Shown: positions 1 through 64,000 of the stretch, piece after piece | How positions within the stretch are numbered: the first letter of the stretch is position 1 | Layout: every line of letters begins with the position of its first letter | Assembly (NCBI RefSeq): GCF_003018115.1 | Contig: NZ_CP027457.1 | DNA length: 64,000 bases | Strand: one strand, 5' to 3' | Source: Escherichia coli | GTDB taxonomy: Bacteria > Pseudomonadota > Gammaproteobacteria > Enterobacterales > Enterobacteriaceae | The notes under the pieces: generated by a model | Databases searched by the model: none | What the model was told of the DNA's origin: nothing | Seen by the model: only the letters and a program-made list of their open reading frames with translations | Position numbers and translations under genes: made by a program

Positions 1-1
1 C

Positions 2-502
2 GTAGCCGGTAAAATGAGCAGCGGTGGAGCCGCCAATGGCAGTTACCACAGCAACGGGCTGGGCGGTCACATTGAAACCGGGATGCGATTTACCGATGGT
101 AACTGGAACCTGACGCCGTATGCATCGTTAACGGGGTTCACCGCTGATAACCCTGAATATCATTTATCCAATGGCATGGAATCGAAATCAGTCGATACCC
201 GCAGTATATATCGTGAACTGGGTGCAACGCTGAGTTACAACATGCGTCTGGGGAACGGTATGGAAGTTGAGCCGTGGCTGAAGGCGGCTGTGCGCAAAGA
301 ATTTGTCGATGATAACCGGGTGAAGGTGAATAATGACGGTAATTTCGTCAATGATTTGTCGGGCAGACGTGGAATATACCAGGCAGGTATTAAAGCCTCA
401 TTCAGCAGTACGTTAAGCGGGCATCTCGGGGTGGGGTATAGCAACGGTGCCGATGTGGAATCCCCGTGGAACGCGGTGGCTGGTGTGAACTGGTCGTTCT
501 GA
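2..502 (+). CDS. autotransporter beta-barrel translocator domain, C-terminal fragment (gene starts upstream of window)
   Basis: Open frame from window edge to stop at 500-502; beta-strand-like alternating pattern and terminal ...GVNWSF aromatic end typical of autotransporter C-termini; flanks the ssrA island as ypjA does in K-12-type genomes. Confidence 0.6.
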   Translation, partial: VAGKMSSGGAANGSYHSNGLGGHIETGMRFTDGNWNLTPYASLTGFTADNPEYHLSNGMESKSVDTRSIYRELGATLSYNMRLGNGMEVEPWLKAAVRKEFVDDNRVKVNNDGNFVNDLSGRRGIYQAGIKASFSSTLSGHLGVGYSNGADVESPWNAVAGVNWSF

Positions 503-513
503 CCATCAACGAA

Positions 514-535
514 AAAGCCCACATCTGTGGGCTTT
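514..535 (+). terminator. Rho-independent terminator hairpin
   Basis: Perfect inverted repeat AAAGCCCACA-tc-TGTGGGCTTT immediately after the stop codon. Confidence 0.6.
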
Positions 536-662
536 CATGTCGCCAGGAGCCGCGGCTCCTTTGCGTATCCTTTTTTGTCTCCTCACCGTCTGGTCGGTGT
601 CCTGCTGAGACTGCTAACTTCCTGTTTTTGTTGGTGTTGTCCTTACACCGTCCAATCATGAT

Positions 663-707
663 TGGTGGAGCTGGCGGGAGTTGAACCCGCGTCCGAAATT
701 CCTACAT
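663..707. repeat. attL: 45-bp duplicate of the ssrA 3' end (prophage core attachment repeat)
   Basis: TGGTGGAGCTGGCGGGAGTTGAACCCGCGTCCGAAATTCCTACAT identical to 34905..34949; identity ends at 708. Confidence 0.85.
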
Positions 708-792
708 ACCATTTTCACTATAATAAAAACATTAACTTGCGTTTAAAATCAGTAAGTTAGTATTATCTTGTGTTTGCTCGTTTTACTCATTT

Positions 793-1839
793 TTAATGCT
801 CTGTCGCCAATCTGTCGCCATTGTAGGTCAACGAAGGTTGAGCCTTCCCTTTGTTTGTTATAATTTCATCAAAGATAGCTGGATTATTATCTTTCAGTAA
901 TCTTGCTAGTATAATGATTTGCCCAGACGAGCCATCATCCTTGAATGAAAGGAAATTATCGGTAATATCAAGAATATCAATGGTAAATTTGAAGTAAGTT
1001 TCAATTGTATCGCCAAGCTCAATGCTGGACATGAAGTTAGTAACCATTTCATATCCATCAAAGTATAAAGTTGCATGTTCATTTAACTCCATTGGAGTTA
1101 GGCAAAGCATTCGATTAAGTTCGGATAAGTGTTTTTCTATTGAATGAAGAGATTGCATTTGACGGATTAAAACTTCGTCAAACTGAGAGCCATGATTAGA
1201 TGAATGTATCTTCTCTAGGTTTTTTAGTATATCAACCCAGTGATTATTCACTTCACGTATGTATTCTTTATCTGTATTTTTAGGCCGTCCCTTCTCTGGT
1301 GAGCTATTTATGAAAATATATCTATATAGATGTATTGGGTAGTTAATTTTATAACTTATCTCTTTAGTACCATAATGACGTTCGCGTTTAATGGTTTTGT
1401 TAGGTAAATTGGTGAAATAATCAGTAACGAACTTTAGATGGCTATAGTAGCTATCAGATAGATTCTTTTGCTTGGTTTCCTCAATTTGTCGGTTTGTTTG
1501 AACTGTGCGGTGTATGTTTGCTACGACAGCAACAAATGGTATGGACAAAGAAAGTAAGGCGATAGGAAGCTTGCTAATTGCAATGAAATTATTAAAGCCC
1601 TCACTATCAAATTGAGGGGAATGTCCAAGCCAGGAAAATATACCAAAGTATATCGCTGAAAATACAGGAATCCTAAGTGATTGTTTAAATAAGTATTGAC
1701 TTGTTAATGGCCTTTCATCCATGTTAAAGCCTTTTTTTGATACGCATAGATATAATTCAAGGCATATATATAAAAAATATATTATGATAAGTAAGTACGA
1801 TATCCATGGGTATTGTTGGATATAGTTATTAACAAACAC
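793..1839 (-). CDS. hypothetical membrane protein (about 3 N-terminal TM helices plus ~230-aa soluble domain); AT-rich cargo between int and attL
   Basis: 348-codon ORF with GTG start at 1837-1839 preceded by GGAG; hydrophobic segments WISYLLIIIYFLYICLELYL, IPVFSAIYFGIFSWLG, LPIALLSLSIPFVAVVANI; AT-rich relative to phage backbone; no recognisable catalytic motif. Confidence 0.55.
   Translation of the reverse strand: MFVNNYIQQYPWISYLLIIIYFLYICLELYLCVSKKGFNMDERPLTSQYLFKQSLRIPVFSAIYFGIFSWLGHSPQFDSEGFNNFIAISKLPIALLSLSIPFVAVVANIHRTVQTNRQIEETKQKNLSDSYYSHLKFVTDYFTNLPNKTIKRERHYGTKEISYKINYPIHLYRYIFINSSPEKGRPKNTDKEYIREVNNHWVDILKNLEKIHSSNHGSQFDEVLIRQMQSLHSIEKHLSELNRMLCLTPMELNEHATLYFDGYEMVTNFMSSIELGDTIETYFKFTIDILDITDNFLSFKDDGSSGQIIILARLLKDNNPAIFDEIITNKGKAQPSLTYNGDRLATEH
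801..821. repeat. tandem direct repeats CTGTCGCCA(A/T), candidate integrase arm-type (P') sites
   Basis: CTGTCGCCAAT CTGTCGCCAT about 95-115 bp from the core; same 10-mer occurs as an inverted pair at 34808..34846 near attR. Confidence 0.4.
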
Positions 1840-2868
1840 TTTCTAATTTTCTCCATCCAAGGTTAGCAAGAGGATTTTTGGTTACAGCATCTTCCAGATG
1901 GTCGGGAGCGAAGTGGGCGTAAATCATTGTCATTTTTATATCGACATGGCCCAGAATATCGCGCAGCACCAGTATGTTTCCGCCATTCATCATAAAGTGA
2001 CTTGCAAATGTATGTCGTAATACGTGTGTGCATTGCCCTTCTGGTAGCTCGATGCCAGCTCGTTTTACCGCACGTTCAAAAGCTTTCCTACAAGGTGTAA
2101 ATAATTTTCCCCTATTCTTAGGCAGTTCTTCATATAAATCCTTTGAAATAGGCACTGTTCGGTTTTTCTTTCCTTTAGTCTTGGTATAAGTGATACGGTA
2201 TTTTGACACCTGATGACTCTGCAGGTTTTCGGCTTCGCTCCAGCGTGCGCCGGTGGCCAAGCATATTTTTGCAATCATCAGCAGACTGGGGCTTTGAGAA
2301 TCAGCACAGGCATCCAGCAGACGTTTAATTTCTTCCGGGGTCAGGAACGCCAATTCACCCTCAGCAATTTTAAATGTTGGCAGCCCAGCAAGCGGGTTGG
2401 GGGCTGCCAGTGGCCCAGCTTTTTCAGTGTACCAAAAACAGATGATAGGTTGCGCTGTTCAAGATTTACCGTGCGGGGCTTAACGGGCGACATAAGCGTG
2501 CCATCTTCATTTCGTACTTCACCTTTTAACCGTGCTTCGCGGTATTTCGTAAACTCACCAGCTGTCAGTTCTGAGGCGATGGGATCGCCTAGACCATTAC
2601 AGATAATTCTAAGTTTCGCCATGAGGCGCTTGGGGTCTGCGAGTGTTTGACCATACAGGGAATACCACAGCTCAATTAATTCTGATAGATGTCGCCGATC
2701 TTCCTTTTCCCCTAGCCATGGTTTTTTGTTCACTTCTTCCATTGTGAAGCTTTCAAACGCAATGGCTTCGCCTTTGGTAGCAAATTGCTTACGCACGCGC
2801 TTACCATTGCGTCCATTGGGATAGCACTCACACAACCATTTTCCGTTCGGCTGTTTTCTGATGGTCAT
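1829..2868 (-). pseudogene. int: P2-family tyrosine integrase, interrupted by an apparent 1-nt frameshift in a G5 run (2399..2403)
   Basis: Two overlapping ORFs (2341..2868 N-terminal part, 1829..2353 catalytic part with ...HVLRHTFASHF...MIYAHF motifs); adding one G/C to the homopolymer gives a continuous ...HWQPPNPLAGLPTFKIAEGELAFLTPEEI... reading. Confidence 0.7.
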
Positions 2869-2871
2869 AAG

Positions 2872-3510
2872 TTAGAGGTTCTTGATTACTTTGACTGCAC
2901 GTCCTAGGACTTCCACATCATCTACAGAACATTCAAATGAAGTGTCATCTTGGTTAACTACTATTTTGTTTCCGGGTATGCGCGCAATTTTGACGATGCT
3001 TTTAACTCCGTCCATATCGACTAACCAGAAGCCATTACTGACTTGTTTAACAGACGTATCCACTACAAAGCTATCATTAGCTGTTTTAACAAATAAAGCG
3101 TTGGATGAGTCACCATCGAGCAGGCTGCTATCAAGAAGAATTTCATCACTTGGCTGCAGTTCGCCGTTCTTCAGTTCAACACGTTTGATGCTAGGAGCGA
3201 CGATCTTAGAAAGTGGTCTTACAGTGACAGGAGGTTCATTTTTGAGATTTGTTTCTTCGTTCTCACACGCATACATATCTCCTTGACCAGTAGCCAGCCA
3301 TAGAAGGGAAACTCCTGTTTCAAGGGCACATTGGATTACCCATTCGGCAGGAAAGCTATCCCTTAAGTATCTGTTAGCCATAGTGCTTTTTGATACTTCC
3401 AGATGTTCGCAGAGCTGCTGTCGTGAGCTGAAGTTGTAAGCCTTAATAAGCCTATTAATCGCATCGCGCCCACCACTATCATTCCCCGCCTTGATTAAAC
3501 TCATAATCAA
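2872..3510 (-). CDS. cI: phage 186 CI-type immunity repressor (N-terminal HTH, C-terminal oligomerisation domain)
   Basis: 212-aa ORF divergent from apl/cII; position next to int; HTH-like SRQQLCEHLEVSKSTMANRYL. Confidence 0.75.
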   Translation of the reverse strand: MIMSLIKAGNDSGGRDAINRLIKAYNFSSRQQLCEHLEVSKSTMANRYLRDSFPAEWVIQCALETGVSLLWLATGQGDMYACENEETNLKNEPPVTVRPLSKIVAPSIKRVELKNGELQPSDEILLDSSLLDGDSSNALFVKTANDSFVVDTSVKQVSNGFWLVDMDGVKSIVKIARIPGNKIVVNQDDTSFECSVDDVEVLGRAVKVIKNL

Positions 3511-3620
3511 ACCTCTTGATGTATATAAAAAGTGATCCTAATATCCATCCATGGTTTGAAAAGCAAAACCAAACCACATAAAACAAGATAAAACGAAACC
3601 AAACTAAGAGATACTGCACT
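3511..3620. promoter_or_regulatory. lysis-lysogeny switch region with face-to-face promoters/operators between cI and apl; candidate rightward promoter TTGAAA(3556-3561)-17 bp-TAAAAC(3579-3584)
   Basis: AT-rich 110-bp divergent intergenic region between repressor and excisionase/Cox-like gene. Confidence 0.35.
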
Positions 3621-3863
3621 ATGAGTACTGATATTTCAATTCGTGTACCAAAAGAGATGGCTACGCCTGCAGAGTTCGCGGAATGGGAAGGTATCTCCCG
3701 CGGCTCCGTGTATCAAAAAATTCACCATGGTCAGCTTGCTAAATACATGGTCAAGAAAGAAAAAAACAAAGGCCGCGTAAGCCTGCGTTATTTAATGTAC
3801 AAAACCGATCAGGTCCGTGAATCCCTCGGTCATTCCAACTTCCGCGTCATTGTTGGTAAGTAA
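3621..3863 (+). CDS. apl: Apl/Cox-like excisionase and transcriptional regulator
   Basis: 80-aa ORF first in the early rightward operon, opposite cI; HTH-like EFAEWEGISRGSVYQKIHHGQL. Confidence 0.7.
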   Translation: MSTDISIRVPKEMATPAEFAEWEGISRGSVYQKIHHGQLAKYMVKKEKNKGRVSLRYLMYKTDQVRESLGHSNFRVIVGK

Positions 3864-3895
3864 GTTCAATTATGAGAACTTTCTAAGGGGGTAGC

Positions 3896-4405
3896 ATGTT
3901 TGATTATAAGATTTCCAAACACCCGCATTTTGATGAAGCCTGTAGAGCTTTTGCACTTCGTCACAATATGGCGAAGCTGGCAGAACGTGCAGGAATGAAT
4001 GTCCAGACTTTGCGAAACAAACTCAACCCAGATCAACCGCATCAGCTAAATGCGCCAGAAATCTGGCTGCTTACCGATCTGACTGAAGATTCAACGCTGA
4101 TAGATGGTTTTCTGGCACAGATTCACTGCCTGCCATGTGTACCGATTAATGAGGTAGCAAAAGAGAAACTGCCGCATTACGTCATGAGTGCAACTGCAGA
4201 GATCGGGCGTGTTGCTGCTGGTGCGGTATCTGGCGATGTAAAAACCAGTGCAGGTCGTCGTGATGCTATCAGCAGCATTAACTCTGTAACACGACTGATG
4301 GCGCTGGCTGCTGTTTCATTGCAGGCCCGTTTACAGGCTAACCCGGCGATGGCGAGTGCAGTTGATACCATGACTGGCCTTGGTGCTTCATTCGGTTTGC
4401 TGTGA
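3896..4405 (+). CDS. cII: CII-like lysogeny establishment activator (186 CII-type)
   Basis: 169-aa ORF directly after apl with RBS; HTH near N-terminus (MNVQTLRNKLN); 186-like order. Confidence 0.65.
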   Translation: MFDYKISKHPHFDEACRAFALRHNMAKLAERAGMNVQTLRNKLNPDQPHQLNAPEIWLLTDLTEDSTLIDGFLAQIHCLPCVPINEVAKEKLPHYVMSATAEIGRVAAGAVSGDVKTSAGRRDAISSINSVTRLMALAAVSLQARLQANPAMASAVDTMTGLGASFGLL

Positions 4406-4412
4406 GGTGCTT

Positions 4413-4613
4413 ATGCTTACGAAAGAACCATCATTTGCATCACTGCTGGTTAAACAAAGCCCGGCAATGCACTACGGTCACGGCTGGATCATGGGTGAGG
4501 ATGGTAAACGCTGGCATCCGTGCCGTTCACAAGATGAATTGCTGGCAGAACTATCTACGAAAAAACGGGGGAACAAATGGCTATTGAAGGCGCTGCGGCG
4601 ACTGTTCCATTAA
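4413..4613 (+). CDS. hypothetical early protein (186 fil position)
   Basis: ATG at 4413 preceded by GAGGTG; 66 codons; early operon. Confidence 0.45.
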   Translation: MLTKEPSFASLLVKQSPAMHYGHGWIMGEDGKRWHPCRSQDELLAELSTKKRGNKWLLKALRRLFH

Positions 4614-4918
4614 GCCCCGGTGAACGCCTGAATGGACTTAATCATATTGCGGAGTTAAGGGCGAAAGTTTTTGGTCTTAATATTGAGTCAGAGCTTGAGC
4701 GGTTTATTAAAGATATGCGTGATCCACGGGATATTAATAGCGAACAAAATAAACGGGCACTGGCTGCCATATTCTTTATGGCAAAAATTCCAGCTGAACG
4801 TCATAGCATCAGCATTAATGAGCTGACCACTGACGAAAAGCGGGAGTTGATTAAAGCAATGAATCATTTTCGTGCAGTGGTGAGCTTATTTCCCAGACGG
4901 TTAACCATGCCGAATTAA
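4577..4918 (+). CDS. hypothetical early protein (186 dhr position)
   Basis: 113-aa ORF with RBS, in early operon. Confidence 0.5.
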   Translation: MAIEGAAATVPLSPGERLNGLNHIAELRAKVFGLNIESELERFIKDMRDPRDINSEQNKRALAAIFFMAKIPAERHSISINELTTDEKRELIKAMNHFRAVVSLFPRRLTMPN

Positions 4919-4985
4919 TCAACTAATGAAATTAATGGCGTAAACCCGCCGGGCATCCCTTTATCTAAATTCAGGAGAATTGATT

Positions 4986-5219
4986 ATGCGTAATATTGAA
5001 ACCCTCACGACTAAAACCGGACCGGATGATGCAGGTCTTAATCTTTTACTGACAGAGGCCCGTCTTGAAGAATGCCGGGCAAGGGCTGAAGCAATGGCAG
5101 CTCGCCTTGATAGTCTGGCGTGTCATATTACATCCCGCCAGCTAAACCACGTCGAAGCGGCAGAACTGCTGCGTGTGACTGCTGAAGCAATCCAGAACGA
5201 AGCGCAGGAGATCCACTAA
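4986..5219 (+). CDS. hypothetical early protein
   Basis: ATG at 4986 preceded by CAGGAG; stop overlaps next start (TAATG). Confidence 0.5.
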   Translation: MRNIETLTTKTGPDDAGLNLLLTEARLEECRARAEAMAARLDSLACHITSRQLNHVEAAELLRVTAEAIQNEAQEIH

Positions 5220-5446
5220 TGGCTGATGCAATGGATCTCGTACAGCAGCGCGTTGAAGAAGAACGCCAGCGCCATATCCGTGCTGCCCGTGCCAGAACGC
5301 CGGGCGTGTCACGCGTGCTTTGCATTGAATGTGAAGCGCCAATTCCGCCAGCAAGACGCCGCGCCATTCCGGGAGTGCAGCTTTGCATTACCTGCCAGGA
5401 AATAGCAGAGCTGAAAGGCAAACATTACAACGGAGGTGCTGTATGA
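5219..5446 (+). CDS. TraR/DksA-family C4 zinc-finger protein
   Basis: CxxC...CxxC pattern (CIECEAPIPPARRRAIPGVQLCITCQ); 75 aa; translationally coupled to neighbours. Confidence 0.7.
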   Translation: MADAMDLVQQRVEEERQRHIRAARARTPGVSRVLCIECEAPIPPARRRAIPGVQLCITCQEIAELKGKHYNGGAV

Positions 5447-6300
5447 GCACCATCCTGAAATGGGCGGGTAATAAAACCGCCGTTATGTCCGAACTGAAAA
5501 AATACCTTCCTGCTGGCCCGCGACTGGTTGAACCTTTCGCGGGTTCCTGTGCAGTGATGATGGAGACGGATTACCCAAGCTATCTGGTAGCGGATATTAA
5601 TCCTGATTTAATCAACCTCTATAAAAAGGTTGCTGCTGATTGTGAGGTGTTTATATCTCGCGCCAGAATTTTGTTTGAGGAAGCAAACAGTGAGCTGGCT
5701 TATTACAACATAAGGCAGGAGTTTAATTACTCAACTGAAATTACTGATTTCATGAAATCGGTATATTTCCTGTATCTCAATCGTCATGGTTACCGTGGGT
5801 TATGTCGCTATAACAAGAGCGGGCATTTCAACATTCCCTACGGTAATTATAAAAAACCGTATTTCCCTGAAAAAGAAATTCGCGCATTTGCAGAGAAAGC
5901 CCAGCGGGCAACGTTTATCTGCGCCAGCTTTGATGAAACGCTGGCGATGTTGAAGGCGGGGGATGTGGTGTATTGCGATCCGCCGTATGACGGTACGTTT
6001 TCCGGCTATCACACTGATGGCTTCACTGAGGATGACCAGTATCACCTGGCATCCGTTCTTGAACATCGATCATCTGAAGGTCATCCGGTCATTGTTTCTA
6101 ACAGTGACACATCCCTGATTCGTTCGCTGTATCGCAATTTCACTCACCACTACATCAAGGCAAAACGCAGCATCGGCGTGTCGGCTGGCGAGAGTAAATC
6201 TGCAACAGAAATCATTGCTGTTTCCGGGGCGCGCTGCTGGGTGGGATTTGATCCTTCGCGTGGCGTGGATAGTTCTGCTGTGTACGAGGTGCGTGTATGA
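5443..6300 (+). CDS. dam: DNA adenine methyltransferase (Dam-like, probable GATC N6-adenine MTase), orphan
   Basis: Motif [10 protein letters not shown] and motif IV DPPY; strong similarity pattern to E. coli Dam ([24 protein letters not shown]); ATG 5443 with GGAGGTG RBS. Confidence 0.85.
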
Positions 6301-8711
6301 GTCATGACGATATGAGCAACTCTAGCGGCTTTAACGAGGCCGCAGCAGCATTTTCATGGAACGGCCCGAAAAAGGCCATTAACCCTTATCTGGACCCGGC
6401 GGAAGTTGCGCCGGAGTCTGCACTTTCAAACATGATCACTCTGTACGCTGCCGATAACGAGCAGGAACAGCTGCGCCGCGATGCACTGAGTGAGCAGGTC
6501 TGGGAGCGTTATTTCTTTAATGAATCCCGTGATCCTGTCCAGCGCGAAATGGAGCAGGATAAGCTCATTAGCCGCGCAAAGCTTGCGCATGAGCAGCAGC
6601 GTTTTAACCCGGACATGGTCATTCTGGCAGATGTCAGCGCCCAGCCTACCCACATCAGCAAGCCGCTGATGCAACGTATCGAATACTTCAGTAGCCTGGG
6701 CAGGCCAAAGGCTTATTCCTGCTATTTGCGTGAGACGATTAAGCCATGTCTGGAGCGACTGGATTGTGTACGCGACAGTCAGCTATCCGCTTCTTTCCGT
6801 TTTATGGCAAGCCATCAAGGGCTTGAGGGCCTGCTGATCCTGCCTGAAATGAGTCAGGATCAGGTAAAACGCCTGTCCACCCTGGTAGCAGCGCATATGA
6901 GCATGTGTCTTGAGGTCGCTTGTGGTGATTTGTATGCCACCGATGACGTTAAGCCAGAAGAAATCCGCAAGGCATGGGAAAAGGTGGCAGCGGAAACCCT
7001 GCGTCTGGATGTTATCCCGCCTGCGTTTGAGAAACTTCGTCGGAAAAGAAACCGCCGCAAACCAGTGCCCTATGAACTCATACCGGGTTCGATGGCACGT
7101 ATGCTTTGCGCCGACTGGTGGTATCGAAAATTGTGGAAGATGCGTTGCGAATGGCGGGAAGAGCAGTTGCGTGCTGTCTGTCTGGTCAGCAAAAAAGCAT
7201 CTCCCTATGTCAGCTATGAAGCAGTGACGCATAAACGTGAGCAGCGCCGCAAGTCGCTGGAGTTTTTCCGTTCTCATGAACTGGTGAACGAAGACGGAGA
7301 CACGCTGGATATGGAAGATGTGGTAAACGCCAGCAGCAGCAACCCGGCACATCGCCGAAATGAGATGATGGCCTGCGTTAAAGGTCTGGAGCTTATCGCG
7401 GAAATGCGTGGTGACTGCGCCGTTTTCTACACTATCACCTGTCCGTCACGTTTCCATTCCACGCTAAATAACGGCAGGCCCAACCCGACCTGGACAAATG
7501 CGACTGTAAGACAAAGCAGTGATTATCTGGTCGGCATGTTTGCTGCATTTCGTAAGGCGATGCACAAAGCCGGGTTGCGTTGGTATGGCGTGCGGGTGGC
7601 TGAGCCGCACCATGACGGTACTGTGCACTGGCATCTTATGTGCTTCATGCGTAAAAAAGACCGCCGCGCCATCACTGCATTACTGCGTAAGTTTGCCATC
7701 CGTGAAGACCGCGAGGAGCTGGGCAATAACACTGGGCCGCGCTTTAAGTCTGAGCTGATTAATCCGCGCAAAGGAACGCCGACAAGCTACATCGCGAAAT
7801 ATATCAGTAAGAACATTGACGGGCGTGGTCTGGCTGGCGAGATCAGCAAGGAAACGGGTAAATCTCTGCGTGATAACGCTGAATACGTGAATGCCTGGGC
7901 GTCTCTGCATCGTGTTCAGCAATTCCGCTTCTTTGGTATTCCGGGGCGTCAGACTTACCGTGAACTGCGATTGCTGGCTGGTCAGGCGGCAAGGCTACAG
8001 GGTGACAAAAAAGCAGGTGCGCCGGTACTGGATAACCCACGTCTTGATGCCATCCTGGCTGCTGCTGATGCTGGCTGTTTTGCGACCTACATCATGAAGC
8101 AGGGCGGCGTGCTGGTTCCCCGCAAATATCACCTTATCAGAACAGCTTATGAAATTAACGAAGAGCCGACCGCCTATGGCGATCACGGTATTCGTATTTA
8201 TGGCATCTGGTCACCCATTGCAGAGGGCAAGATCTGCACTCATGCAGTGAAGTGGAAAATGGTTAGTAAGGCCGTTGACGTTCAGGAGGCGGCAGCCGAC
8301 CAGGGCGCTTGCGCCCCTTGGACTCGTGGCAATAACTGTCCCCTTGCTGAAAATTTGAACCAACAAGGGAAAGACAAATCAGCTGATGGGGACTCCAGAA
8401 CGGATATTACCCGTATGAATGACAAGGAGTTGCACGATTACCTGCACAGTATGAGCAAAAAAGAGCGCCGGGAACTGGCTGCAAGGTTACGCCAGGTGAA
8501 ACCGAAACGGCGTAAAGACTACAAACAGCGAATTACAGACCATCAGCGACAGCAGCTCGTCTATGAACTGAAGTCCAGGGGATTTGATGGCAGCGAGAAA
8601 GAAGTCGATTTGCTCCTTCGCGGCGGCAGTATTCCGTCAGGAGCAGGCCTGCGTATCTTCTATCGGAACCAGCGTCTGAAGGAAGATGATAAGTGGCGGA
8701 ACCTGTATTAA
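6297..8711 (+). CDS. A: replication initiation endonuclease (P2 gpA-like rolling-circle initiator)
   Basis: 804-aa ORF at the end of the early operon; contains the gpA-family AKYISKN region and HWHLMCFM motif. Confidence 0.8.
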
Positions 8712-8805
8712 TTACGCGGGTTAACAATTCGTGCTCTTAATAATACCAGGCATATCAGGCCGATGAACGTAAAAAAACGTTTTACATCAGTAAGATTATT
8801 GTATA

Positions 8806-8821
8806 CTGTAAATATAAACAG
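8806..8821 (+). promoter_or_regulatory. LexA box (SOS operator) CTGTAAATATAAACAG
   Basis: Perfect CTG-N10-CAG with AT-rich centre about 45 bp upstream of the 8864 start; weaker second copy GTGGTTATGTATACAG at 8821..8836. Confidence 0.7.
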
Positions 8822-8863
8822 TGGTTATGTATACAGTATTGTTTTGGTGTCATAGGAGGAAAG

Positions 8864-9052
8864 ATGCAGGACTATTTTTTGGAGTCTTTGAAGCTCCAGC
8901 GCATTGATTTTTTTCTTAAGCTTGTAGCGGCTAGTGAGTGTAGTGATGAAGAGAAGGGGCTGGCTCTGCAGTGGGTTTCTGAATTGACTGATGAACTCAT
9001 GGCAAAAATCAGAAGCCACGAATACAACCGCTCAATGGATGTCATCAGCTGA
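8864..9052 (+). CDS. small SOS-inducible protein, possible Tum-like antirepressor
   Basis: 62-aa ORF with AGGAGG RBS directly downstream of the LexA box; 186-like position after gene A. Confidence 0.45.
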   Translation: MQDYFLESLKLQRIDFFLKLVAASECSDEEKGLALQWVSELTDELMAKIRSHEYNRSMDVIS

Positions 9053-9062
9053 GGTGACTTTT

Positions 9063-9296
9063 ATGCGCATTGAAATAATGATCGATAAAGAGCAGAAGAT
9101 TAGCCAGTCTACCCTGGACGCCCTTGAATCCGAGCTTTACCGCAATCTGCGCCCCCTGTATCCCAAAACGGTAATTCGCATTCGCAAAGGTAGCTCTAAC
9201 GGTGTGGAACTAACCGGACTGCAACTGGATGAAGAAAGAAAACAAGTGATGAAAATTATGCAGAAGGTGTGGGAGGACGACAGCTGGCTGCATTAA
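9063..9296 (+). CDS. DinI-family protein
   Basis: 77 aa from ATG 9063 (RBS GAGGTG); MRIEIMIDKEQ...WEDDSWLH resembles DinI (MRIEVTI...W..ADDW). Confidence 0.7.
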   Translation: MRIEIMIDKEQKISQSTLDALESELYRNLRPLYPKTVIRIRKGSSNGVELTGLQLDEERKQVMKIMQKVWEDDSWLH

Positions 9297-9488
9297 GAAA
9301 TGTTGCCCCCAGGAGGATTCATTCTGATGGGGGCTAGTTTGGGCAATGAGTGAAATAAGGCGTAAGGTGGGCGGTTATTTTGATAAGTGATCGTCCGCTT
9401 TGTGTCAGAAGCAGAAGCGGGAGTGTCTGAGACTCTCTAAAAGTTGATGATTCACTTACAAAACCATTTTCCTGATGGATGCTTACAC

Positions 9489-9824
9489 TTACGAATGATC
9501 ATTCTGTTTAGTCTTCATGAGAAAATCCCGAATCTTTGCCAAGTTTGAATTTTCGGGGATTGAATCCATGTACGGATCACGCTCAAACACTAATTGCTCA
9601 GATTCAACGAAAGCCTGCCACTCTACTGGGTCTAGCTCAAATCCCATTGCTGTCATATCACTTTCATCTTCCCCCTCGATCCAGTGGACTAAATAAAACA
9701 ATTCATCATCAGGAGAATCATCCTCACCATCAACAATATCAACATCGGTTACAGTGATACGTAGGGTGGGATCGATTTTTGAGACATAAATTCCTAACTG
9801 TGGTATAGGGGGAATATTGTTCAT
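9489..9824 (-). CDS. hypothetical highly acidic small protein (about 26 D/E in 111 aa), candidate DNA mimic, anti-restriction or immunity factor
   Basis: Strong RBS AAGGAG 6 nt before ATG (9822-9824); divergent from the DUF262 gene across the cos region; AT-rich. Confidence 0.6.
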   Translation of the reverse strand: MNNIPPIPQLGIYVSKIDPTLRITVTDVDIVDGEDDSPDDELFYLVHWIEGEDESDMTAMGFELDPVEWQAFVESEQLVFERDPYMDSIPENSNLAKIRDFLMKTKQNDHS

Positions 9825-10165
9825 GGAAACTCCTTTTATTGGTGTTTGCTATTTGAATAAAAATACGCCAAACAGAGTGTTAACTGTGAATATGGAAAGA
9901 ATCGTTGTAAGTACCCCACTTAGGTGTCCCATTCTATTTTAGAGGTTCTCGTGCATATGGATTATGTTATCTGAAAGTTAACTTCCGCTTCCCGTTCACA
10001 GCGAACATTCATCTTTGTAAACCCGTATGATCCGTTTTTCAAGTGGCCATTCAGATACGGATTTTCACTTCCTTGACAGTGCATGACTATGCTGCATGAA
10101 ATCGCATGATCGATTGAGGATCGTCTTTGCTCAGATCCGCCAGAACTGGCGGGCTTTTGCTCATG

Positions 10166-10181
10166 TCATGCATGTGCATGA
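10166..10181. repeat. perfect palindrome TCATGCA-TG-TGCATGA beside cos; related GCATGA direct repeats at 10081, 10094, 10104
   Basis: Read directly; candidate terminase or regulator binding site. Confidence 0.4.
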
Positions 10182-10203
10182 AAACCACTGCATAAAGCGG
10201 GCA

Positions 10204-10222
10204 GGCGTGGCGGGGATACGAG
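10204..10222. other. candidate cos cohesive-end site GGCGTGGCGGGGATACGAG
   Basis: First 13 nt match the P2/186 cohesive-end sequence as recalled (GGCG(A/T)GGCGGGGAAAGCA...); lies between the right-end tum region and Q as in P2/186. Confidence 0.4.
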
Positions 10223-10356
10223 CGCGCTCTGATATGAAAATCTGAACAAAAAATTACAAAATGGTATCTTTTTGTTGCTATCATCATTTTTGATGGTAAC
10301 TTAACCTTTTCAGTTTCTATATTATAAAATTCTATCCAGAAGAAGGAATTTGTTTC

Positions 10357-12138
10357 ATGGCTGAACTATTACCGCAAACAACTTCTATACAAACTATTTA
10401 TTCATGGTTTACTGAAGGTAAGATATTTGTTAATAGACGTTATCAACGAAAATTAGTTTGGACTGCAATAGAGAAACAAAAATTAATTGAATCCATTCAA
10501 AAAAAATATCCAATTCCTGCAGTTCTTCTCGCGGAAAGGGAAAATGATCCTGGCACATATGAAATAATTGATGGCCTACAAAGATTACATGCAATAATGT
10601 CTTTCATCGAAACAGGATATGAATCACTTGATGGAAAACGTTTTAATCTGGACGCTTTTCCCACAGCGAAAAATCGAGCGGATGAAGGTAAGTTTGTTGC
10701 AGTGAAAGCTGATAATCTTTTAAGTCAGCGTGAGGTTACTCAGTTATTGGATTATTCTCTTGCAATGTCCATTATGCGTAATGCGACTGAGAACGAAATA
10801 AATGATGTTTTTGATAGAATTAATACATACGGGCATAGACTTAGTGATCAAGAAAGGCGCCAGGCTGGTATACAAAATAAATTTTCAAATATGGTTAGGG
10901 ATATTGCCTGTTCTATCAGGGGGGATGTATCTGACGACATATTGCTTTTAGAGCAAATGCCGTCTATTAGCATTGATTTGCCACTAACTAAACATGGTTA
11001 CCAAATTCAGTCGGAAGAAGTATTTTGGGTAAAACATGGGATCTTACGTTCAACAGACCTTCGTGACAGTATGGATGAGCAATGCATTGCAGATATAGCA
11101 GCTTGTATTGTTGGAGGTAAGTTAATAGATCGTTCCAAAGATGCGCTTGATCAGATTTATAATAATGAAGATGAAGAGTATAGTCGTATTAGCTCTGCTA
11201 TTAATGTTTATGGTGAAGGAAAATTTGCAGAAGAGTTTAAATTCTGCATCCAGGAAATAACAAAAGTATGTAATAGTGACGGTGAAATTAAACTCAGGGA
11301 TTTAATCTTTACTAAACGTACTACAAATGCTTTCCCAGCCATATTTGCTGTGTTATTTATTGCTTTTCATGAATTACTCATTAAAGAAAATAAGAAGATT
11401 AATAATTATAAAGGTGTAAAAGACAATCTTAATAATATAGTCACTCGACTAGATACTAAAAGATCTGCTACTGGTGGGGAAGAGAGAAGAAAGAATATTA
11501 ATTCTATCATAGGCTTGATTAAAGATAACTTTATTGATAGCGCCGATAGCAGTCATATCTATAATTCTCACAATACGGTGGATATTGAGGATATTTTACG
11601 AAGATCTGAAATAGAGCTTGCAAATTATGAACTGAAACAGGGTTTGTTGATGTTAGGCGGAGAGCGAACTATTGATGATGGCATTCATGAGAAAATATTC
11701 TCCACAATTTGTGCTATTGCTAACATCGGTAAAGGTAACAAGAACGGTGTAGTTGGTAAGTTATTGCTTGGTGTAACAGATAAACCAAGTGATACAAGTA
11801 GAGTAAAAGAGCTTGATGATATAGATGCACATGTAGTTGGTGAGAGAAGTGTTGTTGGTGTTAAAAGAGAAGCTATTAAACTCGGCATATCAATGGAAGA
11901 ATATTATAGACGTTTTTGCGATGAGTTGAAAAAATCTGCTTTGAGTGAGCCTCTTAAATCACAAGTGGTGAGTTTGATTGACTATAATGACTTTTATGGT
12001 TATGGAGTTATAGTTATTACAATTCCACTTCTAGCATCTTATTCTAGTTATGATGGGGATATTTATTATCGTGCTGGCGATAATACCGTAAAAGCAACAG
12101 TTATCGAAGCAGCAGATATTGCAACACGTTTTAAATGA
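10357..12138 (+). CDS. DUF262 (ParB/GmrS-like NTPase/nuclease-fold) N-domain fused to Schlafen/AlbA_2-like C-domain; candidate anti-phage defence protein
   Basis: 593 aa; N-terminal RRYQRKLVW and IIDGLQRLHA motifs (DUF262 signature); C-terminal ELANYELKQ...ICAIANIGKGNKNGVVGKLLLGVTD...IYYRAGDNT resembles AlbA_2/Schlafen core; no H-N-H/DUF1524 motif; AT-rich; between cos and portal gene. Confidence 0.7.
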   Translation: MAELLPQTTSIQTIYSWFTEGKIFVNRRYQRKLVWTAIEKQKLIESIQKKYPIPAVLLAERENDPGTYEIIDGLQRLHAIMSFIETGYESLDGKRFNLDAFPTAKNRADEGKFVAVKADNLLSQREVTQLLDYSLAMSIMRNATENEINDVFDRINTYGHRLSDQERRQAGIQNKFSNMVRDIACSIRGDVSDDILLLEQMPSISIDLPLTKHGYQIQSEEVFWVKHGILRSTDLRDSMDEQCIADIAACIVGGKLIDRSKDALDQIYNNEDEEYSRISSAINVYGEGKFAEEFKFCIQEITKVCNSDGEIKLRDLIFTKRTTNAFPAIFAVLFIAFHELLIKENKKINNYKGVKDNLNNIVTRLDTKRSATGGEERRKNINSIIGLIKDNFIDSADSSHIYNSHNTVDIEDILRRSEIELANYELKQGLLMLGGERTIDDGIHEKIFSTICAIANIGKGNKNGVVGKLLLGVTDKPSDTSRVKELDDIDAHVVGERSVVGVKREAIKLGISMEEYYRRFCDELKKSALSEPLKSQVVSLIDYNDFYGYGVIVITIPLLASYSSYDGDIYYRAGDNTVKATVIEAADIATRFK

Positions 12139-12141
12139 AAG

Positions 12142-12163
12142 AACGCCTGCTCAGGCAGGCGTT
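12142..12163. terminator. bidirectional hairpin terminator between DUF262 gene and Q
   Basis: AACGCCTGC-tcag-GCAGGCGTT perfect 9-bp stem. Confidence 0.55.
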
Positions 12164-12178
12164 AATTATAAACAGGAA

Positions 12179-13207
12179 CTACAAAATATATTTATTAAAT
12201 GTAATTATATTTTCATCCAGCCAACAATTAAGCGCTTGCATCAATTTTTGCAAAGGTAAAAGCTCATTCCGCACAAATACCTTACTAGCTTTCTCTACAT
12301 CCCCAAACCCCCCGACATTGCTAGGCATAATCCCCATCATTTGCGGCGGTACGCGGTGCGCCGCCATCATGTCGTCCCGGCTCACGTTCTTGATATTCAG
12401 AAACTCATCCTTCGCCGCGACTTCTGACAGAGGAATGATCTGAAGCCCATCCTTTTTGCCGTTAGGCGAGTACATAAACAGGTTGCGGAAGTTACCCGGT
12501 CCTTTGGCGCTTTTCATTGCGTTGCGGAGGTTGTTCACATCCTCCTGGTTTTGCGCGGCATCGGTCATGTACATGATGAAGCCTGCATGACTGCCGTTAA
12601 TGTAATACTTCCGGCGGAACAGCGTGGCGGACTCGTTGAGCAGGGCTGACGGAATGGCAGAAAGATAACCGGGCAGGCCGTAGATCTCCTGGTTGATATC
12701 CGGTTCCATCAGGTGAAAAATGCTGCCTTTCGTGAACTGATACGGTTGCGTTGTCATGCCGTATTGCACAAACCAGTAGGTATCCAGGTCTAATCCACGT
12801 CGGGTGTATTTTGCCAGGGCAGGCTCAAGGGCGATAACTTCACCGAATCGGTTCGTGCGTTTCTCCAGGTAGGCGTTACCAAATACCAGATAGTCCTGCA
12901 CAAAACGCGAAAAAGCCTGCTGGCTGAGCAGCGGATGAGGGATATAGGTACTGGTCAGAATGTTGCACTTTACTGCAATCGGGGAACTGTGATGCACGGC
13001 GGCGCGGAAGGTGCGCGCCAGTCCGTCAAAGCTGACGGGCGGCTCATACCAGCGGTCCATCTGTACGCATTCCACATAGTCCAGCAGTTCACGGCGGTCC
13101 AGAACAGGAACGGGATCGCCGAAGCTGAATGCTTCGGCTGTAGTTTGACTTTTAAGCTGGATCTGTTTCGTCGCCGCAGCTCGGTTCTTCTTACTCTTTC
13201 CCATCAA
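12179..13207 (-). CDS. Q: portal protein (P2 gpQ-like)
   Basis: 342 aa, P2 Q size and position, translationally coupled to P. Confidence 0.85.
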   Translation of the reverse strand: MMGKSKKNRAAATKQIQLKSQTTAEAFSFGDPVPVLDRRELLDYVECVQMDRWYEPPVSFDGLARTFRAAVHHSSPIAVKCNILTSTYIPHPLLSQQAFSRFVQDYLVFGNAYLEKRTNRFGEVIALEPALAKYTRRGLDLDTYWFVQYGMTTQPYQFTKGSIFHLMEPDINQEIYGLPGYLSAIPSALLNESATLFRRKYYINGSHAGFIMYMTDAAQNQEDVNNLRNAMKSAKGPGNFRNLFMYSPNGKKDGLQIIPLSEVAAKDEFLNIKNVSRDDMMAAHRVPPQMMGIMPSNVGGFGDVEKASKVFVRNELLPLQKLMQALNCWLDENIITFNKYIL

Positions 13208-14970
13208 AAAATCTCCACAATATTGCTGGTATTGGCGGATTCGCCCTGCAGCGGTTCGTTAAACAGTGCGTGCATCGTTGCCCATGCCAGATCGGCGTGG
13301 CTGGCTTCTTCGCTGCGGCTGGCTTCATAGGTCGGGCGGTTGCCACTGGCTGTGGTGGCGCGACGGATTGCCATAAATGACTGCGCAATGTCGGTATGTC
13401 CGGCGTCAAACTCCAGACGGCGGTGGCTGATAATGTCGTAGGCCTTGAGTACCAGGGCGTTTTTAACGTTGGGGTTGTAGACAAACTCCCGGACGGCAGG
13501 AAAGAACGCTTTCACGTTCTCGTAAACCCCGTGACCAACGCCGGTTGAGTCGATGCCGATGTAGGTCACGTTGTACTGCTCGGTCAGTTTTTTGATTGCG
13601 TCAGCCTGGGCGCGGAAGTCCATCCCGCGCCACTGGTGACGCTCAAGAATGCGAAACTTGCCGCCCGGCACGGTTGGCGGTGCCACCACCACGCACCCGG
13701 CGCTGTCACCGTTCTGCGTGCCTTTCGCCGGGTCGTATCCGATCCAGACTTCGCGCCAGCCAAACGGGCGCAGGGCCAGTGCATGAAAGTCGGTCCAGAC
13801 TTCCCAACTGTCCACCATGCACGCCTGCAGCTCGCTGAGCGGAAACACGGACGCGAGATCGTCCACAAACTCGCACATCAGTAGGTTCTGGTATTCGTCC
13901 GGGCTGTACTCCATGCGCAACTGATCGAGGTCGAACAGGTTACAGCCGCCGCGCACCGCATCTTCCACAGTGACTATCTGGCGGTACTGTCCGTCAGGGC
14001 AGAGCAGGCCGCGCGCAAGATTGCTGTGGGTCAGGTCAATATCCACCTTGTCCGCTTTGGCGCGGCCCCGGTTAAACAGCGCACCGGACCAGAACGGATA
14101 GGCACTGTGGGTCAGGCTGGACGGCGTGGAAAAGTAGGTTTGTCGCCATTTCTTGTGAATGGCCATCCCGGAGGCAACTTTGCGCAGTTCCTGGAATTTC
14201 GGTATCCAGAAATATTCATCAAGGTACAGGTTGCCGTGGTAGCTCTGCGCCGTACGGGCGTTGGTGCCGAGAAAGTACAATGCTGCGCCATTAGGTAGCA
14301 CCATAGGATCGCCTTTCAGCTCCACCTCAACTTCTTTGGCAAAGTCGATGATGTACTGCTTAAAGACGTGCGCCTGTGCCTTACTGGCAGAAAGGAAAAT
14401 CTGGTTACGTCCGGTAAGCAGGGCGTCAATCAGGGCTTCACGGGCAAAGTAAAAGGTCGCGCCGATCTGGCGTGACTTCAGCAGGTTGCGGATGCGGTTG
14501 GTTTTTCCTGCTTCCCACCAGTGGCGCTGGTAGTTGAACATGGAGGAATAAAAGATTTCTTCCAGCTTCTCAATCTGTTCATCGGTGAAAACGTTCTTTT
14601 CCGGCTGACGGCGCGGGCCTTTGTTGCGGTTGGCGACGTTAGGGTTTAAGTCGGCTTCGTTGCCGCCATTGTTAAACTTGCCGATCCGCGCATGGCGCTC
14701 CGACTGGCGCGCCAGCAGGTCAATCTCTTTGAAATCTTTCCCTTCTTTGTGCTCCTTCATAATGAGCTGGCAGTAGCGTGCGGCGGTGGTGAGCTGCATC
14801 TGATCCAGCGGCCCATAGTCACCCCACTTGTCGCGTTTTTTCCAGCTGTGAACGGTTGCAACTTTCTCGCCCAGCATTTCAGCAATGCGGGCTACGCGGT
14901 ATCCCTGAAAGTACAGCAGCATGGCCTGCCGACGGGGATCGAGATCTGCGGGTGTCAGTGTGGTGTTCAT
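13204..14970 (-). CDS. P: terminase large (ATPase) subunit (P2 gpP-like)
   Basis: 588 aa; size and synteny with P2 gpP. Confidence 0.85.
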   Translation of the reverse strand: MNTTLTPADLDPRRQAMLLYFQGYRVARIAEMLGEKVATVHSWKKRDKWGDYGPLDQMQLTTAARYCQLIMKEHKEGKDFKEIDLLARQSERHARIGKFNNGGNEADLNPNVANRNKGPRRQPEKNVFTDEQIEKLEEIFYSSMFNYQRHWWEAGKTNRIRNLLKSRQIGATFYFAREALIDALLTGRNQIFLSASKAQAHVFKQYIIDFAKEVEVELKGDPMVLPNGAALYFLGTNARTAQSYHGNLYLDEYFWIPKFQELRKVASGMAIHKKWRQTYFSTPSSLTHSAYPFWSGALFNRGRAKADKVDIDLTHSNLARGLLCPDGQYRQIVTVEDAVRGGCNLFDLDQLRMEYSPDEYQNLLMCEFVDDLASVFPLSELQACMVDSWEVWTDFHALALRPFGWREVWIGYDPAKGTQNGDSAGCVVVAPPTVPGGKFRILERHQWRGMDFRAQADAIKKLTEQYNVTYIGIDSTGVGHGVYENVKAFFPAVREFVYNPNVKNALVLKAYDIISHRRLEFDAGHTDIAQSFMAIRRATTASGNRPTYEASRSEEASHADLAWATMHALFNEPLQGESANTSNIVEIF

Positions 14971-15016
14971 GGCACAAACCTACAGCCTTGAATGAAGGCT
15001 TTCCCCGCCTGCGGTT

Positions 15017-15034
15017 TGTGTGGTTGTCGGTACA
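15017..15034 (+). promoter_or_regulatory. Ogr-dependent late promoter dyad TGT-N12-ACA (pO-like)
   Basis: TGTGTGGTTGTCGGTACA centred about 85 bp upstream of O start. Confidence 0.6.
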
Positions 15035-15112
15035 AATACCGCGCATTGTTTCACTGCCCCCATCACCGCAACCATAAGGCTCCAGTAAGTTTTTTCTAAC
15101 GGAGCACGGCTC

Positions 15113-15946
15113 ATGACAGTGAAAGCAAAGCGTTTTCGCATCGGGGTGGAAGGTGCCACTACCGACGGACGCGAAATCCAGCGTGAATGGCTGGAACAGA
15201 TGGCAGCCAGCTACAACCCGGCGGTGTATACCGCGCTGATTAACCTTGAGCATATCAAGTCTTATCTGCCGGACAGCACCTTTAACCGCTACGGCAAGGT
15301 GACGGCGCTGTTTGCTGAAGAAATCACGGAAGGTCCGCTGGCTGGCAAGATGGCGCTGTATGCCGACGTTGAGCCAACGGAATCCCTGGTGGAACTGGTG
15401 AAAAAAGGCCAGAAATTATTCACCTCTATGGAAGTCAGCCCGAAGTTCGCTGATACGGGCAAAGCCTACCTGGTTGGCCTGGCTGCCACTGATGATCCCG
15501 CCAGTCTGGGTACGGAAATGCTGACATTCAGCGCCAGTGCAGCCCATAACCCGCTGGCAAACCGCAAGCAGAATCCCGCCAATCTCTTTACCGCTGCAGA
15601 GGAAACGGTGATCGAACTGGAAGAAATCCAGGATGACAAACCGTCCCTGTTTGCCCGCGTCACGGCGCTGTTCACCAAAAAAGAGCAGTCAGACGATGCC
15701 CGGTTCTCTGATGTGCATAAAGCCGTGGAGCTGGTCGCCACTGAGCAGCAGAACCTGAGCGCACGCACCGAAAAATCCCTGTCTGAGCAGGAAGAACGCC
15801 TGTCTGAGCTGGAGACTGCTCTGCAGGAGCAGCAAACCGCCTTTAACGAACTGGTGAATAAGCTGAGCCATGAAGACAGCCGCCAGGACTACCGCAAGCG
15901 TGCAACAGGCGGTAACGCCCCCGCTGACACTCTGACCAATTGCTGA
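15113..15946 (+). CDS. O: capsid scaffolding protein (P2 gpO-like)
   Basis: 277 aa, coiled-coil rich C-terminus, precedes major capsid gene. Confidence 0.8.
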   Translation: MTVKAKRFRIGVEGATTDGREIQREWLEQMAASYNPAVYTALINLEHIKSYLPDSTFNRYGKVTALFAEEITEGPLAGKMALYADVEPTESLVELVKKGQKLFTSMEVSPKFADTGKAYLVGLAATDDPASLGTEMLTFSASAAHNPLANRKQNPANLFTAAEETVIELEEIQDDKPSLFARVTALFTKKEQSDDARFSDVHKAVELVATEQQNLSARTEKSLSEQEERLSELETALQEQQTAFNELVNKLSHEDSRQDYRKRATGGNAPADTLTNC

Positions 15947-15962
15947 TGGAGCACAAAACCTG

Positions 15963-17021
15963 ATGAAGAAGAATACCCGCTTTGCTTTTAACGCTTACCT
16001 GCAGCAGCTGGCGCGTCTGAACGGTGTGGCAGTTGAAGAACTGTCCAGCCAGTTCACCGTGGAGCCGTCTGTACAGCAGACGCTGGAAGACCAGATCCAG
16101 CAGTCCGCCGCTTTCCTGACGCTGATTAACGTCACGCCAGTGACTGAGCAGTCTGGTCAGTTGCTGGGTCTGGGTGTTGGCAGCACCATTGCCGGAACCA
16201 CTGACACCACCGCGAAAGAGCGTGAGCCTGTCGATCCGACGCTGATGGTTGATGTGGAATATAAATGCGAGCAGACCAACTTTGACACGGTGCTGACCTA
16301 CGCGAAGCTGGACCTGTGGGCGAAGTTTCAGGATTTCCAGGTGCGCATCCGTGACGCCATCGTGAAACGTCAGGCACTGGACCGCATCATGATCGGCTTT
16401 AACGGCGTGAAGCGTGCGAAAACCTCCAACCGTAGTGAAAACCCGCTGCTGCAGGATGTAAACAAAGGCTGGCTGCAGAAAATCCGTGAGGATGCACCGG
16501 ATCACGTCATGGGCAGCACCACCACGGGCGGTGAAACCACTCCGGGCGTGGTGAAAGTCGGGAAAGGTGGCGAATATGCCAACCTGGACGCCGTAGTGAT
16601 GGATGCCGTCAATGAGCTTATCGATGTGGTCTACCAGGACGATGACGATCTGGTGGTGATTTGCGGTCGTGAACTGCTGTCTGACAAGTATTTCCCGCTG
16701 GTCAACAAAGAGCAGGAAAACAGTGAAAAACTGGCTGCCGATATGATCATCAGTCAGAAACGCATGGGTGGCCTGCAGGCCGTGCGTGCGCCGTTCTTCC
16801 CGCCGAATGCGCTGCTGATCACCCGTCTGGATAACCTGTCCATCTACTGGCAGGAAGACACCCGCCGCCGTTCAGTTATCGACAACCCGAAACGTGACCG
16901 GATTGAAAATTTTGAATCCGTTAACGAAGCCTATGTGGTTGAGGACTACCGCTGCGCCGCACTGGTGGAAAACATCCAGATTGGCGATTTCAGCGCCGCT
17001 GCAGCAGAAGCCGGAGCGTAA
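15963..17021 (+). CDS. N: major capsid protein (P2 gpN-like)
   Basis: 352 aa, synteny O-N-M. Confidence 0.85.
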   Translation: MKKNTRFAFNAYLQQLARLNGVAVEELSSQFTVEPSVQQTLEDQIQQSAAFLTLINVTPVTEQSGQLLGLGVGSTIAGTTDTTAKEREPVDPTLMVDVEYKCEQTNFDTVLTYAKLDLWAKFQDFQVRIRDAIVKRQALDRIMIGFNGVKRAKTSNRSENPLLQDVNKGWLQKIREDAPDHVMGSTTTGGETTPGVVKVGKGGEYANLDAVVMDAVNELIDVVYQDDDDLVVICGRELLSDKYFPLVNKEQENSEKLAADMIISQKRMGGLQAVRAPFFPPNALLITRLDNLSIYWQEDTRRRSVIDNPKRDRIENFESVNEAYVVEDYRCAALVENIQIGDFSAAAAEAGA

Positions 17022-17024
17022 CCC

Positions 17025-17675
17025 ATGAGCCTGAGTCCCGCACGGCAGCATCGCCTGCGCGTTCAGGCTGAACAGGCCGCCCGCGAGGGCGGCAGCGTTC
17101 GCCACGCGTCGGGCTATGACCTGATGCTGCTGCAACTGGCGGAAGACCGCCGCCGTCTCAAGGGCGTTCAGTCCACGGTGAAAAAAGCGGAAATCAAGGT
17201 GGAGCTGCTGCCGAAATATGCCGCCTGGGCGGAGGGCGTCCTGGCTGCCGGAGGCGCTCAACAGGATGACGTGCTGATGTACGTGATGCTGTGGCGCATT
17301 GATGCCGGAGATTATGCCGGGGCGCTGGAGATCGGGCGTCATGCCCTGCGTCATGGCTGGGTGATGCCGCTGGGTAACCGCAACGTGCAGACCGTGCTGG
17401 CAGAGGAAATGGCAGACGCGGCGCAGAGCGCAATGCTTGCCGCCACCGGCTTTGATGCCGATCTGTTGCTGCAGACGCTGGAGCTGACAGACGGTCTGGA
17501 TATGCCGGACCAGTCACGGGCGCGTCTGCATAAAGCGATTGGCGCTGTCCTGAGTGAAAGCAACCCGGCTTCCGCCCTTAATCATCTCAACCATGCGTTA
17601 CAGCTCGATCCCCGCTGTGGCGTGAAAAAAGACAAACAGCAGCTGGAGCGCAGACTGCGCAATGACAGCCGCTGA
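17025..17675 (+). CDS. M: terminase endonuclease (small) subunit (P2 gpM-like)
   Basis: 216 aa, synteny. Confidence 0.8.
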   Translation: MSLSPARQHRLRVQAEQAAREGGSVRHASGYDLMLLQLAEDRRRLKGVQSTVKKAEIKVELLPKYAAWAEGVLAAGGAQQDDVLMYVMLWRIDAGDYAGALEIGRHALRHGWVMPLGNRNVQTVLAEEMADAAQSAMLAATGFDADLLLQTLELTDGLDMPDQSRARLHKAIGAVLSESNPASALNHLNHALQLDPRCGVKKDKQQLERRLRNDSR

Positions 17676-17770
17676 CAGAACGTGCCCCCGCGCACGGGCG
17701 GCACGGGGTGGCGAAAGGCACTGCCACATCAAAACCCCGTCCACCGCCCTCTATTTCAGGAGAAAGCAGC

Positions 17771-18235
17771 ATGAAGTTTGTTGCGCTAGAACAGGCACCG
17801 GAACAGGCGGAAATCATCAGGAATACGCCGTTCTGGCCTGATGTGGACCTGTCGGAGTTTCGCAGCGTGATGCGCACTGACGGCACGGTGACGCAGCCGC
17901 GTTTAAAGCAGGTTGCGCTGTCGGCAATTTCGGAGGTCAACGCAGAGCTGTATGAGTTTCGCAGACGCCAGCAGATGCTGGGGTATGCCTCGCTGGCAGA
18001 GGTTCCGGCGGAACAGCTGGACGGCAAAAGTGAGCGCATTCAGCACTATTTCAACGCGGTTTACTGCTGGGCACGCGCCATGCTCAACGAACGTTACCAG
18101 GACTATGACGCCACGGCGTCCGGTGTGAAGCGGGGCGAGGAACTGGCGGAAGCAAGCGGTGATTTGTGGCGTGACGCCCGCTGGGCCATCAGCCGGGTGC
18201 AGGATGCGCCGCACTGCACAGTGGAGCTTATCTGA
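17771..18235 (+). CDS. L: head completion/stabilisation protein (P2 gpL-like)
   Basis: ATG 17771 with AGGAG RBS; synteny. Confidence 0.75.
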   Translation: MKFVALEQAPEQAEIIRNTPFWPDVDLSEFRSVMRTDGTVTQPRLKQVALSAISEVNAELYEFRRRQQMLGYASLAEVPAEQLDGKSERIQHYFNAVYCWARAMLNERYQDYDATASGVKRGEELAEASGDLWRDARWAISRVQDAPHCTVELI

Positions 18236-18438
18236 TGAAAGTGCGTGCGCATCAGTATGACACGGTGGACGCGCTTTGCTGGCGTCATTACGGGCGCACG
18301 CAGGGTGTCACGGAGCAGGTACTGAAGGCAAATCCGGGGCTTGCCGAATACGGCCCCTTTTTACCTCACGGGCTGCAGGTGGAGCTGCCGGACATTCCGA
18401 CCACCACCACCGTGCAGACCGTCCAGCTATGGGACTGA
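18235..18438 (+). CDS. X: tail protein X (P2 gpX-like)
   Basis: 67 aa, exact P2 gpX size and position. Confidence 0.8.
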   Translation: MKVRAHQYDTVDALCWRHYGRTQGVTEQVLKANPGLAEYGPFLPHGLQVELPDIPTTTTVQTVQLWD

Positions 18439-18441
18439 ATT

Positions 18442-18657
18442 ATGACGCTTGAGCGAATCAGCGCCTTTATCACGTATTGCATCGCCGTCGTGCTGGCCTG
18501 GCTGGGCGATTTGTCCATCAAGGATGCCTCAACGCTGGGCGGCCTGATGATTGGTGTGCTGATGCTGGCTATCAACTGGTACTACAAACACAAAGCCTAC
18601 CAGCTTCTGCGCGACGGGCAGATCTCGCGGGAGGATTATGAATCCATCAATCGTTAA
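18442..18657 (+). CDS. holin
   Basis: 71 aa with two hydrophobic helices and charged C-terminus, immediately upstream of endolysin. Confidence 0.7.
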   Translation: MTLERISAFITYCIAVVLAWLGDLSIKDASTLGGLMIGVLMLAINWYYKHKAYQLLRDGQISREDYESINR

Positions 18658-19150
18658 ACGCTGCCTTGTCGGGGCCGTGCTGGCTATTGCTGCCACGCTG
18701 CCGGGTTTTCAGCAGCTTCACACCTCCGTGGAGGGGCTGAAACTGATTGCCGATTACGAAGGCTGTCGTCTGCAGCCGTATCAGTGCAGCGCGGGTGTCT
18801 GGACAGACGGCATTGGTAATACATCTGGCGTCATTCCGGGCAAAACCATTACGGAACGACAGGCAGCGGAAGGGCTGATCTCCAACGTGCTACGTGTGGA
18901 GCGGGCACTGGAAAAGTGTGTGAAGCAACAGCCGCCGCAGAAGGTGTATGACGCGGCGGTGTCGTTTGCCTTCAACGTGGGAACGGGCAATGCCTGCAGT
19001 TCCACGCTGGTGAAATTGCTCAACCAGCGGCGCTGGGCGGATGCGTGCCGACAGTTGCCGCGCTGGGTTTATGTAAAAGGTGTGTTTAATCAGGGGCTGG
19101 ATAACCGCCGAGCGCGGGAGATGGCCTGGTGTTTACAGGGAGCAAACTGA
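18638..19150 (+). CDS. K: endolysin (phage lysozyme, GH24-like)
   Basis: EGLKLIADYEGCRLQPYQCSAGVWTDGIGNT catalytic E-D-T region. Confidence 0.85.
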   Translation: MNPSIVKRCLVGAVLAIAATLPGFQQLHTSVEGLKLIADYEGCRLQPYQCSAGVWTDGIGNTSGVIPGKTITERQAAEGLISNVLRVERALEKCVKQQPPQKVYDAAVSFAFNVGTGNACSSTLVKLLNQRRWADACRQLPRWVYVKGVFNQGLDNRRAREMAWCLQGAN

Positions 19151-19151
19151 A

Positions 19152-19529
19152 ATGAAAAAGAAAGTAATTAGCGGGCTGTTTCTGATGTTATGGATGGCGC
19201 TGTTAATCGCAGCAATGGCGTATCCGCAGGGGATTTTTCCGGTACTGGCAGCGTCCGGCGTTTGGGTAGCCTGTTTGCTGACATGGGCGGTAATTCCGGT
19301 AGCACTGGCTGCGTTAATTCAGAATGGCCCGCTCTGGCAGGAGTTAAGGGCATCTTTGCTGAAGACAATTACCCGAAAAGAAAACGTATTTATCAGTTGG
19401 GTGATGCGATTGCTGATTGTTGTAAGTCTCGCATGGACGGGGTGGGCTATTACCCTGGTCTTTTATCTACTGACCGTTATTGCCTTCTGGATCACCCGTA
19501 ATCAGATGGCGCAACAGGTAGCCGCATGA
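19152..19529 (+). CDS. lysA: LysA-like membrane protein (lysis timing)
   Basis: ATG 19152; multiple TM helices; position after endolysin. Confidence 0.65.
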   Translation: MKKKVISGLFLMLWMALLIAAMAYPQGIFPVLAASGVWVACLLTWAVIPVALAALIQNGPLWQELRASLLKTITRKENVFISWVMRLLIVVSLAWTGWAITLVFYLLTVIAFWITRNQMAQQVAA

Positions 19530-19954
19530 ACCGGTTGCTGCTGGTTGTGCTGGCGTTATTACTGGCGGCGCTGGGCTGGCAGACGTGGCGGCTGGCTGAT
19601 GCCAGCCAGACCATCAGCACGCAGGCAAACGAGCTGCAGAGCAAAAGCCAGGCACTGGCAAAGAGCAACAGCCAGCTTATCAGCCTGTCCATTCTGACTG
19701 AAACCAATAACCGGGAGCAGGCGCGGCTCTATGCCGAAGCAGAACAGACCAGCGCACAGCTGAGACAACGACAACGCCGGATCGAGGAACTGAAACGTGA
19801 GAACGAGGATTTACGCCACTGGGCTGATACTCCTTTGCCTGCTGACATTATCCGGCTGCGGGAACGTCCGGCACTCACCGGAGGTGCAGCTTACCGTCAG
19901 TGGTTGTCCGCGAGTGACGCCGTGTCGGCTGGAGCAGGCAGCACCGCGCACTAA
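19526..19954 (+). CDS. lysB: inner-membrane spanin (LysB/Rz-like)
   Basis: N-terminal TM anchor and coiled-coil periplasmic domain. Confidence 0.75.
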   Translation: MNRLLLVVLALLLAALGWQTWRLADASQTISTQANELQSKSQALAKSNSQLISLSILTETNNREQARLYAEAEQTSAQLRQRQRRIEELKRENEDLRHWADTPLPADIIRLRERPALTGGAAYRQWLSASDAVSAGAGSTAH

Positions 19955-20087
19955 CGGTGATCTGAATGCGTTGCTGGATGAAACGGAGGCCGCCTGGGCG
20001 GTCTGTGCAGACAAAGTGGACATGATTATTGCGTGTCAGGAGCGAAACAGTGAACAAACCACAATCCCTGCGCCACGCCCTCAATAA
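19797..20087 (+). CDS. lysC: outer-membrane lipoprotein spanin (LysC/Rz1-like), overlapping lysB in another frame
   Basis: GTG start; lipobox LTLSGC; overlaps 3' end of lysB and 5' end of R. Confidence 0.7.
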   Translation: MRTRIYATGLILLCLLTLSGCGNVRHSPEVQLTVSGCPRVTPCRLEQAAPRTNGDLNALLDETEAAWAVCADKVDMIIACQERNSEQTTIPAPRPQ

Positions 20088-20481
20088 AGCGGTGCCTTAT
20101 GTCCGCAATAACCCGGACAAACTGCATCTGTTTGTGGATAACGGTTCGCTGGTTGCCACGGGGGCCAGCTCCATGTCGTGGGAGTACCGTTACACACTGA
20201 ACGCGGTGATTGAGGATTTCAGCGGCGACCAGAATCTGCTGATGGCCCCGGTTTTGCTGTGGCTGAGGGATAACCAGCCCGATGCCATCAATAACCCGGC
20301 GTTACGGGAAAAGCTATTCACCTTTGAGGTGGATATTCTGCGCAACGATGTCTGTGATATCAGCCTGAACCTGCAACTGACGGAACGTGTGCTGGTCAGC
20401 ACTGACGGCAGTGTGTCGAGCGTTGAAGCTATAGCGGAACCTGATGCACCTGAAGAAATGTGGACGGTGAAACGTGGCTGA
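20050..20481 (+). CDS. R: tail completion protein (P2 gpR-like)
   Basis: GTG 20050 with AGGAG RBS; synteny. Confidence 0.75.
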   Translation: MNKPQSLRHALNKAVPYVRNNPDKLHLFVDNGSLVATGASSMSWEYRYTLNAVIEDFSGDQNLLMAPVLLWLRDNQPDAINNPALREKLFTFEVDILRNDVCDISLNLQLTERVLVSTDGSVSSVEAIAEPDAPEEMWTVKRG

Positions 20482-20920
20482 ACTGCAGAAGGTGGACGAC
20501 TGGCTGAGTGCCTTGCTGGCGAATCTGGAACCAGCCTCGAGAAGCCGCATGATGCGCCAGCTGGCGCAGGAACTTCGCCGGACACAGCAGCAGAATATCA
20601 GGATGCAGCGCAACCCTGACGGCAGCGGCTATGAACCGCGACGGGTAACAGCACGCAGTAAAAAAGGCCGTATCAAACGTCAGATGTTTGCAAAGCTGCG
20701 CACCACAAAATACCTGAAAACTGCCGCCAGCACCGACTCTGCCAGCGTGCAGTTTGAAGGCAAGGTGCAGCGCATTGCCCGCGTTCACCATTACGGCCTG
20801 CGAGATCGCGTCAGTCGTAAGGGACCGGAGGTGCGTTACGCAGAGCGTCGCCTTCTGGGTGTAAATGATGATGTTGAGGCAATGACCCGCGACATGATTC
20901 TGCAATGGCTGGCGGGGTGA
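20474..20920 (+). CDS. S: tail completion protein (P2 gpS-like)
   Basis: 148 aa; synteny. Confidence 0.75.
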   Translation: MAELQKVDDWLSALLANLEPASRSRMMRQLAQELRRTQQQNIRMQRNPDGSGYEPRRVTARSKKGRIKRQMFAKLRTTKYLKTAASTDSASVQFEGKVQRIARVHHYGLRDRVSRKGPEVRYAERRLLGVNDDVEAMTRDMILQWLAG

Positions 20921-20924
20921 TCTT

Positions 20925-20942
20925 TGTATCAGCACTGATACA
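20925..20942 (+). promoter_or_regulatory. Ogr-dependent late promoter dyad TGT-N12-ACA (pV-like)
   Basis: TGTATCAGCACTGATACA (also a palindrome) about 55 bp upstream of V. Confidence 0.6.
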
Positions 20943-20988
20943 AGTTGCAGCACTGCCGCCTTTCTTCCCCTGATGGCAACCTTTCCCT

Positions 20989-21567
20989 ATGAACGCACAA
21001 TTAACCGAAATCATGCGCCTTATCACCAACCTGATCCGCACAGGGGTAGTCATCGAAGTGGACAGGGAAAACTGGCTTTGCCGGGTGAAAACGGGCGACC
21101 TTGAAACCAACTGGATTAACTGGCTGACGCTGCGCGCGGGTAATGCCCGGACATGGTGGCGACCATCGGAAGGTGAGCAGGTGGTGCTACTGAGTCTGGG
21201 CGGCAATCTGGAAACAGCCTTTGCGCTGCCCGCCATCTATTCGAATCAGTTCGCGCCACCGTCGACGTCGGCAGACGCCTGCGTGACAGAACATCCTGAC
21301 GGTGGCTGGTTTGAATACGAACCTGCCACCGGGCGTTGGTATGTAAGGGGCATCAAATCAATGGTCATTGAGGCCGCTGACAACATCACCATGAAAACCA
21401 GTGAGTTTGTACTGGAGGCTGACCACACGCGCATTAACAGCGAAGTGGTGATCAATGGTGGCGTTACCCAGGGCGGCGGAGTGATGAGTTCTAACGGGAT
21501 TGTGGTTGATGCACATCAGCATACTGGCGTCCTGAAAGGCGGCGACACAACCGGAGGCCCGGTATGA
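20989..21567 (+). CDS. V: baseplate spike/assembly protein (P2 gpV-like)
   Basis: 192 aa; synteny V-W-J-I. Confidence 0.8.
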   Translation: MNAQLTEIMRLITNLIRTGVVIEVDRENWLCRVKTGDLETNWINWLTLRAGNARTWWRPSEGEQVVLLSLGGNLETAFALPAIYSNQFAPPSTSADACVTEHPDGGWFEYEPATGRWYVRGIKSMVIEAADNITMKTSEFVLEADHTRINSEVVINGGVTQGGGVMSSNGIVVDAHQHTGVLKGGDTTGGPV

Positions 21568-21923
21568 CGCTTTATAGCGGGATGAACAATACCAGCGGTA
21601 AAGCCATTACTGATATTGACCATCTGCGCCAGTCGGTGCGGGACATTTTGCTGACGCCGCAGGGTAGCCGCATTGCCCGTCGGGAATATGGTTCCCTGCT
21701 GTCGGCACTGATAGACCAGCCACAAAATCCGGCATTACGCCTGCAGGTCATGTCGGCAGTGTATGTGGCGCTGAGTCGCTGGGAGCCACGGCTGACGCTG
21801 GATTCCATCACCATCAACAGCAACTTTGACGGTTCTATGGTGGTGGAGCTGACCGGGCGGCGGAATAACGGTGTGCCTGTGTCCCTTTCCGTATCAACAG
21901 GAGCAGAGAATGGCAGTGATTGA
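21564..21923 (+). CDS. W: baseplate protein (P2 gpW-like, gp25-like)
   Basis: 119 aa; synteny. Confidence 0.8.
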   Translation: MTLYSGMNNTSGKAITDIDHLRQSVRDILLTPQGSRIARREYGSLLSALIDQPQNPALRLQVMSAVYVALSRWEPRLTLDSITINSNFDGSMVVELTGRRNNGVPVSLSVSTGAENGSD

Positions 21924-22818
21924 CCTTTCGCAGTTGCCTGCACCGCAGATTGTGGATGTGCCGGACTTTGAGACGCTGCTTGCCGAACGCAAGGCAGAAT
22001 TTGTGGCGCTTCATCCGAAAGATGAGCAGGAAGCCGTGATCCGAACGTTGGAACTGGAATCTGAACCCGTCACTAAATTGTTGCAGGAGAACGCTTACCG
22101 TGAGTTGCTTCTGCGCCAGCGCATTAACGAAGCCGCGCAGGCGGTGATGGTGGCTTACGCGATGGGCGGCGATCTTGACCAGCTCGCTGCCAACTACAAC
22201 GTGACACGCCTGACGGTGACGCCTGCTGATAATGATGCTGTGCCGCCCGTTGCAGCTGTGATGGAAAGCGATGAAGCGTTACGCCTGCGTGTGCCTGCAG
22301 CCTTTGAAGGGCTTTCTGTTGCGGGGCCAACTGCAGCTTATGAATTTCATGCCCGAAGCGCCGACGGTAGGGTGGCGGATGCCAGTGCAACCAGCCCGGC
22401 ACCTGCAGAGGTGGTGCTGACTGTCCTTAGCCGCGAAGGCGATGGAACTGCAGAAAAAGACCTGCTGGACGTGGTGGAAAAAGCTCTGAACAGTGAGAAC
22501 GTCCGCCCGGTGGCTGACCGTCTGACGGTTCGCAGCGCAGAAATCATCCCGTATCGCGTGGAAGCTACCATTTTTCTCTATCCGGGACCGGAAGCAGAGC
22601 CGGTAATGGCAGCGGCAAAAGCCAGCCTGCAGAAGTACATCGCCAGTCAGACGCGTCTTGGTCGGGATATTCGCCGTAGCGCCATCTTTGCCGCCCTGCA
22701 TGTTGAGGGTGTGCAGCGTGTGGAGCTGGCTTCTCCTCTGGCGGATGTGGTCCTGAACAAAACACAGGCGGCATCATGTACGCAGTGGAGCGTAACCAAC
22801 GGAGGAACGGATGAATAG
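21910..22818 (+). CDS. J: baseplate protein (P2 gpJ-like)
   Basis: 302 aa from ATG 21910 (same length as P2 gpJ). Confidence 0.8.
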   Translation: MAVIDLSQLPAPQIVDVPDFETLLAERKAEFVALHPKDEQEAVIRTLELESEPVTKLLQENAYRELLLRQRINEAAQAVMVAYAMGGDLDQLAANYNVTRLTVTPADNDAVPPVAAVMESDEALRLRVPAAFEGLSVAGPTAAYEFHARSADGRVADASATSPAPAEVVLTVLSREGDGTAEKDLLDVVEKALNSENVRPVADRLTVRSAEIIPYRVEATIFLYPGPEAEPVMAAAKASLQKYIASQTRLGRDIRRSAIFAALHVEGVQRVELASPLADVVLNKTQAASCTQWSVTNGGTDE

Positions 22819-23416
22819 TCTGCTGCCACCGGGTTCAACTTCACTGGAGCGCCGACTGGCGCAAACCTGTAGCGGGATTTCTGATCTGCAGGTGCCGCTG
22901 CGTGACTTGTGGAATCCGGCTACCTGTCCGGTCAGCTTCCTGCCTTATCTCGCCTGGGCGTTCTCTGTGGATCGCTGGGACGAGGGCTGGACAGAAAGCG
23001 TCAAACGCCAGGTAGTGAAGGATGCTTTTTATATTCATCAGCATAAAGGAACCACCAGTGCCGTGCGGCGGGTGGTGGAACCGTTCGGATTCCTGATCCG
23101 CATTATTGAGTGGTGGCAGACCGGAGAGGCTCCGGGCACGTTTCGCCTGGATATCGGCGTGCAGGACCAGGGCATCACTGAAGATACCTATCTGGAACTT
23201 GAGCGACTGATAAGCGATGCCAAACCATGTAGCCGCCACATGATCGGCATGTCCATCAATCTGCAGACCAGCGGCCCGCATTGGGTGGGAGCCGCCAGCT
23301 ATCTTGGCGAAGAAATCACGATCTATCCGTATATCAACGAAACAATTATTTCCGGTGGCACCGCGCATGAAGGCGGGGCGGTCCATGTTATTGACACAAT
23401 GAGAGTGAATCCATGA
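22811..23416 (+). CDS. I: baseplate protein (P2 gpI-like)
   Basis: 201 aa; GGAGG RBS. Confidence 0.75.
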   Translation: MNSLLPPGSTSLERRLAQTCSGISDLQVPLRDLWNPATCPVSFLPYLAWAFSVDRWDEGWTESVKRQVVKDAFYIHQHKGTTSAVRRVVEPFGFLIRIIEWWQTGEAPGTFRLDIGVQDQGITEDTYLELERLISDAKPCSRHMIGMSINLQTSGPHWVGAASYLGEEITIYPYINETIISGGTAHEGGAVHVIDTMRVNP

Positions 23417-24835
23417 GCACAAAATTTTATACCCTGCTGACGGATATTGGCGCGGCGAAACTTGCCAGCGCCGCCGCGCTCGGTGTGCCGCTAAAAATTA
23501 CCCATATGGCGGTGGGCGATGGCGGCGGAGCATTGCCGACGCCGGACGCAAAGCAGACGGCACTGGTAAATGAGAAACGCCGGGCTGCGCTGAATATGCT
23601 CTATATCGACCCGCAGAACAGCAGCCAGATTATTGCTGAACAGGTGATCCCTGAAAATGAGGGTGGTTGGTGGATACGTGAAGTGGGTCTGTTTGATGAG
23701 TCCGGGGCATTGATTGCCGTAGGCAACTGCCCGGAAAGCTATAAGCCGCAACTGGCTGAAGGCAGCGGGCGCACCCAGACCGTGCGCATGGTGCTGATTA
23801 CCAGCAGCACGGACAATATCACCCTGAAAATCGACCCTGCCGTCGTGCTGGCAACCCGCAAGTATGTGGATGACAAGGTACTGGAGCTGAAGGTGTTCGT
23901 GGATGATAAGATGGCAAAACATCTTGCCGCACCGGACCCGCATTCACAGTATGCACCCAAAGAAAGCCCGACATTGACCGGAACACCCAAAGCGCCAACG
24001 CCAGCGGAGGGGAATAACACCACGCAGATTGCGACCACCGCGTTTGTTCAGGCCGCTATTACTGCTCTGATTAACGGTGCGCCAGCCACGCTGGACACAC
24101 TGAAAGAAATTGCCGCAGCCATTAACAATGACCCGAAATTCAGTACCACCATTAACAATGCGCTGGCACTAAAAGCACCGCTGTCGAGTCCGGCACTCAC
24201 CGGAACGCCAACAGCACCTACTGCGGCACAGTCGGTCAACAATACACAGATTGCCACTACAGCTTTTGTGAAATCAGCGATTGCGGCAATGGTGGGTTCT
24301 GCACCTGCTGCACTGGATACACTGAACGAACTGGCGGCGGCGCTGGGGAATGACCCGAACTTTGCCACGACAATGTTGAATGCGCTGTCAGGCAAACAAC
24401 CGCTGGACAATACGCTGACTAATTTGAGTGGAAAGGATGTTGCTGGTCTTCTCGCATACCTTGGTTTGGGAGAAGCGGCAAAACGGGATGTGGGGACAGG
24501 GGAAAATCAGATACCGGACATGGCCTCTTTTGCCAGTGGTGATGGATGGATGAAATTACCCAACGGGAAAATCCTGCAATATGGTCGTGGTGCGGTTACG
24601 CCGACATTATCGACGCAAAACAATGAGAATTACATTCAGCATTCCTTTCCCCAAAAAAGCGGACTGCGCCATGCTTACTCATTCTGGTGATGGCGGTGCG
24701 CCTTTAGGCGCTGGGCGAGGGTTCGTGATGACTGCAGAAGGCCCAACGTTAACCGGCTTTAATTCTGCTTACAGAACGTCATCAACCAGCGACACGGTAT
24801 CGATGAATTACAGTTGGTGGGCTGTTGGTGAGTAA
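23413..24835 (+). CDS. H: tail fibre protein (P2 gpH-like); variable C-terminal part lies inside the invertible segment; apparent +1 frameshift at C4A6 run 24649..24658
   Basis: Collagen-like repeats (TGTPKAPT.., TGTPTAPT..); frame from 23413 stops at 24690 while an overlapping frame (24581..24835) runs open to just before tfa; removing one A from A6 joins them. Confidence 0.7.
24449..24474. repeat. invertase crossover site (left), TTCTCGCATACC-TT-GGTTTGGGAGAA
   Basis: 26-bp imperfect dyad inside H at the GLGE codons; right half is the exact reverse complement of the left half of the site at 26358..26383. Confidence 0.6.
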
Positions 24836-24855
24836 TTTTATTCAGGGTGATTTAT

Positions 24856-25299
24856 ATGAACGAATATGTTTATAGCGCAAGGCATAATGCTTTTTTCCCT
24901 GTGGATATGATTGATAAATATAAATCAGAGGGATGGGATTTATCAGACGCTAAGGAAGTAAATCAAAATATTATCAGTGAGTTTATGGCTGAACCGCCAC
25001 AAGGAAAAATCCGTATTGCCGGAGATGATGGGCTGCCTGCGTGGGCAGATATTCCTCCACCCACGCATGAAGAGCTTATTGAAATTACTGAATCAGAAAG
25101 ACAGCTACTAATTAACCAGGCCAACGAATACATGAACAGTAAGCAATGGCCCGGTAAAGCCGCTATTGGTCGTCTGAAAGGTGAGGAACTGGCGCAATAT
25201 AATTTGTGGCTGGATTATCTGGACGCACTGGAGCTGATCGATACTTCCGGTGCGCCAGATATTGAATGGCCTACGCCTCCGGCAGTTCAGGCCAGATGA
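24856..25299 (+). CDS. tail fibre assembly protein (Tfa, gpG/U-like)
   Basis: Follows the fibre gene in current orientation. Confidence 0.75.
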   Translation: MNEYVYSARHNAFFPVDMIDKYKSEGWDLSDAKEVNQNIISEFMAEPPQGKIRIAGDDGLPAWADIPPPTHEELIEITESERQLLINQANEYMNSKQWPGKAAIGRLKGEELAQYNLWLDYLDALELIDTSGAPDIEWPTPPAVQAR

Positions 25300-25873
25300 C
25301 ATCCGGCGCTGTGCTGGTATCTGTTGCCGTCACCGCGTCAATGTAATCCAGCACAGCGTTAAGGCGGGTTGTTTCTGCCTGCGTCAGCTTCCGTCCGGCC
25401 TGTAATTTCAGTTGAATCAGACTGATGGAGGCCATTGCAGTATCAATCAGCGACTGGCGCTGTGCTTCTGCTGCATCTACTGCTGCGCCGTGCTGTGCCT
25501 TGGTATCTGTCACCCATTTCTCACCATTCCATTCATCGTATGGCGTTAACGGGGCGATAGTGGTTGTATTTTCAGGATAATCACCCGGAGCTGTGATTTC
25601 TTTCGATTCTCCTGTTTCGATGCTATAGACGATTTCACCGCGATGATCTGGCACATATTCCCATGAATTTAAATTCACAGAACGACAGATTGCATAACCA
25701 ACCTTATGTATGCCTGGTGCATCAAGACAGGAACATGCCGGAATACCGACACCAACAGCAAGATATTCAGTTGACGTGGAAATATATTCCCGTGTTTCAC
25801 CATCGTAGTTATAAACGGTAACATCCCCTGCCTTTGTTGCAATAAGGTCACTATTTAATATTGCTTTATGCAT
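25271..25873 (-). CDS. alternative tail fibre assembly protein (Tfa')
   Basis: 200 aa on opposite strand within invertible segment; C-terminal ...DTSTAPDVIWPELPEA parallels Tfa ...DTSGAPDIEWPTPPA. Confidence 0.75.
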   Translation of the reverse strand: MHKAILNSDLIATKAGDVTVYNYDGETREYISTSTEYLAVGVGIPACSCLDAPGIHKVGYAICRSVNLNSWEYVPDHRGEIVYSIETGESKEITAPGDYPENTTTIAPLTPYDEWNGEKWVTDTKAQHGAAVDAAEAQRQSLIDTAMASISLIQLKLQAGRKLTQAETTRLNAVLDYIDAVTATDTSTAPDVIWPELPEA

Positions 25874-26370
25874 CAGGCTGCCCTCACGATATAATTAAAT
25901 GCAATATTACGCGGACGCGTTTCTGAGGCTGCGGCACCTAAACCAGCCACTGATTGTTTATATGTTTTAAAGGTTCCATAATCCGGTGCTGGTAATCCGG
26001 CATCGTTTGTGTTTCCTCTTTTGATAATGTCAGTGCCACTATTTACCCAGCTTTCATCAAAATAGAAATTAATAGTTGCATCAGTCACAATCGTGGATCT
26101 TGACGGTAATCCATGAGCATGATCCTCCGTTGCATATCCCTGAATACTTAAAATAGAGCGACCTGTATCAATCCCCGCCCGTCATCCCAGCCACGAATAA
26201 ACTCACCACGTAAATCAGGCAATTTATTTGTCGGGTAAACTTTTGCCAGTTCCGGGTATTCTTCAGCAGAAAAAGCTGCACCATTGCATTTCAGCCAGCC
26301 TGTAGGCGGAGTGGCTGAAGGCCACGGAACAGGGACACCAACAGGTAATGCAGAGCCTTCTCCCAAACCA
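25873..26370 (-). other. alternative tail-fibre variable C-terminal segment (H'), promoterless, with apparent frameshift at C4 run 26173..26176
   Basis: Minus-strand reading from the crossover site: ...GLGEGSALPVGVPVPWPSATPPTGWLKCNGAAFSAEEYPELAKVYPTNKLPDLRGEFIRGWDDGRG, then frame shifts to ...DTGRSILSIQGYATEDHAHGLPSRSTIVTDATINFYFDE... Confidence 0.6.
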
Positions 26371-26383
26371 ACGTTTATGAAAA
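26358..26383. repeat. invertase crossover site (right), TTCTCCCAAACC-AA-CGTTTATGAAAA
   Basis: Inverted relative to left site; core dinucleotide AA vs TT. Confidence 0.6.
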
Positions 26384-26438
26384 TGCAGAGATAATGGCTA
26401 ACTGGCATCATCCCCGGTTTTTATTCAGGGGATTGATC

Positions 26439-27005
26439 ATGCTTATTGGCTATGTACGCGTGTCAACAAATGACCAGAACACCGATTTGCAACGTAATGC
26501 ACTGAACTGCGCGGGATGTGAGCGGATTTTTGAGGACAAAATCAGTGGCACTAAGTCCGACAGACCGGGGCTTAAAAAACTGCTCAGGACACTATCGGCA
26601 GGTGACACACTGGTTGTCTGGAAGCTGGACAGGTTGGGGCGCAGTATGCAGCATCTTGTTACGCTGATAGAAGAGTTGCGCCAGCGTGGCGTGAATTTCC
26701 GAAGCCTGACTGACAGTATTGATACCAGTACCCCAATGGGCCGTTTCTTTTTTCATGTCATGGGTGCCCTGGCTGAAATGGAACGCGAACTGATAGTTGA
26801 ACGTACCAGGGCAGGGCTGGCTGCAGCTCGTGCCAAAGGCAGAGTAGGTGGGCGTCGTCCTAAGTTGACCACCGAACAGTGGGCACAGATTGGACGTTTA
26901 CTCGAGGCCGGAGAATCAAGACAGCGTATTGCACTGATTTTTGATGTGGGCGTTTCTACCATTTATAGAAAATTTCCGGTGAATGAGAGCAATGAATCGC
27001 CCTGA
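26439..27005 (+). CDS. serine DNA invertase (Gin/Hin/Cin/Pin family)
   Basis: MLIGYVRVSTNDQNTDLQRNAL (catalytic Ser in VRVST) and C-terminal HTH; 188 aa. Confidence 0.9.
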   Translation: MLIGYVRVSTNDQNTDLQRNALNCAGCERIFEDKISGTKSDRPGLKKLLRTLSAGDTLVVWKLDRLGRSMQHLVTLIEELRQRGVNFRSLTDSIDTSTPMGRFFFHVMGALAEMERELIVERTRAGLAAARAKGRVGGRRPKLTTEQWAQIGRLLEAGESRQRIALIFDVGVSTIYRKFPVNESNESP

Positions 27006-27053
27006 GTCAGCATTATTTTGATTTTTCCTGTAAGCGGACAAATACCGTTATTT

Positions 27054-27071
27054 TGTGTGAATAACGACACA
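27054..27071 (+). promoter_or_regulatory. Ogr-dependent late promoter dyad TGT-N12-ACA (pF-like)
   Basis: TGTGTGAATAACGACACA about 85 bp upstream of FI. Confidence 0.6.
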
Positions 27072-27147
27072 ACTGCGCTTAGCTGTTTGTCAGGCACAAT
27101 CACTTCAACATAGGGCGAAGCCTAATCCAATCAGGAGGTTCGCCACT

Positions 27148-28320
27148 ATGGCTCAGGATTACCACCACGGGGTGCGCGTTGTTGAAGTCAACGAAGGCAC
27201 CCGATCTATTACCACGGTGAGCACCGCCATCGTGGGTATGGTCTGCACGGGCGATGATGCCGATGCAAAAATGTTTCCTCTTAATAAACCCGTGCTGATC
27301 ACTGATGTGCTGACTGCCAGCGGTAAAGCGGGTGAGTCAGGTACTCTGGCCCGTTCGCTGGATGCCATCGCTGACCAGGCAAAACCCGTGACCATTGTTG
27401 TGCGTGTGCCGCAGGGTGAAACGGAAGACGAAACCACGACCAATATCATCGGCGCAGTGACTGCTGAAGGTAAAAAAACAGGTATGAAAGCCCTGTTATC
27501 TGCCCAGTCACAGCTCGGCGTTAAACCGCGCATTCTCGGCGTGCCAGGCCACGACACCAAGGCGGTAGCTACTGAGTTGCTGAGCGTGGCGCAAAGCCTG
27601 CGTGGATTTGCTTACCTGTCAGCGTATGGCTGCAAGACAGTGCAGGAGGCGATCACTTACCGCGAAAACTTCAGCCAGCGCGAAGGGATGCTGATCTGGC
27701 CTGACTTTACTGGTTGGGACACGGTGCTGAATGCCGAAGCAACGGCATATGCCGCCGCCCGTGCGCTTGGTCTGCGCGCCAAAATTGACGAGCAGACCGG
27801 ATGGCACAAAAGCCTGTCCAACGTGGGCGTGAACGGTGTCACCGGAATTTCTGCAGATGTGTTCTGGGATCTGCAGGACCCGGCAACCGATGCAGGTCTG
27901 CTGAACCAGAACGACGTCACCACGCTTGTGCGTAAAGACGGTTTCCGCTTCTGGGGTTCCCGCTGCCTGAGTGATGACCCGCTCTTTGCCTTCGAAAACT
28001 ACACCCGCACGGCGCAGGTGCTGATGGACACGATGGCAGAAGCACACATGTGGGCGGTGGATAAACCGCTTAACCCGTCGCTGGCCCGCGACATTATCGA
28101 AGGTATCCGCGCCAAAATGCGCAGCCTGGTCAGTCAGGGCTATCTCATTGGTGGTGATTGCTGGCTGGATGAGTCGGTGAACGACAAAGACACGCTGAAA
28201 GCCGGAAAACTCACCATCGACTACGACTACACGCCAGTGCCGCCACTTGAAAACCTGATGCTGCGTCAGCGCATCACCGATCAGTACCTGGTGAATTTCG
28301 CCAGCCAGGTCAGCGCGTAA
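27148..28320 (+). CDS. FI: tail sheath protein (P2 gpFI-like)
   Basis: 390 aa; strong RBS AGGAGG; synteny. Confidence 0.85.
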
Positions 28321-28329
28321 GGGGACAAC

Positions 28330-28845
28330 ATGGCATTACCACGCAAATTAAAACACCTGAACCTGTTTAACGACGGGAACAACTGGCAGGGGATCGTTGA
28401 GTCGCTGACGCTGCCGAAATTTACCCGCAAATATGAGAAGTATCGCGGCGGCGGAATGCCGGGTGCGGTGGATGTGGATCTGGGGCTTGATGACAGTGCG
28501 CTGGACACAGAATTTTCCATTGGTGGTACTGAATTGCTGCTGTTTAAACAGATGGGTAAAGCCACGGTGGATGGCATCCAGCTGCGCTTTACCGGCTCTA
28601 TTCAGCGTGACGATACCGGGGAAGTGCAGGCCGTGGAGCTTGTCGTGCGTGGACGTCACAAAGAAGTGGATTCCGGCGAGTGGAAGACGGGCGAAAGCAA
28701 CACCACCAAAGTGACCAGTACCAACAGCTACGCGAAGCTGACCATCAATGGTGAGGTGCTCTATGAAGTGGACCTTATCAACATGGTGGAAATTGTGGAC
28801 GGTGTGGACCTGATGGAAGCGCACCGCAACGCCCTCGGCCTCTGA
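28330..28845 (+). CDS. FII: tail tube protein (P2 gpFII-like)
   Basis: 171 aa; synteny. Confidence 0.85.
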   Translation: MALPRKLKHLNLFNDGNNWQGIVESLTLPKFTRKYEKYRGGGMPGAVDVDLGLDDSALDTEFSIGGTELLLFKQMGKATVDGIQLRFTGSIQRDDTGEVQAVELVVRGRHKEVDSGEWKTGESNTTKVTSTNSYAKLTINGEVLYEVDLINMVEIVDGVDLMEAHRNALGL

Positions 28846-28899
28846 TATATCTGAACGGCGCGGGATACCGCGCCAGAACCCAATTGACAGGACAGCAAA

Positions 28900-29202
28900 A
28901 TGAGCGATAAGCAGACTGAAAAGACCATTCAACTGGATACCCCCATCAAGCGCGGTAAAACAGAAATCACCGAAATTGTGCTGCGTAAACCGCAGTCCGG
29001 TGCGCTGCGCGGTACACGCCTGCAGGCCATTATGGATATGGATGTAAACGCGATGATGACCGTGATCCCCCGCATCTCCAGCCCGGCGCTGACTGCACAG
29101 GAAATTGCAGAGATGGACCCGGCAGATCTCACTGCCATGTCGGTTGAGGTTGTCACTTTTTTGTTGAAGAAGTCGGTGCTTGCCGGTTTACCGACAGCCT
29201 GA
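28900..29202 (+). CDS. E: tail assembly chaperone (P2 gpE-like)
   Basis: 100 aa, precedes tape measure gene. Confidence 0.75.
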   Translation: MSDKQTEKTIQLDTPIKRGKTEITEIVLRKPQSGALRGTRLQAIMDMDVNAMMTVIPRISSPALTAQEIAEMDPADLTAMSVEVVTFLLKKSVLAGLPTA

Positions 29203-29336
29203 CGGTTGACGATCTGGTGGCAGATATCGCCACCATTTTTCACTGGCCGCCATCCGTTACTGACGTTATGCCGCTGACCGAAGTGCTGGAATGGCGGTAT
29301 AAAGCGATTCAGAGAAGCGGGGCCAACGATGAGTGA
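29157..29336 (+). other. programmed -1 translational frameshift: slippery heptamer TTTTTTG (29157..29163) and E' extension ending at TGA 29334..29336
   Basis: T6G slip site near end of E; -1 frame is open for 59 codons and ends as T begins (G/GT-like tail chaperone arrangement). Confidence 0.65.
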
Positions 29337-32300
29337 TAACAACCTGCGTCTGCAGGTCATTCTTAATGCGGTTGACAAGCTCACCCGCCCATTTCGATCT
29401 GCGCAGGCCAGTTCAAGAGAACTGGCTGCTGCTGTCAAAAAATCCCGCGATGCAATAAAGCAGCTTGATCAGGCCGGGAGCAGTCTGGACAGCTTCCGAA
29501 AGCTGCAGGCAGAAAATCAGAAATTAGGCGACAGGCTGAACTATGCCCGCCAGCGTGCAAATTTGCTCAGTCAGGAACTGGGAGCGATGGGGCCGCCTTC
29601 GCAACGTAAGGTTGTTGCTCTGGGCCGTCAACGGCTGGCTGTTCAGCGCCTGGAAGAACGCCAGAAAAAGCTGCAGCAGCAGACGGCGCTTGTGCGTGCT
29701 GAACTGTACCGGGCGGGAATTTCTGCGAAAGACGATGCGGGAGCAACTGCCCGTTTAGCCCGTGAAACATCACGTTATAACCAGGAACTTTCGAAACAGG
29801 AGGCGCGGCTGAAGCGACTGGGGGAAGCTCAGCGCAGGATGAATGCAGCGCGTGCCAGTTATGCCCGTTCGCTGGAGGTGCGTGATCGTATTGCAGGTGC
29901 CGGAGCCACCACCACGGCTGCAGGGCTGGCAATGGGTGCGCCAGTGATGGCGGCAGTAAAAAGCTATACCAGCATGGAAGATGCCATGAAAGGTGTGGCA
30001 AAGCAGGTCAATGGTCTGCGTGACGATAATGGCAACCGCACTGCACGTTTTTATGAAATGCAGGATGCCATCAAGGCTGCCAGCGAACAGTTGCCGATGG
30101 AAAACGGTGCGGTGGACTTCGCTGCACTGGTTGAAGGTGGTGCGCGCATGAACGTCGCAAATCCTGACGACAGCTGGGAAGATCAGAAACGTGACCTGCT
30201 GGCCTTCGCCAGTACGACAGCAAAGGCGGCAACAGCCTTTGAGCTGCCAGCGGATGAACTGTCAGAAAGTCTGGGGAAAATCGCCCAGCTCTACAAAATC
30301 CCCACCCGCAATATTGAACAGCTCGGTGATGCGCTGAACTATCTGGATGATAACGCCATGTCGAAAGGGGCAGACATCATTGATGTGATGCAACGTCTGG
30401 GCGGTGTGGCTGACCGTCTGGATTATCGTAAAGCGGCGGCGCTGGGTTCCACCTTCCTGACACTGGGCGCTGCGCCAGAGGTTGCAGCCAGTGCAGCAAA
30501 CGCGATGGTGCGTGAATTGTCCATTGCCACCATGCAAAGCAAGAGTTTCTTTGAAGGGATGAATCTGCTGAAACTCAATCCTGAAGTGATTGAAAAGCAG
30601 ATGACGAAGGATGCGATGGGAACCATCCAGCGCGTGCTGGAGAAGGTAAACGCGCTGCCGCAGGACAAGCGCCTGTCTGCCATGACTATGTTGTTTGGTA
30701 AAGAGTTTGGCGATGACGCGGCGAAACTGGCAAACAACCTGCCGGAACTGCAGCGTCAGTTAAAATTGACAGCGGGCAATGATGCGCTTGGCTCCATGCA
30801 GAAAGAATCCGACATTAACAAGGATTCACTTTCTGCGCAGTGGTTGCTGGTCAAAACCGGAGCGCAGAACACCTTCAGCAGCCTGGGCGAAACGCTGCGC
30901 CAGCCGCTGATGGATATTCTGTACACGGTGAAAAGCGTCACGGGGGCGTTGCGTCGCTGGGTGGAAGCTAACCCGGAACTGACAGGCACACTGATGAAAG
31001 CATCGGCTGTTGTGGCTGCGGTTACCGTCGGCCTCGGCACCTTAGCGGTGGCGCTGGCTGCAGTGCTGGGGCCGCTGGCAGTGATCCGTCTGGGATTCTC
31101 TGTGTTGGGTATCAAAACGTTATCTTCCGTTACGGCAGCAGTAACTCGAACCAGCAGCGCGTTGTCCTGGCTGGCTGGCGCACCACTGGCACTGCTGCGA
31201 CGCGGGCTTGCTTCATCGGGCAACGCCGCAGGTTTACTTACTGCGCCGTTGTCGTCTTTGCGCCGCACGGCATCACTGACGGGAAATGTCCTGAAAACTG
31301 TAGCAGGTGCGCCGGTTGCACTTTTGCGGTCTGGATTATCCGGTTTACGTGCGGTTGCTGTGATGTTTATGAATCCACTGGCAGCACTACGCGGCGGGCT
31401 GGCTGCCGCAGGCACGGTGCTGCGAGTACTGGCATCTGGTCCGCTGGCGATGCTGCGCGTTGCCCTGTATGCCGTATCTGGTCTGTTAGGTGCTCTGCTC
31501 AGTCCGATAGGTCTTGTGGTTACTGCACTGGCGGGTGTGGCACTGGTTGTCTGGAAATACTGGCAACCCATCACCGCATTTCTCGGTGGCGTGGTGGAAG
31601 GATTCAAAGCGGCGGCAGGTCCCATCAGTGCAGCGTTCGAACCGCTTAAGCCTGTGTTCCAGTGGATTGGTGACAAAGTGCAGGCGCTGTGGGGCTGGTT
31701 TACTGATCTGCTGACGCCCGTTAAGTCGACTTCTGCCGAACTGCAGAGCGCAGCGGCAATGGGGCGACGATTCGGGGAGGCACTGGCGGAAGGGCTGAAT
31801 ATGGTTATGCATCCGCTGGACTCCCTGAAATCTGGCGTTTCCTGGTTGCTGGATAAACTCGGCATTGTCAGTAAAGAGGCTGCAAAGGCGAAACTGCCGG
31901 AAAGCGTGACGCGTCAGCAACCTGCGACGGTGAATGCAGACGGTAAAGTGATGATGCCATCGGGTGGTTTTCCGTCATGGGGATATGGCTTTGCGGGGAT
32001 GTATGACAGCGGCGGCTATATCCCGCGCGGGCAGTTTGGCATCGTCGGTGAAAACGGGCCGGAAATTGTTAACGGCCCGGCAAATGTGACCAGCCGGAGA
32101 AATACAGCTGCACTGGCTGCCGTTGTTGCCGGAATGATGGGCGTTGCTGCCGCGCCTGCAGAGCTTCCACCGTTGCACCCTTTGGCACTTCCCGCGAAAG
32201 GCGGCGAAGCGATGGTGAGTCGTGCAGCCACTGTGCCGCCCGTTCAACGGATTGAGGCACCGATGCAGATCATCATTCAGACGCAGCCAGGACAAAGTGC

Positions 32301-32406
32301 GCAGGATATTGCGCGGGAGGTGGCCCGCCAGCTTGATGAACGTGAACGCAGGCTGAAGGCAAAAGCCAGGAGTAACTACAGCGATCAGGGGGGATACGAC
32401 GCATGA
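29329..32406 (+). CDS. T: tail tape measure protein (P2 gpT-like)
   Basis: 1025 aa, Ala/Leu-rich repeats, C-terminal region. Confidence 0.85.
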   Translation: MSDNNLRLQVILNAVDKLTRPFRSAQASSRELAAAVKKSRDAIKQLDQAGSSLDSFRKLQAENQKLGDRLNYARQRANLLSQELGAMGPPSQRKVVALGRQRLAVQRLEERQKKLQQQTALVRAELYRAGISAKDDAGATARLARETSRYNQELSKQEARLKRLGEAQRRMNAARASYARSLEVRDRIAGAGATTTAAGLAMGAPVMAAVKSYTSMEDAMKGVAKQVNGLRDDNGNRTARFYEMQDAIKAASEQLPMENGAVDFAALVEGGARMNVANPDDSWEDQKRDLLAFASTTAKAATAFELPADELSESLGKIAQLYKIPTRNIEQLGDALNYLDDNAMSKGADIIDVMQRLGGVADRLDYRKAAALGSTFLTLGAAPEVAASAANAMVRELSIATMQSKSFFEGMNLLKLNPEVIEKQMTKDAMGTIQRVLEKVNALPQDKRLSAMTMLFGKEFGDDAAKLANNLPELQRQLKLTAGNDALGSMQKESDINKDSLSAQWLLVKTGAQNTFSSLGETLRQPLMDILYTVKSVTGALRRWVEANPELTGTLMKASAVVAAVTVGLGTLAVALAAVLGPLAVIRLGFSVLGIKTLSSVTAAVTRTSSALSWLAGAPLALLRRGLASSGNAAGLLTAPLSSLRRTASLTGNVLKTVAGAPVALLRSGLSGLRAVAVMFMNPLAALRGGLAAAGTVLRVLASGPLAMLRVALYAVSGLLGALLSPIGLVVTALAGVALVVWKYWQPITAFLGGVVEGFKAAAGPISAAFEPLKPVFQWIGDKVQALWGWFTDLLTPVKSTSAELQSAAAMGRRFGEALAEGLNMVMHPLDSLKSGVSWLLDKLGIVSKEAAKAKLPESVTRQQPATVNADGKVMMPSGGFPSWGYGFAGMYDSGGYIPRGQFGIVGENGPEIVNGPANVTSRRNTAALAAVVAGMMGVAAAPAELPPLHPLALPAKGGEAMVSRAATVPPVQRIEAPMQIIIQTQPGQSAQDIAREVARQLDERERRLKAKARSNYSDQGGYDA

Positions 32407-32888
32407 TGATGGTGCTGGGATTGTACGTGTTTATGCTGCGCACCGTGCCGTATCAGGAGCTGCAGTATCAACGCAGCTGGCGACATGCGGCAAACAGCCG
32501 GGTAAACCGACGTCCGTCCACGCAGTTTCTGGGACCGGACAACGACATGCTGACGCTTTCCGGTGTTCTTATGCCGGAGATAACAGGCGGCAGGCTGTCG
32601 TTGCTGGCACTGGAGCAGATGGCAGAACAGGGGAAAGCATGGCCCCTGATTGAAGGCAGCGGCACGATTTACGGCATGTATGTGATTGAGGGACTGAATC
32701 AGACTAAAACGGAGTTTTTCCGCGACGGTATGCCGCGCCGGATTGAGTTCACCCTGTCGCTCAAACGAGTGGATGAATCCCTGTCCGATATGTTCGGTGA
32801 TCTCAGTGCGCAACTGAATAATCTGCAGGACACGGCAACGTCTGCCTTAAGCGATATCAGTAAAACGGTGGGAGGGCTGCTGTCGTGA
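32403..32888 (+). CDS. U: tail protein (P2 gpU-like)
   Basis: 161 aa; synteny. Confidence 0.8.
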   Translation: MMMVLGLYVFMLRTVPYQELQYQRSWRHAANSRVNRRPSTQFLGPDNDMLTLSGVLMPEITGGRLSLLALEQMAEQGKAWPLIEGSGTIYGMYVIEGLNQTKTEFFRDGMPRRIEFTLSLKRVDESLSDMFGDLSAQLNNLQDTATSALSDISKTVGGLLS

Positions 32889-33985
32889 ATTTCAGCTCTG
32901 AACTGCTTAACAAAGGCAACAAAACTCCCGCATTCAGCATCAGCATTGAGGGCAGGGATATCACCACTGTGCTGGATAACCGCCTGATGAGTTTGACGCT
33001 GACGGATAACCGGGGCTTTGAAGCGGACCAGCTTGATCTGGAGTTGGATGACGCTGACGGAAAAATCGTGCTGCCGCGCCGTGGTGCGGTCATTACGCTG
33101 GCGCTGGGCTGGAAGGGGCAGCCGCTTTTCCCGAAAGGGGCATTCACAGTGGACGAGATTGAACACACTGGCGCACCGGACCGCCTGACTATCCGGGCGC
33201 GAAGTGCTGATTTTCGGGAAACGCTGAATACCCGCCGTGAAAAATCGTGGCATAAGACCACCGTCGGGGAAGTGGTGAAGGAAATAGCCGCGCGGCACAA
33301 GCTGAAGATGGCACTGGGTAAAGACCTGTCGGATAAACCCGTGGAGCATATAGACCAGACTAATGAGAGTGACGGCAGTTTTCTGATGCGGCTGGCGCGA
33401 CAGTACGGTGCCATCGCGTCGGTGAAAAATGGCAATCTGTTATTCATCCGGCAGGGGCAGGGCAAAAGCGCCACTGGTAAACCTCTGCCAGTGATCACTA
33501 TCACACGCAAGGACGGCGACAGTCACCGATTTACCCTGGCAGATCGCGGAGCCTACACGGGCGTAATTGCCAGCTGGTTACATACCCGCGAACCTGCGAA
33601 GAAAGAAAGCACCACGGTGAAGCGTAAGCGCAGAACTAAGAAGCAGAAGAAAGAGCCAGAAGCGAAGCAGGGCGATTACCTGGTGGGTACGGATGAAAAC
33701 GTGCTGGTACTTAATCGCACTTATGCCAACCGGAGCAACGCCGAACGAGCGGCGAAAATGCAGTGGGAACGCCTGCAACGCGGCGTTGCGTCATTTTCGC
33801 TACAACTGGCAGAAGGGCGGGCAGATCTCTACACGGAAATGCCTGTGAAGGTCAGCGGTTTTAAACAGCCGATAGATAATGCGGAATGGACCATTACGAC
33901 TCTGACACATACCGTCAGCCCGGATAACGGTTTTACAACCAGTATTGAACTCGAAGTGAAGATTGATGATCTTGAAATGGAATAA
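32885..33985 (+). CDS. D: tail protein / late gene D (P2 gpD-like)
   Basis: 366 aa; synteny; GTG start. Confidence 0.8.
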   Translation: MNFSSELLNKGNKTPAFSISIEGRDITTVLDNRLMSLTLTDNRGFEADQLDLELDDADGKIVLPRRGAVITLALGWKGQPLFPKGAFTVDEIEHTGAPDRLTIRARSADFRETLNTRREKSWHKTTVGEVVKEIAARHKLKMALGKDLSDKPVEHIDQTNESDGSFLMRLARQYGAIASVKNGNLLFIRQGQGKSATGKPLPVITITRKDGDSHRFTLADRGAYTGVIASWLHTREPAKKESTTVKRKRRTKKQKKEPEAKQGDYLVGTDENVLVLNRTYANRSNAERAAKMQWERLQRGVASFSLQLAEGRADLYTEMPVKVSGFKQPIDNAEWTITTLTHTVSPDNGFTTSIELEVKIDDLEME

Positions 33986-34053
33986 AGTGTTCTCAATATT
34001 GATATTTTGTGTATCATTACAATGATTCTGATAGCAAAGGTAGGGATCTGGAT

Positions 34054-34272
34054 ATGATGAATTGTCCAAAGTGTGGTCATGCGGCACACACAAGGAGCAG
34101 TTTTCAAGTAACTGAAAGCACCAAAGAGCGTTACTGCCAGTGCCAAAATATTAACTGCGGGAGCACTTTTGTTACTCATGAAACAGTGGTCCGGTTTATT
34201 GTGACACCCGCACTGATTGCTACTGCTCCTCCACATCCATTGCCAGGTGGTCAGGGGCATATGAATTTTTGA
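34054..34272 (+). CDS. ogr: Ogr/Delta-family zinc-finger late transcription activator
   Basis: MMNCPKCGHAAHTRSS...ERYCQCQNINCGSTF...HPLPGG closely parallels P2 Ogr (CPLCQHAAH...YHQCQNVNCSATF...HPLPSG). Confidence 0.85.
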   Translation: MMNCPKCGHAAHTRSSFQVTESTKERYCQCQNINCGSTFVTHETVVRFIVTPALIATAPPHPLPGGQGHMNF

Positions 34273-34279
34273 GAAAGAG

Positions 34280-34300
34280 AACCTGCTACGGCAGGTTTTT
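34280..34300. terminator. bidirectional Rho-independent terminator
   Basis: AACCTGC-tacg-GCAGGTT followed by TTTT; serves ogr (+) and the convergent WYL-BRCT gene (-). Confidence 0.65.
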
Positions 34301-34781
34301 ATTCATCTGGGATCTCACCCGTTTCAAGAAAATGTATAAAGCCAGGCTCATCTATGATGATTGTGCCTTTCATCCTGGCTGCCGATACTTTTGATGGGCC
34401 TGCATTGTAACCGCAACAGAGCATCTGAAGGCTTTGGGTTACAGAGGTTCTTACCGTTAATCCTTGTTCATTCGCCTTATCAACCAATCTTTCTTTATCT
34501 GCTTTCTTAAATCCGGTGAAACACACATCGAATGTATTTTTTTTCGGACCAGACTGCTTAGTGAGATGTGAGTAGCTTTCGGGGAGGAATGACGCGCATT
34601 CCTGAATGGCTTGTTCTGGTGAATCGTACTGTTTAAGAATGCGGTCTTTTCGGAAGGTTTTTATTCGATCGGTGTTCTTACAAATGCCCTGTATATGATT
34701 TTCGCTATAACTGATGCTCTGTATAGAGTGAACACCGATACGACCATTTGCATTGATGTAAACAAAGTGAAGTTCTTCCAT
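34299..34781 (-). CDS. small WYL-domain plus BRCT-domain protein, cargo between ogr and attR
   Basis: 160 aa; N-terminal FVYINANGRIGVHSI...GICKNTDRIKTFRKDRI (WYL-like, ends in the FRxDRI signature); C-terminal DVCFTGFKKADKERLVDKANEQGLTVRTSVTQSLQMLCCGYNAGPSKVSAARMKGTIIIDEPGF (BRCT-like); RBS AGAGG before ATG at 34779-34781. Confidence 0.6.
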   Translation of the reverse strand: MEELHFVYINANGRIGVHSIQSISYSENHIQGICKNTDRIKTFRKDRILKQYDSPEQAIQECASFLPESYSHLTKQSGPKKNTFDVCFTGFKKADKERLVDKANEQGLTVRTSVTQSLQMLCCGYNAGPSKVSAARMKGTIIIDEPGFIHFLETGEIPDE

Positions 34782-34807
34782 GTGAAACCTCTTTGCATGA
34801 TCTCAAG

Positions 34808-34846
34808 ATGGCGACAGGCAAGATGGACGCAAAAGTCTGTCGCCAT
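34808..34846. repeat. inverted pair of the CTGTCGCCAT motif (ATGGCGACAG ... CTGTCGCCAT), candidate P-arm integrase binding sites / hairpin
   Basis: Perfect 10-bp inverted repeat with 19-nt spacer, 60-100 bp from attR core; same motif as 801..821. Confidence 0.4.
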
Positions 34847-34904
34847 TTTGCCGCCACTACCAAAGAAAAAGGGGCTACGCTTTCACGTAACCCCTTGATT
34901 TATT

Positions 34905-35267
34905 TGGTGGAGCTGGCGGGAGTTGAACCCGCGTCCGAAATTCCTACATCCTCGGTACTACATGCTTAGTCAGTCTTTACATTCGCTTGCCAGCTGCGGA
35001 CGGACACGCCACTAACAAACTAGCCTGATTAAGTTTTAACGCTTCAACCCCTGGCAGGGCTTCCACGCGATCTCTTTTGGGTTTGACCTCTCTTGATCCC
35101 CGTCCTAAGAGCGGAGGCTAGGGAGAGAGGGCTCTAAGCAGGTTATTAAGCTGCTAAAGCGTAGTTTTCGTCGTTTGCGACTATTTTTTGCGGCTTTTTA
35201 CGAGGCCAACCGCCCCTCGGCATGCACCTTGGGTTTCGCAAATCCCGTCGAATCCAGAATCAGCCCC
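34905..35267 (-). ncRNA. ssrA: tmRNA (SsrA), complete; 3' 45 nt form attR
   Basis: Reverse complement matches the E. coli tmRNA from GGGGCTGATTCTGGATTCGACGGG to ...GGTTCAACTCCCGCCAGCTCCACCA, including the tag-encoding region. Confidence 0.95.
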
Positions 35268-35481
35268 AATGTGTAAAGGTAAGTATACCAGATTTATGAG
35301 CGCCATGACCAGCCTCAATGGCGTTATCGTTAAAGATTTAGCACCCATGTAGCCTGATTTTTATTCGATTAAGCAATGGGATGGCAACATTTGTGTCGGA
35401 TGTGATAGCCAATAAGATGTTCATTCGCGCCGCCGGAGAGGGAGGCGCGGTGAGGAACTGGTCAATAATTGGAGTGCAGGT

Positions 35482-35964
35482 TTAACGGTGGGCGTTTTTC
35501 ATGATACGCGCTTTATCCACCTGCCATTCGCGCTCTTTGATATCTGAACGTTTATCGTGCTGTTTCTTACCTTTGGCGACGCCGATTTTCACTTTGCACC
35601 AGGCATTTTTCCAGTACAGGGAGAGCGCCACTACGGTATAGCCTTCTCGATTGACGCGACCGTACAATGAGTCCAGTTCGCGCTGGTTGAGAAGTAACTT
35701 GCGGGTACGGGTAGGGTCGCACACCACATGCGTGGAGGCCACGGCCATTGGCGTGATGTTAGCGCCAAACAGAAATGCCTCTCCGTCACGCAGAAGGACG
35801 TAGCTGTCGCTGATATTGGCTTTTCCTGCGCGCAGGGATTTAACTTCCCAGCCTTGCAGGGCAAGTCCCGCTTCGAACTCTTCTTCGATAAAGTATTCGT
35901 GACGGGCGCGCTTGTTAAGCGCGATGGTCGCTGAACCAGGTTTATGTGCTTTTTTCTTCGTCAT
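35482..35964 (-). CDS. smpB: SsrA-binding protein SmpB
   Basis: 160 aa, directly upstream of ssrA on same strand; sequence as E. coli SmpB. Confidence 0.95.
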
Positions 35965-36095
35965 AAGCGTCGTGAATCATCGGTAATCTGAAATCGAAAA
36001 CACCCCATATCAATCCTGCGGGGGACAAGGCTCTATCTTAGCATGAACCCGATGTTACCCAGCGCCGGGATAGCGTTTTTTTTACAGCAGGATAA

Positions 36096-36572
36096 ATGAT
36101 ATTATTTGTTGGATTTTTGTTGATGGAAATTGTTATGCCTCAGATTAGCCGGACCGCACTGGTACCCTACAGCGCGGAGCAAATGTATCAGTTAGTGAAT
36201 GACGTTCAGTCTTATCCTCAGTTTTTGCCGGGTTGTACCGGAAGTCGGATTCTGGAGTCCACTCCTGGGCAGATGACTGCGGCGGTAGATGTCTCTAAGG
36301 CTGGGATCAGCAAAACGTTTACTACCCGCAACCAGTTGACCAGTAACCAAAGTATTCTTATGAATCTGGTGGATGGGCCATTCAAGAAATTGATTGGTGG
36401 ATGGAAGTTTACGCCGCTGAGCCAGGAGGCGTGTCGTATCGAGTTTCATCTCGACTTTGAGTTTACCAATAAGTTGATTGAGCTCGCCTTTGGTCGCGTG
36501 TTTAAAGAGCTGGCGTCTAATATGGTCCAGGCTTTTACGGTTCGTGCGAAAGAGGTTTACAGTGCCAGGTAA
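36096..36572 (+). CDS. ratA: ribosome association toxin RatA (PasT, SRPBCC fold)
   Basis: 158 aa; K-12 synteny beside smpB. Confidence 0.85.
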
Positions 36573-36852
36573 AATTGCCGTTGAGGTGGCTTATGCGCTA
36601 CCTGAGAAGCAGTACCTGCAGCGAGTGACGCTGCAGAAGGGCGCGACGGTTGAAGAAGCTATTCGCGCCAGTGGCTTGCTGGAATTGCGTACCGATATCG
36701 ATTTAACTAAAAACAAAGTCGGCATTTACAGCCGTCCGGCAAAACTAAGCGATAGTGTGCATGATGGCGATCGGGTGGAGATTTATCGCCCTCTCATTGC
36801 CGATCCGAAAGAGCTTCGCAGGCAACGAGCAGAAAAATCAGCGAATAAATAA
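36562..36852 (+). CDS. ratB: RatB (YfjF) protein
   Basis: GTG start overlapping ratA stop; 96 aa. Confidence 0.75.
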
Positions 36853-36865
36853 CAGACAGAAAAAA

Positions 36866-36888
36866 GGTGCTCATTGAGCACCTTTTTT
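36866..36888. terminator. bidirectional terminator between ratB and bamE
   Basis: GGTGCTC-att-GAGCACC followed by TTTTTT. Confidence 0.6.
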
Positions 36889-36913
36889 AACGTCTTTGAG
36901 AGCAACTTTATTA

Positions 36914-37255
36914 TTAGTTACCACTCAGCGCAGGTTTGTTATCAATATTGGTCAACACACCGCTACTGTTAAAGGTCAGCGTCAGCGTTTGCTGCGTTAC
37001 ACCTTCATGACCTGGTTGCTGGCGGAAGACATAGAACCAGGTATTCGTACCAAATGGATCGGACATCAGCGGTGTACCCAATGCGTACGCAACTTGTTGT
37101 TGCGTCATGCCAACACGTATTTTGGATACGTCGTTAGCGGTCAGATAGTTCCCCTGGTTGATGTCAGGACGGTAAACCACTCGCTCCAGAGTGGAACAGC
37201 CTGCGGTCAACATCAATAGTACTGCTGCTGCAGCAGTCAGCGTTTTACAGCGCAT
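36914..37255 (-). CDS. bamE: outer membrane protein assembly factor BamE (SmpA) lipoprotein
   Basis: 113 aa with lipobox LTAGC. Confidence 0.9.
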
Positions 37256-37403
37256 AGTGATTTGATTCCTTTTCGGGCCCGAGCAGTACGTGGCTCATCT
37301 GTAATATGCCGATGATAATAGACCTTTCATCACTTTAAAACCTTTTGCTTTCCGGTCTTACGGCGTTTTGCTGTTTACTCTGACCGTGAAGCAGGAAAAA
37401 AGT

Positions 37404-39065
37404 TTACGCCGCAAGCAGTTCTTTCGCATTCGCCAGTGTGTTACGTGTGACTTCACTGCCACCAAGCAGGCGCGCCAGCTCTTGTAACCGCGCTTTTTTA
37501 TTCAGGGATTGCATATGCGTTTCTGTCATCGCACCATCGGTTTCTTTGCTGACAAAATAGTGTTGATGACCACATCCCGCGACTTGTGGCAGGTGGGTAA
37601 CACACATCACCTGAGTTGATTCGCCGAGTTGACGCAGCAGTTTGCCGACAACTGCCGCTGTTGGACCGCTAATCCCTACATCCACTTCATCAAAAATCAG
37701 TGCCGGGGTTTCCATTTTACGCGCCGTGATGACCTGAATTGCCAATGCGATGCGGGACAATTCACCACCGGATGCGACTTTGGCAATAGGCTGCATTGGC
37801 TGACCTGGGTTGGTGGTTACCCGAAACTCAATACGATCGGCGCCGTCAGCGCCCAGGTGATGCTCGTCAAATTTGACATCAATCGTAAACTGCCCATGCG
37901 GCATTGAGAGCGCATGCATACTGTCGGTGATCAGCTGTGCAAGTTCTTCTGCATAATGCTGGCGTTGCTGGTGTAATGCGCGCGCCGTTTCCAGTGCCTG
38001 CTGATGATGTTTCGTTACCGCCAGCGCGAGCGTTTCTTGTGAGTCGGCCTGATCGTCCAGTTGCTGCTGTTCTTCCAGTAGCGACTGGTAATACTGTGGC
38101 AATGTCTCAGGGCTGACGTGATGTTTACGTGCCAGCGAAATCTGTTTTGAGATGCGCTGTTCAAGTTCAAACAGTCGGTTGGGATCGAGATCCAGACGAT
38201 CGCAGTAGTGGCGCAGTTCGTCGCTGGCTTCAACAATCTGGATGGTAGCTTCTTCCAGCATATCAAGTACGCCGGACAGTTTGCTGTCCATGCCAATCAA
38301 TTCGCTCACCAGTTGTTTAGCCGTGTAAAGCTGACTTTGCAGGTTTGCGTCTTCACCGTCGGCCATTAATGCCAATGCATTCTGGCTGGTGGTCAGCAAT
38401 TGACCGCTGTTCGCCAGACGTTTGTACTCTTCGTCGATTTGCTCAAACTCTCCGGGCTGCGGATTAAATTCGTTAAGTTCTTTTAATTGGTATTGCAGCA
38501 GTTCCGCACGGGCAGCGCGTTCCTGACTTAACTGTTGATGATGCGCGAGGTCACGGCAGCTTTGATGCCACAACTGATAACGTGCGGTCATTTCCTGGAG
38601 TAGAGAGGTTTCATTGGCATAGCCATCAAGCAGGAACTTTTGGTGCTCGGGTTTGGTGAGTAACTGATGAGCGTGCTGACCATGGATCTGAATCAGCAAC
38701 TGACCCAGTTCGCGCAGTTGTGACAGAGGAACAGCTGTACCGTTGATGAAACCACGGGAGCGACCATCGCTGCTGATCACGCGACGAAGCAAACATTCAT
38801 GCCCGTCTTCAAGCTGGTTTTCTTCCAGCCAGCGCAGAGCCGCTGGCGTATCTTTCAGAGAAAAACGGGCGCACAGGTCAGCGCGAGCAGCGCCGGTACG
38901 CACCATGTCGGCTTCAGCGCGACCACCGAGACAAAGACCGAGGGCATCTATTGCAATAGATTTACCCGCGCCGGTCTCGCCAGTTATTACGGTCATGCCG
39001 CTATGAAAATCAATCTCAAGCTCACGAACGATAGCAAAGTTGCTGATGGTCAGTTGTGCCAACAT
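37404..39065 (-). CDS. recN: DNA repair protein RecN
   Basis: 553 aa; Walker A GETGAGKS; long coiled-coil. Confidence 0.95.
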
Positions 39066-39150
39066 AGTCGTTTTCCTGTATGAAAAACCATTACTGTTAT
39101 TGTGTACAGTATAAACTGGTTTTATATACAGTAAAGAGGCTGGCGTAAAA

Positions 39151-40029
39151 TTAGAATAATTTTTTTGACCAGCCGAGCTTGGTGCTTAATGTATTGAAAT
39201 AACTGTAATCTTTCGGATGAATCAGATTCAGATGGTAATCACAGCGACGAATCAGGACATCTTCACCTTCCTGAATCGGCAGTGCTATCTGGCTGTCGCA
39301 ACTGATTTCCAGGTCGTTACGGCGATGCGAAAAACGCAGACGGATCGTGCTGCTGCTGTTTATGACCAGTGGTCGTGCTGACAACGTATGCGGGAACATG
39401 GGCACCAGGGTAATCGCATCCAGAGAGGGGGTCAGAATAGGACCGCCCGCAGAGAGGGAATAGGCGGTGGAGCCTGTTGGCGTCGAAATAATTAGCCCAT
39501 CAGATCGCTGAGAAAACGCAAAGATCTCGTCGATATACACTTCGAACTCTATCATATGCGCCACTTTGCCTGGATGAAGTACCACTTCATTTATCGCGGT
39601 GCTGATGCGTTTCTGGCAATCTTGCTGACAGACTTGCGCTTCCAGCAAAAAACGTTTCTCGCTGATGTAGTGACCTTCCAGCACATCGGCTAATTGTTGC
39701 TGGGCGTTATCGGGGTCAAGGTCAGTCAGGAAACCCAGGTTGCCACGGTTGATTCCAATAACTTTAATATCGTAACGGGCGAGCGTGCGCGCCGCGCCCA
39801 GCATATTACCGTCGCCACCAACGACTACCGCGAGATCAGCTAGTTGCCCAATCTCCGCGAGCGTGCCAGTTTTCACATTCTTCAGTTGCAGTTCGTGAGC
39901 GATTTGTTGCTCAACGATGACCTCGTAACCTTTTGTGCACAGCCAGCGGTAGAGCATTTCATGTGTTGTCAGTGCAGTAGGGTGCCGTGGGTGTCCCACA
40001 ATGCCAATACACTTGAAATGATTATTCAT
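39151..40029 (-). CDS. nadK: NAD kinase
   Basis: 292 aa; GGDGN motif. Confidence 0.95.
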
Positions 40030-40118
40030 TTTTCCGAGGTCCTTGTTGCGAAGATTGATGACAATGTGAGTGCTTCCCTTGAAACCCTGAAACTGATCCC
40101 CATAATAAGCGAAGTTAG

Positions 40119-40745
<627 letters not shown>

Positions 40746-40799
40746 TTTCTGTTTTCGTAATAATTCACGGCCCTGCATGCGAATGTCGGGCCGTTTTCG

Positions 40800-42062
40800 T
40801 TACTCCGCCACACTCTCGCGCAGCGGTTTCACAGGAAAAACTTTTACCTGCTTAATCATATTGTCCTGTACGTCGAGAATATCGATATCGTACTCGCCAA
40901 TACGCACGCGGGTGCCTGCGACAGGAATCTCTTCCAGTGCCTCAAGAATGACGCCATTAACCGTGCGGGCATCATCTTCCGGTAGATGCCAGTTAAAGGC
41001 TTTGTTGATTTCCCGCACGTTGGCAGTGCCATCAATAATCACCGAACCGTCGTTTTGCGGCGTGACCTCTTCGGCAAGTGTTGGCGACATCGACGTAGTG
41101 AAATCGCCGACAATCTCTTCCAGAATATCTTCAACCGTCACCAGCCCCTGAATGTCTCCATACTCGTTGACGACCAGGCCGACTTTCTTTTTGTTGCGCT
41201 GAAACTTCACCAACTGCGTGCTGAGCGGCGTACCTTCCGGCACAAAATAGATCTCGTCCGCGGCGCGCAGCATGGTTTCTTTGGTGAACTCTTTTTTCTC
41301 AGACATCAACCGCCAGGCTTCACGTACTCGCAGCATACTGATGGCGTCGTCCAGCGAATCACGGTAGAGCACGATGCGCCCGTGAGGTGAGTGGGAGAGT
41401 TGGCGCAGAATAGATTTCCAGTCATCGTTGATATCAATACCGATAATTTCACTGCGCGGCACCATGATGTCATCAACGGTCATTTTTTCCAGATCGAGCA
41501 CCGACAGCAGCATATCCTGATTGCGACGGGAAATTTGTGAGCGCGATTCGTGCACGATAGTGCGCAACTCTTCTTTGCTCAAAGAGCCGCTAACCACGAT
41601 ATCGGTTTTGATACCCATCATGCGCATCAGCATACGGGTGATAGCATTCAGCAACCAGACCAGCGGCATCATCAAAATTTGCAGCGGTGCTAACAGAATA
41701 CTACTCGGGTAAGCGACTTTTTCCGGGTATAGCGCAGCGATAGTTTTCGGCAACACCTCGGCAAAAACCAGCACCACAAAGGTCAGCACACCAGTCGCAA
41801 TTGCCACGCCCGCATCGCCGTACAAACGCATCCCAACAATAGTGCCGAGCGCGGAGGCAAGAATATTGACCAGGTTATTGCCGATTAACACCAGGCTTAT
41901 TAGGCGGTCTGGCTTACGCAGCAATTTTTCGACGCGTTTGGCCGAGCGATTACCCTGTTTCGCCATATGTCGCAGACGATAGCGGTTCAGGGTCATCATT
42001 CCGGTTTCGGACCCGGAAAAATAGGCTGAAATGACCACCATGATGATCAGAATAATGATCAA
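40800..42062 (-). CDS. yfjD: CNNM/CorC-family inner membrane protein (DUF21 + CBS pair + CorC_HlyC)
   Basis: 420 aa; N-terminal TM helices, CBS region, K-12 synteny. Confidence 0.85.
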   Translation of the reverse strand: MIIILIIMVVISAYFSGSETGMMTLNRYRLRHMAKQGNRSAKRVEKLLRKPDRLISLVLIGNNLVNILASALGTIVGMRLYGDAGVAIATGVLTFVVLVFAEVLPKTIAALYPEKVAYPSSILLAPLQILMMPLVWLLNAITRMLMRMMGIKTDIVVSGSLSKEELRTIVHESRSQISRRNQDMLLSVLDLEKMTVDDIMVPRSEIIGIDINDDWKSILRQLSHSPHGRIVLYRDSLDDAISMLRVREAWRLMSEKKEFTKETMLRAADEIYFVPEGTPLSTQLVKFQRNKKKVGLVVNEYGDIQGLVTVEDILEEIVGDFTTSMSPTLAEEVTPQNDGSVIIDGTANVREINKAFNWHLPEDDARTVNGVILEALEEIPVAGTRVRIGEYDIDILDVQDNMIKQVKVFPVKPLRESVAE

Positions 42063-42106
42063 CGTAGTAGTAGAAATGTGTTCCAGGGGAAACTCCTTTT
42101 CTGGGT

Positions 42107-42898
42107 TTAGCTGATTAACTGCTGGACAATTCGGCTGCCGAAGTAGGCCAGTGTCAGAATGACTGCACCCGCAACGTTAAACCAGACGACGCGGCGTCCA
42201 CGCCATCCTTCATGATAATGTCCCCACAGCAGCACAATATAGACAAACCACGCCACGATAGAGAGCACAGCCTTGTCGATATTTTCCATGCTAAATAAGT
42301 TGTGCATGTAGAACAGGCCAGTGCAAAGCGTGAGCGTTAGCAGCACCACGCCAATCTGCGTGATGTGGAACATTTTACGCTCGATACTCATCAATGGCGG
42401 CATTTCCTGGTTAAACGCCAGCTTCTTGTTCTTCAGTTGGTAATCAATCCACGCCAGTTGCAGCGCGTACAGGGCGGCGATAATTAGCGTGGCATAGGAA
42501 AAGAGCGATAAGCCAATGTGCACCAGCATCCCAGGCGTTGCTTCCAGATGGGTGATGTATTCATTGGGCATGAAGGTCGCCAGCGCCAGGTTGATAAGCG
42601 CAAAGGCATAGACAATGGGTAGCAGCAACCAGCCACGATTGCGAGAAGCCACAATGGTCATTACCGTACAGATCATCAAACTGACCAATGAACCAACGTT
42701 CAGCAGGCTGAGGTTTTGTCCGCTATCACCGTCGGGCAGGATGCGGGCTTCCAGAGCGATTGCGTGGCAGACCAGCGCAATGACCGCAGAAATAATAGCC
42801 ATGCGCCGCCAGCCGCCGTTTTTTTGCAGCAGACCGGGAACAATCAGCGCAAGACTGACGGAGTAGGCGACAAGCGCGAGCAGAGCAAAAACGGGCAT
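42107..42898 (-). CDS. ypjD: inner membrane protein YpjD (cytochrome c assembly-like)
   Basis: 263 aa from internal Met of the 288-aa ORF; polytopic membrane protein. Confidence 0.8.
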   Translation of the reverse strand: MPVFALLALVAYSVSLALIVPGLLQKNGGWRRMAIISAVIALVCHAIALEARILPDGDSGQNLSLLNVGSLVSLMICTVMTIVASRNRGWLLLPIVYAFALINLALATFMPNEYITHLEATPGMLVHIGLSLFSYATLIIAALYALQLAWIDYQLKNKKLAFNQEMPPLMSIERKMFHITQIGVVLLTLTLCTGLFYMHNLFSMENIDKAVLSIVAWFVYIVLLWGHYHEGWRGRRVVWFNVAGAVILTLAYFGSRIVQQLIS

Positions 42899-43064
42899 AG
42901 TAATGTCGACAGTTTGAGCAATAAGAAAGAGAAGCAGTATAGCGTCAGGTGAACGCTGCTCCAACCGTTGCATAACAACAAAGACGCCTTCATGTTATAC
43001 TGCGGCAAAATACTGATGATGTGTCGCGATTGCGGCCAACCGTTTCCACCCCAGGCGAGAGACA

Positions 43065-44426
43065 ATGTTTGATAATTTAACCGATCGTTTGTCGCGCACG
43101 CTGCGCAATATCAGTGGCCGTGGACGCCTCACTGAAGACAACGTAAAAGATACGCTGCGCGAAGTGCGCATGGCGCTGCTGGAGGCGGACGTCGCTCTGC
43201 CGGTAGTGCGTGAGTTTATCAATCGCGTAAAAGAGAAAGCGGTTGGTCATGAAGTTAATAAGAGCCTGACGCCGGGGCAGGAGTTCGTCAAAATCGTCCG
43301 TAACGAACTGGTTGCGGCGATGGGCGAAGAGAACCAGACCCTGAACCTGGCTGCGCAACCGCCAGCGGTCGTGCTGATGGCGGGCCTGCAAGGTGCCGGT
43401 AAAACAACCAGCGTTGGTAAACTCGGTAAGTTCCTGCGCGAGAAGCACAAGAAGAAAGTGTTGGTGGTTTCTGCCGACGTCTATCGCCCGGCGGCAATCA
43501 AACAGCTTGAGACGCTGGCTGAGCAGGTGGGCGTTGATTTCTTCCCTTCTGATGTTGGTCAGAAGCCGGTAGATATCGTTAACGCGGCGCTGAAAGAAGC
43601 CAAACTGAAATTCTACGACGTGCTGCTGGTGGATACCGCTGGTCGTCTGCACGTTGACGAAGCGATGATGGACGAGATCAAACAAGTCCATGCGTCGATT
43701 AACCCGGTTGAAACCCTGTTTGTGGTTGACGCCATGACCGGTCAGGATGCGGCCAATACGGCAAAAGCATTCAATGAAGCGTTACCGCTTACCGGCGTAG
43801 TGTTGACCAAAGTGGACGGCGATGCCCGCGGCGGTGCGGCGCTCTCTATTCGTCACATCACTGGCAAACCGATCAAGTTCCTCGGTGTTGGCGAGAAAAC
43901 TGAGGCGCTGGAGCCGTTCCATCCGGACCGCATCGCGTCGCGTATTCTCGGCATGGGCGACGTACTGTCGCTGATCGAAGATATCGAAAGCAAAGTTGAC
44001 CGCGCGCAGGCAGAGAAATTAGCCAGCAAGCTGAAAAAAGGTGACGGCTTCGATCTCAACGACTTTCTTGAGCAGCTGCGCCAGATGAAAAATATGGGCG
44101 GCATGGCTAGCCTGATGGGCAAGCTGCCGGGCATGGGGCAGATCCCGGATAACGTCAAGTCGCAGATGGACGATAAAGTGCTGGTGCGTATGGAAGCCAT
44201 CATCAACTCGATGACGATGAAAGAGCGCGCTAAGCCAGAAATCATCAAAGGTTCGCGTAAACGCCGTATTGCTGCCGGTTGCGGTATGCAGGTGCAGGAC
44301 GTTAACCGTCTTCTGAAACAGTTCGACGACATGCAGCGCATGATGAAGAAAATGAAGAAGGGCGGAATGGCGAAGATGATGAGAAGCATGAAGGGGATGA
44401 TGCCGCCGGGATTTCCTGGTCGCTAA
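43065..44426 (+). CDS. ffh: signal recognition particle protein Ffh
   Basis: 453 aa; GLQGAGKTT, DTAGR motifs; Met-rich C-terminus. Confidence 0.95.
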   Translation: MFDNLTDRLSRTLRNISGRGRLTEDNVKDTLREVRMALLEADVALPVVREFINRVKEKAVGHEVNKSLTPGQEFVKIVRNELVAAMGEENQTLNLAAQPPAVVLMAGLQGAGKTTSVGKLGKFLREKHKKKVLVVSADVYRPAAIKQLETLAEQVGVDFFPSDVGQKPVDIVNAALKEAKLKFYDVLLVDTAGRLHVDEAMMDEIKQVHASINPVETLFVVDAMTGQDAANTAKAFNEALPLTGVVLTKVDGDARGGAALSIRHITGKPIKFLGVGEKTEALEPFHPDRIASRILGMGDVLSLIEDIESKVDRAQAEKLASKLKKGDGFDLNDFLEQLRQMKNMGGMASLMGKLPGMGQIPDNVKSQMDDKVLVRMEAIINSMTMKERAKPEIIKGSRKRRIAAGCGMQVQDVNRLLKQFDDMQRMMKKMKKGGMAKMMRSMKGMMPPGFPGR

Positions 44427-44484
44427 ATGACCTTATGCGACAGAGTTATTAACTGCTGATTGCATTTTCTCCAGAAATCAGTAA

Positions 44485-44811
<327 letters not shown>

Positions 44812-44829
44812 TCTGTCACGGTGGTCATG

Positions 44830-45378
44830 ATGAGCAAACAACTCACCGCGCAAGCACCTGTTGATCCCATCGTTTTGGGAAAAATGGGTTCGTCTTACGG
44901 TATTCGTGGGTGGCTCAGAGTGTTTTCTTCCACCGAAGACGCCGAAAGCATTTTTGACTATCAGCCCTGGTTTATCCAGAAGGCGGGTCAGTGGCAGCAA
45001 GTCCAGCTGGAAAGCTGGAAGCACCACAATCAGGACATGATCATCAAGCTGAAAGGCGTTGACGATCGTGATGCGGCGAACCTGCTGACGAATTGTGAAA
45101 TTGTCGTGGATTCATCGCAGCTGCCTCAGCTTGAAGAGGGTGACTACTACTGGAAAGACCTGATGGGCTGCCAGGTAGTAACCACTGAAGGCTACGATCT
45201 CGGTAAAGTCGTCGATATGATGGAAACCGGATCTAATGACGTTCTCGTCATTAAGGCAAACCTGAAAGATGCGTTTGGTATCAAGGAACGTCTCGTACCG
45301 TTCCTCGATGGGCAGGTTATCAAGAAAGTCGATCTCACTACTCGTTCAATCGAAGTAGATTGGGATCCTGGTTTTTAA
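44830..45378 (+). CDS. rimM: ribosome maturation factor RimM
   Basis: 182 aa from [10 protein letters not shown]... Confidence 0.9.
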
Positions 45379-45408
45379 ACCACCGGATAAACGGTAAAAG
45401 ACGGCGCT

Positions 45409-46176
45409 ATGTGGATTGGCATAATTAGCCTGTTTCCTGAAATGTTCCGCGCAATTACCGATTACGGGGTAACTGGCCGGGCAGTTAAAAATGGCCTGCT
45501 GAGCATCCAGAGCTGGAGTCCTCGCGACTTCACGCATGACCGGCACCGTACCGTGGACGATCGTCCTTACGGCGGCGGACCGGGGATGTTAATGATGGTG
45601 CAACCCTTGCGGGACGCCATTCATGCAGCAAAAGCCGCGGCGGGTGAAGGCGCAAAGGTGATTTATCTGTCACCACAGGGACGCAAGCTTGATCAAGCGG
45701 GCGTCAGCGAACTGGCAACGAATCAAAAATTGATTCTGGTGTGCGGTCGCTACGAAGGTATAGATGAGCGCGTGATCCAAAACGAAATTGACGAAGAATG
45801 GTCAATCGGCGATTACGTTCTCAGTGGTGGTGAGTTACCAGCAATGACGCTGATTGACTCCGTTTCCCGGTTTATTCCGGGAGTACTGGGACATGAAGCC
45901 TCGGCAACGGAAGATTCCTTTGCTGAAGGATTGCTGGATTGCCCGCACTATACGCGGCCTGAGGTGTTAGAAGGGATGGAAGTTCCGCCAGTGTTACTGT
46001 CGGGCAACCATGCCGAGATACGTCGCTGGCGTTTGAAACAGTCGCTGGGCCGTACCTGGCTTAGAAGACCTGAACTTCTGGAAAACCTGGCTCTGACTGA
46101 AGAGCAAGCAAGGTTGCTGGCGGAGTTCAAAACGGAACACGCACAACAGCAACATAAACATGATGGGATGGCGTAA
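45409..46176 (+). CDS. trmD: tRNA (guanine37-N1)-methyltransferase TrmD
   Basis: 255 aa; operon rpsP-rimM-trmD-rplS. Confidence 0.95.
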
Positions 46177-46214
46177 GCCCCCGAGATATCAGTTTACCCA
46201 GGATAAGAGATTAA

Positions 46215-46565
<351 letters not shown>

Positions 46566-46595
46566 GATTTCGCTTAAGCGACATCCTGTTAAGAA

Positions 46596-46624
46596 GGGCT
46601 GGCCAATTGGCTGGCCCTTTTTTT
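46596..46624. terminator. Rho-independent terminator after rplS
   Basis: GGGCTGGCC-aatt-GGCTGGCCC followed by TTTTTTT. Confidence 0.8.
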
Positions 46625-46641
46625 GTCTGTTTGCTCGTGTT

Positions 46642-47124
46642 TTAAGGGGTTGTAATCACCACTGCGACGCGGCGGTTCTCGGCGCGGCCCTGGGCGGTCT
46701 TGTTACTGGCTATGGGATATTTTTTTCCTAAACCCTGTGTGGTGAGATTGCTGCGTGGAATTTGTCCACCCATAGCCCATGCATCGGCCACGACATTCGC
46801 CCGTTTCAATGATAAGCCTTCGTTGTAACTGTCTTCACCATAGTTATCGGTGTGTCCATCCATACGGGCATGTGTTAGCCCTGTCGAGGCCAATTTGGCT
46901 GCCATGGTTTGGATCTGTTGCTGGCTTTCCGGGAGCAATTTGTAGTCATTTTTTGCGAACAGAATGGCATCTGATAAGCCCAGCGACCAGTCGCCGGCCG
47001 ATTCAGTAAATCCATAAGATTGCATAGCGGCGACTTGCTCAGGAGTAAACTTTCCCTGAGGGGACTGGCAGCCAGTCAGTATTAGTGAGGTGAAAATCAG
47101 GGGTGCTACCAGGTGCTTTATCAT
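46642..47124 (-). CDS. yfiB: OmpA-family lipoprotein YfiB
   Basis: 160 aa; lipobox LTGC; OmpA-like C-terminus. Confidence 0.9.
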   Translation of the reverse strand: MIKHLVAPLIFTSLILTGCQSPQGKFTPEQVAAMQSYGFTESAGDWSLGLSDAILFAKNDYKLLPESQQQIQTMAAKLASTGLTHARMDGHTDNYGEDSYNEGLSLKRANVVADAWAMGGQIPRSNLTTQGLGKKYPIASNKTAQGRAENRRVAVVITTP

Positions 47125-47139
47125 ATCGATATATCCTTG

Positions 47140-48366
47140 TTATCTCACCAGCTTTTCGGCACGCTGGTGTTTGGCCTGATACATATTGTGATCGGCAAGC
47201 TCTTGTAATTTTTCCGCAGAGGCGTGCTCAATGGTCATCGCGTAACCAATGCTTAATGTCATGGTGGTCTGATGGCCATTATGAAGATCAAACGGGAGAT
47301 TAAAGATTTGTGTCAGTGCTGAGCATATCTGCTGCACTTCAGATTCCGACTGTACATCATAGAGCACCATCGCGAATTCATCGCCGCCCAGGCGGTATGC
47401 TTTATGTCGTAGCCCGCCAAATTCAGCTAACCGTTTTGCGATTTCAATCAAGACTCGATCGCCCGTCGCATGACCCCAGGTATCATTGATATATTTGAAA
47501 TTATCGCCATCAAGAAATAGTAACGCCGACGTTTTTCGGGCAGCGGAATTGTTCATCAACGTGTTGATGCCGCTACGAAACGCTGCGCGGTTAGCCAGCC
47601 CGGTTAATGGGTCATGTAGCGCGGTACGTAGAAGCTGCGCATTTTTGGCCTGTAAACGAAGCTGCCACTCTTCCATTTCATCCAGCAGACTGTTGAAGTC
47701 GAGAGCGAAGCGGTGAAACTCAGCGATACGTTCTTCCGAAACTCGTCGGGAAAAATTGCGGTTGGAACGCACATCATGTACGACATCGGTGATATTTTTC
47801 AGTGCTTCCACCAGGCCATTGTGCAAATGGCGGGTGAGGGTAATTGCGATTCCTGATGCCAGCAGAATACAACCGGTCAGTACGGCGAGCGAAAACCAGA
47901 TAAAATGGCTGATTGAACTGTCGCGAGCGGTTAAGCGTACTTCACCAATGGTTTCGCCATTGTGACGAATCGGCTGAATGATGGGAGCAGGGAAGAGCCA
48001 GTGGCTTATGAAATTGCTGAAAGTATCGCCTGGATCCTTACGGGTGTAATGCCAGGATGCCAGAATATTTTGCTGCTTATCACGTACTTCTGCAGTTGAA
48101 AATTGCCCTTGCTGGCCCAGCGCTGCCAGTGTTTCAGTTGCTGCAGGGCCATCGGCAAAAACGACAGCTGCTTCCAGACTGTAAGTCATTGTTGCTGCTG
48201 TCAGTGCCAGGTTTTTTTGCGCGTACTGTTTCAGGGTCAGCACCGAGGTCACGGAAAGCAGCAACCAGATCAGCATCATAGTGATAAATATGCTGGTCAT
48301 ACTGATGTTGCGTAATGCTCTTTTAAACGTGGGGCGCTTATTAAGAGAATTATCGTTATCCATCAT
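47140..48366 (-). CDS. dgcN: diguanylate cyclase DgcN (YfiN), membrane-bound GGDEF protein
   Basis: 408 aa; RLGGDEF motif; yfiRNB operon. Confidence 0.9.
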
Positions 48367-48874
48367 TTTTCTTCCGTGCGAGCATTAAGACATCCGGGTT
48401 GACCTTTACACCGCTACGCGATAAGGCATCCAGGTTTACGGCAAATCTGACGTCATTATTGTGGATGATCAGACAAAAGGCGCTACCAATAATGCACTCG
48501 GTATTTTGTTCGGCAATTAATAATAACGCCTTTGACGGATATTGTTCGGTTAATTCCATCTGGAATGTCGGTGACTCGTTGCCAAAATAAAAACCATTGC
48601 AGCCTGAAATCATCGCCTCTTGTTGAGTGTGAATGATGACAGGCAGATAAGGCAAAGATGTCGCGGCATTCTCTTGTAGAGCGGTACTAAAACGTGAAGA
48701 TGAAAAGATACATAACTTTGGTGGCCCTGATAGCGCAGGCCAGCGGGTGTAACTGACAATACCGGAAACCATCATACGCACGTTTTTCGCAACGTCAGAA
48801 GGCTCCTGAGCGAGTATTGGTGCTCCCGTCAGCAGGAGAATCAGCAGTAAGAACAGTCGGTGAGAAAAACGCAT
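48356..48874 (-). CDS. yfiR: periplasmic DgcN repressor YfiR
   Basis: 172 aa with signal peptide; overlaps dgcN start. Confidence 0.85.
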
Positions 48875-49023
48875 TCAGGGATCCCCACCATCTTCGCTCG
48901 AAATGCATCGATATTTTTTCAGAATGCTCATTAAAATATCATTATTTCATGCGGTCGTCATCATTGTGAGAAATAAAACATAATGAGTAAAATCTTATGT
49001 TTAATTTATTTGTGGGGTTTTAA

Positions 49024-49383
49024 TTAATTTAATCGTATTGCGCTGGCATTTTCAACATTGTTGCAGCTGGCAGGAAAGCTTTTACCGGAAAGTCCTCGGG
49101 CATAAGTAAAATCGGTCTGGCAAGTTTTCTTTTGTCCTTCGGCATATCCTTTAAGGTATAGACCGCGATCCGCCTGTGAATCGCTAAATGCATCGTCATC
49201 TTTTATGGCGCTGCCCGATATCGCATCTTCCATACCAACATCATACCAGTCGGTGCTGGTCAAGGTTGGCGCGTGAGTATAAGGATCAATCTGGCATCCG
49301 CTAACCAGTAAAGCCAACAAGGGGGCGATAAACTTTTTCATCATTTCTTTCTCCTTTTTCAAAGCATAGCGGATTGTTTTCAA
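49024..49383 (-). CDS. yfiL: lipoprotein YfiL
   Basis: 119 aa with lipobox LVSGC. Confidence 0.75.
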   Translation of the reverse strand: MKTIRYALKKEKEMMKKFIAPLLALLVSGCQIDPYTHAPTLTSTDWYDVGMEDAISGSAIKDDDAFSDSQADRGLYLKGYAEGQKKTCQTDFTYARGLSGKSFPASCNNVENASAIRLN

Positions 49384-49553
49384 AGGTGGTGTAAATTTAT
49401 CTATACAGAATCAAGGGTTGAAAGCGCGAATAAATTGCTTATGTAAAGAAAAATGTACGAAATATGGATTGAAAACTTTACTTTATGTGTTATCGTTACG
49501 TCATCCTCGCTGAGGATCAACTATCGCAAACGAGCATAAACAGGATCGCCATC

Positions 49554-50624
49554 ATGCAAAAAGACGCGCTGAATAACGTACATATTACCGACGAACAGGT
49601 TTTAATGACTCCGGCACAACTGAAGGCCGCTTTTCCATTAAGCCTGCAACAAGAAGCCCAGATTGCTGACTCGCGTAAAACCATTTCAGATATTATCGCC
49701 GGGCGCGATCCTCGTCTGCTGGTAGTATGTGGTCCTTGTTCCATTCATGATCCGGAAACTGCTCTGGAATATGCTCGTCGATTTAAAGCCCTTGCCGCAG
49801 AGGTCAGCGATAGCCTCTATCTGGTAATGCGCGTCTATTTTGAAAAACCCCGTACCACTGTCGGCTGGAAAGGGTTAATTAACGATCCCCATATGGATGG
49901 CTCTTTTGATGTAGAAGCCGGGCTGCAGATCGCGCGTAAATTGCTGCTTGAGCTGGTGAATATGGGACTGCCACTGGCGACGGAAGCGTTAGATCCGAAT
50001 AGCCCGCAATACCTGGGCGATCTGTTTAGCTGGTCAGCAATTGGTGCTCGTACAACGGAATCGCAAACTCACCGTGAAATGGCCTCCGGGCTTTCCATGC
50101 CGGTTGGTTTTAAAAACGGCACCGACGGCAGTCTGGCAACAGCAATTAACGCTATGCGCGCCGCCGCCCAGCCGCACCGTTTTGTTGGCATTAACCAGGC
50201 AGGGCAGGTTGCGTTGCTACAAACTCAGGGGAATCCGGACGGACATGTGATCCTGCGCGGTGGTAAAGCGCCGAACTATAGCCCTGCGGATGTTGCGCAA
50301 TGTGAAAAAGAGATGGAACAGGCGGGACTGCGCCCGTCTCTGATGGTAGATTGCAGCCACGGTAATTCCAATAAAGATTATCGCCGTCAGCCTGCGGTGG
50401 CAGAATCCGTGGTTGCTCAAATCAAAGATGGCAATCGCTCAATTATTGGTCTGATGATCGAAAGTAATATCCACGAGGGCAATCAGTCTTCCGAGCAACC
50501 GCGCAGTGAAATGAAATACGGTGTATCCGTAACCGATGCCTGCATTAGCTGGGAAATGACCGATGCCTTGCTGCGTGAAATTCATCAGGATCTGAACGGG
50601 CAGCTGACGGCTCGCGTGGCTTAA
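49554..50624 (+). CDS. aroF: DAHP synthase, Tyr-sensitive (AroF)
   Basis: 356 aa from [11 protein letters not shown]... Confidence 0.95.
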
Positions 50625-50634
50625 GAGGTTTATT

Positions 50635-51756
50635 ATGGTTGCTGAATTGACCGCATTACGCGATCAAATTGATGAAGTCGATAAAGCGCTGCTGAATTTA
50701 TTAGCGAAGCGTCTGGAACTGGTTGCTGAAGTGGGTGAGGTGAAAAGCCGCTTTGGACTGCCTATTTATGTTCCGGAGCGCGAGGCATCTATGTTGGCCT
50801 CGCGTCGTGCAGAGGCGGAAGCTCTGGGTGTACCGCCAGATCTGATTGAGGATGTTTTGCGTCGGGTGATGCGAGAATCTTACTCCAGTGAAAACGACAA
50901 AGGATTTAAAACGCTTTGTCCGTCACTGCGTCCGGTGGTTATCGTCGGCGGTGGCGGTCAGATGGGACGTCTGTTCGAGAAGATGCTGACACTCTCGGGT
51001 TATCAGGTGCGGATTCTGGAGCAACATGACTGGGATCGAGCGGCTGATATTGTTGCCGATGCCGGAATGGTGATTGTTAGTGTGCCAATCCACATTACTG
51101 AGCAAGTTATCGGCAAATTACCGCCTTTACCGAAAGATTGTATTCTGGTTGATCTGGCATCGGTGAAAAATGGACCATTACAGGCCATGCTGGCGGCGCA
51201 CGATGGCCCGGTGTTGGGTCTACACCCAATGTTCGGTCCGGACAGCGGTAGCCTGGCAAAGCAAGTTGTGGTCTGGTGTGATGGACGTAAGCCGGAAGCA
51301 TACCAATGGTTTCTGGAGCAAATTCAGGTCTGGGGCGCTCGGTTGCATCGTATTAGCGCCGTCGAGCACGATCAGAATATGGCGTTTATTCAGGCACTGC
51401 GCCACTTTGCTACTTTTGCTTACGGGCTGCACCTGGCAGAAGAAAATGTTCAGCTTGAGCAACTTCTGGCGCTCTCTTCGCCGATTTACCGCCTTGAGCT
51501 GGCGATGGTCGGGCGACTGTTTGCTCAGGATCCGCAGCTTTATGCCGACATCATTATGTCGTCAGAGCGTAATCTGGCGTTAATCAAACGTTACTATAAG
51601 CGTTTCGGCGAGGCGATTGAGTTGCTGGAGCAGGGCGATAAACAGGCGTTTATTGACAGTTTCCGCAAGGTGGAGCACTGGTTCGGCGATTACGCACAGC
51701 GTTTTCAGAGTGAAAGCCGCGTGTTATTGCGTCAGGCGAATGACAATCGCCAGTAA
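50635..51756 (+). CDS. tyrA: bifunctional chorismate mutase / prephenate dehydrogenase TyrA
   Basis: 373 aa; aroF-tyrA operon. Confidence 0.95.
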
Positions 51757-51764
51757 TAATCCAG

Positions 51765-51796
51765 TGCCGGATGATTCACATCATCCGGCACCTTTT
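51765..51796. terminator. bidirectional terminator between tyrA and pheA
   Basis: GTGCCGGATGA-ttcaca-TCATCCGGCAC. Confidence 0.75.
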
Positions 51797-51798
51797 CA

Positions 51799-52959
51799 TC
51801 AGGTTGGATCAACAGGCACTACGTTCTCACTTGGGTAACAGCCCAATACCTTCATTGAACGGGTGATTTCCCCTAACTCTTTCAATGCTTTTTGCATTTC
51901 CGCTGATTCAAGATTGGCCTGAATATCCAGATAAAACATCTCTTCCCATGGATTACCGTGAATCGGGCGTGATTCCAGACGGGTCATAATCAGATTGTGG
52001 TTGCGCAGTACCAGCAACGCTTCAACCAGCGCACCGGCTTGTTGCCCGGTCGCCATTAACAACGTCGTTTTCGCCGGAACCTGATCAGACACGTTAATGG
52101 CTTTACGCGCCAACACCACAAATCGGGTGAAGTTTTGTCGCTGATTCGCTTCAATCCGCTCCAGTACCTGCAAACCGTACAAAGTGCCGCCAGCTTCGCT
52201 TCCCAACGCAGCAACATGCGGTGATTTTGCCTGTGCAACCTTTTCCATTGCCGCAGACGTACTTTCGGTATATTCAATCTTCCAGTGCGGATAACGATTA
52301 AGGAATTTGCTGCATTGCTGGAATGGCTGCGGATGGCTGTAGACCGTATTGATGGTGGATAAATCAGTCGTGCCGGAGACTAACAAACAATGGTCGATAG
52401 TTAACGTCATCTCGCCAACAATCGACAAGCTGGTATGTTGCAGCAGATCGTAAACGTCATTTATGGCACCGGAGCTGGTATTTTCAATCGGTACGACGGC
52501 ATAGTCGGCCTGGCCGGTTTCCACCTGATTAAAAATATCGGCAAATTTGGCGCAGCCACTTTCAATGAATTGCTCAAAGTGACGGGCAGCATACTGGCGC
52601 GCCGCAAGATGGGAATAAGAACCTTTGGGGCCGAGAAAAGCGATGCGTGCTGAGTGCGGATTAATTTTATTGAGATGTTGTTGGAGCAAAGCCTGCTGAG
52701 TTAATACGGAATCTTCAATGATGAGCTGGAACAGGCGAGTAATGTAATGGGCGTCCAGATGGTGCGCTTTACCGAGCGTAATTAATCTTTCCAGTAAATC
52801 GCGTTCACGATCAATATCACGTACCGGGCGATGCGAGAGCAGTTTGGCTTTTCCCACCTCGACGGCCAGTTCGCGCCGCTCTGCCAGTAATGCTAATAAT
52901 TTTTCATCCAGCGCGCTGATTTTCTCTCGCAGCGCCAGTAACGGGTTTTCCGATGTCAT
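51799..52959 (-). CDS. pheA: bifunctional chorismate mutase / prephenate dehydratase PheA
   Basis: 386 aa. Confidence 0.95.
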
Positions 52960-52982
52960 AGTGTTGCCTTTTTGTTATCAAT

Positions 52983-53010
52983 AAAAAAGGCCCCCCGATT
53001 TGGGAGGCCT
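52983..53010 (-). terminator. pheA attenuator terminator hairpin
   Basis: GC-rich near-perfect inverted repeat (GGCCCCCC...GGGAGGCC) followed by U-run on the minus strand, between pheL and pheA. Confidence 0.55.
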
Positions 53011-53057
53011 TATTGTTCGTCTTCGCATTCTGTTTCACACGACGAAACGCCTCCCAT

Positions 53058-53105
53058 TCAGGGGAAGGTAAAAAAGAATGCGAAGAAAAACGGTATGTGT
53101 TTCAT
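53058..53105 (-). CDS. pheL: phe operon leader peptide PheL ([15 protein letters not shown])
   Basis: 15-codon ORF with seven Phe codons upstream of pheA. Confidence 0.9.
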
Positions 53106-53208
53106 GTTTGTTTCCTTAAGTGACTTTAGTACAGTACCCGTACTGTTTTCACGCTGTCAACAAAAAACGCGCCCGAAGGCGCGTTGGCGATACACTCAAT
53201 ATAAAGGA

Positions 53209-53604
<396 letters not shown>

Positions 53605-53826
53605 TCAAAATGTGTGATGGAAATCTCATAATTTTGTCACTTTTTGTCAACGAATCTTTTTTGTGAGAAATCGCAGGAAGAGGTGTTTTTTTACTTGAGG
53701 AATATCTCAAAGCGAGCCATATTTGATGAGATCGATAGTGACTAAATCGCTTCAGTTTCACATTCACAACTAACAGAATAAAAAAACGGCAGCTCAAGGG
53801 CTGCCGTTTTGTGTTTCAGGTTTCTG

Positions 53827-54564
53827 TTATGTATTGCTGCTGTTTGCGGCGATGATTTTCGCTACTTTTTCAGCTTGCGCATTCATCTGCATCTGACGGT
53901 ATGCATTTTCCATCAGCGGCAGCGCATCACGCGTAGCCTGGGTATCCGGGTAGTCGCGCAACATGCCTTCTACGCGGTTAACGACGGCAACCCATGCGCC
54001 ACGTTCTGTATAGTACTCGGCCACGGAGTATTCATATTTCGCCAGACGATCTTTCAGGAATACCAGACGTTTGGTGGCATCGGTGGTGTACTGACTGTTT
54101 GGATAGCCGCGCACCAGTTTGGAAAAGTCACTAAACGCAGCTCGTGCATGTTGAGGATCGCGATCGCTACGGTCAACGCCAAAGAACCCTTGCAGCGCAC
54201 TGTCATCCAGCGCCATATTGGTCAGGCCACGCATGTACATGACATAATCGATATTCGGATGGGTCGGGTTAAGGCGAATAAAACGATCGATGGCAGCCTG
54301 CGCTAACGGCAAATCGGCGTTTTTATAGTAGGCATAGATGAGATCCAGCTGCACCTGCTGCGAATACGGACCAAACGGATAGCGATTATCTAACGCTTCC
54401 AGTTGCGTTATTGCCTGTCTCCAGTTACCGTCCTGCAGCTTTTGTTGTGCAGTCGCGTAAATTTCATTTGGCGGATTATCAGGTACTTCTTCCTTTGACC
54501 CCGAGCAACCCGCCAAAAACAGGCTTAGTGTGGCGGCTGCCACCAGATATTTCATGCGCGTCAT
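53827..54564 (-). CDS. bamD: outer membrane protein assembly factor BamD (YfiO), TPR lipoprotein
   Basis: 245 aa; lipobox LAGC. Confidence 0.95.
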
Positions 54565-54698
54565 GACGTTTTGACTTTCCTCAAAATGTAATACGGGAGA
54601 TTCTCTGTTCCTGCTCCCGGTTAAGACCAGCTACAATAGCACACTATATTAAACGGCAAAGCCGTAAAACCCCAACGATAAACGAAGAAGCAGTATAT

Positions 54699-55679
54699 AT
54701 GGCACAACGAGTACAGCTCACTGCAACGGTGTCCGAAAACCAACTCGGACAACGCTTAGATCAGGCTTTGGCCGAAATGTTCCCGGATTATTCACGTTCG
54801 CGAATAAAAGAATGGATCCTCGACCAGCGCGTGCTGGTTAACGGCAAACTTTGTGATAAGCCGAAAGAAAAAGTATTGGGTGGCGAGCAGGTTGCCATCA
54901 ACGCAGAGATTGAAGAAGAAGCGCGTTTTGAACCGCAGGATATCCCGCTGGATATCGTCTATGAAGATGAAGACATCATCGTCATTAATAAACCGCGCGA
55001 CCTGGTGGTTCATCCTGGCGCGGGTAACCCGGATGGCACGGTACTGAATGCGTTGCTTCATTATTATCCGCCTATTGCCGATGTACCGCGTGCGGGCATC
55101 GTCCATCGTCTGGATAAAGACACCACTGGCCTGATGGTTGTGGCAAAAACCGTTCCGGCTCAGACGCGTTTAGTCGAATCTTTGCAAAGGCGTGAAATTA
55201 CTCGTGAGTACGAAGCGGTGGCGATTGGTCATATGACCGCTGGCGGTACGGTGGATGAGCCAATCAGTCGCCACCCGACCAAACGTACTCACATGGCGGT
55301 GCATCCGATGGGCAAACCGGCGGTGACTCACTATCGCATCATGGAACACTTCCGTGTGCACACGCGTCTGCGGTTGCGTCTGGAAACTGGACGTACGCAC
55401 CAGATCCGCGTGCATATGGCCCATATCACTCATCCGCTGGTGGGCGATCCGGTTTATGGTGGCCGTCCGCGTCCGCCAAAAGGTGCTTCGGAAGCGTTTA
55501 TCTCCACGCTGCGTAAGTTTGACCGCCAGGCGCTTCATGCAACCATGCTGCGTCTTTATCACCCGATCTCCGGTATCGAAATGGAATGGCATGCGCCTAT
55601 TCCACAAGATATGGTGGAGCTGATTGAGGTGATGCGCGCCGATTTCGAAGAGCATAAAGATGAAGTGGACTGGTTATGA
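54699..55679 (+). CDS. rluD: 23S rRNA pseudouridine(1911/1915/1917) synthase RluD
   Basis: 326 aa; S4 domain plus HRLDKDTTG catalytic motif. Confidence 0.95.
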   Translation: MAQRVQLTATVSENQLGQRLDQALAEMFPDYSRSRIKEWILDQRVLVNGKLCDKPKEKVLGGEQVAINAEIEEEARFEPQDIPLDIVYEDEDIIVINKPRDLVVHPGAGNPDGTVLNALLHYYPPIADVPRAGIVHRLDKDTTGLMVVAKTVPAQTRLVESLQRREITREYEAVAIGHMTAGGTVDEPISRHPTKRTHMAVHPMGKPAVTHYRIMEHFRVHTRLRLRLETGRTHQIRVHMAHITHPLVGDPVYGGRPRPPKGASEAFISTLRKFDRQALHATMLRLYHPISGIEMEWHAPIPQDMVELIEVMRADFEEHKDEVDWL

Positions 55680-56407
55680 GTAAGCTGATTGTCCCGCAGT
55701 GGCCGCTGCCAAAAGGTGTTGCGGCCTGTAGCTCTACTCGTATCGGCGGCGTGAGCTTGCCCCCGTATGACTCGCTCAACCTCGGTGCCCATTGTGGCGA
55801 TAACCCGGATCACGTTGAGGAGAATCGCAAGCGACTTTTTGCTGCGGGCAATTTGCCTTCTAAACCGGTCTGGCTTGAGCAGGTACACGGCAAAGATGTG
55901 CTTAAGCTTACTGACGAACCTTATGACTCAAAACGAGCAGATGCCTCTTATAGCAATACGCCCGGCACGGTTTGCGCAGTGATGACTGCCGACTGCCTCC
56001 CTGTGCTGTTTTGCAATCGAGCGGGAACGGAAGTCGCCGCCGCTCATGCTGGCTGGCGTGGACTGTGCGCAGGCGTGCTGGAAGAGACAGTTTCCTGTTT
56101 TGCTGATAATCCAGAAAATATTCTCGCCTGGTTAGGGCCGGCAATTGGTCCACGCGCGTTTGAAGTGGGGGCGGAGGTTCGCGAGGCGTTTATGGCAGTA
56201 GACGCCGAAGCGAGTACAGCTTTCATTCAGCATGGTGATAAGTATCTGGCGGACATTTATCAGCTTGCCCGGCAGCGTCTGGCGAGCGTTGGTGTTGAAC
56301 AAATTTTCGGCGGCGACCGTTGTACATATACGGAAAATGAGACTTTCTTCTCTTATCGTCGCGACAAGACCACCGGTCGTATGGCAAGTTTCATTTGGCT
56401 GATATAA
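55676..56407 (+). CDS. pgeF: purine nucleoside phosphorylase / polyphenol oxidase-like YfiH (PgeF)
   Basis: 243 aa; overlaps rluD stop. Confidence 0.9.
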   Translation: MSKLIVPQWPLPKGVAACSSTRIGGVSLPPYDSLNLGAHCGDNPDHVEENRKRLFAAGNLPSKPVWLEQVHGKDVLKLTDEPYDSKRADASYSNTPGTVCAVMTADCLPVLFCNRAGTEVAAAHAGWRGLCAGVLEETVSCFADNPENILAWLGPAIGPRAFEVGAEVREAFMAVDAEASTAFIQHGDKYLADIYQLARQRLASVGVEQIFGGDRCTYTENETFFSYRRDKTTGRMASFIWLI

Positions 56408-56536
56408 CCTAAAGAATCAAGACGATCCGGTACGCGTGATTTTCTTTTCACATTAATCTGGTCAATAACCTTGAATAATTGAGGGATGACCTCATTTAAT
56501 CTCCAGTAGCAACTTTGATCCGTTATGGGAGGAGTT

Positions 56537-59110
56537 ATGCGTCTGGATCGTCTTACTAATAAATTCCAGCTTGCTCTTGCCGATGCCCAATCACTTGCAC
56601 TCGGGCACGACAACCAATTTATCGAACCACTTCATTTAATGAGCGCCCTGCTGAATCAGGAAGGGGGTTCGGTTAGTCCTTTATTAACATCCGCTGGCAT
56701 AAATGCTGGCCAGTTGCGCACAGATATCAATCAGGCATTAAATCGTTTACCGCAGGTTGAAGGTACTGGTGGTGATGTCCAGCCATCACAGGATCTGGTG
56801 CGCGTTCTTAATCTTTGCGACAAGCTGGCGCAAAAACGTGGTGATAACTTTATCTCGTCAGAACTGTTCGTTCTGGCGGCACTTGAGTCTCGCGGCACGC
56901 TGGCCGACATCCTGAAAGCAGCAGGGGCGACCACCGCCAACATTACTCAAGCGATTGAACAAATGCGTGGAGGTGAAAGCGTGAACGATCAAGGTGCTGA
57001 AGACCAACGTCAGGCTTTGAAAAAATATACCATCGATCTTACCGAACGAGCCGAACAAGGCAAACTCGATCCGGTGATTGGTCGTGATGAAGAAATTCGC
57101 CGTACCATTCAGGTGCTGCAACGTCGTACTAAAAATAACCCGGTACTGATTGGTGAACCCGGCGTCGGTAAAACTGCCATCGTTGAAGGTCTGGCGCAGC
57201 GTATTATCAACGGCGAAGTGCCGGAAGGGTTGAAAGGCCGCCGCGTACTGGCGCTGGATATGGGCGCGCTGGTGGCTGGGGCGAAATATCGCGGTGAGTT
57301 TGAAGAACGTTTAAAAGGCGTGCTTAACGATCTTGCCAAACAGGAAGGCAACGTCATCCTGTTTATCGACGAATTACATACCATGGTCGGCGCGGGTAAA
57401 GCCGATGGCGCAATGGACGCCGGAAACATGCTGAAACCGGCGCTGGCGCGTGGTGAATTGCACTGCGTAGGTGCCACGACGCTTGACGAATATCGCCAGT
57501 ACATCGAAAAAGATGCTGCGCTGGAACGTCGTTTCCAGAAAGTGTTTGTTGCCGAGCCTTCTGTTGAAGATACCATTGCGATTCTGCGTGGCCTGAAAGA
57601 ACGTTACGAATTGCACCACCATGTGCAAATTACTGACCCGGCAATTGTTGCAGCGGCGACGTTGTCTCATCGCTACATTGCTGACCGTCAGCTGCCGGAT
57701 AAAGCCATCGACCTGATCGATGAAGCAGCATCCAGCATTCGTATGCAGATTGACTCAAAACCAGAAGAACTCGACCGACTCGATCGCCGTATCATCCAGC
57801 TCAAACTGGAACAACAGGCGTTAATGAAAGAGTCTGATGAAGCCAGTAAAAAACGTCTGGATATGCTCAACGAAGAACTGAGCGACAAAGAACGTCAGTA
57901 CTCCGAGTTAGAAGAAGAGTGGAAAGCAGAGAAGGCATCGCTTTCTGGTACGCAGACCATTAAAGCGGAACTGGAACAGGCGAAAATCGCTATTGAACAG
58001 GCTCGCCGTGTGGGGGACCTGGCGCGGATGTCTGAACTGCAATACGGCAAAATCCCGGAACTGGAAAAGCAACTGGAAGCCGCAACGCAGCTCGAAGGCA
58101 AAACTATGCGTCTGTTGCGTAATAAAGTGACCGACGCCGAAATTGCTGAAGTGCTGGCGCGTTGGACGGGGATTCCGGTTTCTCGCATGATGGAAAGCGA
58201 GCGCGAAAAACTGCTGCGTATGGAGCAAGAACTGCACCATCGCGTTATTGGTCAGAACGAAGCGGTTGATGCGGTATCTAACGCTATTCGTCGTAGCCGT
58301 GCGGGGCTGGCGGATCCAAATCGCCCGATTGGTTCATTCCTGTTCCTCGGCCCAACTGGTGTGGGGAAAACTGAGCTTTGTAAGGCGCTGGCGAACTTTA
58401 TGTTTGATAGCGACGAGGCGATGGTCCGTATCGATATGTCCGAGTTTATGGAGAAACACTCGGTGTCTCGTCTGGTTGGTGCGCCTCCGGGATATGTTGG
58501 TTATGAAGAAGGTGGCTACCTGACCGAAGCTGTGCGTCGTCGTCCGTATTCCGTTATCCTGCTGGATGAAGTGGAAAAAGCGCATCCGGATGTCTTCAAC
58601 ATTCTGTTGCAGGTACTGGATGATGGGCGTCTGACTGACGGGCAGGGGAGAACGGTCGACTTCCGTAATACGGTTGTCATTATGACCTCTAACCTCGGTT
58701 CAGATCTGATTCAGGAACGCTTCGGTGAACTGGATTATGCGCACATGAAAGAGCTGGTGCTCGGTGTGGTTAGCCATAACTTCCGTCCGGAATTCATTAA
58801 CCGTATCGATGAAGTGGTGGTCTTCCATCCGCTGGGTGAACAGCACATTGCGTCGATTGCGCAGATTCAGTTGAAACGTCTGTATAAACGTCTGGAAGAA
58901 CGTGGTTATGAAATCCACATTTCTGACGAGGCGCTGAAACTGCTGAGCGAGAACGGTTACGATCCGGTCTATGGTGCACGTCCTCTGAAACGTGCAATTC
59001 AGCAGCAGATCGAAAACCCGCTGGCACAGCAAATACTGTCTGGTGAATTGGTTCCGGGTAAAGTGATTCGCCTGGAAGTTAATGAAGACCGGATTGTCGC
59101 CGTCCAGTAA
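56537..59110 (+). CDS. clpB: disaggregase chaperone ClpB
   Basis: 857 aa from [11 protein letters not shown]; two Walker A boxes GEPGVGKT and GPTGVGKT. Confidence 0.95.
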
Positions 59111-59116
59111 ATGATA

Positions 59117-59142
59117 AAACGAGCCCTTCGGGGCTCGTTTTT
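59117..59142 (+). terminator. clpB Rho-independent terminator
   Basis: AAACGAGCCC-ttcg-GGGCTCGTTT followed by TT. Confidence 0.8.
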
Positions 59143-59225
59143 GTCTATAAGTTAGACGGAAAAGACTATATTTAAGATGTTTTGCCTGAAAAGTGAGCGA
59201 ACGATAAAGTTTTTATATTTTTCGC

Positions 59226-59253
59226 TTGTCAGGCCGGAATAACTCCCTATAAT
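59226..59253 (+). promoter_or_regulatory. rRNA operon promoter P1 (-35 TTGTCA, 16-bp spacer, -10 TATAAT)
   Basis: CTTGTCAGGCCGGAATAACTCCCTATAATGCGCCACCACTG is the canonical rrn P1 core. Confidence 0.8.
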
Positions 59254-59344
59254 GCGCCACCACTGACACGGAACAACGGCAAACACGCCGCCGGGTCAGC
59301 GGGGTTCTCCTGAGAATTCCGACAGAGAAAGCAAAAATAAATGC

Positions 59345-59372
59345 TTGACTCTGTAGCGGGAAAGCGTATTAT
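59345..59372 (+). promoter_or_regulatory. rRNA operon promoter P2 (-35 TTGACT, -10 TATTAT)
   Basis: TTGACTCTGTAGCGGGAAAGCGTATTATGCACACCCCGCGCCGCTG. Confidence 0.75.
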
Positions 59373-59553
59373 GCACACCCCGCGCCGCTGAGAAAAAGCG
59401 AAGCGGCACTGCTCTTTAACAATTTATCAGACAATCTGTGTGGGCACTCGAAGATACGGATTCTTAACGTCGCAAGACGAAAAATGAATACCAAGTCTCA
59501 AGAGTGAACACGTAATTCATTACGAAGTTTAATTCTTTGAGCATCAAACTTTT

Positions 59554-61095
<1,542 letters not shown>

Positions 61096-61180
61096 CCTTA
61101 AAGAAGCGTACTTTGCAGTGCTCACACAGATTGTCTGATAGAAAGTGAAAAGCAAGGCGTCTTGCGAAGCAGACTGATAC

Positions 61181-61256
61181 GTCCCCTTCGTCTAGAGGCC
61201 CAGGACACCGCCCTTTCACGGCGGTAACAGGGGTTCGAATCCCCTAGGGGACGCCA
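61181..61256 (+). tRNA. gltW: tRNA-Glu (UUC) in the 16S-23S spacer
   Basis: GTCCCCTTCGTCTAGAGGCCCAGGACACCGCCCTTTCACGGCGGTAACAGGGGTTCGAATCCCCTAGGGGACGCCA, 76 nt. Confidence 0.95.
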
Positions 61257-61449
61257 CTTGCTGGTTTGTGAGTGAAAGTCACCTGCCTTAATATCTCAAA
61301 ACTCATCTTCGGGTGATGTTTGAGATATTTGCTCTTTAAAAATCTGGATCAAGCTGAAAATTGAAACACTGAACAACGAGAGTTGTTCGTGAGTCTCTCA
61401 AATTTTCGCAACACGATGATGAATCGAAAGAAACATCTTCGGGTTGTGA

Positions 61450-64000
<2,551 letters not shown>

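Follow-up and report, generated by a model that had tools for sequence, protein, structure and literature searches.

A LexA-boxed tumA–dinI operon, very probably the SOS induction module of a Fels-2-type P2-family prophage in Escherichia coli

The stretch of Escherichia coli DNA analyzed here (64 kb, hereafter the window) carries a P2-family prophage in which two small genes follow replication gene A on the same strand, behind a pair of overlapping SOS boxes. The elements of this region are as follows.

6297-8711, plus strand: gene A, replication (Pfam Phage_GPA, E=6e-128)
8781-8807, plus strand: putative sigma-70 promoter, -35 TTTACA at 8781-8786 and -10 TATACT at 8802-8807, 15-nt spacer, hexamers read by eye
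8806-8821: SOS box 1 (distal), CTGTAAATATAAACAG, overlapping the -10 hexamer and 43 nt upstream of the 62-aa open reading frame (ORF)
8821-8836: SOS box 2 (proximal, imperfect), GTGGTTATGTATACAG, overlapping box 1 by 1 nt
8864-9052, plus strand: tumA, 62-aa putative antirepressor, Shine-Dalgarno sequence AGGAGG at 8854-8859
9041-9058, plus strand: small hairpin GTCATC...GGTGAC of six pairs followed by TTTTAT, spanning the tumA stop and the dinI Shine-Dalgarno sequence
9063-9296, plus strand: DinI-family gene (tumB equivalent), 77 aa, ATG at 9063, Shine-Dalgarno sequence GAGGTGA
9305-9334, plus strand: GC-rich hairpin GCCCCCA...TGGGGGC, a possible operon end

A sequence-only reading of this DNA had placed a LexA box, a 62-aa ORF and a DinI-family gene after gene A, and all of them are found where it put them, with 152 nt between the end of gene A (8711) and the start of tumA (8864). 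The same reading had likened the region to the tum region of phage 186. This likeness holds: the 186 annotation shows, after gene A, the promoter p95, a LexA site and a 146-aa tum, and the order gene A, LexA-boxed promoter, 62-aa ORF and DinI gene in the window corresponds to that in 186, PsP3, Fels-2 and the E. coli HS prophage DuoHS. At the DNA level, many P2-family phages that infect E. coli, Klebsiella and Salmonella match a 700-bp region at ~96-98% identity (Fels-2 at ~97%). Of 5426 complete E. coli genomes, 1124 (about one fifth) have the module, E. coli B and BL21 among them, and it also occurs in many Klebsiella and Salmonella prophages.

Homology to Fels-2 and to the Klebsiella phages breaks off at ~9294-9306 and variable cargo lies beyond, and we therefore place the end of the module at dinI. 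Among 80 loci from IMG/VR, the cargo after dinI includes STM2726-like genes in seven and HS-type genes in seven, while that of the window is nearly unique; the cargo of Fels-2 likewise differs from it. A conserved third operon gene was considered and dropped, as 186 Orf97 is related neither to Fels-2 STM2726 nor to any part of the window, and no homologue of it follows dinI. The hairpin at 9305-9334 is unconvincing as an intrinsic terminator, with a weak U-tract and a z-score of -1.55 that is not significant. An Rfam scan of 8400-10500 found nothing.

The distal SOS box had been called a perfect LexA box. It is present at 8806-8821, and it is perfect in its CTGT-N8-ACAG core only, the 20-mer TACTGTAAATATAAACAGTG (8804-8823) agreeing with the consensus TACTGTATATATATACAGTA at 17 of 20 positions. 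This 20-mer is the sole site in the 64 kb within three mismatches of the LexA consensus (expected 0.00, from 100 shuffles). The core alone occurs twice in the window against 0.74 expected, and its other occurrence, at 39094, sits among the three boxes that form the recN operator; recN is a genuine SOS gene and provides an internal positive control.

37404-39065, minus strand: host recN (NCBIfam equivalog, 1064 bits)
39070-39135: recN SOS boxes TACTGTATATAAAACCAGTT, TACTGTACACAATAACAGTA and TAATGGTTTTTCATACAGGA, the control for the LexA pattern search

Since the 20-mer is unique against an expectation of 0.00 and the only other core match is the recN operator, box 1 is not a chance match.

Box 2, which the sequence-only reading missed, forms together with box 1 a 37-bp palindrome (8803-8839). 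Phage 186 has one LexA box, at the box 2 position, where the window has two overlapping ones; the single boxes of both 186 and PsP3 align with box 2, not with box 1. Over the 80 IMG/VR loci, which comprise 61 distinct upstream sequences, box 1 is nearly invariant, and the ACAG of box 2 is kept in 79 despite a variable box 2 spacer and its location within the region's most variable stretch; the 80th locus has no box at all in the 75 nt inspected.

The closest likeness to this composite arrangement is found in colicin promoters. Their operators share the pattern CTGT-N8-xCAGTGG-N8-ACAG with a 1-nt overlap, and at 8806-8821 and 8821-8836 the window likewise has two 16-nt boxes that overlap by ~1 nt and whose inner half-sites share CAGTGG. 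Identity amounts to 81-85% over ~47 nt and runs base for base through ACTGTA-ATA-AA-CAGTGGTTAT---TACAGT, whereas no relationship extends to the -35 region or the downstream leader, and the gene driven is a toxin there and a putative phage antirepressor here. A 66-nt query of the Fels-2 operator matched more than 1100 plasmids, 805 of them mobilizable. Among the top-listed matches, those that are not prophage-like were mostly small (3-10 kb), and in the two plasmids that were opened the operator match lies ~40 nt upstream of colicin N (cna) and of a colicin E1-like gene. Colicin dual SOS boxes have been reported to bind two LexA dimers, with very tight repression (PMC2994835). By analogy, LexA would be expected to occupy both boxes in the window, and the double operator may confer a threshold-like, late SOS expression.

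The putative promoter hexamers are conserved in DuoHS and Fels-2 upon alignment. A consensus sigma-70 scan called no promoter at the tumA operon because the 15-nt spacer falls below 16 nt. The uncalled promoter, together with a core count that is not significant on its own, could be taken to mean that the LexA-box match has no regulatory role and that the operon is constitutive or controlled by CI. We consider this explanation extremely improbable: the uniqueness of the 20-mer, the recN operator as its sole companion core match, the alignment with colicin SOS operators and the retention of box 1 and the box 2 ACAG in 79 of 80 loci all speak against it, and so does the finding that lexA(Ind-) prevents the induction of DuoHS (PMC12055606).

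The 62-aa product of tumA is 100% identical to ECHS_RS04495, the "tum" of DuoHS, and 97% identical to Fels-2 STM2728. With 186 Tum it gives no alignment by pairwise BLASTP, the N-terminal halves being about 21-23% identical. Profile comparisons, modest in strength, do connect the two: residues 7-44 of 186 Tum match phrog_698, the PHROG family to which the ORF itself belongs (E=2.4e-5), the ORF matches phrog_1993, the family of PsP3 TumA and the 186 Tum N-terminus (E=0.002), and phrog_8554 is matched by both proteins. From these matches, the ORF is best viewed as remotely homologous to the N-terminal half of 186 Tum and as its counterpart in position. The earlier designation "Tum-like" is thus apt for that half only, and in the sense of a remote relationship that pairwise BLASTP does not recover. 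Neither Pfam nor NCBIfam has a family for the ORF, and the PDB contains no relative of it and no structure of any Tum N-terminal domain.

The exact TumA sequence occurs on at least 1000 contigs under the name "hypothetical protein"; UniRef and some phage records call it "levan regulatory protein" instead. Across RefSeq, PHROGs, Pfam and NCBIfam, the 62-aa antirepressor is listed as hypothetical or of unknown function, or is mislabelled. The practical value of the present analysis is one of annotation, as a genetically validated induction trigger is still poorly named in databases.

The second gene is readily classified. It matches Pfam PF06183 over profile positions 1-63 of 63 (E=6.6e-23, 81.3 bits against a cutoff of 24.2), and it is 41% identical to residues 71-145 of 186 Tum, the C-terminal half (E=3e-24). 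Against NCBIfam NF007893, the chromosomal DinI equivalog, it scores 42.7 bits, below the cutoff of 111. By its sequence it is a phage paralogue and not the host dinI; the exact sequence bears the UniRef name "DinI-like protein in retron Ec67" (RepID DINIR_ECOLX). The true start is most likely the ATG at 9063, and in the 80 IMG/VR loci the dinI start always lies 199 nt past that of tumA. We note that the mechanically called ORF (8991-9296, 101 aa) overlaps tumA, and that many Salmonella and E. coli records use the 101-aa version while others use 77 aa. Terminator-like hairpins such as that at 9041-9058 are not above chance (one found, 0.7 expected). This hairpin might couple the translation of dinI to the termination of tumA, or attenuate read-through; both suggestions are speculative.

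Comparison with known relatives shows how the two genes of the window relate to one. In 186, a single 146-aa Tum with internal starts fuses both halves, which in the window are encoded by separate ORFs (62 and 77 aa). The 186 SOS operon (p95, LexA site, tum, orf97) otherwise shares with the window its position after gene A, its LexA box, its DinI-like sequence and an opponent that is a 186-type CI without a protease domain. Lemire et al. 2011 describe 186 Tum as looking like an antirepressor fused to DinI, and state that in Fels-2 and PSP3 a stop codon divides tum into an upstream gene for the antirepressor and a downstream one for the DinI homologue (PMC3121763). In that paper the split-tum statement is credited to Bunny et al. 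2002 and to a personal communication from G. Christie, the PSP3 assignment being the personal communication and thus second-hand (PMC3121763).

Annotations of the phages agree with this description. PsP3 tumA is recorded as "similar to 5' end of 186 tum; UV induction of prophage" and tumB as "similar to dinI and 3' end of 186 tum"; in Fels-2, STM2728 is "hypothetical" and STM2726.1 (STM2727) is "DinI family, similar to PsP3 TumB". The architecture of both pairs, STM2728/STM2726.1 (STM2727) and PsP3 tumA/tumB, is identical to that of the window. However, PsP3 TumA is only ~22% identical to TumA of the window and belongs to another PHROG family, and the PsP3 CI has two HTH domains.

Genetic data come from the P2-like prophage DuoHS. 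Its TumA is identical to that of the window, its operator differs by 3 nt, all in the box 2 spacer, and it shares with BL21 one RefSeq DinI protein, WP_001217575.1. The two prophages differ in their integration, at the rcdA side in HS and at the ypjA side in the window, and in their downstream cargo. The Phollow paper reports that an in-frame Δtum (ECHS_RS04495) abolishes mitomycin C-induced lysis and virions of DuoHS, and that lexA(Ind-) likewise blocks mitomycin C-induced lysis and virion formation (PMC12055606). Mapped onto the window, the published deletion primers fall at 8846-8866 and 9050-9072; NHR24 and NHR28 join the ATG (8864) to the TGA (9050-9052) and leave intact GGTGACTTTTATG (the dinI start region) as well as the dinI Shine-Dalgarno sequence and gene. 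The sequence-only reading had proposed a prophage-induction test of 8864-9052, and this has effectively been done, as a loss of function, on the identical DuoHS protein. The DuoHS work addresses requirement only, and its passages on the deletion give neither sufficiency, complementation nor CI binding (PMC12055606).

Transcript data come from Salmonella TA100, which carries Fels-2. There, STM2726-2728 were scored as an operon responsive to the mutagen MX, and STM2727 rose 5.5- to 14.8-fold with MX, alongside recA, sulA and recN (PMC2225428). The proposal that induction is LexA-dependent and proceeds via an antirepressor is thus supported by the Δtum and lexA(Ind-) phenotypes of DuoHS, by the mutagen induction of the Fels-2 operon and by the published split-tum description.

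These data also bear on whether the antirepressor is the effector at all. The DinI half carries the strong and easily seen homology to 186 Tum, and GenBank labels all 186 tum products DinI-like, so that one could instead assign the effector function to the DinI-like protein, which would alter the RecA filament and thereby inactivate CI, e.g., by RecA-stimulated cleavage, the small ORF being a leader or accessory peptide. However, the DuoHS Δtum takes out the 62-aa ORF only and keeps the dinI Shine-Dalgarno sequence and gene, yet induction is abolished (PMC12055606), although a polar effect on dinI translation is possible. The 186 annotation states that full-length Tum inhibits CI DNA binding and that truncated DinI-like products "modulate SOS induction", which casts the latter as modulators, and the lack of an S24 peptidase domain in CI, described below, counts against a cleavage route. 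We regard a DinI-like effector as very unlikely, and retain TumA as the presumed antirepressor.

The presumed target of TumA is encoded on the opposite strand.

2872-3510, minus strand: CI immunity repressor, 186/Fels-2 type, presumed TumA target (Phage_CI_repr, E=3.9e-33; Phage_CI_C, E=1e-40)

CI matches PDB 2fjr, the 186 CI structure (E=2e-28), and is 93% identical to Fels-2 CI, and in Pfam it has no match to Peptidase_S24. A 186-type CI without S24 is consistent with induction by an antirepressor and not with autocleavage, in line with the earlier suggestion that autocleavage is not involved.

Sequence variation among the repressors suggests where TumA might contact CI. TumA is 98-100% identical in all 80 IMG/VR loci, whereas the 78 CI genes recovered from these loci represent more than 40 variants, a pairing that had escaped the sequence-only reading. 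Relative to CI of the window, these variants range from 59 to 100% identity in the N-terminal HTH domain and from 18 to 97% in the C-terminal oligomerisation domain, where the divergent ones drop as low as 18-30%. Of the 27 residues invariant over 44 CI variants, 22 fall in residues 12-73, including S38-K39-S40, R48-D49, F51-P52, W55, C59, E62-T63 and W69-L70. The N-terminal domains share an invariant SKS..A.R..RD.FP..W...C..ET motif, which 186 CI, the partner of a divergent Tum, lacks; it deviates at several of the invariant positions (RG.IS..F). DuoHS, whose TumA is identical to that of the window, has a CI that is 40% identical overall, the N-terminal domain reaching 71% and the C-terminal domain 25%. 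A near-invariant TumA alongside conserved N-terminal and divergent C-terminal CI domains suggests that TumA docks on the N-terminal domain, and we infer from these comparisons that it contacts the conserved CI DNA-binding domain.

186 Tum has been described as inhibiting or sequestering CI once LexA releases p95, and in the cited literature CI binding is demonstrated for 186 Tum only. We found no published demonstration that a split TumA binds CI directly; such binding is presumed here by homology. A similar logic is known from other phages. GfoA, GftA and FsoA of Gifsy-1, Gifsy-2 and Fels-1, and AntC of N15, are likewise small antirepressors under LexA repression; each binds a repressor that is not cleavable, and its gene shares a transcript with a dinI homologue (PMC3121763). 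No sequence relationship of these proteins to TumA was found, and their repressor family is different.

Taken together, the region is very probably the module through which the SOS response induces a P2-family prophage of the Fels-2 type (Felsduovirus, 186-like); in it, LexA controls a two-gene operon whose TumA acts against CI. In the lysogen, LexA dimers on the composite operator (8806-8836), which covers the -10 hexamer and the start of the promoter, would silence both genes. Upon DNA damage, active RecA would promote the self-cleavage of LexA and the operon would be transcribed, a derepression step documented at the transcript level in Fels-2 (PMC2225428) and genetically in DuoHS (PMC12055606). 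TumA would then inactivate CI by protein-protein contact, not by cleavage, and the early lytic promoter would be derepressed. The DinI-like product most likely tunes the activity of the RecA filament and, with it, how strong or how long the SOS signal is, and would not be an antirepressor itself; this role is suggested by family membership and by the 186 annotation of truncated Tum products. The prophage is thus expected to be inducible by DNA-damaging agents, SOS-inducing antibiotics included, through LexA and an antirepressor as opposed to repressor cleavage.

The tumA–dinI induction switch is an already described system, not a new one. Two points are modestly new: the operator is double, as in colicin promoters, and a single TumA is found alongside many CI immunity types. 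We tentatively extend this, with a confidence a shade short of even, to a "universal" TumA that docks on the CI DNA-binding domain, so that one SOS signal, or the TumA of one prophage, could cross-induce co-resident heteroimmune Fels-2-type prophages, while the double-LexA operator delays induction to severe damage. Cross-induction via one TumA, if true, would resemble the crosstalk of Gifsy antirepressors. The occurrence of one TumA with many CI types also offers a cheap handle on where Tum-type antirepressors contact repressors.

The integrase of the prophage is interrupted, and further ORFs were noted next to it and beyond dinI.

793-1839, minus strand: 348-aa ORF between the prophage end and int, no Pfam family, weak PADLOC match to "2TM effector" (E=2e-4)
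1829-2868, minus strand: integrase, split into 175-aa and 174-aa ORFs by a 1-bp deletion near 2406
9489-9824, minus strand: 111-aa ORF convergent with dinI (phrog_17127, unknown function)
10357-12138, plus strand: 593-aa protein (Pfam GmrSD_N/DUF262, E=1.6e-22; PADLOC NsnA, E=8e-31; PD-T4-2_A)

The integrase indel is seen in comparison with the intact 346-aa integrase of E. coli CFSAN051542, and its site lies outside a homopolymer. The gene may truly be a pseudogene, which would lock the prophage in place, or the split may be a sequencing error. With a genuine frameshift, derepression by the SOS response would not be followed by normal excision.

A prophage crippled in this way raises the alternative that the module is a lysogenic-conversion "moron", an additional SOS-regulated DinI that tunes host RecA, and that its link to induction via LexA is vestigial in this strain. 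Similarly, the defective prophage of E. coli B and BL21 has cII and gene A as partial pseudogenes and an intact, identical tumA and dinI, and Fels-2 STM2727 acts like an ordinary SOS gene on arrays (PMC2225428). In the window, however, CI, the Apl/Cox-like protein, CII, A and the morphogenesis genes are full length, and TumA should therefore still derepress the lytic operon; moreover, the identical TumA is needed for induction in DuoHS (PMC12055606). As a replacement for the induction module, the moron reading is in our judgment quite improbable; what it proposes adds to the main explanation.

The B/BL21 P2-like prophage, located at 866292-886992 in E. coli BL21(DE3), carries a tumA–dinI module and a CI identical to those of the window, and its cII and gene A are truncated pseudogenes while its capsid region is deleted. 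The persistence of an intact tumA–dinI beside decayed phage genes in BL21 indicates that the SOS module outlives the phage it once controlled.

The gene at 10357-12138 is probably anti-phage defence cargo; it lies between dinI and the portal gene, in a variable slot that is a hotspot of the P2 tin/old type. The ORF at 793-1839 may be cargo as well, at the int-proximal end. The convergent ORF at 9489-9824 is found in none of the 80 IMG/VR loci; it is also present beside the retron in the BL21 P2-like prophage (WP_001059831.1), where the same dinI-portal slot holds the retron St85 system.

Follow-up and report, generated by a model that had tools for sequence, protein, structure and literature searches.

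Small, very acidic proteins encoded by mobile elements include Ocr (T7 gp0.3) and ArdA, of which Ocr is a helical dimer and ArdA has a fold of its own. CarS1, an antirepressor of Myxococcus xanthus, is an operator-DNA mimic of SH3 topology with a pI of 4.1 and a flexible β2–β3 loop, and CarS sequesters the basic DNA-recognition helix of a repressor (PMC2926617). In P2-like phages, the interval between gpA and gpQ is a published cos-proximal hotspot, which holds tin and old in P2 (PMC9122126). Here, we describe a strongly acidic protein encoded in this interval in a 64,000-nucleotide stretch of Escherichia coli DNA, the whole of which is referred to as the window. Like Ocr and ArdA, this protein is small, very acidic, and encoded by a mobile element. 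With 111 aa, a pI of 4.05, and 23% Asp+Glu, it falls within the size, pI (~3.8–5.5), and composition of the DNA-mimic class, and the same was found for all 26 family members examined.

The gene occupies positions 9489–9824 of the minus strand (stop codon included), where the ORF list and the translation give 111 codons plus a stop. The product contains 15 Asp and 11 Glu compared with 4 Lys and 3 Arg, together with 2 His, and its net charge is approximately −19. The acidic residues are concentrated in the runs DGEDDSPDDE (residues 32–41) and EGEDESD (residues 50–56). It was the most acidic of the window's non-overlapping ORFs of 70 aa or more (77 in all), with a charge per residue of −0.171 compared with −0.093 for the runner-up. 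A Shine–Dalgarno sequence, AAGGAG, was read from the sequence at 9830–9835 (minus strand), 5 nt ahead of the ATG, and AAGGA(G/A) is kept at this place in the stand-alone alleles, which also have ~165 nt 5′ of the ATG in common. The preliminary description of a strongly acidic 111-aa ORF with an AAGGAG ribosome-binding site was therefore confirmed, with 26 Asp/Glu against 7 Lys/Arg and the runs as described. The G+C content of the ORF is 40%, compared with 51% for the window and 51–54% for the flanking core genes, and the ORF lies within a low-GC stretch at ~8700–12200. RefSeq lists the protein as WP_001059831, a “DUF8087 domain-containing protein.”

The surroundings of the gene were also scanned for signals. 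A promoter scan of the minus strand upstream of the gene returned no convincing sigma-70-like site, and an Rfam search of 8600–10500 gave no match. The sole find of the repeat scan was a GC-rich hairpin at 9305–9334 (inverted repeat I5, GCCCCCAGGAGGAT/ATTCTGATGGGGGC), which separates the acidic gene from a convergent DinI-like gene. This hairpin may be a shared transcription stop for the two genes; the terminator scan did not call it. No hydrophobic segment was found in the protein, which rules out a secreted or membrane protein, and a nucleic-acid-binding protein is ruled out by the net charge of −19.

A family search showed that the protein is a full-length member of phrog_17127 (E 2e-70, residues 1–111 of 111). 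In precomputed annotation, PF26332 (DUF8087) is carried by homologues of 50–98% identity, namely a 98%-identical cluster representative and 60 others. DUF8087/phrog_17127 is thus an already catalogued family that carries no assigned function, and membership says nothing about mechanism. No functional match was obtained for the protein and 26 family members in a copy of Pfam-A without the PF26332 model, the NCBIfam and PADLOC searches of the protein were negative, and no paper on DUF8087, PF26332, phrog_17127, or the WP accessions was found in the searched literature. The family is small: clustering of 5.8 billion proteins at 90% identity leaves it with ~80 clusters, and at 50% identity it has 26 representatives. 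Its close members come from Enterobacterales only. Its members are 70–124 aa long and always stand-alone, never fused to another domain. Conservation is centered on a core of residues 8–82, in which P8, G11, Y13, and W69 are invariant and S15, V25, V28, L45, V46, D56, and E63 are nearly so, and the C-terminal helix is confined to the close subfamily.

The acidity is a property of the whole family. All 26 members examined had a pI of 4.05–4.45, with a median net charge of −14.5 and conserved acidic columns, and comparison of the window allele with three further stand-alone alleles gave dN/dS ratios of 0.10–0.22. Together, the acidity of every member and these substitution ratios indicate that the ORF is a real gene under purifying selection and that its acidity is itself selected. 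DUF8087 is present in ~4% of complete E. coli genomes, including those of BL21, B, W, and the pathogen E2348/69, and stand-alone copies were found in 213 of 5,426 E. coli genomes. A tblastn search with the protein and one distant relative found no match in 50,697 phage records, so the gene is known only from prophages and islands. In the plasmid collection, a single match was obtained (NZ_CP019246.1, 3908–4240, 99% identity), on a 45-kb non-mobilisable “plasmid” that could be either a phage-plasmid of the P2 type or a prophage contig assigned wrongly.

To characterize the fold, a model was built with AlphaFold2 on a broad alignment (pLDDT 82, pTM 0.69); an earlier model from a closer alignment gave the same topology. 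Strands were predicted at residues 11–15, 22–31, 43–50, 61–64, and 78–82, with a helix at 66–76, a short helix at 84–87, and a further helix at 94–108. The prediction corresponds to a small SH3/Tudor-like β-barrel with a flexible poly-Asp/Glu loop and a C-terminal helix. The poly-Asp/Glu run at 32–41 forms the β2–β3 loop, is modeled with low confidence (pLDDT ~59), varies in length among relatives, and is deleted in three of them (P0074, P0078, and P0081). A second conserved acidic set, D56, E63, D65, and E68, is placed on well-predicted elements. As modeled, the fold class is that of a protein-binding module, with the charge excluding nucleic-acid binding.

Searches with the sequence and the model gave no relative of known function. 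Phmmer and family-HMM searches of PDB sequences returned chance matches only (E ~0.3–0.7), Foldseek against AFDB50 returned the protein's own family and unnamed small proteins only, and Foldseek against BFVD returned nothing at E ≤0.001. No homology to Ocr or to ArdA/ArdB/KlcA was found by sequence or structure search, and the predicted β-barrel differs from the folds of both Ocr and ArdA. These searches and the predicted fold place the protein outside Ocr, ArdA, and any solved mimic or anti-CRISPR family. Other small SH3/Tudor-like barrels, such as DUF1653 3be3, FeoA, CarD/CdnL, and the RNAP-interacting domains of UvrD/PcrA, resembled the model with low scores and 3–13% identity; none is as acidic as DUF8087 or has a known role as a phage accessory protein. 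CarS is similar in overall character: both proteins are small, monomer-sized, and acidic (pI 4.1 and 4.05) and, if the model is right, share a five-stranded SH3-like barrel with a flexible β2–β3 loop. The comparison did not, however, establish homology to CarS.

We then considered the genomic setting. The window contains a P2/186-like prophage, of which E. coli W and several other strains carry near-identical copies. Its local gene order begins with Dam methylase, the replication endonuclease gpA (6297–8711), a 62-aa ORF (8864–9052), and the DinI-like (Tum-like) gene (9063–9296), toward which the acidic gene is convergent. The 593-aa DUF262/GmrSD gene (10357–12138, plus strand) lies across cos from the acidic gene and is followed by the portal gene Q and the terminase gene P; its best PADLOC matches were NsnA (8e-31) and PD-T4-2_A. 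The acidic and DUF262 genes were said in the preliminary description to diverge across about 530 bp, which agrees with the measured gap of 532 bp. A perfect LexA-box consensus, CTGTAAATATAAACAG, is located at 8806–8821, ~45 nt before the 62-aa ORF and the DinI-like gene; the consensus has 2 matches in 64 kb, compared with 0.74 expected by chance. By analogy with phage 186, this arrangement suggests that the two genes form a Tum-like antirepressor operon inducible by the SOS response.

Within 9830–10330, only the block at 10078–10240 is conserved among 83 P2-like phage records from five genera. It contains the core GGCGTGGCGGGG at 10204–10215, which resembles the 186/P2 cohesive end. In 22 DUF8087-bearing prophages, homology breaks just at cos, ~400 nt upstream of the acidic ATG. 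The conserved block, the resemblance of its core, and the homology break place cos between the acidic gene and the DUF262 gene, and they bear out the earlier claim that the acidic gene is located at the extreme right end of the phage genome. In packaged DNA, accordingly, the two genes lie at opposite extremes, the acidic gene at the right, ~380 bp from the end, and the DUF262 gene at the left, and they are neighbors only in the circular or integrated form. Since prophage identity ends within ~20 nt of the cos core and varied cargo lies beyond, the published gpA–gpQ hotspot is in effect a pair of slots that assort independently, with cos between them.

The slot occupied by the acidic gene, right of gene A and left of cos, is that of tin and old in P2, and low GC is common to both. 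In P2, tin and old are oriented leftward, and their products are larger than the DUF8087 protein. They have no sequence relationship to DUF8087, and Old is a nuclease, whereas DUF8087 has no enzymatic domain. A role of the gene in packaging or at cos was ruled out, given that it is absent from most P2-like phages and has an int-proximal origin (see below).

Several other features of the prophage were recorded. The P2-type integrase (1859–2868, minus strand) matches in two different reading frames, with residues 1–161 at 2868–2368 and residues 143–331 at 2425–1859, corresponding to ORFs at 2341–2868 and 1829–2353; this split looks like a frameshift, which may prevent excision of the prophage. 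A GGAAGC hexamer repeat located between the acidic gene and cos, at ~9983–9995, is present in ~2 copies in the window and in 5–6 copies in a related locus (L049, ~5820–5850), forming a variable microsatellite in the upstream region. A 66-aa ORF at 10087–10287 (minus strand) runs across the cos core and is almost certainly not a gene. Feature coordinates of the window and E. coli W match exactly over ~5400–21000. The layout differs left of ~5400, where E. coli W has a KAP-family P-loop NTPase between cI and int (L060, 917–2368), which constitutes another cargo slot, and E. coli W has an IS3 in its tail-fibre region, indicating that these prophages are mosaic.

The position near cos bears on one of the two specific roles proposed earlier, namely an Ocr/ArdA-like protector of incoming DNA. 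Under this proposal, entry of the right DNA end would lead at once to expression of the protein, which would inhibit type I restriction, BREX, or another defence that binds DNA. In its favor, the right cohesive end is ~380 bp from the gene and its upstream region, the size, pI of 4.05, and 23% Asp+Glu are within the known range of DNA mimics (PMC2926617), and anti-RM or anti-CRISPR genes have been reported in a few P2-like prophages (bioRxiv 10.64898/2026.02.27.708500). However, DUF8087 differs from Ocr and ArdA in not being an early or leading-region gene and in having its acidic run in a disordered, variable loop. The lack of any sequence or fold kinship in the searches, the absence of that loop from some relatives, and the usual home of the gene in a lysogeny operon (see below) speak against the proposal, and we consider an anti-restriction mimic of this kind unlikely.

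The other role proposed earlier was that of an immunity partner; as such, or as an antitoxin, the protein would counteract the DUF262/GmrSD nuclease encoded next to it. The divergent arrangement of the two genes in the window favors it, as does a distant relative located directly upstream of another type IV enzyme, SRA-HNH (L024/L025). To examine this relationship, 26 P2-like loci from IMG/VR carrying the acidic gene at 96–100% identity were compared. The 593-aa GmrSD gene was present in only two of them, and the other 24 carried different cargo. In the 22 loci that combine the commonest, almost always 100%-identical allele with non-GmrSD cargo, homology stops past the cos core, and ~18 different cargo patterns, told apart by ORF size, extend from there up to the portal gene. 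The identical acidic protein is found beside a PIN-domain gene (L002), beside retron Ec86/St85 in BL21 (L012), and beside a DprA/ShosA-like gene in E2348/69 (L013). Conversely, the identical GmrSD protein, WP_000818977, occurs in L020 without DUF8087, where the left-hand slot is taken up by a DUF6694 lipoprotein gene and a 99-aa ORF. Among 1,322 E. coli genomes with partial matches to the 3.6-kb region, only 11 have the two genes combined as in the window. These patterns show that the acidic gene and the GmrSD gene assort independently of each other; neither an obligate immunity role nor an obligate antitoxin role is compatible with this. With cos as the homology breakpoint between the genes, ~18 alternative cargos, and GmrSD without its supposed partner, the immunity proposal is refuted as it was stated, and any such role is scarcely credible. 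Enrichment beside type IV restriction enzymes was likewise rejected, with only 2 of 26 loci carrying GmrSD and one additional SRA-HNH context.

Outside the cos slot, DUF8087 genes were found mainly near integrases. In P2-like prophages of other Enterobacterales (L056–L058, L019, and L003), the order is HTH repressor, Flk_N-like gene, DUF8087, and P2-type integrase, all co-oriented, and the DUF8087 stop codon overlaps the start of int; identity to the window protein is 54–70% in L056–L058 and 42–49% in L019 and L003. In L017/L018, the order is C-type repressor, int, and DUF8087, with an 8-nt overlap, and in L024/L025, it is P4-type int, DUF8087, SRA-HNH nuclease, AlpA-like gene, and GPA-type replicase. 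The latter small integrative element has a complete Hachiman system (HamB, HamA) next door (L024, 1–8733, and L025) and looks like a satellite-like carrier of defence genes. Further copies are located at prophage edges beside pgsA/uvrC. In ~80 E. coli genomes, a 90%-identical allele is carried by an integrase-bearing island adjoining ychF (L015, strain 1428), which also holds a PDC-S06 ATPase, a 1,589-aa TmtA/MkoA-like helicase, RadC, DUF2787, and IS elements and is probably a defence island.

Traces of the integrase-proximal arrangement are retained in the window. A remnant of a P2-type integrase gene, derived from its 5′ end and reading MIIRKCKHPSGKWFCK followed by a stop, was identified at 9455–9502 (minus strand), overlapping the DUF8087 stop codon. 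Over ~50 nt, it aligns at the DNA level with the int starts of L049, L057, L058, and L014, which are intact or longer, and tblastn and frame translation agree on the assignment. L049–L051 (97% identical) still encode 71 aa of the integrase N-terminus, in an overlap with the stop codon of DUF8087, and the ychF-island copy keeps ~50 nt of this int start, as the window does. On the other side of the gene, a possible vestige of an Flk_N-like transmembrane tail, ending in LSGVLTTILSIFTVNTLFGVFLFK and a stop, occupies 9849–9938 (minus strand) and ends just before the ribosome-binding site. Its similarity to the Flk_N-like tails of L058, L019, and L057 is weak (scores 31–32), and L049 and L014 preserve its reading frame. 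The integrase stub and, with less force, the possible Flk_N-like stub indicate that the window gene is a cassette moved from a repressor–integrase operon into the tin/old slot.

The Flk_N-like protein (phrog_5825, ~210 aa, for example L058 5350–5979), encoded between the repressor and DUF8087, has a single C-terminal transmembrane helix, indicating that it is tail-anchored, and is a candidate prophage exclusion protein. Its gene was found in one sequenced phage record only, and there in pieces. The acidic protein could accordingly be one half of a two-gene exclusion module similar to RexA/RexB, with the window copy orphaned from its tail-anchored partner. The Flk_N-like gene is immediately upstream of DUF8087 in five loci (L003, L019, L056, L057, and L058), and the possible transmembrane-tail stub upstream of the window gene would fit such a history. 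However, the similarity of that stub is low (score ~31), L017/L018, L024/L025, L021, and L004 have no Flk_N-like gene, and the common stand-alone copies counted above are maintained by purifying selection without the partner, and a partnership of this type seems unlikely.

The same contexts raise the possibility of a lysogeny factor linked to the integrase. Acting as a CarS-like acidic decoy, it would tie up a basic regulator of the winged-helix or MerR type, such as an Apl, Cox, or AlpA excisionase/lytic repressor or a repressor, belonging to its own element or to a rival, and thereby bias the lysogeny switch or the direction of recombination. Most independent contexts adjoin int or keep an int stub, two different integrase families are involved, DUF8087 is co-oriented with a repressor in five contexts, and DUF8087 elements carry small regulators of the MerR/HTH_17 type. 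CarS offers a precedent as an acidic protein of SH3 topology that sequesters a MerR-type recognition helix (PMC2926617). Even so, we regard this role as very unlikely. A more specific version, in which DUF8087 would be a new SH3-fold decoy family co-expressed with the repressor and integrase and sequestering an Apl, Cox, or AlpA-type regulator of its own element or of a rival, is also a long shot. As an anti-excisionase or antirepressor of this kind, the protein would lock in lysogeny or sabotage competitors, and the copy found at cos in E. coli would be a transplant that acts in trans.

Our favored, though tentative, reading is that the protein is a stand-alone acidic decoy, expressed in the lysogen and active in phage–host or phage–phage conflict. 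The low G+C content of the gene, its replacement by other genes in L020, its position in a P2 hotspot slot, and its occurrence in the non-phage ychF island are the features expected of a self-contained accessory gene (“moron”) of P2/186-like prophages, which the acidic gene would represent. As an independent unit, it is shared among lysogeny operons, the cos slot, and defence-rich islands. It would have reached the cos slot from an operon of repressor, tail-anchored protein, DUF8087, and integrase, carrying stubs of its neighbors. In a P2 lysogen, C and int are transcribed from Pc, and the prophage also expresses tin and old. The positions of DUF8087 in the lysogeny operon and in the tin/old slot thus point to expression from the prophage rather than from an early lytic operon, and the product would be a cytoplasmic acidic protein made in the lysogen. 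The lack of a catalytic motif, the predicted binding-module fold, and the charge make one-to-one binding to a basic surface the most plausible mode of action; the protein would act alone, binding a positively charged, nucleic-acid-binding surface of a target protein as an electrostatic decoy or inhibitor. The remaining probability falls to some other function or to a decaying gene. Of the preliminary description, the general picture of a small acidic inhibitor-like protein in the cos-proximal hotspot holds, with acidity conserved across the family, but neither of its specific proposals was borne out.

In kind, DUF8087 belongs with the small acidic accessory or inhibitor-type proteins of mobile elements, and nothing unprecedented in mechanism was shown. 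What is new here is the rejection of the DUF262-partner idea, the failure of Ocr/ArdA membership, the assignment, by prediction, of an SH3-like fold, the recognition of cos as a sharp boundary of two slots, and the origin of the gene in a repressor–integrase operon. The sharp recombination boundary at cos and the movement of a gene from an operon into the cos slot affect how “systems” in the hotspot are delimited, since genes on opposite sides of cos should not be presumed to cooperate. Annotation tools see almost no counter-defence genes in the P2-like hotspot (bioRxiv 10.64898/2026.02.27.708500). Should the protein prove to act as an inhibitory decoy, the few known acidic mimic proteins would gain a new fold family, and the best-studied P2-like defence hotspot would have a candidate anti-defence or exclusion factor.

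Follow-up and report, generated by a model that had tools for sequence, protein, structure and literature searches.

A probable P2-type cos site with an upstream array of TGCAT motifs in the Rybb*W prophage of Escherichia coli W

Positions 10079-10229 of the window (the whole stretch of 64,000 nucleotides of Escherichia coli DNA that was analysed) are very probably the cos site of Rybb*W, a Fels-2/186-like prophage of the P2 family in E. coli W, and would be recognised and nicked by the terminase made up of gpP and gpM. It is a cos site of a known kind: the same 19-mer is already annotated in the Salmonella phage SEN8, and the cos-adjacent cargo of this lineage was described decades ago. During lytic growth, gpP and gpM would recognise the module on replicated phage DNA, and nicking of both strands 19 bp apart by the terminase would lead to linear genomes with the 5' cohesive ends GGCGTGGCGGGGATACGAG. 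The long arm on the gpA side, with its five TGCAT(G) motifs, a dyad and an A-tract at fixed distances from the nick, would then be the region on which the terminase assembles.

The prophage and its cohesive-end sequence

The prophage is located at rybB/rcdA of E. coli W, and ten further assemblies of the species match the region at 100% identity, as does E. coli W itself. Under the name Rybb*W, the element has been included at rybB among the P2-type prophages in the E. coli W genome paper (Archer et al. 2011, PMC3032704), which also places the retron Ec86 in the equivalent prophage of E. coli B, Rybb*B. According to the passage of PMC5694545 that cites Dodd & Egan 1996, the segment from cos to a terminator in a 186-related prophage is replaced by retrons.

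In the RefSeq annotation of E. coli W, the gene order starts with integrase, KAP NTPase, CI, CII, Fil and Dam, followed by the replication endonuclease gpA (6297-8711) and DinI. Next come a 111-aa ORF, the cos block, a gene with a GmrSD domain, the portal and the terminase ATPase, and the order ends with scaffold, capsid and small terminase and finally the lysis and tail genes. The proposed site is therefore found between the gpA/accessory end and the leftward portal-terminase operon (Q, P), where the portal gene gpQ (12179..13207, minus strand) marks the head-gene side of cos. Pfam identifies both gpP and gpM in the same element, so that the cognate terminase is present. There are also likely cargo genes at some distance from cos. 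A KAP-family P-loop NTPase (approximately 917-2368, minus strand) is encoded between the integrase and CI genes, a classic variable slot of the P2 family, and another such slot, flanked by the genes for virion morphogenesis and baseplate V, holds an oppositely oriented gene for a 307-aa hypothetical protein (approximately 20976-21899, minus strand).

The first-pass annotation of this DNA had recognised a P2/186-type cohesive-end sequence at 10204..10222, and this proved to be right. The 19-nt sequence GGCGTGGCGGGGATACGAG on the plus strand can be aligned gap-free with the cohesive ends annotated in 186 (15/19 identical positions) and P2 (14/19), and it is identical in 19 of 19 positions to the first 19 positions of SEN8, which are annotated as 'putative cos site'. 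The cos site of SEN8 has also been reported with the same 19-mer (PMC5427200), and the last base of the SEN8 record is the equivalent of window position 10203. In the P2 record, GGCGAGGCGGGGAAAGCAC is annotated as cosL and cosR, and in the 186 record GGCGTGGCGGGGAAAGCAT is annotated as cohesive end. Like the ends of the P2 family, the 19-nt end at 10204-10222 is GC-rich and begins with GGCG(A/T)GGCGGGGA, and GGCGWGGCGGGGA has one exact match within the 64-kb window. As no gaps are needed to align it with the ends annotated in P2 and 186, and with the site of SEN8 itself being a 'putative' one, we infer a 19-nt 5' overhang at 10204-10222. The nicks would accordingly be placed between 10203 and 10204 in the top strand and between 10222 and 10223 in the bottom strand. 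The cos reading also fits the position, with gpA on one side and the portal and terminase genes on the other, and the conservation of a block of 150 bp in about 120 related loci.

The ends of phage records were considered as proof of the termini as well and rejected, as among the records compared SEN8 alone starts at the 19-mer. The linear record of Midge (PV287706) cuts the 19-mer after 9 nt, and that of Cartapus (OV696611) terminates within the palindrome ATGCA-NN-TGCAT. Since both of these ends lie off the cos nicks, record ends are unreliable as termini.

An alignment with the cos regions of P2, 186 and their relatives, which had been proposed in the first-pass annotation as a check, is gap-free through the core and reveals a layout that is common to 186 and P4. 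In the 55 bp from -29 to +26, counted from the proposed top-strand nick, the window is identical to P2 in 41/55, to 186 in 43/55, to P4 in 42/55 and to SEN8 in 52/55 positions. A conserved cos core of 55 bp is ascribed to Ziermann & Calendar 1990 in those passages of PMC3931495 and PMC5694545 that cite this work. By our own count, the published core is taken to be the stretch -29..+26, which is nearly identical in P2 and P4 and starts at the TGCAT motif termed R5 below.

Extent and architecture of the conserved block

The block was delimited with a sample of 121 distinct loci covering -180..+70, namely 115 loci from IMG/VR, the rebuilt junctions of P2, 186, Wphi, P4 and SEN8, and the window. 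IMG/VR was scanned with the pattern GGGCRGGCGWGGCGGGGA, which returned at least 120 stretches. Positions -5..+13 are fixed by this retrieval pattern, so invariance within them is circular and only the positions outside that stretch give independent evidence of conservation. Among the IMG/VR matches listed, the cos variant ATACGAG, which is also that of the window, is the commonest (48/123). In 47 distinct loci of this type, the information content per position stays close to the maximum between -125 and +25 and drops to approximately zero directly outside. BLAST matches to heterologous phages of Klebsiella, Salmonella, Yersinia and Escherichia begin at 10078-10081 and finish at 10227-10240. 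Information content and BLAST limits together give 10079..10229 for the whole conserved module, which corresponds to -125..+25 from the proposed nick. Beyond the block, the sequences are unrelated among the loci on both sides and variable cargo begins. The block itself consists of three direct repeats, a GC-rich dyad, an inverted pair, an A-tract, the 19-mer and CGCGCGC. Judged from this conservation, the recognition signal is best read as asymmetric, extending over about 125 bp towards gpA vs about 7 bp (CGCGCGC) towards the portal. Two ORFs that overlap the block (10087-10287, minus strand, and 10096-10245, plus strand) were rejected as conserved genes, as both run into non-conserved sequence, and Rfam matched no family in 9300-10500.

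The direct repeats and the inverted pair had already been described in the first-pass annotation as three GCATGA repeats and a perfect palindrome, and all of them are present as claimed. The GCATGA copies are found at 10081-10086, 10094-10099 and 10104-10109 with start-to-start distances of 13 and 10, and the palindrome TCATGCA-TG-TGCATGA at 10166-10181 is detected by the repeat search as a perfect 7-nt inverted repeat (10166-10172/10175-10181). Taken together, the array and the palindrome contain a single motif five times, first in three direct copies and then as an inverted pair, and in the Fels-2-type subgroup this motif reads TGCATGA at all five sites. The most distal copy, R1 (TGCATGA, 10080..10086, plus strand), has TGCAT at exactly -124 in 82/121 loci. 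For R2 (TGCATGA, 10093..10099, plus strand), TGCAT is found at -111 in 79/121 loci and the G and T of GCAT are invariant in the alignment. R3 (cGCATGA, 10103..10109, plus strand) has TGCAT at -101 in 57/121 loci and GCAT in more of them, GCAT being at least 90% conserved in the alignment. The left arm of the palindrome, R4 (TCATGCA at 10166..10172, that is TGCATGA on the minus strand), is represented by ATGCA at -36 in 89/121 loci, and the right arm, R5 (TGCATGA, 10175..10181, plus strand), by TGCAT at -29 in 114/121 loci, with an invariant GCA in the alignment. An extra TGCAT is present at -15 in the window and absent in SEN8.

The first-pass annotation had named a lack of conservation in related phages as the result that would speak against these elements, and the motifs are instead found at fixed offsets across the 121 loci. 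What is family-wide, however, is the palindrome in the form ATGCA-NN-TGCAT, whereas the perfect 7+7 palindrome and the form GCATGA of the repeats are confined to the Fels-2-type subgroup. The ATGCA-NN-TGCAT palindrome is complementary in 87.6% of cells vs 12-38% in slid controls, and it is conserved as sequence, without covariation. Counting both strands, the 64-kb window contains 43 copies of GCATGA, of which five lie within 101 bp at the block. Such a density (five per 101-bp span) was reached in 0/300 first-order Markov simulations, with a maximum of four that occurred once. The clustering of the bare TGCAT is not significant, as 56/300 Markov simulations reach six copies in 115 bp, and the statistical case therefore rests on the clustering of GCATGA and on the positional conservation across genomes. 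Over the whole window, TGCAT is rarer than expected from dinucleotide-preserving shuffles (131 observed vs 222 ± 15), so its concentration in the cos block stands out beyond the raw counts.

With regard to the function of these elements, two possibilities had been raised, terminase recognition and control of the cargo genes flanking cos. It is correct that these genes are divergent and that both point away from the block. The 111-aa ORF (9489-9824, minus strand) has no match in Pfam or PADLOC, and the gene on the other side (10357-12138, plus strand) encodes a GmrSD-family protein of 593 aa with a GmrSD_N (DUF262) domain and NsnA as best PADLOC match (E = 8e-31). It might also be considered that the mapped old-tin mRNA of P2 starts approximately 150 bp upstream of cos, from which we conclude that the P2 promoter must be close to the most distal TGCAT repeat of this phage. 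Nevertheless, it is very improbable that the repeats and the palindrome are operators or promoter elements of the two divergent cargo genes, since the cargo differs between the loci. An operator should be specific to the adjacent cargo, but the block is constant throughout the 121 loci, in about 120 of which it is kept between unrelated flanks on both sides, and it is also present in P4 satellites, there beside psu. Moreover, the sole sigma-70-like match upstream of the GmrSD gene (10301-10330) is located in the variable AT-rich flank and there is none inside the block, and the minus-strand ORF begins 254 bp away from the block. The best reading of the repeats and the palindrome would be terminase recognition, to which their fixed offsets from the nick, their persistence whatever the cargo and their presence in P4 satellites all point. 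The TGCAT motifs would then be protein-binding sites. Our literature search found no description of TGCAT repeats or of binding of gpM or gpP to cos, and no mention of elements upstream of the published 55-bp core.

A second perfect inverted repeat, which is not part of the first-pass annotation, was found by the repeat search at 10137-10143/10146-10152 (CCGCCAG/CTGGCGG). This GC-rich dyad, CCGCCAG-AA-CTGGCGG (10137-10152), extends with its outer pairs and a T-run (10155-10158) over 10134..10158 on the plus strand, and is matched both as an inverted repeat and as terminator-like. In the 121 loci, 78% of cells pair within -70..-49 vs 27-46% in slid controls. Two outer pairs of the dyad swap between GC and CG in 35 and 23 loci, and the inner GCCAG/CTGGC is kept as sequence; as the sequences are related, these swaps may go back to few independent events. 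Such compensatory swaps preserve the symmetry of the dyad, as would be expected of a hairpin, and as the terminator scan reports 7 pairs and CTTTTG and the ATACGAG group keeps the T-run, the dyad and the T-run could also be mainly a rho-independent terminator that halts rightward transcription coming from the early/accessory end before the nick site, and not a contact of the terminase. We regard this as rather unlikely, though, because loci of the 186 type and the P4 type hold the dyad at the same offset without the T-run, because the inner GCCAG..CTGGC is conserved in sequence instead of covarying, and because the nearest upstream gene in the window is on the opposite strand. The folding energy of the hairpin is also unremarkable (z = -0.87). 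With z = -1.0 for the whole block as single-stranded DNA, neither value is better than that of shuffled sequences, and thermodynamics thus gives no structural argument. A further terminator-like match on the minus strand (10200-10185) was judged to be due to chance, as it has 5 pairs including a G-T pair and no transcript to terminate.

Between R3 and the dyad, the block of the ATACGAG group, and of this group only, contains two GATC sites 11 bp apart (10108-10111 and 10119-10122, together 10108..10122), which are part of ATGATCG-N6-GGATCG and at least 90% conserved. They are absent from the cos arms of P2 and P4. A further GATC is located at 10134-10137, and the prophage has a Dam gene of its own (approximately 5443-6300). 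This combination of a GATC pair with a prophage Dam recalls the Dam control of pac cleavage in P1.

On the proximal side, the A-tract and spacer AAAACC...ATAAAGCGGGCA (10181..10203, plus strand) lead up to the nick. The AAAA and the AAG lie outside the search pattern and are near-invariant, and -5..-1 are fixed by the pattern. The right flank reads CGCGCTC (10223..10229, plus strand) vs a family consensus of C/TGCGCGC, the difference being a T at 10228 (+24), where approximately 118/121 loci have a G. With this T, GAGCGCGCTC (10220-10229) becomes perfectly palindromic over its 10 bp. Either the T weakens cos, or it reflects a cargo junction 2 bp further in than usual.

An IS3-family transposase (approximately 25803-26980, minus strand) is inserted in the tail-fibre region according to the RefSeq annotation of E. 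coli W, and the prophage is probably unable by itself to form infective particles. Because of this insertion and the T at +24, the present copy may be out of active use. That it is a decaying relic, i.e. a defective prophage whose cos is no longer functional, would account for both the IS3 element and the G-to-T exchange at a near-invariant position. Still, we consider it improbable, as all five motifs are intact, and so are the dyad, the 19-mer and the genes for terminase, portal and capsid, and as the block shares 138/151 identical positions with that of an isolated phage, SEN8. Furthermore, a related helper can use the cos site in trans even if the prophage makes no tails.

Terminase lineages, satellites and the candidate reader of the motifs

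The argument for a packaging signal is strengthened by the satellite P4. P4 and P4-like satellites have only cos in common with their helpers. At the right end of P4, upstream of its cos, we found cATGCATcgataaggTGCATGgctttGCATGC, the dyad CCGCGCCATTCCCGGCGCGG and GTGCAacTGCATTAAAACC, and the same elements are carried by ten IMG/VR loci in which a Psu homologue adjoins cos (L014, L042, L047, L050, L055, L061, L065, L102, L107 and L126). Since the block is kept by a parasite that needs only packaging, a packaging signal is the best explanation for it, and its presence in the satellites hints indirectly that it may suffice in cis for packaging or transduction by a helper. None of the ten Psu-linked loci carries the ATACGAG type of cos, the commonest among the phage loci. 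The sampling may be responsible for this, or there may be few P4-type satellites for helpers of the Fels-2 type.

The ATACGAG type of cos is associated with a separate clade of head and terminase genes. The gpP proteins of ATACGAG loci are 93-99% identical to that of the window vs 62-69% in loci with other cos types, and for gpM the corresponding values are 87-100% vs 49-54%. A G at -24 (GCATG) is present in 47/47 ATACGAG loci, and the other types mostly have TGCATT or TGCATC. As far as can be judged from these comparisons, the proximal 55 bp (-29..+26) track the terminase lineage and the distal arm is common to the lineages and to P4-type satellites. Two chimeric IMG/VR loci, L048 and L052, have a gpA (82%) and a distal arm of the Fels-2 type joined to a proximal core and head genes of another kind, which indicates crossovers within the block, between about -45 and -30. 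The chimeras suggest an interchangeable distal arm, with the specificity residing in the proximal part. It has to be considered, however, that linkage and shared descent alone would give most of this pattern of co-segregation with the lineage.

The large terminase gpP (13204..14970, minus strand; Pfam Terminase_5, Terminase_6N and Terminase_6C) has a predicted N-terminal helix-turn-helix (HTH) at residues ~11-50. Pfam gives a weak match to sigma-70 region 4 below the family cutoff for gpP, and the AlphaFold model of residues 1-130 has three helices at 12-46 with a pLDDT of 82-88. This model superposes locally on HTH domains of the LuxR/GerE type (1-2 Å over about 36 residues), with E-values that are not significant. 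The small subunit gpM (17025..17675, plus strand; Pfam Phage_term_smal) is confidently modelled as all-alpha (pLDDT 91) with weak TPR-like matches, and neither an HTH nor an obvious nuclease fold was detected in its model. The fold-search matches of both models have weak E-values and are hints only. A sequence search of the PDB gave no solved homologue of gpP or gpM and no structure of a P2-family terminase. On the basis of these models, the N-terminal HTH of gpP is a candidate for the reader of the TGCAT motifs. A link between a residue of its recognition helix (H vs Q) and the base at -24 was tried and dropped, as L117 pairs Q with TGCATG.

Combining these observations, we tentatively propose, as a possibility to which we would not give even odds, that the approximately 95 bp above the 55-bp core, comprising R1-R3, the GATC pair, the dyad and R4, are an assembly arm which can be interchanged between lineages, and in which the HTH predicted at the N-terminus of gpP, and not the presumably TPR-like gpM, would read TGCAT. 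This arm would have been copied wholesale by P4-type satellites, and crossovers at about -45 to -30 would be one route by which the cos-adjacent defence cargo is reshuffled between lineages. One could also assume that TGCAT is bound by a factor other than the terminase, either a nucleoid or bending protein of the host or one linked to Dam/SeqA via the GATC pair, and that the terminase contacts the 55-bp core only. This would be in line with the conserved core of 55 bp in the papers citing Ziermann & Calendar, as far as the citing passages go, with the swapping of the distal arm between terminase lineages in the chimeric loci, and with the Dam methylase of the prophage and the conservation of GATC sites one helical turn apart in the Fels-2 group. 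Such a reader is nonetheless quite unlikely: R5 is situated within the 55-bp core and shares its motif with the distal repeats, which points to a single reader of all five copies, the cos arms of P2 and P4 contain no GATC, and, as a weak argument, inspection by eye gave no match to the IHF consensus.

Assigning cos to this block fixes the limits of the two cos-adjacent cargo (defence) slots of the prophage at 10079 and 10229. It also provides a map, at base resolution, of the packaging signals conserved in the P2 family and P4, comprising the five TGCAT motifs with their fixed offsets, the covarying dyad and the proximal core that is specific to the lineage. The map supplies mutations and fragments for asking how P2-type terminases recognise DNA, and could help to explain both the hijacking of terminases by satellites and the exchange of cos-adjacent cargo.

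Comparison with other cos sites

The cos sites of P2, 186 and P4 have the same genomic position as the block described here, start with GGCG(A/T)GGCGGGGA and show no indels through the core. They differ from it in the 3' part of the overhang, which is AAAGCA(C/T) followed by T in these three and ATACGAG followed by C in the window, and in R5, which is TGCATT in P2, 186 and P4 and TGCATG in the window. The layout of R1-R3, dyad and R4/R5 is the same in 186 and P4 as in the window. P2 and Wphi, in contrast, keep R1-R3 and R5 and are without the dyad and R4. Both are viable phages, and the dyad and the left palindrome arm are therefore not universally essential.

The closest relatives are SEN8 and the group of Fels-2, RE-2010 and SopE-phi (Felsduovirus), which have the same order of gpA, hypothetical gene, DinI, cargo, cos, cargo and portal. 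SEN8 and the window are identical in 19/19 positions of the 19-mer, 52/55 of the core and 138/151 of the block, with different cargo on both sides and the T at +24 present in the window only. Rybb*B of E. coli B is a prophage of the same type at the same rybB integration site; the copy in the window is without the retron and has the 111-aa ORF and the GmrSD-family gene instead.

The cos site of phage lambda consists of cosQ, cosN and cosB, the latter with R sites for gpNu1 and an IHF site. It is not of the kind found here: the BLAST matches of the block are P2-type phages, there is no sequence relationship between lambda cos and the block, and the overhang of lambda has 12 nt vs 19 nt in the window. 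The small subunit of lambda is a winged-HTH protein, whereas in the present case the small subunit is predicted to be all-alpha and TPR-like, with no HTH detected in its model, and the HTH is predicted on the large subunit. In its role, however, lambda cos with cosB and cosQ may be seen as analogous, as both systems would combine a site for staggered nicks with a one-sided array of short motifs in mixed orientation and a central element.

Follow-up and report, generated by a model that had tools for sequence, protein, structure and literature searches.

What is the function of the AT-rich gene that separates a cos-like site from the portal gene of a P2-like prophage in the 64,000-nucleotide stretch of Escherichia coli DNA analyzed here (the window), and through which effector could it act? 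A sequence-only reading of the window had proposed an undescribed single-gene defense, in which a DUF262-type N-terminal domain is fused to a Schlafen/AlbA_2-like C-terminal domain, and had left the effector mechanism open. Our analysis indicates that the gene probably encodes a single-protein anti-phage defense of the DUF262-Schlafen (pSlfn) class, which is carried as cargo of the cos-proximal gpA-gpQ hotspot and works as a sensor-licensed RNase.

An intact gene of a widespread family

The open reading frame (10357..12138, plus strand) is complete, with an ATG start and 593 residues followed by a stop codon, and its product is identical to WP_000818977.1, which is named "GmrSD restriction endonuclease domain-containing protein" in RefSeq. 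The protein has a three-part layout that spans the whole frame (10357..12138, plus strand), in which a DUF262 domain, a helical ParBDB-like region and a Schlafen/AlbA_2 domain are fused in that order; its AF2 model has a mean pLDDT of 80 and a pTM of 0.76. All motif strings quoted in the earlier reading were located in the translation: RRYQRKLVW at residues 27-35, IIDGLQRLHA at 70-79, ELANYELKQ at 420-428, ICAIANIGKGNKNGVVGKLLLGVTD at 451-475 and IYYRAGDNT at 569-577.

The frame did not arise by chance, because more than 100 full-length homologues with about 60% identity were found and 273 clusters (50% identity) match at E<=1e-30. The architecture of about 590 residues is kept full length over hundreds of clusters from several phyla, and phrog_26759 of the PHROGs collection is a full-length match. 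NCBIfam contains no specific model for the protein and gave only a sub-threshold ParB match, and Rfam revealed no RNA family within or adjoining the gene. Conservation was counted over 96 family sequences, down to 27% identity; the intact reading frame and the motifs that are invariant in this set argue for purifying selection.

The AT-rich character of the gene was confirmed by GC values of 0.375 and 0.342 in the two 1-kb bins that cover it, compared to 0.47-0.59 in the adjacent phage genes. At an identity of at least 99.9%, the gene is present in 17 of 5,426 complete E. coli genomes. Its low GC content and its rarity among these genomes are signs of horizontal acquisition. A repeat search at the flanks found no direct or inverted repeats pointing to a transposon or an integration cassette. 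The gene is absent from the deposited P2-like phage genomes in a collection of 50,697 phage records, because tblastn found no full-length homologue there and returned DUF262-only matches with 26-40% identity.

The gene occupies the gpA-gpQ hotspot next to cos

The gpA-gpQ region next to cos is a defense hotspot of P2-like prophages (Rousset et al. 2022, PMC9122126). Its left boundary in the window is the gene for the replication endonuclease gpA (6297..8711, plus strand) and its right boundary is the gene for the portal protein gpQ (12179..13207, minus strand); both serve as context, and the portal gene is outside the system. A candidate cos-like core, GGCGTGGCGGGGATACGAG (10204..10222, unstranded), was recognized by inspection of the sequence and by comparison with the P2 cosL record, in which it aligns with the annotated cosL GGCGAGGCGGGGAAAGCAC. 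A search with the exact P2 cos sequence, allowing up to 3 mismatches, gave no match. The same cos-like element stands upstream of the E. coli UC4224 homologue in an alignment. The gene is thus situated between cos and the portal gene, where the sequence-only reading had placed it, and gpA and gpQ flank it in agreement with the published definition of the hotspot (PMC9122126).

Homology to Fels-2/RE2010-type phages stops at about 10227-10254, and the sequence common to other P2-like phages stops about 5-30 bp downstream of the cos-like core, where the cargo begins. Upstream of the gene there is a weak candidate for a sigma-70-like promoter (TTAACC-18-TAAAAT, 10301..10330, plus strand), in which 9 of 12 positions match; sites of this kind were no more numerous in the region than in shuffled sequences, which makes the candidate suggestive only. 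The ribosome-binding site AAGGA (10343-10347, plus strand) lies 3' of it. At the other end, the portal gene begins 41 bp past the stop codon of the defense gene. A GC-rich hairpin (12142..12163, unstranded) lies between the two convergent stop codons and is the positional equivalent of the P2 terminator tQ, which is annotated between cosL and Q. The neighbors of the gene are a 111-residue ORF, cos and the portal/terminase genes, with no conserved partner, as expected for a single-gene unit, and a conserved neighbor was sought at the Pluralibacter, Paraburkholderia and cyanobacterial loci with a negative result.

In a P4-like satellite, a third allele (62% identical) occupies the psu-int hotspot. 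The psu-int site of P4-like satellites and the gpA-gpQ site of P2-like prophages are both defense hotspots of Rousset et al. 2022 (PMC9122126). The DUF262-Schlafen class therefore travels in two cos-adjacent hotspots, one in P2-like phages and one in P4-like satellites, and this carriage, which Perez Taboada et al. leave unmentioned in their main text, explains the movement of the gene between E. coli strains. The gene is present in E. coli W and in industrial strains derived from it, KO11FL among them, and may affect the phage sensitivity of these strains.

A relative of a published defense protein

DUF262-Slfn fusions constitute an explicit class, amounting to 1.8% of 5,930 prokaryotic Schlafens, in the work of Perez Taboada et al. 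(bioRxiv preprint, July 2025, PMC12330615; Nat Microbiol, March 2026, PMC13056530). One member, EcoSlfn7 from E. coli UC4224, lowers the plating of many phages, with a 538-fold effect on T7; it was tested by plating and its mechanism was outside that study, in which 5 of 7 pSlfn systems tested gave no defense against the phage panel (PMC13056530). Because EcoSlfn7 was only plated, the class has no published mechanism. The earlier view of an undescribed system that matches no named one therefore has to be abandoned: the existence and function of the class were already published, one member defends E. coli, and the 593-residue protein is, judged by its sequence, a relative of this known DUF262-Slfn defense.

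We take WP_028985442.1 to be EcoSlfn7, because it is the only homologue found in the UC4224 genome. The presumed EcoSlfn7 has 589 residues instead of 593, and the two proteins are collinear, with the same three-part architecture, 60% identity and 77% similarity over 592 aligned residues with 4 gaps. Both contain the Ex4ExK and DGLQR motifs. The identity is 71% in the DUF262 domain, 56% in the helical region and 54% in the Schlafen domain, and the protein from the window differs by an insertion of 4 residues (K462-V465) that few relatives share. The gene for the presumed EcoSlfn7 is in the matching slot of a P2-like prophage, in the order DinI-like gene, cos-like sequence, gene and convergent portal gene Q. 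At 60% identity, the specificity or even the activity of the 593-residue allele could differ. The same allele and its 60%-identical relatives from P2/P4 hotspots would offer ready natural variants for mapping trigger specificity.

The location next to cos could also be read as a sign that the gene serves the prophage itself, either as a ParB-like DNA-binding protein of the cos region or as an addiction/toxin module with a lysogeny-stabilizing RNase. The ParB-superfamily N-terminal domain, with its weak TIGR00180 and ParB PHROG matches, and the direct adjacency to cos are in line with such a role, as is the report that about 30% of pSlfn genes lie away from known defense genes (PMC13056530). 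However, most P2-like phages have the flanks in common and lack the gene, which is the pattern of hotspot cargo, and in P2 itself only 187 bp separates cosL from Q. Moreover, close homologues elsewhere are solitary chromosomal genes outside prophages, and the presumed orthologue in the matching slot has a reported defense phenotype. We consider a prophage-serving function very unlikely. A phage housekeeping role was rejected because the gene is missing from most relatives.

A conserved DUF262 domain and a helical region form the putative sensor

The ParB-type DUF262/GmrSD_N domain (about residues 10-180; 10384..10896, plus strand) is a predicted NTP-binding sensor or switch. The assignment made earlier was upheld by the Pfam model GmrSD_N (PF03235), which matches residues 16-170 at E 1.6e-22 and is found in all 96 relatives. 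The three DUF262 motifs are intact, and their key residues are invariant in 96/96 sequences. Motif I, QRxxxW (Q30 R31 K L V W35; 10444..10461, plus strand), has invariant Q30, R31 and W35; motif II, DGxQR (D72 G73 L74 Q75 R76; 10570..10584, plus strand), has invariant D72, G73, Q75 and R76; and motif III, FxxxN (F152 D R I N156; 10810..10824, plus strand), which aligns to "FIRMNSGG" of BrxU, has invariant F152 and N156. The definition of motif I, the role of motif II and the ParBDB concept come from earlier work (PMC12065111), and by analogy with the role given there motif II is the predicted phosphate-binding center.

The middle region (about residues 181-405; 10897..11571, plus strand) is mainly helical in the AF2 model, resembles NsnA-C/ParBDB and contains the invariant residues R188 and D240. 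We infer that this putative sensor part binds DNA. Its mean pairwise identity, like that of the Schlafen region, is 26-27%, compared to 43% for the DUF262 domain, which is the most conserved part of the protein. This pattern is the opposite of that described for the fast-evolving pSlfn5 sensor (PMC13056530), and the high conservation of the putative sensor hints that the trigger, too, is conserved, for instance a feature of DNA or of a nucleotide, and is not a phage protein that evolves fast.

PADLOC 2.0 recognizes the gene product only as an orphan that resembles NsnA. The NsnA match covers residues 7-383 and model positions 49-370 of 385 at E 8e-31, which is nearly the whole model, and PD-T4-2_A follows at 2e-18. 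These best matches would suit a remnant, orphaned or degenerate, of a DUF262 system with several genes (Menshen NsnA or PD-T4-2 A) that has been left without its partners and is either inactive or dependent on genes elsewhere. Yet neither an NsnB-type ABC ATPase gene nor an NsnC gene is adjacent, the neighbors being phage core genes, and the effector domain is fused in cis within an architecture maintained across hundreds of clusters in several phyla. The intact ORF and its invariant motifs likewise speak against decay, and an orphan or degenerate origin appears extremely improbable. Menshen (NsnABC) was rejected because NsnB and NsnC are not adjacent here and are likewise missing at the loci in other genera, and PD-T4-2 was rejected because the PD-T4-2_A model matches nothing outside the DUF262 part (residues 14-184) and there is no second gene.

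The Schlafen domain carries the predicted catalytic motif

The C-terminal Schlafen/AlbA_2 domain (about residues 406-593; 11572..12135, plus strand) is the predicted RNase effector. A single-sequence search against PDB sequences gave matches to ribosomal protein L9 and to an HNH protein (E>0.005) that are mere noise, and profiles and fold comparison were needed to find structural relatives. The protein itself matches SLFN_AlbA_2 (PF04326) at E 0.016 only, below normal significance, and the Schlafen assignment therefore rests on its relatives, 67 of 96 of which match PF04326 at E<=1e-3, on the fold match and on the motif. Fold comparison and the C-domain profile agree with the Schlafen/AlbA_2 domain proposed by the sequence-only reading, and its length exceeds 100 residues.

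The motif Ex4(E/D)xK is the published catalytic motif of pSlfn proteins (PMC13056530), and here it reads E420 L A N Y E425 L K427 (11614..11637, plus strand), the predicted catalytic site. E420 and K427 are each present in 96/96 sequences, and position 425 is divided evenly between E (48) and D (48). The C-domain profile puts E420, E425 and K427 in register with E191-x4-E196-x-K198 of pig SLFN11. With this conserved Schlafen RNase motif, the statement that the mechanism is open no longer applies to the effector, although it stands for the trigger and for the role of DUF262.

AlbA_2 domains can also merely bind nucleic acid. The protein might be a GmrSD-like type IV restriction enzyme, in which DUF262 reads modified phage DNA and AlbA_2 replaces DUF1524 as the DNA-binding or DNA-cutting module. 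This reading would account for the DUF262 domain with its three intact motifs, for the resemblance to BrxU and SspE in sequence and fold and for the RefSeq product name, and the AlbA_2 domain of SAMD9 was deposited as a DNA-binding domain in a complex with DNA (7ksp). On the other hand, no PF07510 (DUF1524)/HNH match was found in the protein or in any of the 96 relatives, in agreement with the earlier reading, and the residues that are conserved coincide exactly with the RNase triad of Schlafens. T7 DNA is not known to carry hypermodified bases. It is against T7 that EcoSlfn7 had its strongest effect (PMC13056530), and the Menshen analysis likewise proposes DUF262 sensors that feed RNase effectors (PMC12065111). 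We therefore regard a type IV restriction enzyme as unlikely and consider that, on this sequence evidence, [quoted passage not shown] is a better annotation than the GmrSD name given in RefSeq.

Proposed mechanism

In the working model of a sensor-licensed RNase, the DUF262 domain and the attached helical NsnA-C/ParBDB-like domain would form an NTP-dependent sensor of infection, for which phage DNA or a replication intermediate would be the likeliest cue. The activated sensor would license the C-terminal Schlafen domain, which may use E420, E425 and K427 to cleave RNA; the most likely target would be the anticodon arm of tRNA. The cutting of RNA would then shut down translation and lower the phage yield. 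We infer defense by the 593-residue allele, tRNA as the substrate and DUF262 as the sensor; phage-triggered tRNA cleavage was shown only for RorSlfn5, which has another architecture with an Ig-like sensor (PMC13056530). A more specific version, in which the DUF262 and helical module senses phage DNA in an NTP-gated manner and turns on a Schlafen tRNase directly, is advanced tentatively, and we lean slightly against it. If true, it would represent a bacterial counterpart of the ssDNA-activated human SLFN11 and a natural re-wiring of the GmrSD/BrxU sensor from a DNase to an RNase output.

Comparison with known systems

The gene shares the variable anti-phage locus adjacent to cos with P2 old, tin and other cargo between gpA, cos and gpQ, although the proteins are unrelated. 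Relative to cos, old and tin of P2 are on the side of gpA, whereas the present gene is on the Q side. Rousset et al. 2022 (PMC9122126) do not mention DUF262 in their main text. Menshen NsnA, whose proposed role is to sense DNA ahead of an RNase effector (PMC12065111), resembles residues 7-383, with a ParB-DUF262 domain and a ParBDB-like helical domain matched almost end to end. However, Menshen comprises three genes, with the ABC ATPase transducer NsnB and the separate effector NsnC, whereas in the 593-residue protein the effector is fused and partners are absent.

RorSlfn5, a Schlafen-Ig-like protein of Raoultella ornithinolytica, has the same effector family, the corresponding motif E15-x4-D20-x-K and the same single-gene sensor-effector logic, and the experiments that established phage-triggered cleavage in the anticodon arm of tRNA were done on it (PMC13056530). 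Its domain order is reversed, with the nuclease at the N-terminus instead of the C-terminus, and its sensor is not DUF262 but an Ig-like domain, the ligand of which is the tail assembly chaperone of T5; RorSlfn5 protects against T5 only (PMC13056530). Human SLFN11, together with SLFN12/13/14 and the AlbA_2 domain of SAMD9, shows about 11-18% sequence identity to the bacterial protein. The nuclease domain of SLFN11 is two-lobed, with an N-lobe and a C-lobe, whereas the bacterial protein has a single AlbA_2 unit, and bacterial AlbA_2 was superimposed on the C-lobe (PMC13056530). The SLFN11 sensor is a helicase domain in place of DUF262.

A full-length match to GmrSD, BrxU or SspE that includes DUF1524 was looked for and not found, and canonical GmrSD was rejected because DUF1524 is lacking. 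These three systems, which are type IV restriction and phosphorothioate-sensing nucleases, share with the 593-residue protein the N-terminal DUF262 NTPase domain with QRxxxW, a DGxQR motif of the DGQQR type and FxxxN, followed by a helical domain, and the sensor-effector layout in a single polypeptide. They end in a DUF1524 HNH DNase, whereas fold comparison places a Schlafen RNase domain at this position in the protein described here, and its target, as suggested by sequence, is likely RNA rather than modified DNA.

Genomic position of the DUF262-Schlafen gene

Translation of the window gave an uninterrupted ORF with an ATG start that encodes the 593-aa protein WP_000818977.1 (10357..12138, +). 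All of the peptide strings quoted in the sequence-only reading are present in this translation. The ORF is also AT-rich, as that reading had said, with a GC content of 37.5% and 34.2% in the two 1-kb bins that cross it, compared with 47-59% in the flanking phage genes. It is set among the genes of a P2-like prophage. Upstream are the replication endonuclease gene gpA (6297-8711) and a DinI-like gene (9063-9296), and downstream is the portal gene gpQ (12179-13207), which is convergent with the DUF262-Schlafen ORF and is followed by terminase gpP and then by capsid and tail genes. At 10204-10222, GGCGTGGCGGGGATACGAG can be aligned to the sequence annotated as the left cohesive end of P2, GGCGAGGCGGGGAAAGCAC, and from this similarity we infer that it is a putative functional cos; the placement of the ORF between cos and portal therefore holds. 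The similarity of Fels-2, RE2010 and other P2-like phages to the window ends at ~10227-10254, just beyond the cos-like site. In P2, the gap from cosL to Q is only 187 bp, including the terminator tQ; in the window, a low-GC insertion of 1.9 kb occupies this position. The gene has a plausible ribosome-binding site of its own (AAGGA, 10343-10347) and a weak promoter candidate (10301-10330), and the hairpin at its 3' end is common to gene Q.

On the gpA side of cos, an acidic 111-aa ORF (9489-9824, -) constitutes a second piece of cargo in the gpA-cos-gpQ hotspot. It belongs to PHROG 17127, for which no function is assigned, showed no PADLOC match and has no counterpart in the corresponding prophage of E. 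coli UC4224.

Domain architecture and conserved residues

Pfam identified GmrSD_N/DUF262 at residues 16-170 (E 1.6e-22); its SLFN_AlbA_2 match, at residues 445-580, fell below threshold (E 0.016). The relatives and the predicted structure turn this faint signal into a firm Schlafen assignment. GmrSD_N was found in all 96 aligned relatives and SLFN_AlbA_2 in 67 of them at E<=1e-3 (best 2.7e-10). An AlphaFold2 model built from 42 sequences (mean pLDDT 80, pTM 0.76) gave Foldseek matches to 3lmm, BrxU, SLFN11/12/14/5 and ParB. Thus, the two-domain assignment made from the sequence was confirmed, as was the lack of an HNH/DUF1524 domain, for which there was no Pfam match in the window protein and no family match in any of the 96 relatives. 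A canonical type IV restriction enzyme was rejected on the grounds that its defining DUF1524 domain is missing from all of these proteins.

The best PADLOC match was Menshen NsnA (residues 7-383 against model positions 49-370 of 385, E 8e-31), and a match to PD-T4-2_A was limited to the DUF262 part. A Menshen or PD-T4-2 system was rejected because the partner genes are missing at the locus. NCBIfam has no specific model for the protein, and a full-length PHROGs family matches it with no function assigned. More than 100 full-length homologues (588-594 aa, ~60% identity) were found, most of them already annotated with PF03235 and PF04326. When 1.84 billion cluster representatives were searched exhaustively, 273 clusters reached E<=1e-30; most of them are full-length matches with 27-56% identity. 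Overall, the protein is tripartite: it begins with a ParB-type DUF262 domain (~10-180), continues with a largely helical region (~181-405) that corresponds in the PADLOC match to the C-terminal "ParBDB" domain of NsnA (PMC12065111), and ends with a single Schlafen/AlbA_2 unit (~406-593). In the last of these, a KNGV insertion (residues 462-465, window 11740-11751) lies in the loop following the conserved "AIAN" helix and is found in only 2-5 of the 96 family members.

The few invariant positions in the 96-sequence alignment all fall on known motifs: QRxxxW (Q30, R31, W35), DGxQR (D72, G73, Q75, R76), where DUF262 is predicted to bind phosphate, FxxxN (F152, N156), and E420 and K427 of the Schlafen motif, in which position 425 is Glu in 48 sequences and Asp in 48. 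E420-x4-(E/D)425-x-K427 matches exactly the Ex4(E/D)xK motif of prokaryotic Schlafen nucleases and human SLFN11 (PMC13056530). In a profile built from the C-terminal region alone, these residues line up in register with E191-x4-E196-x-K198 of the pig SLFN11 nuclease domain; this match has a weak E-value (0.04) but is consistent with the fold match. Because the motif residues are conserved, the predicted NTP-binding and RNase sites look intact and strongly constrained. It is possible, instead, that the AlbA_2 domain acts on DNA.

Relation to a published class

The sequence-only reading held that this domain combination matches no named system. That statement is out of date, because the DUF262-Schlafen class is already described and one member has a defence phenotype. 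Among 5,930 prokaryotic Schlafen proteins with 55 architectures, DUF262 fusions make up 1.8%, and seven Enterobacterales systems were assayed in MG1655 under native promoters (PMC13056530). One of these, the DUF262-Slfn fusion EcoSlfn7 of E. coli UC4224, reportedly makes many different phages plate less efficiently, with the largest drop, 538-fold, for T7 (PMC13056530). The complete genome of UC4224 holds one homologue of the window protein, WP_028985442.1 (589 aa), which we take to be EcoSlfn7. An alignment of the two proteins spans 592 residues, with four gaps, and shows identity of 60% and similarity of 77%. The UC4224 gene, too, is flanked by a DinI-like gene and the portal gene of a P2-like prophage, and the same cos-like sequence is found ~60 bp upstream of it. 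By these comparisons, the window allele is a 60%-identical relative of an experimentally supported class in the same prophage hotspot. Interest now lies in how the class senses infection, in a database name that misleads and in the association with the P2/P4 hotspots.

Distribution and mobility

The exact gene (>=99.9% identity) occurs in 17 of 5,426 complete E. coli genomes, among them W, KO11FL, UMNK88 and several ETEC strains from pigs. The prophage that bears it in E. coli W adjoins ybjL and differs from that of the window in integrase and immunity region, while the window prophage ends beside smpB-ssrA; the same cargo is therefore carried by mosaic P2-like prophages at two chromosomal sites. 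The W prophage also has a gene for a KAP-family P-loop NTPase between integrase and CI repressor (L010, the W locus, 917-2368; NC_017664.1 958306-959757), and KAP NTPase fusions have been reported as anti-phage defences in a 2025 preprint (PMC12632615).

A third allele, with 62% identity, occurs in nine complete E. coli genomes; it is flanked by psu and int in a P4-like satellite that has a tRNA-Leu gene as its integration site (9001-10767 of L003, the E. coli Ec-FL1-1X locus, NZ_CP066836.1). Both the P2-like gpA-cos-gpQ region and the P4 cos-adjacent region are defence hotspots, and DUF262 is absent from the main text of that report (Rousset et al. 2022, PMC9122126). Farther afield, an 89%-identical Pluralibacter homologue is a lone insertion amid housekeeping genes, a Paraburkholderia homologue adjoins phage and transposase remnants, and a cyanobacterial homologue adjoins IS605 and a ParDE pair; no neighbour common to these three loci was found. 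A role in phage housekeeping or addiction is improbable: the gene is missing from most P2-like phages, and relatives also occur outside prophages.

Other features of the window

At the left edge of the prophage, just past the integrase, lies a 348-aa AT-rich ORF (793-1839, -; 34.8% GC in bin 1001-2000), possibly another accessory or defence gene. It matches PHROG 17460 (function not assigned) over its full length and, weakly, the PADLOC "2TM effector" (E 2e-4), and its N-terminal stretch looks hydrophobic by eye. The integrase is split into two overlapping ORFs of 175 and 174 aa (1829-2868, -). In the UC4224 prophage it is an intact protein of 343 aa, and the two ORFs correspond to its residues 1-159 and 172-336, which indicates a frameshift near 2341-2353. 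The prophage may thus be unable to excise, or the frameshift may be a sequencing error.

Two opposed tail-fibre-assembly genes (24847-25299, +; 25271-25873, -) beside a DNA invertase gene (26394-27005) resemble a Gin/Cin-type switch that alters host range by inversion; the corresponding region in E. coli W holds an IS3 insertion. The right end of the prophage is abutted by smpB (35482-35964, -) and the tmRNA gene ssrA (34905-35267, -), probably the site of attachment. A 160-aa ORF (34299-34781, -) that separates the last phage genes from ssrA falls in a bin of low GC (44%) and shows only weak similarity to C-terminal regions of LigA and a DEDDh exonuclease. Outside the prophage, 52981-64000 holds ordinary chromosomal features: the Phe leader (52981-53106, -), the sRNA RyfD (56418-56556) and an rRNA operon (16S 59554-61095; tRNA 61181-61253; 23S from 61450 to the window end).

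Proposed mechanism and comparison with known systems

A single polypeptide combines a sensor-like DUF262 and helical module, with intact NTP-binding motifs, and an effector-like Schlafen domain with an intact triad. We propose that the DUF262/helical module would detect infection. The trigger would probably be a DNA or nucleotide feature and not a hypermodified base, because EcoSlfn7 is reported to act most strongly against T7, whose DNA is not known to be hypermodified. The Schlafen domain might then be released when the nucleotide or oligomeric state changes, and it would cleave tRNA and reduce phage yield.

In GmrSD and SspE, DUF262 senses modified phage DNA and activates the fused nuclease via its NTPase activity, the helical domain that follows DUF262 in SspE is required for DNA binding, and NsnA is a proposed DNA sensor that feeds an RNase (PMC12065111). 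Schlafen nucleases are tRNA-cleaving enzymes, and ssDNA activates human SLFN11 (PMC13056530). A detailed mechanism is given in that study only for RorSlfn5, which has an Ig-like sensor and cuts the tRNA anticodon arm in response to a T5 tail assembly chaperone (PMC13056530). The pSlfn5 pattern of a variable sensor and a conserved nuclease does not fit the window family, in which conservation is highest in DUF262 (mean pairwise identity 43%, versus 26-27% in the helical and Schlafen regions). Furthermore, the nuclease domain of SLFN11 has two lobes (PMC13056530), whereas the bacterial protein has one AlbA_2 unit, and this difference makes activation by dimerisation an attractive possibility.

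Follow-up and report, generated by a model that had tools for sequence, protein, structure and literature searches.

The window, by which we mean the whole 64,000-nt stretch of DNA analysed here, carries a P2-like (Peduoviridae) prophage of the Fels-2/Elveevirus type at ssrA of Escherichia coli. The late region of the prophage is ~96% identical to that of Klebsiella phage 4LV2017, and its P–O junction is 99.4–99.6% identical to those of Escherichia phages 500465-1 and Cartapus. The flanking host DNA comprises E. coli smpB, ratA and recN at 99.8% identity, with ssrA, the tmRNA gene (34905–35267, minus strand), adjoining the prophage and smpB (35482–35964) in the host flank. From colinearity with 4LV2017, the integrase gene and attL would lie at or beyond the left window edge. 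A 348-aa open reading frame (ORF) at 793–1839 has no Pfam match and has its counterpart in a hypothetical gene of 4LV2017. CI and CII mark the lysogeny module as 186-type. A DinI-family ORF (8991–9296) resembles the Tum/DinI-like genes of 186, PSP3 and Fels-2 and may act as an SOS-linked antirepressor.

The late genes follow the order found in P2, 186, Fels-2 and 4LV2017. The leftward late operon begins with P, the large terminase gene (13204–14970, minus strand; Pfam Terminase_5, Terminase_6N and Terminase_6C), and its second gene is the portal gene Q (12179–13207, minus strand), also identified with Pfam. The rightward head/lysis operon opens with the capsid scaffold gene O (15113–15946, plus strand; Pfam Phage_GPO, E 2.9e-113) and ends with S (20474–20920, plus strand), which Pfam assigns to virion morphogenesis and tail completion. 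V, encoding the baseplate spike (20989–21567, plus strand; Pfam Phage_base_V and Apex), is the first gene of the baseplate/fibre operon, and FI, encoding the tail sheath (27148–28320, plus strand; Pfam Phage_sheath_1 and Phage_sheath_1C), is the first gene of the F operon, which extends from FI to D.

Directly downstream of D, on the plus strand, lies a late activator gene of the ogr/B family. The original prediction had placed an Ogr gene at 34054–34272, and this assignment was confirmed by a Pfam Ogr_Delta match (E 1.5e-20) to an ORF with its ATG at 34054. The 72-aa product contains a Cys4 zinc finger (C4-C7-C30-C35) in the arrangement C-X2-C-X22-C-X4-C, and C4, C7, C30 and C35 are invariant in an alignment with Ogr, B and Pag. 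Its identity amounts to 54% with P2 Ogr, 63% with 186 B, and 78–79% with the Fels-2 and ST13phi12.1 homologues. CI-operator-like words common to the immunity region (3500–3900) and the ogr upstream region were limited to two 8-mers, which are uninformative.

Several accessory genes accompany this core. The variable slot that separates Q from the replication genes holds two overlapping cargo ORFs (together 10357–12443): the first, of 593 aa, has a GmrSD_N (DUF262) restriction-endonuclease domain, and the second, of 102 aa, has no Pfam match. This cargo is probably an anti-phage defence. The equivalent slot of 4LV2017 holds a retron-type effector and a polymerase. A resolvase-family DNA invertase gene (26394–27005; Pfam Resolvase and HTH_7) stands beside two opposed tail-fibre-assembly genes (24847–25299, plus strand, and 25271–25873, minus strand), and the segment 24847–27005 looks like an invertible host-range segment of the Gin/Cin/Hin type, placed between the fibre gene and PF; a comparable invertible segment is annotated in Fels-2 and SEN8. 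Between the ogr terminator (34280–34297) and the 3′ end of ssrA (34905), a 160-aa minus-strand ORF without a Pfam match (34299–34781) could represent cargo of the prophage at its att end or what remains of another ssrA-integrated element.

Three dyads precede the late operons

Three perfect TGT-N12-ACA dyads were found upstream of late genes. Dyad 1 (15017–15034, TGTGTGGTTGTCGGTACA) lies upstream of O, dyad 2 (20925–20942, TGTATCAGCACTGATACA) upstream of V, where it is the predicted PV activator site, and dyad 3 (27054–27071, TGTGTGAATAACGACACA) upstream of FI, where it is the predicted PF activator site. According to the ORF map and the Pfam assignments, the dyads head the P/Q, O..S, V..G and FI..D operons. 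The distance from the dyad centre to the ATG is 87.5 nt for O, 55.5 nt for V and 85.5 nt for FI.

The same three 18-mers, at exactly these positions, had been put forward as late promoter dyads in the original prediction. The genes that it placed downstream, O, V and FI, were identified with Pfam at 15113, 20989 and 27148, and the 55–90 bp by which it separated the dyads from the late operon starts fits the centre-to-ATG distances given above. We refine this point in one respect: the relevant distance appears to be the ~55 nt from the dyad centre to the predicted transcription start and not that to the ATG, the two being predicted to coincide for V and probably also for P.

By itself, TGT-N12-ACA is no commoner in the window than expected, with 14 copies against 17.0 ± 4.0 in dinucleotide-preserving shuffles. 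The 11 remaining copies lie in coding or host DNA and look random. Because the motif is not over-represented window-wide, the significance of the three dyads depends on their position and conservation. With respect to position, they occupy the only three intergenic gaps before late operons (142, 68 and 142 bp; 352 bp in total), in which 0.06 matches are expected. Taking the background density from the 11 other window matches, we calculated a joint probability of ~4e-6 for at least one match per gap.

Conservation of the sites and a sharper site model

The dyads were compared with the corresponding regions of nine reference genomes (P2, 186, PSP3, Fels-2, SEN8, 4LV2017, ST437-OXA245phi4.1, ST13-OXA48phi12.1 and Yersinia 42.18) and of 80 viral contigs retrieved via the V protein. 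All of these contigs are close relatives (96–99% identity in V), so the diversity of the sites owes most to mosaic upstream regions and to the nine reference genomes. A perfect dyad occurs in the same place upstream of O, V and FI in six of the nine reference genomes and in all viral contigs covering each region; the counterparts in P2, 186 and PSP3 carry one mismatch, or none was detected. Among the relatives, the dyad centre lies 82.5–94.5 nt from the ATG of O, 54.5–57.5 nt from that of V and 78.5–85.5 nt from that of FI. Some relatives have a different gene inserted upstream, so that the dyad lies in unrelated surroundings, for example ahead of V in SEN8 and ST437phi4.1, and still keeps its position. 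The sites are thus conserved at equivalent positions across several Peduoviridae genera, and we observed their sequences, positions and conservation, like the presence of the activator gene, directly.

Within the sites, the inner 12 nt vary widely: we collected 51 distinct sites, a count whose members share phylogeny and are not independent of one another. The V class comprises 18 distinct versions (as 28-mers) among the relatives, several of them non-palindromic. Flanking bases on which the sites had not been selected are nevertheless conserved, TGT being preceded by T in 50/51 sites and ACA followed by A in 43/51, and the 51 distinct sites yield the consensus TTGTRYSA-N4-YNRYACAA. Scored with a weight matrix, the three window dyads reach 22–27 bits (24.2, 24.5 and 26.9 bits for dyads 1, 2 and 3, respectively) against at most 13.6 bits for everything else. 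The runner-up position in the window scores 12.3 bits, and the maximum in 20 window shuffles is 15.4 bits. The separation persists when each class is scored with matrices from the other two promoter classes only and with the window's own sequences removed. The weight matrix revealed no additional high-scoring site in the 64-kb window.

Promoter geometry

We aligned the sequences on the dyad and defined a −10-like hexamer by A at position 2 and T at position 6. In nearly all relatives such a hexamer begins 35 nt past the dyad, or 36 nt in the case of O, which places the hexamers 43.5–44.5 nt from the dyad centres, equal to the offset in P2. For PP, the window has the predicted −10 hexamer TAGGTT (14977–14982, minus strand), which would put +1 at the A of the P ATG (14970). 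The predicted PO hexamer is AACCAT (15070–15075, plus strand), with a predicted +1 at ~15081–15084 and a ~30-nt leader containing the Shine-Dalgarno sequence GGAG. PV would use CAACCT (20977–20982, plus strand) and start at 20989, the A of the V ATG, giving a leaderless message, and PF would use CAACAT (27106–27111, plus strand) and start at 27118, giving a 30-nt leader with the Shine-Dalgarno sequence AGGAGG. A PP hexamer of this A2/T6 form was found in 29/29 distinct relatives, and TAGGTT occupies nt 35–40 past the dyad like TAGCCT of P2; a PO hexamer of this form stands at offset 36 in 29/30 relatives and a PF hexamer at offset 35 in 35/36. None of the −10 hexamers is strong, and the PO start can be placed only to within a few nucleotides.

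The mapped starts of P2 provide the reference for this geometry. The P2 GenBank record gives the P start as 3016 and the O start as 3127, both 55.5 nt from the site centre at 3071.5, the V start as 10308, where the V CDS itself begins, and the F start as 17626–17628. Measured from the dyad centres, the mapped P2 starts lie at 55.5–58.5 nt, corresponding to nt 47–49 past the dyad, the P start at 3016 being nt 47. A consensus scan predicted no sigma-70 −35/−10 promoter on the relevant strands of the three regions, as expected for activator-dependent promoters.

One site between the divergent P and O operons

The original prediction had listed no clear fourth dyad for the leftward P/Q operon, and we likewise found a single high-scoring site in the 142-bp P–O gap. 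Because the P2 and 186 GenBank records annotate one activator site per divergent pair, the P/Q operon, by analogy, would need no dyad of its own, dyad 1 being common to the divergent PP and PO promoters. The P2 record carries a single ‘activator binding site; pO, pP promoters’, the 186 record gives one B-protein site for ‘activation of pV and p12’, and the Smp131 genome paper also assigns PP′ and PO′ to one palindrome (PMC3931495). Dyad 1 of the window is placed just as these annotated sites are, and −10-like hexamers flank it near-symmetrically, beginning 35 nt (P) and 36 nt (O) past it. The hexamer towards P reads TATGTT in SEN8, ST437phi4.1 and ST13phi12.1, at the same offset as TAGCCT in P2.

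Two other candidate positions were rejected. TGTGGTGTTCATGGCACA (14959–14976), considered as a fourth dyad, overlaps the P start codon and scores 10.7 bits, below the shuffle maximum of 15.4 bits; it is lost in SEN8 and ST437phi4.1 and hence is not conserved. TGCGTCATTTTCGCTACA (33787–33804) falls within D, 250 bp ahead of ogr; it reaches 12.3 bits and has no −10 hexamer at the required offset.

PP might instead use an unrecognised activator site of its own, or an Ogr-independent promoter, leaving dyad 1 to PO alone. Under the P2 geometry, a dyad centred 55.5 nt from the P ATG forces a leaderless transcript, which is unusual for E. coli, and the distant phages phiCTX and RSA1, with dyad-to-P distances of 36 and 50 nt, offer no simple fit to that geometry; both points lend this arrangement some appeal. 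We consider it improbable, given that the 142-bp gap contains neither a second site (the best other candidate, at 14958, being the unconserved 10.7-bit sequence over the start codon) nor a predicted sigma-70 promoter, and that TAGGTT/TATGTT stands at the exact offset of the P2 hexamer TAGCCT, whose start is mapped. Moreover, the P-side distance is constant at 55.5 nt in four genera, whereas the O-side distance ranges from 85.5 to 94.5 nt.

Other readings of the dyads

The dyads, and dyad 3 in particular, could also be taken for sites of the cAMP receptor protein (CRP), such that host catabolite control replaces or supplements Ogr. Dyad 3 does contain TGTGAATAACGACACA (27056–27071, TGTGA-N6-ACACA), which agrees with the core TGTGA-N6-TCACA at 9/10 positions and is among only four such matches in 64 kb. 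Dyads 1 and 2, however, match the CRP core at only 7/10 and 6/10 positions, and relatives keep the N12 register while losing the CRP-like N10 register, as in TGTATGAATAACGATACA and TGTGCCATTTTTCATACA. CRP control is thus very unlikely in our judgement, with a small chance of an accessory CRP input at PF, and the CRP-like match in dyad 3 is most likely a by-product of its TGTGTG...ACACA repeats.

We give still less credence to the palindromes as RNA or DNA hairpins, with dyad 2, for instance, terminating the O operon after S, in place of protein-binding sites. The idea draws on dyad 2 itself, a near-perfect 8+8 palindrome located 5 nt past the S stop codon, but no T-run follows the dyads and none of them was called in a terminator scan. 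Dyads 1 and 3 make poor hairpins, relatives carry non-palindromic inner sequences at the dyad 2 position (e.g., TGTATGAGAGACAGAACA and TGTATCAAGTTCCAGACA) in which TGT and ACA alone are invariant, and no stem-preserving compensatory changes were seen across the relatives.

The least credible reading, that the dyads are chance copies of a low-information pattern (6 specified bases) in intergenic DNA, agrees with the window-wide count (14 against ~17) and the random look of the 11 other copies, but is effectively refuted by the comparative data, as the position is kept in every relative except P2, 186 and PSP3 despite unrelated inner sequence and flanks, the outer T and A are conserved though unselected, and the spacing to the −10-like hexamer is fixed, in addition to the joint probability of ~4e-6 for one match per late intergenic gap.

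Proposed late control and its relation to known phages

We conclude, with a probability of about 0.9, that the three dyads are the upstream activator sites of P2-like late promoters and that these three sites serve PP, PO, PV and PF. The P2 late-promoter architecture put forward in the original prediction is supported by the gene context, the activator gene, the sequence and spacing of the dyads, the missing −35 elements, the promoter geometry and the conservation of the sites. The dyad system follows the textbook P2/186 late-promoter design in a previously unannotated prophage, and every defining feature of that design that can be tested on sequence was found.

Activator binding, promoter activation, contact with the alpha subunit and the precise starts can be modelled on what is known of P2, 186 and P4. 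After induction, the 72-aa Cys4 protein of the Ogr/B/Pag/delta family would be made from 34054–34272 and would bind each TGT-N12-ACA dyad, centred ~55 nt upstream of the transcription start. The bound activator would then recruit sigma-70 RNA polymerase, through the C-terminal domain of the alpha subunit, to promoters with a weak −10 and no −35 element. Dyad 1, midway between two divergent core promoters, would activate transcription leftward into P/Q as well as rightward into the O operon. The PV start, and in the window lineage probably the PP start, would fall on the A of the start codon and produce leaderless mRNAs, and PO and PF would produce ~30-nt leaders with strong Shine-Dalgarno sequences. 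P4 delta and 186 B reportedly footprint on such dyads. For P2, inverted repeats centred near −55 are bound by Ogr, which stimulates transcription through a required contact with the alpha subunit of RNA polymerase (PMC3152322).

The closest model for this arrangement in terms of mapped promoters is P2 (PP, PO, PV and PF; Ogr), which has the same four operons in the same order and a dyad centre ~55 nt from the start, as predicted for the window (PMC3931495, PMC3152322). The likeness extends to the weak −10 and missing −35 elements, the one site between the divergent PP and PO, the leaderless V (predicted in the window), and an activator gene placed after D, beside the attachment site. The two also differ. 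The window has perfect, extended dyads (TTGTRY...RYACAA), in contrast to the imperfect TGT-N12-CCA or CAA of P2, whose sites show that an exact TGT-N12-ACA is no strict requirement. At only 54% identity to Ogr, the window activator is closer to 186 B, the immunity is of the 186 type (CI/CII) and not of the P2 C/Cox type, and an invertase gene lies directly upstream of PF in the window prophage. The P mRNA of P2 has a 23-nt leader with a Shine-Dalgarno sequence, which P of the window apparently does not.

Phage 186 (p12, pV, p32 and pJ; protein B) resembles the window prophage in having a single B site for the divergent p12/pV pair and one for pJ, in its CI/CII-type lysogeny module, and in B itself, the closest well-studied homologue of the activator (63% identity). 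It differs in that its sites carry one mismatch (TGT-N12-CCA) and that its P homologue keeps the 23-nt leader, with 78.5 nt from the dyad centre to the ATG. Upstream of the V homologue, 186 and PSP3 (9590–9730 and 9590–9735, respectively) have no full dyad, only the left half-site TTGTGTGA. The V-class site thus appears degenerate in the classical phages and perfect in the window lineage. The PV site of P2 (10240–10260) can be read as TGT-N11-ACA or as TGT-N12-CAA.

Fels-2, SopEPhi and SEN8 (Felsduovirus) and 4LV2017 (Elveevirus) are close relatives in this comparison, with late DNA 92–99% identical, identical dyad positions and the same 55.5-nt distance from the dyad centre to the P ATG. Their inner dyad sequences differ from those of the window, and their database records lack promoter annotation. 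The delta-activated promoters Psid and PLL of the satellite P4 are said to be controlled by the same Ogr_Delta family from a dyad near −55. No P4-like element is present in the window.

The main value of these results lies in annotation. They add four late promoters with predicted starts to a prophage lineage that is common in E. coli, Klebsiella and Salmonella and whose database records carry no regulatory features, and they correct a probable mis-called terminase start in the reference record of 4LV2017. They also yield a sharper site model, TTGTRY-N8-RYACAA with a −10 hexamer 35 nt downstream, which may be used for finding Ogr-family regulons and P4-like satellites. The understanding of P2-type late control is unchanged.

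The P/Q transcript and its predicted start

The distance from the dyad centre to the P ATG is exactly 55.5 nt in the window, 4LV2017, SEN8, Fels-2, ST437phi4.1 and ST13phi12.1, where the O-side distance is 85.5–94.5 nt. The fixed P side spans four genera (Elveevirus, Felsduovirus, Gegevirus and Dagavirus). P2, 186 and PSP3 have 78.5 nt on the P side, leaving a 23-nt leader with a GAGG Shine-Dalgarno sequence, and Yersinia 42.18 has 103.5 nt. Defining the Shine-Dalgarno core as GGAG, GAGG or AGGA at −18 to −4, we found it in all distinct upstream sequences of O (29/29) and FI (34/34) and in none of those of P (0/28) or V (0/34). The start codon of P and V is always ATG among the relatives.

Because the predicted PP start is the A of the ATG and no Shine-Dalgarno sequence precedes it, we lean slightly towards a leaderless P/Q mRNA in the Fels-2/Elveevirus-type lineage, in which PP would start on the A of the P ATG and the 23-nt leader would be missing. 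If this holds, P/Q and V, half of the late operons, would be translated with no Shine-Dalgarno sequence, one 18-bp dyad would govern two divergent transcripts of which one lacks a leader and the other has one, and the terminase/portal mRNA would be a second natural leaderless late transcript in enterobacterial phages, alongside the classical P2 V mRNA. P2 is named as a source of natural leaderless mRNA in a passage of PMC4633059 that cites Christie and Calendar 1985; a literature search on leaderless P2 gene V mRNA gave no direct match, the link being through PMC4633059 only.

This geometry is tied to the position of the P start codon. Judged by its domain structure, M1 at 14970 is the true start of P, because the Terminase_5 domain begins at residue 11. 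M1 is also the first start codon of the P ORF, and the residues before M17 are conserved as protein (TPADLDPRRQA). The 4LV2017 record (13949–15667) begins gpP at the equivalent of Met17, giving 572 aa compared with 588 aa from Met1. This annotation is probably 16 codons short, the start having probably been mis-called because no Shine-Dalgarno sequence precedes Met1.

The P–O comparison was extended to distant P2-like phages whose retrieved sequence covered this region, which set aside ENT90 and phiO18P (5-kb stretches lying outside it). The P–O gaps of phiCTX and RSA1 both contain a single N13 dyad, 36 and 50 nt, respectively, from the annotated P start; these two phages neither support nor refute the 55.5-nt geometry. 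In Ralstonia phage RSA1, the gap (5786–5922) contains one TGTTGT-N13-ACAACA dyad, and TAGCGT-N6 precedes the P ATG. The −10-then-ATG arrangement of RSA1 is that of the window, but its dyad centre stands 50 nt, not 55.5 nt, from the ATG; a leaderless P may also occur, on a different geometry, in distant P2-like phages.

Follow-up and report, generated by a model that had tools for sequence, protein, structure and literature searches.

The question raised by this locus is whether a short open reading frame (ORF) that opens at a GTG codon inside the phage gene lysB, in another frame, is a gene of its own, and whether its product could be the outer-membrane partner of LysB in host lysis. The locus was analysed within a stretch of 64,000 nucleotides of Escherichia coli DNA, referred to here as the window. 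We put the probability at about 93% that the region encodes a two-component spanin of the overlapped type, homologous to LysB/LysC of phage P2 and carried by a P2-like (Wadgaonvirus-type) E. coli prophage.

In the list of ORFs, lysB, the gene of the i-spanin (inner-membrane spanin subunit), occupies positions 19526-19954 on the plus strand, with an ATG start, a TAA stop at 19952-19954 and 142 aa. On the same strand lysC, the gene of the o-spanin (outer-membrane lipoprotein spanin subunit), occupies 19797-20087, with a GTG start, 96 codons and a TAA stop at 20085-20087. The LysC-like frame is therefore present where the original prediction had placed it, at GTG 19797 inside lysB and in a different frame: it opens 271 nt into lysB (19797-19526), which is the +1 frame relative to lysB, and the two genes share 158 nt. 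The further claim that it runs past the lysB stop into the start of gene R was likewise borne out, as lysC reaches 133 nt beyond that stop and shares 38 nt with R. The R frame is +1 relative to lysC, and the three consecutive genes use three frames. An o-spanin gene that starts in the +1 frame of its i-spanin gene and extends past the stop of the latter, as observed here, is the layout of the overlapped spanin class (classification of Summer 2007 and Kongari 2018), for which P2 is the paradigm (PMC3556154).

Profile searches related both products to known lysis proteins. LysC matched the NCBIfam model NF038368, 'Rz1-like lysis system protein LysC', with 124.2 bits (cut-off 27, E=1.8e-36) over residues 5-88 and profile positions 2-85 of 85, and the ORF also matched the Pfam model PF23793 LysC with 57.3 bits (cut-off 27, E=1.5e-15). 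LysB matched the NCBIfam equivalog TIGR03495, 'Rz-like lysis system protein LysB', with 174 bits against a cut-off of 92.75 (residues 3-136, profile positions 1-134 of 135). A Pfam search with LysB gave nothing significant, its sole match being a sub-threshold coiled-coil. Both proteins were assigned to PHROG 'Rz-like spanin' families, LysB to PHROG 89 with E=5.6e-46. Profiles of LysC and LysB used in a sequence search of solved structures returned no relatives, only coiled-coil noise with E of about 0.1 or above.

The P2 lysB/lysC arrangement has been described in the literature (PMC3091744, PMC3556154), and the original prediction had called the compact organisation seen here typical of it. 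A direct comparison agreed. In P2, lysB lies at 7922-8347, lysC at 8202-8492 and R begins at 8455, which is the same layout as in the window, and in both cases LysC has 96 aa, overlaps R by 38 nt, begins with MRT and carries the lipobox cysteine at position 21. The four further cysteines of LysC are at identical positions in the two proteins, and the motif ENED..W..LP..RL..RP is found in both LysB sequences. Overall identity to P2 is 40% for LysC and 31% for LysB. The two loci also differ: lysC starts with GTG here and ATG in P2, the lysB/lysC overlap measures 158 nt here and 146 nt in P2, and the lipobox is a canonical LSGC here but CAGC in P2. Mature LysC contains 7 prolines here compared with 10 in P2, with the APPAP stretch absent, and P2 LysB has two C-terminal cysteines whereas LysB of the window has none.

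The LysC frame begins with MRTRIYATGLILLCLLTLSGC, a lipoprotein signal peptide. Its signal for signal peptidase II, encoded at 19797-19859 on the plus strand, starts with an n-region that carries R2 and R4, followed by the hydrophobic core LILLCLLTL and then the lipobox L-S-G-C, and the predicted acylated residue is Cys21 (TGC, 19857-19859). The lipobox LTLSGC and the signal peptidase II site that had been predicted from it held up in silico, since the junction between MRTRIYATGLILLCLLTLSG and CGN passes the PS51257-type (PROSITE) lipobox rule and Cys21 is invariant in the 12 phages that we compared. The predicted sizes are 96 aa for the precursor and 76 aa for the mature form. Because the +2 residue is Gly rather than Asp, sorting to the outer membrane would be expected from the lipoprotein +2 rule. 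In the AlphaFold2 (AF2) model of LysC the signal peptide is helical, an extended segment follows, and residues 53-88 form a C-terminal helix. This agrees with what has been published on P2 LysC, namely an N-terminal part rich in proline and, after it, a predicted C-terminal helix (PMC3556154).

Neither the length of the ORF nor its lipobox was used on its own as evidence for lysC. Both were set aside as not significant: a frame stays open for 96 codons with P of about 0.016 per frame position, and in shuffled copies of the 64 kb about 3.6 ORFs on average pass the lipobox rule. These figures speak for a chance origin, by which 19797-20087 would be an accidental alternative-frame ORF in lysB with a fortuitous lipobox, leaving lysB and R as the sole real genes. 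The locus is GC-rich, with many long spurious ORFs in other frames, and several public annotations omit or shorten lysC, all of which is compatible with that view. The matches to the two curated LysC models at the E-values given above are not, and neither is conservation. The homologous loci of P2 and of ten further Peduoviridae were fetched and compared with the window (n=12), and the hosts of the compared phages were E. coli, Klebsiella, Salmonella, Erwinia, Yersinia, Aeromonas, Shewanella, Pseudomonas and Burkholderia. At the corresponding position each compared phage has an open +1 frame that encodes a lipoprotein signal, even where lysC is missing from the annotation, and the frame stays open down to 33% identity. 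Invariant in the 12 LysC sequences are the lipobox residue C21 and C37, C43, P50, N53, C70 and Q81, and C80 is nearly so. In the stretch that belongs to lysC only, lysC third positions take most of the substitutions (4/7 and 7/13), and if the ORF were due to chance, the 95-nt gap from the lysB stop to the start of R would be conserved without coding for anything. We regard the lysC ORF as real because of this homology (NF038368, PF23793) and conservation in 12 phages, and a chance origin retains a practically negligible probability. Apart from this locus, the background scan with the lipobox rule found four more ORFs with convincing lipoprotein signals, all on the minus strand (36914-37255, 46642-47124, 49024-49344 and 53827-54564).

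The doubly coding stretch bears a further mark of selection on both frames. Compared with the phages SEN8 and ST13-OXA48phi12.1, it has diverged by 13%, and the lysB-only part by 21-28%. At lysB third positions, 17% have changed in the overlap versus 43% in the lysB-only part in the comparison with ST13-OXA48phi12.1 (Fisher p=0.0017), and 15% versus 28% in that with SEN8 (p=0.10). The suppression of substitutions in this stretch points to a dual-coding constraint. The block of LysB that is most conserved among the 12 phages is the one with the ENED..W..LP..RL..RP motif. The conserved LysB segment (19797-19954, residues 91-142) also encodes the LysC signal peptide and the N-terminal region of the mature protein. 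As this segment is doubly coding, its conservation is not to be read as evidence of LysB function alone. The overlap represents compact coding, with the signal peptide and the proline-containing N-terminal part of LysC placed in the most conserved part of lysB.

Public models of lysC in near-identical DNA place its start further downstream, at TTG 19971 (38 aa), GTG 19914 (57 aa) or CTG 19839 (82 aa, the PGAP model). Should one of these be correct, lysC would be real but its product would not be a normally exported lipoprotein. Such starts occur in RefSeq and GenBank records, and PHROG 952 was built from such short models. With them, however, the signal peptide would be missing or cut down to 6 residues ahead of the lipobox cysteine, and the shortest models would also lose invariant residues, namely C21, C37 and C43. 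The only ATG, GTG or TTG upstream of the lipobox in the lysC frame is GTG 19797. It is preceded by a Shine-Dalgarno-like GAGGA at 19784-19788 on the plus strand, within Glu-Glu codons of lysB, whose GAGG stands 9 nt from the GTG and which presumably serves lysC initiation. The lysC starts of P2, SEN8, ST13phi12.1, Wphi, LPM4, M16-3, Midge and EtG likewise have a GAGG, at a distance of 7-9 nt upstream, and P2 and Wphi, which both have ATG at this place, share the upstream GAGG and an N-terminus of the form M-[RK]-T-[RK]-I. Gene callers are known to mis-call the starts of embedded and overlapped o-spanin genes or to miss these genes (PMC6139136). From conservation and the Shine-Dalgarno sequence we infer GTG 19797 as the start of lysC, where PGAP has CTG, and consider a later start highly unlikely.

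The gene models among the compared phages are similarly variable. In Midge and EtG the annotated 'o-spanin' CDSs have 52 aa and begin past the lipobox, and Dobby, vB_YenM_42.18 and LPM4 (loci L007, L009 and L010) have no lysC CDS at all, with the full lipobox ORF present. In the fetched loci the public models span L001 2272-2388, L002 2215-2388, L014 1740-1988, L012 740-898 and L013 731-889. There is thus no agreement among the public models of this o-spanin, and in most the lipoprotein signal is lost.

At its 3′ end lysC runs across the 95-nt interval that separates the lysB stop from the start of R, and on through the Shine-Dalgarno sequence and start codon of R. The R gene (tail completion or tail terminator, 20050-20481, plus strand) starts with GTG 20050 in each of three public annotations, has an AGGAG at 20038-20042, inside lysC and 7 nt upstream of its GTG, and matches PF06891 P2_Phage_GpR (E=6e-47) aligned from residue 1. 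Its first 38 nt are the final 12 codons and the stop of lysC. Within this overlap 4/7 and 5/7 of the substitutions fall at R third positions, and therefore the R frame dominates there. The last 8-12 residues of LysC accordingly form an unconstrained tail, in which the frame reads into R until a stop codon is met; the LysC family profiles, which stop at residue 83-88, are consistent with this. One could also imagine that translation of lysC tunes initiation of R, so that expression of lysis and tail genes would be coupled and the 38-nt overlap, of equal length in the distantly related P2, kept for that purpose. We think this very unlikely, because the LysC tail is poorly conserved and the overlap varies among other Peduoviridae, amounting to only 8 nt in the Burkholderia phages KS14 and KL3 (PMC3091744). 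In P2 a 'putative transcription attenuator' is annotated in lysC. We found no terminator-like site between 19955 and 20050, and the RNA fold of 19955-20060 had no extra stability relative to shuffled sequences (z = -0.06); a counterpart of the attenuator was rejected on these grounds, and the P2 hairpin has no convincing equivalent here.

LysB has the features that an i-spanin would require. An N-terminal transmembrane helix is predicted at about residues 4-21 (nt 19535-19588), followed by a long predicted periplasmic helix. The Kyte-Doolittle mean is 1.75 at residues 1-22 and the protein is negative/hydrophilic beyond, and the AF2 model contains a helix at 2-92 with a pLDDT of about 90 (85-93). 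The predicted topology is thus a single N-terminal transmembrane helix with a mostly helical periplasmic domain. LysB contains 0 cysteines, and mature LysC has four besides the lipidated one (C37, C43, C70 and C80), so the pair has at least one periplasmic cysteine through LysC. In a survey of spanins, 507 of 528 pairs had at least one periplasmic cysteine and 35 of 526 o-spanins had four (PMC6139136), and the combination of a LysB with none and a LysC with four is inside the range of that survey. Since LysB has no cysteine, any disulfide-linked dimerisation must rest on the four conserved cysteines of LysC.

We also compared the pair with Rz/Rz1 of phage lambda, which it resembles in its presumed mode of action and topology. 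Each consists of an inner-membrane protein of type II and an outer-membrane lipoprotein encoded in the +1 frame of its partner, within a lysis cassette (PMC3556154, PMC5707550). The lambda gene Rz1 is fully contained in Rz, whereas lysC extends beyond lysB into the next gene. Mature LysC is nearly twice as long as Rz1 and has a predicted C-terminal helix, and it has four non-lipid cysteines where Rz1 has one (PMC6139136). None of the Pfam family models for Rz or Rz1 matched LysB or LysC. By these comparisons the pair appears to be a functional analogue of the embedded lambda Rz/Rz1 family, not a member of it.

Three further genes on the plus strand precede lysB. They encode a holin (18442-18657, 71 aa, PF16080, HP1-family), an endolysin (18638-19150, PF00959 phage lysozyme) and a LysA-like membrane protein (19152-19529, 125 aa, NCBIfam DNZ54_00345), the stop of the last overlapping the lysB ATG as ATGA; together (18442-19529) they match PHROG 20, 7 and 162. 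According to the original prediction, the spanin pair would help to validate the annotation of a lysis cassette. This stood in that the pair lies beside holin and endolysin genes on the same strand; the cassette resembles that of P2 in part only, as the holin, the endolysin and the LysA-like protein are not P2 homologues. BLASTP of the three against P2 Y, K and LysA gave no meaningful similarity, and the holin and endolysin families of P2 differ from those found here. The cassette is thus mosaic, with the spanin pair as its only P2-homologous part.

Several observations concern the individual upstream proteins. The LysA-like protein resembles P2 LysA weakly, and in its C-terminal part only (E=0.002). 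It is a small hydrophobic membrane protein, yet PHROG 162 bears the label 'endolysin', and the name 'endolysin' given to this gene in PHROG and RefSeq looks like a propagated mislabel. The holin is HP1/P21-S-like. The lysozyme has a hydrophobic N-terminus (MNPSIVKRCLVGAVLAIAATLPG), an E41-x8-C50-x5-T56 motif and the cysteines Cys9 and Cys43; we take it to resemble SAR endolysins of the P1-Lyz type, with a disulfide-caged catalytic cysteine. If the lysozyme is of the SAR type, a pinholin/SAR lysis pathway would feed a P2-type spanin.

We infer the spanin function of LysB and LysC from their P2 homologues. Co-expressed P2 lysB and lysC reportedly complemented lambda Rz/Rz1 null mutants, as Markov et al. 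are said to have found in 2004. In the mechanism that we propose, the N-terminal helix of LysB would anchor it in the inner membrane, with its long helical domain reaching into the periplasm. LysC would be translated from the GTG within lysB, in the +1 frame, and exported; the Lgt/LspA/Lnt pathway would lipidate Cys21 and the Lol system would sort the protein to the outer membrane. [quoted passage not shown] This scheme is drawn from work on lambda Rz/Rz1 and P2 (PMC5707550, PMC6139136).

LysB and LysC might instead be accessory regulators of lysis timing, as in the original P2 designation, and not effectors that disrupt the outer membrane. The RefSeq notes for P2 read 'nonessential; affects timing of lysis' and 'regulation of lysis'. 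An inner-membrane anchor combined with an outer-membrane lipoprotein signal fits a structural effector that spans the periplasm, and so does the arrest of P2 infections as spherical cells when the spanin is missing (PMC5707550). The lambda Rz/Rz1 genes were themselves long deemed auxiliary, as laboratory lysis did not depend on them unless millimolar Ca2+ stabilised the outer membrane (PMC5707550). The 'nonessential' phenotype in P2 can thus be attributed to laboratory conditions. Given this dispensability of lambda Rz/Rz1 when the outer membrane is not stabilised, a missing lysis defect upon deletion of the pair would count only weakly against spanin function. A purely regulatory role appears very improbable, and an influence on timing would be compatible with a role as effector.

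The prophage region 18200-20600 shares 97.8% nucleotide identity with Escherichia phage 500465-1 (Wadgaonvirus, Peduoviridae), and 97.4% with Klebsiella phage 4LV2017. These two phages and the matching E. coli prophages have the identical LysC ORF, and only their gene models differ (38 or 82 aa). Of 5426 complete E. coli genomes, 1022 contain the lysBC DNA, and in 99 the identity is at least 99%. Where the match to an E. coli genome reaches 99.9%, PGAP already names the genes lysB and lysC and notes the overlap. The window itself is E. coli chromosome, its bases 1-2500 matching the ypjA region. These 2.5 kb contain a site-specific integrase and a hypothetical protein next to ypjA, and as the full left end was matched in 1 of 5426 genomes, the junction is rare.

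The LysB/LysC pair and its arrangement are already known, and the prophage type is common in E. coli; the lysBC locus offers no open biological question beyond those that can be tested with P2. The pair confirms an intact lysis cassette in the window, and its significance lies mainly in annotation quality. What the analysis adds is a better model of lysC, which would start at GTG 19797, encode 96 aa and keep its signal peptide, together with the mosaic make-up of the lysis cassette.
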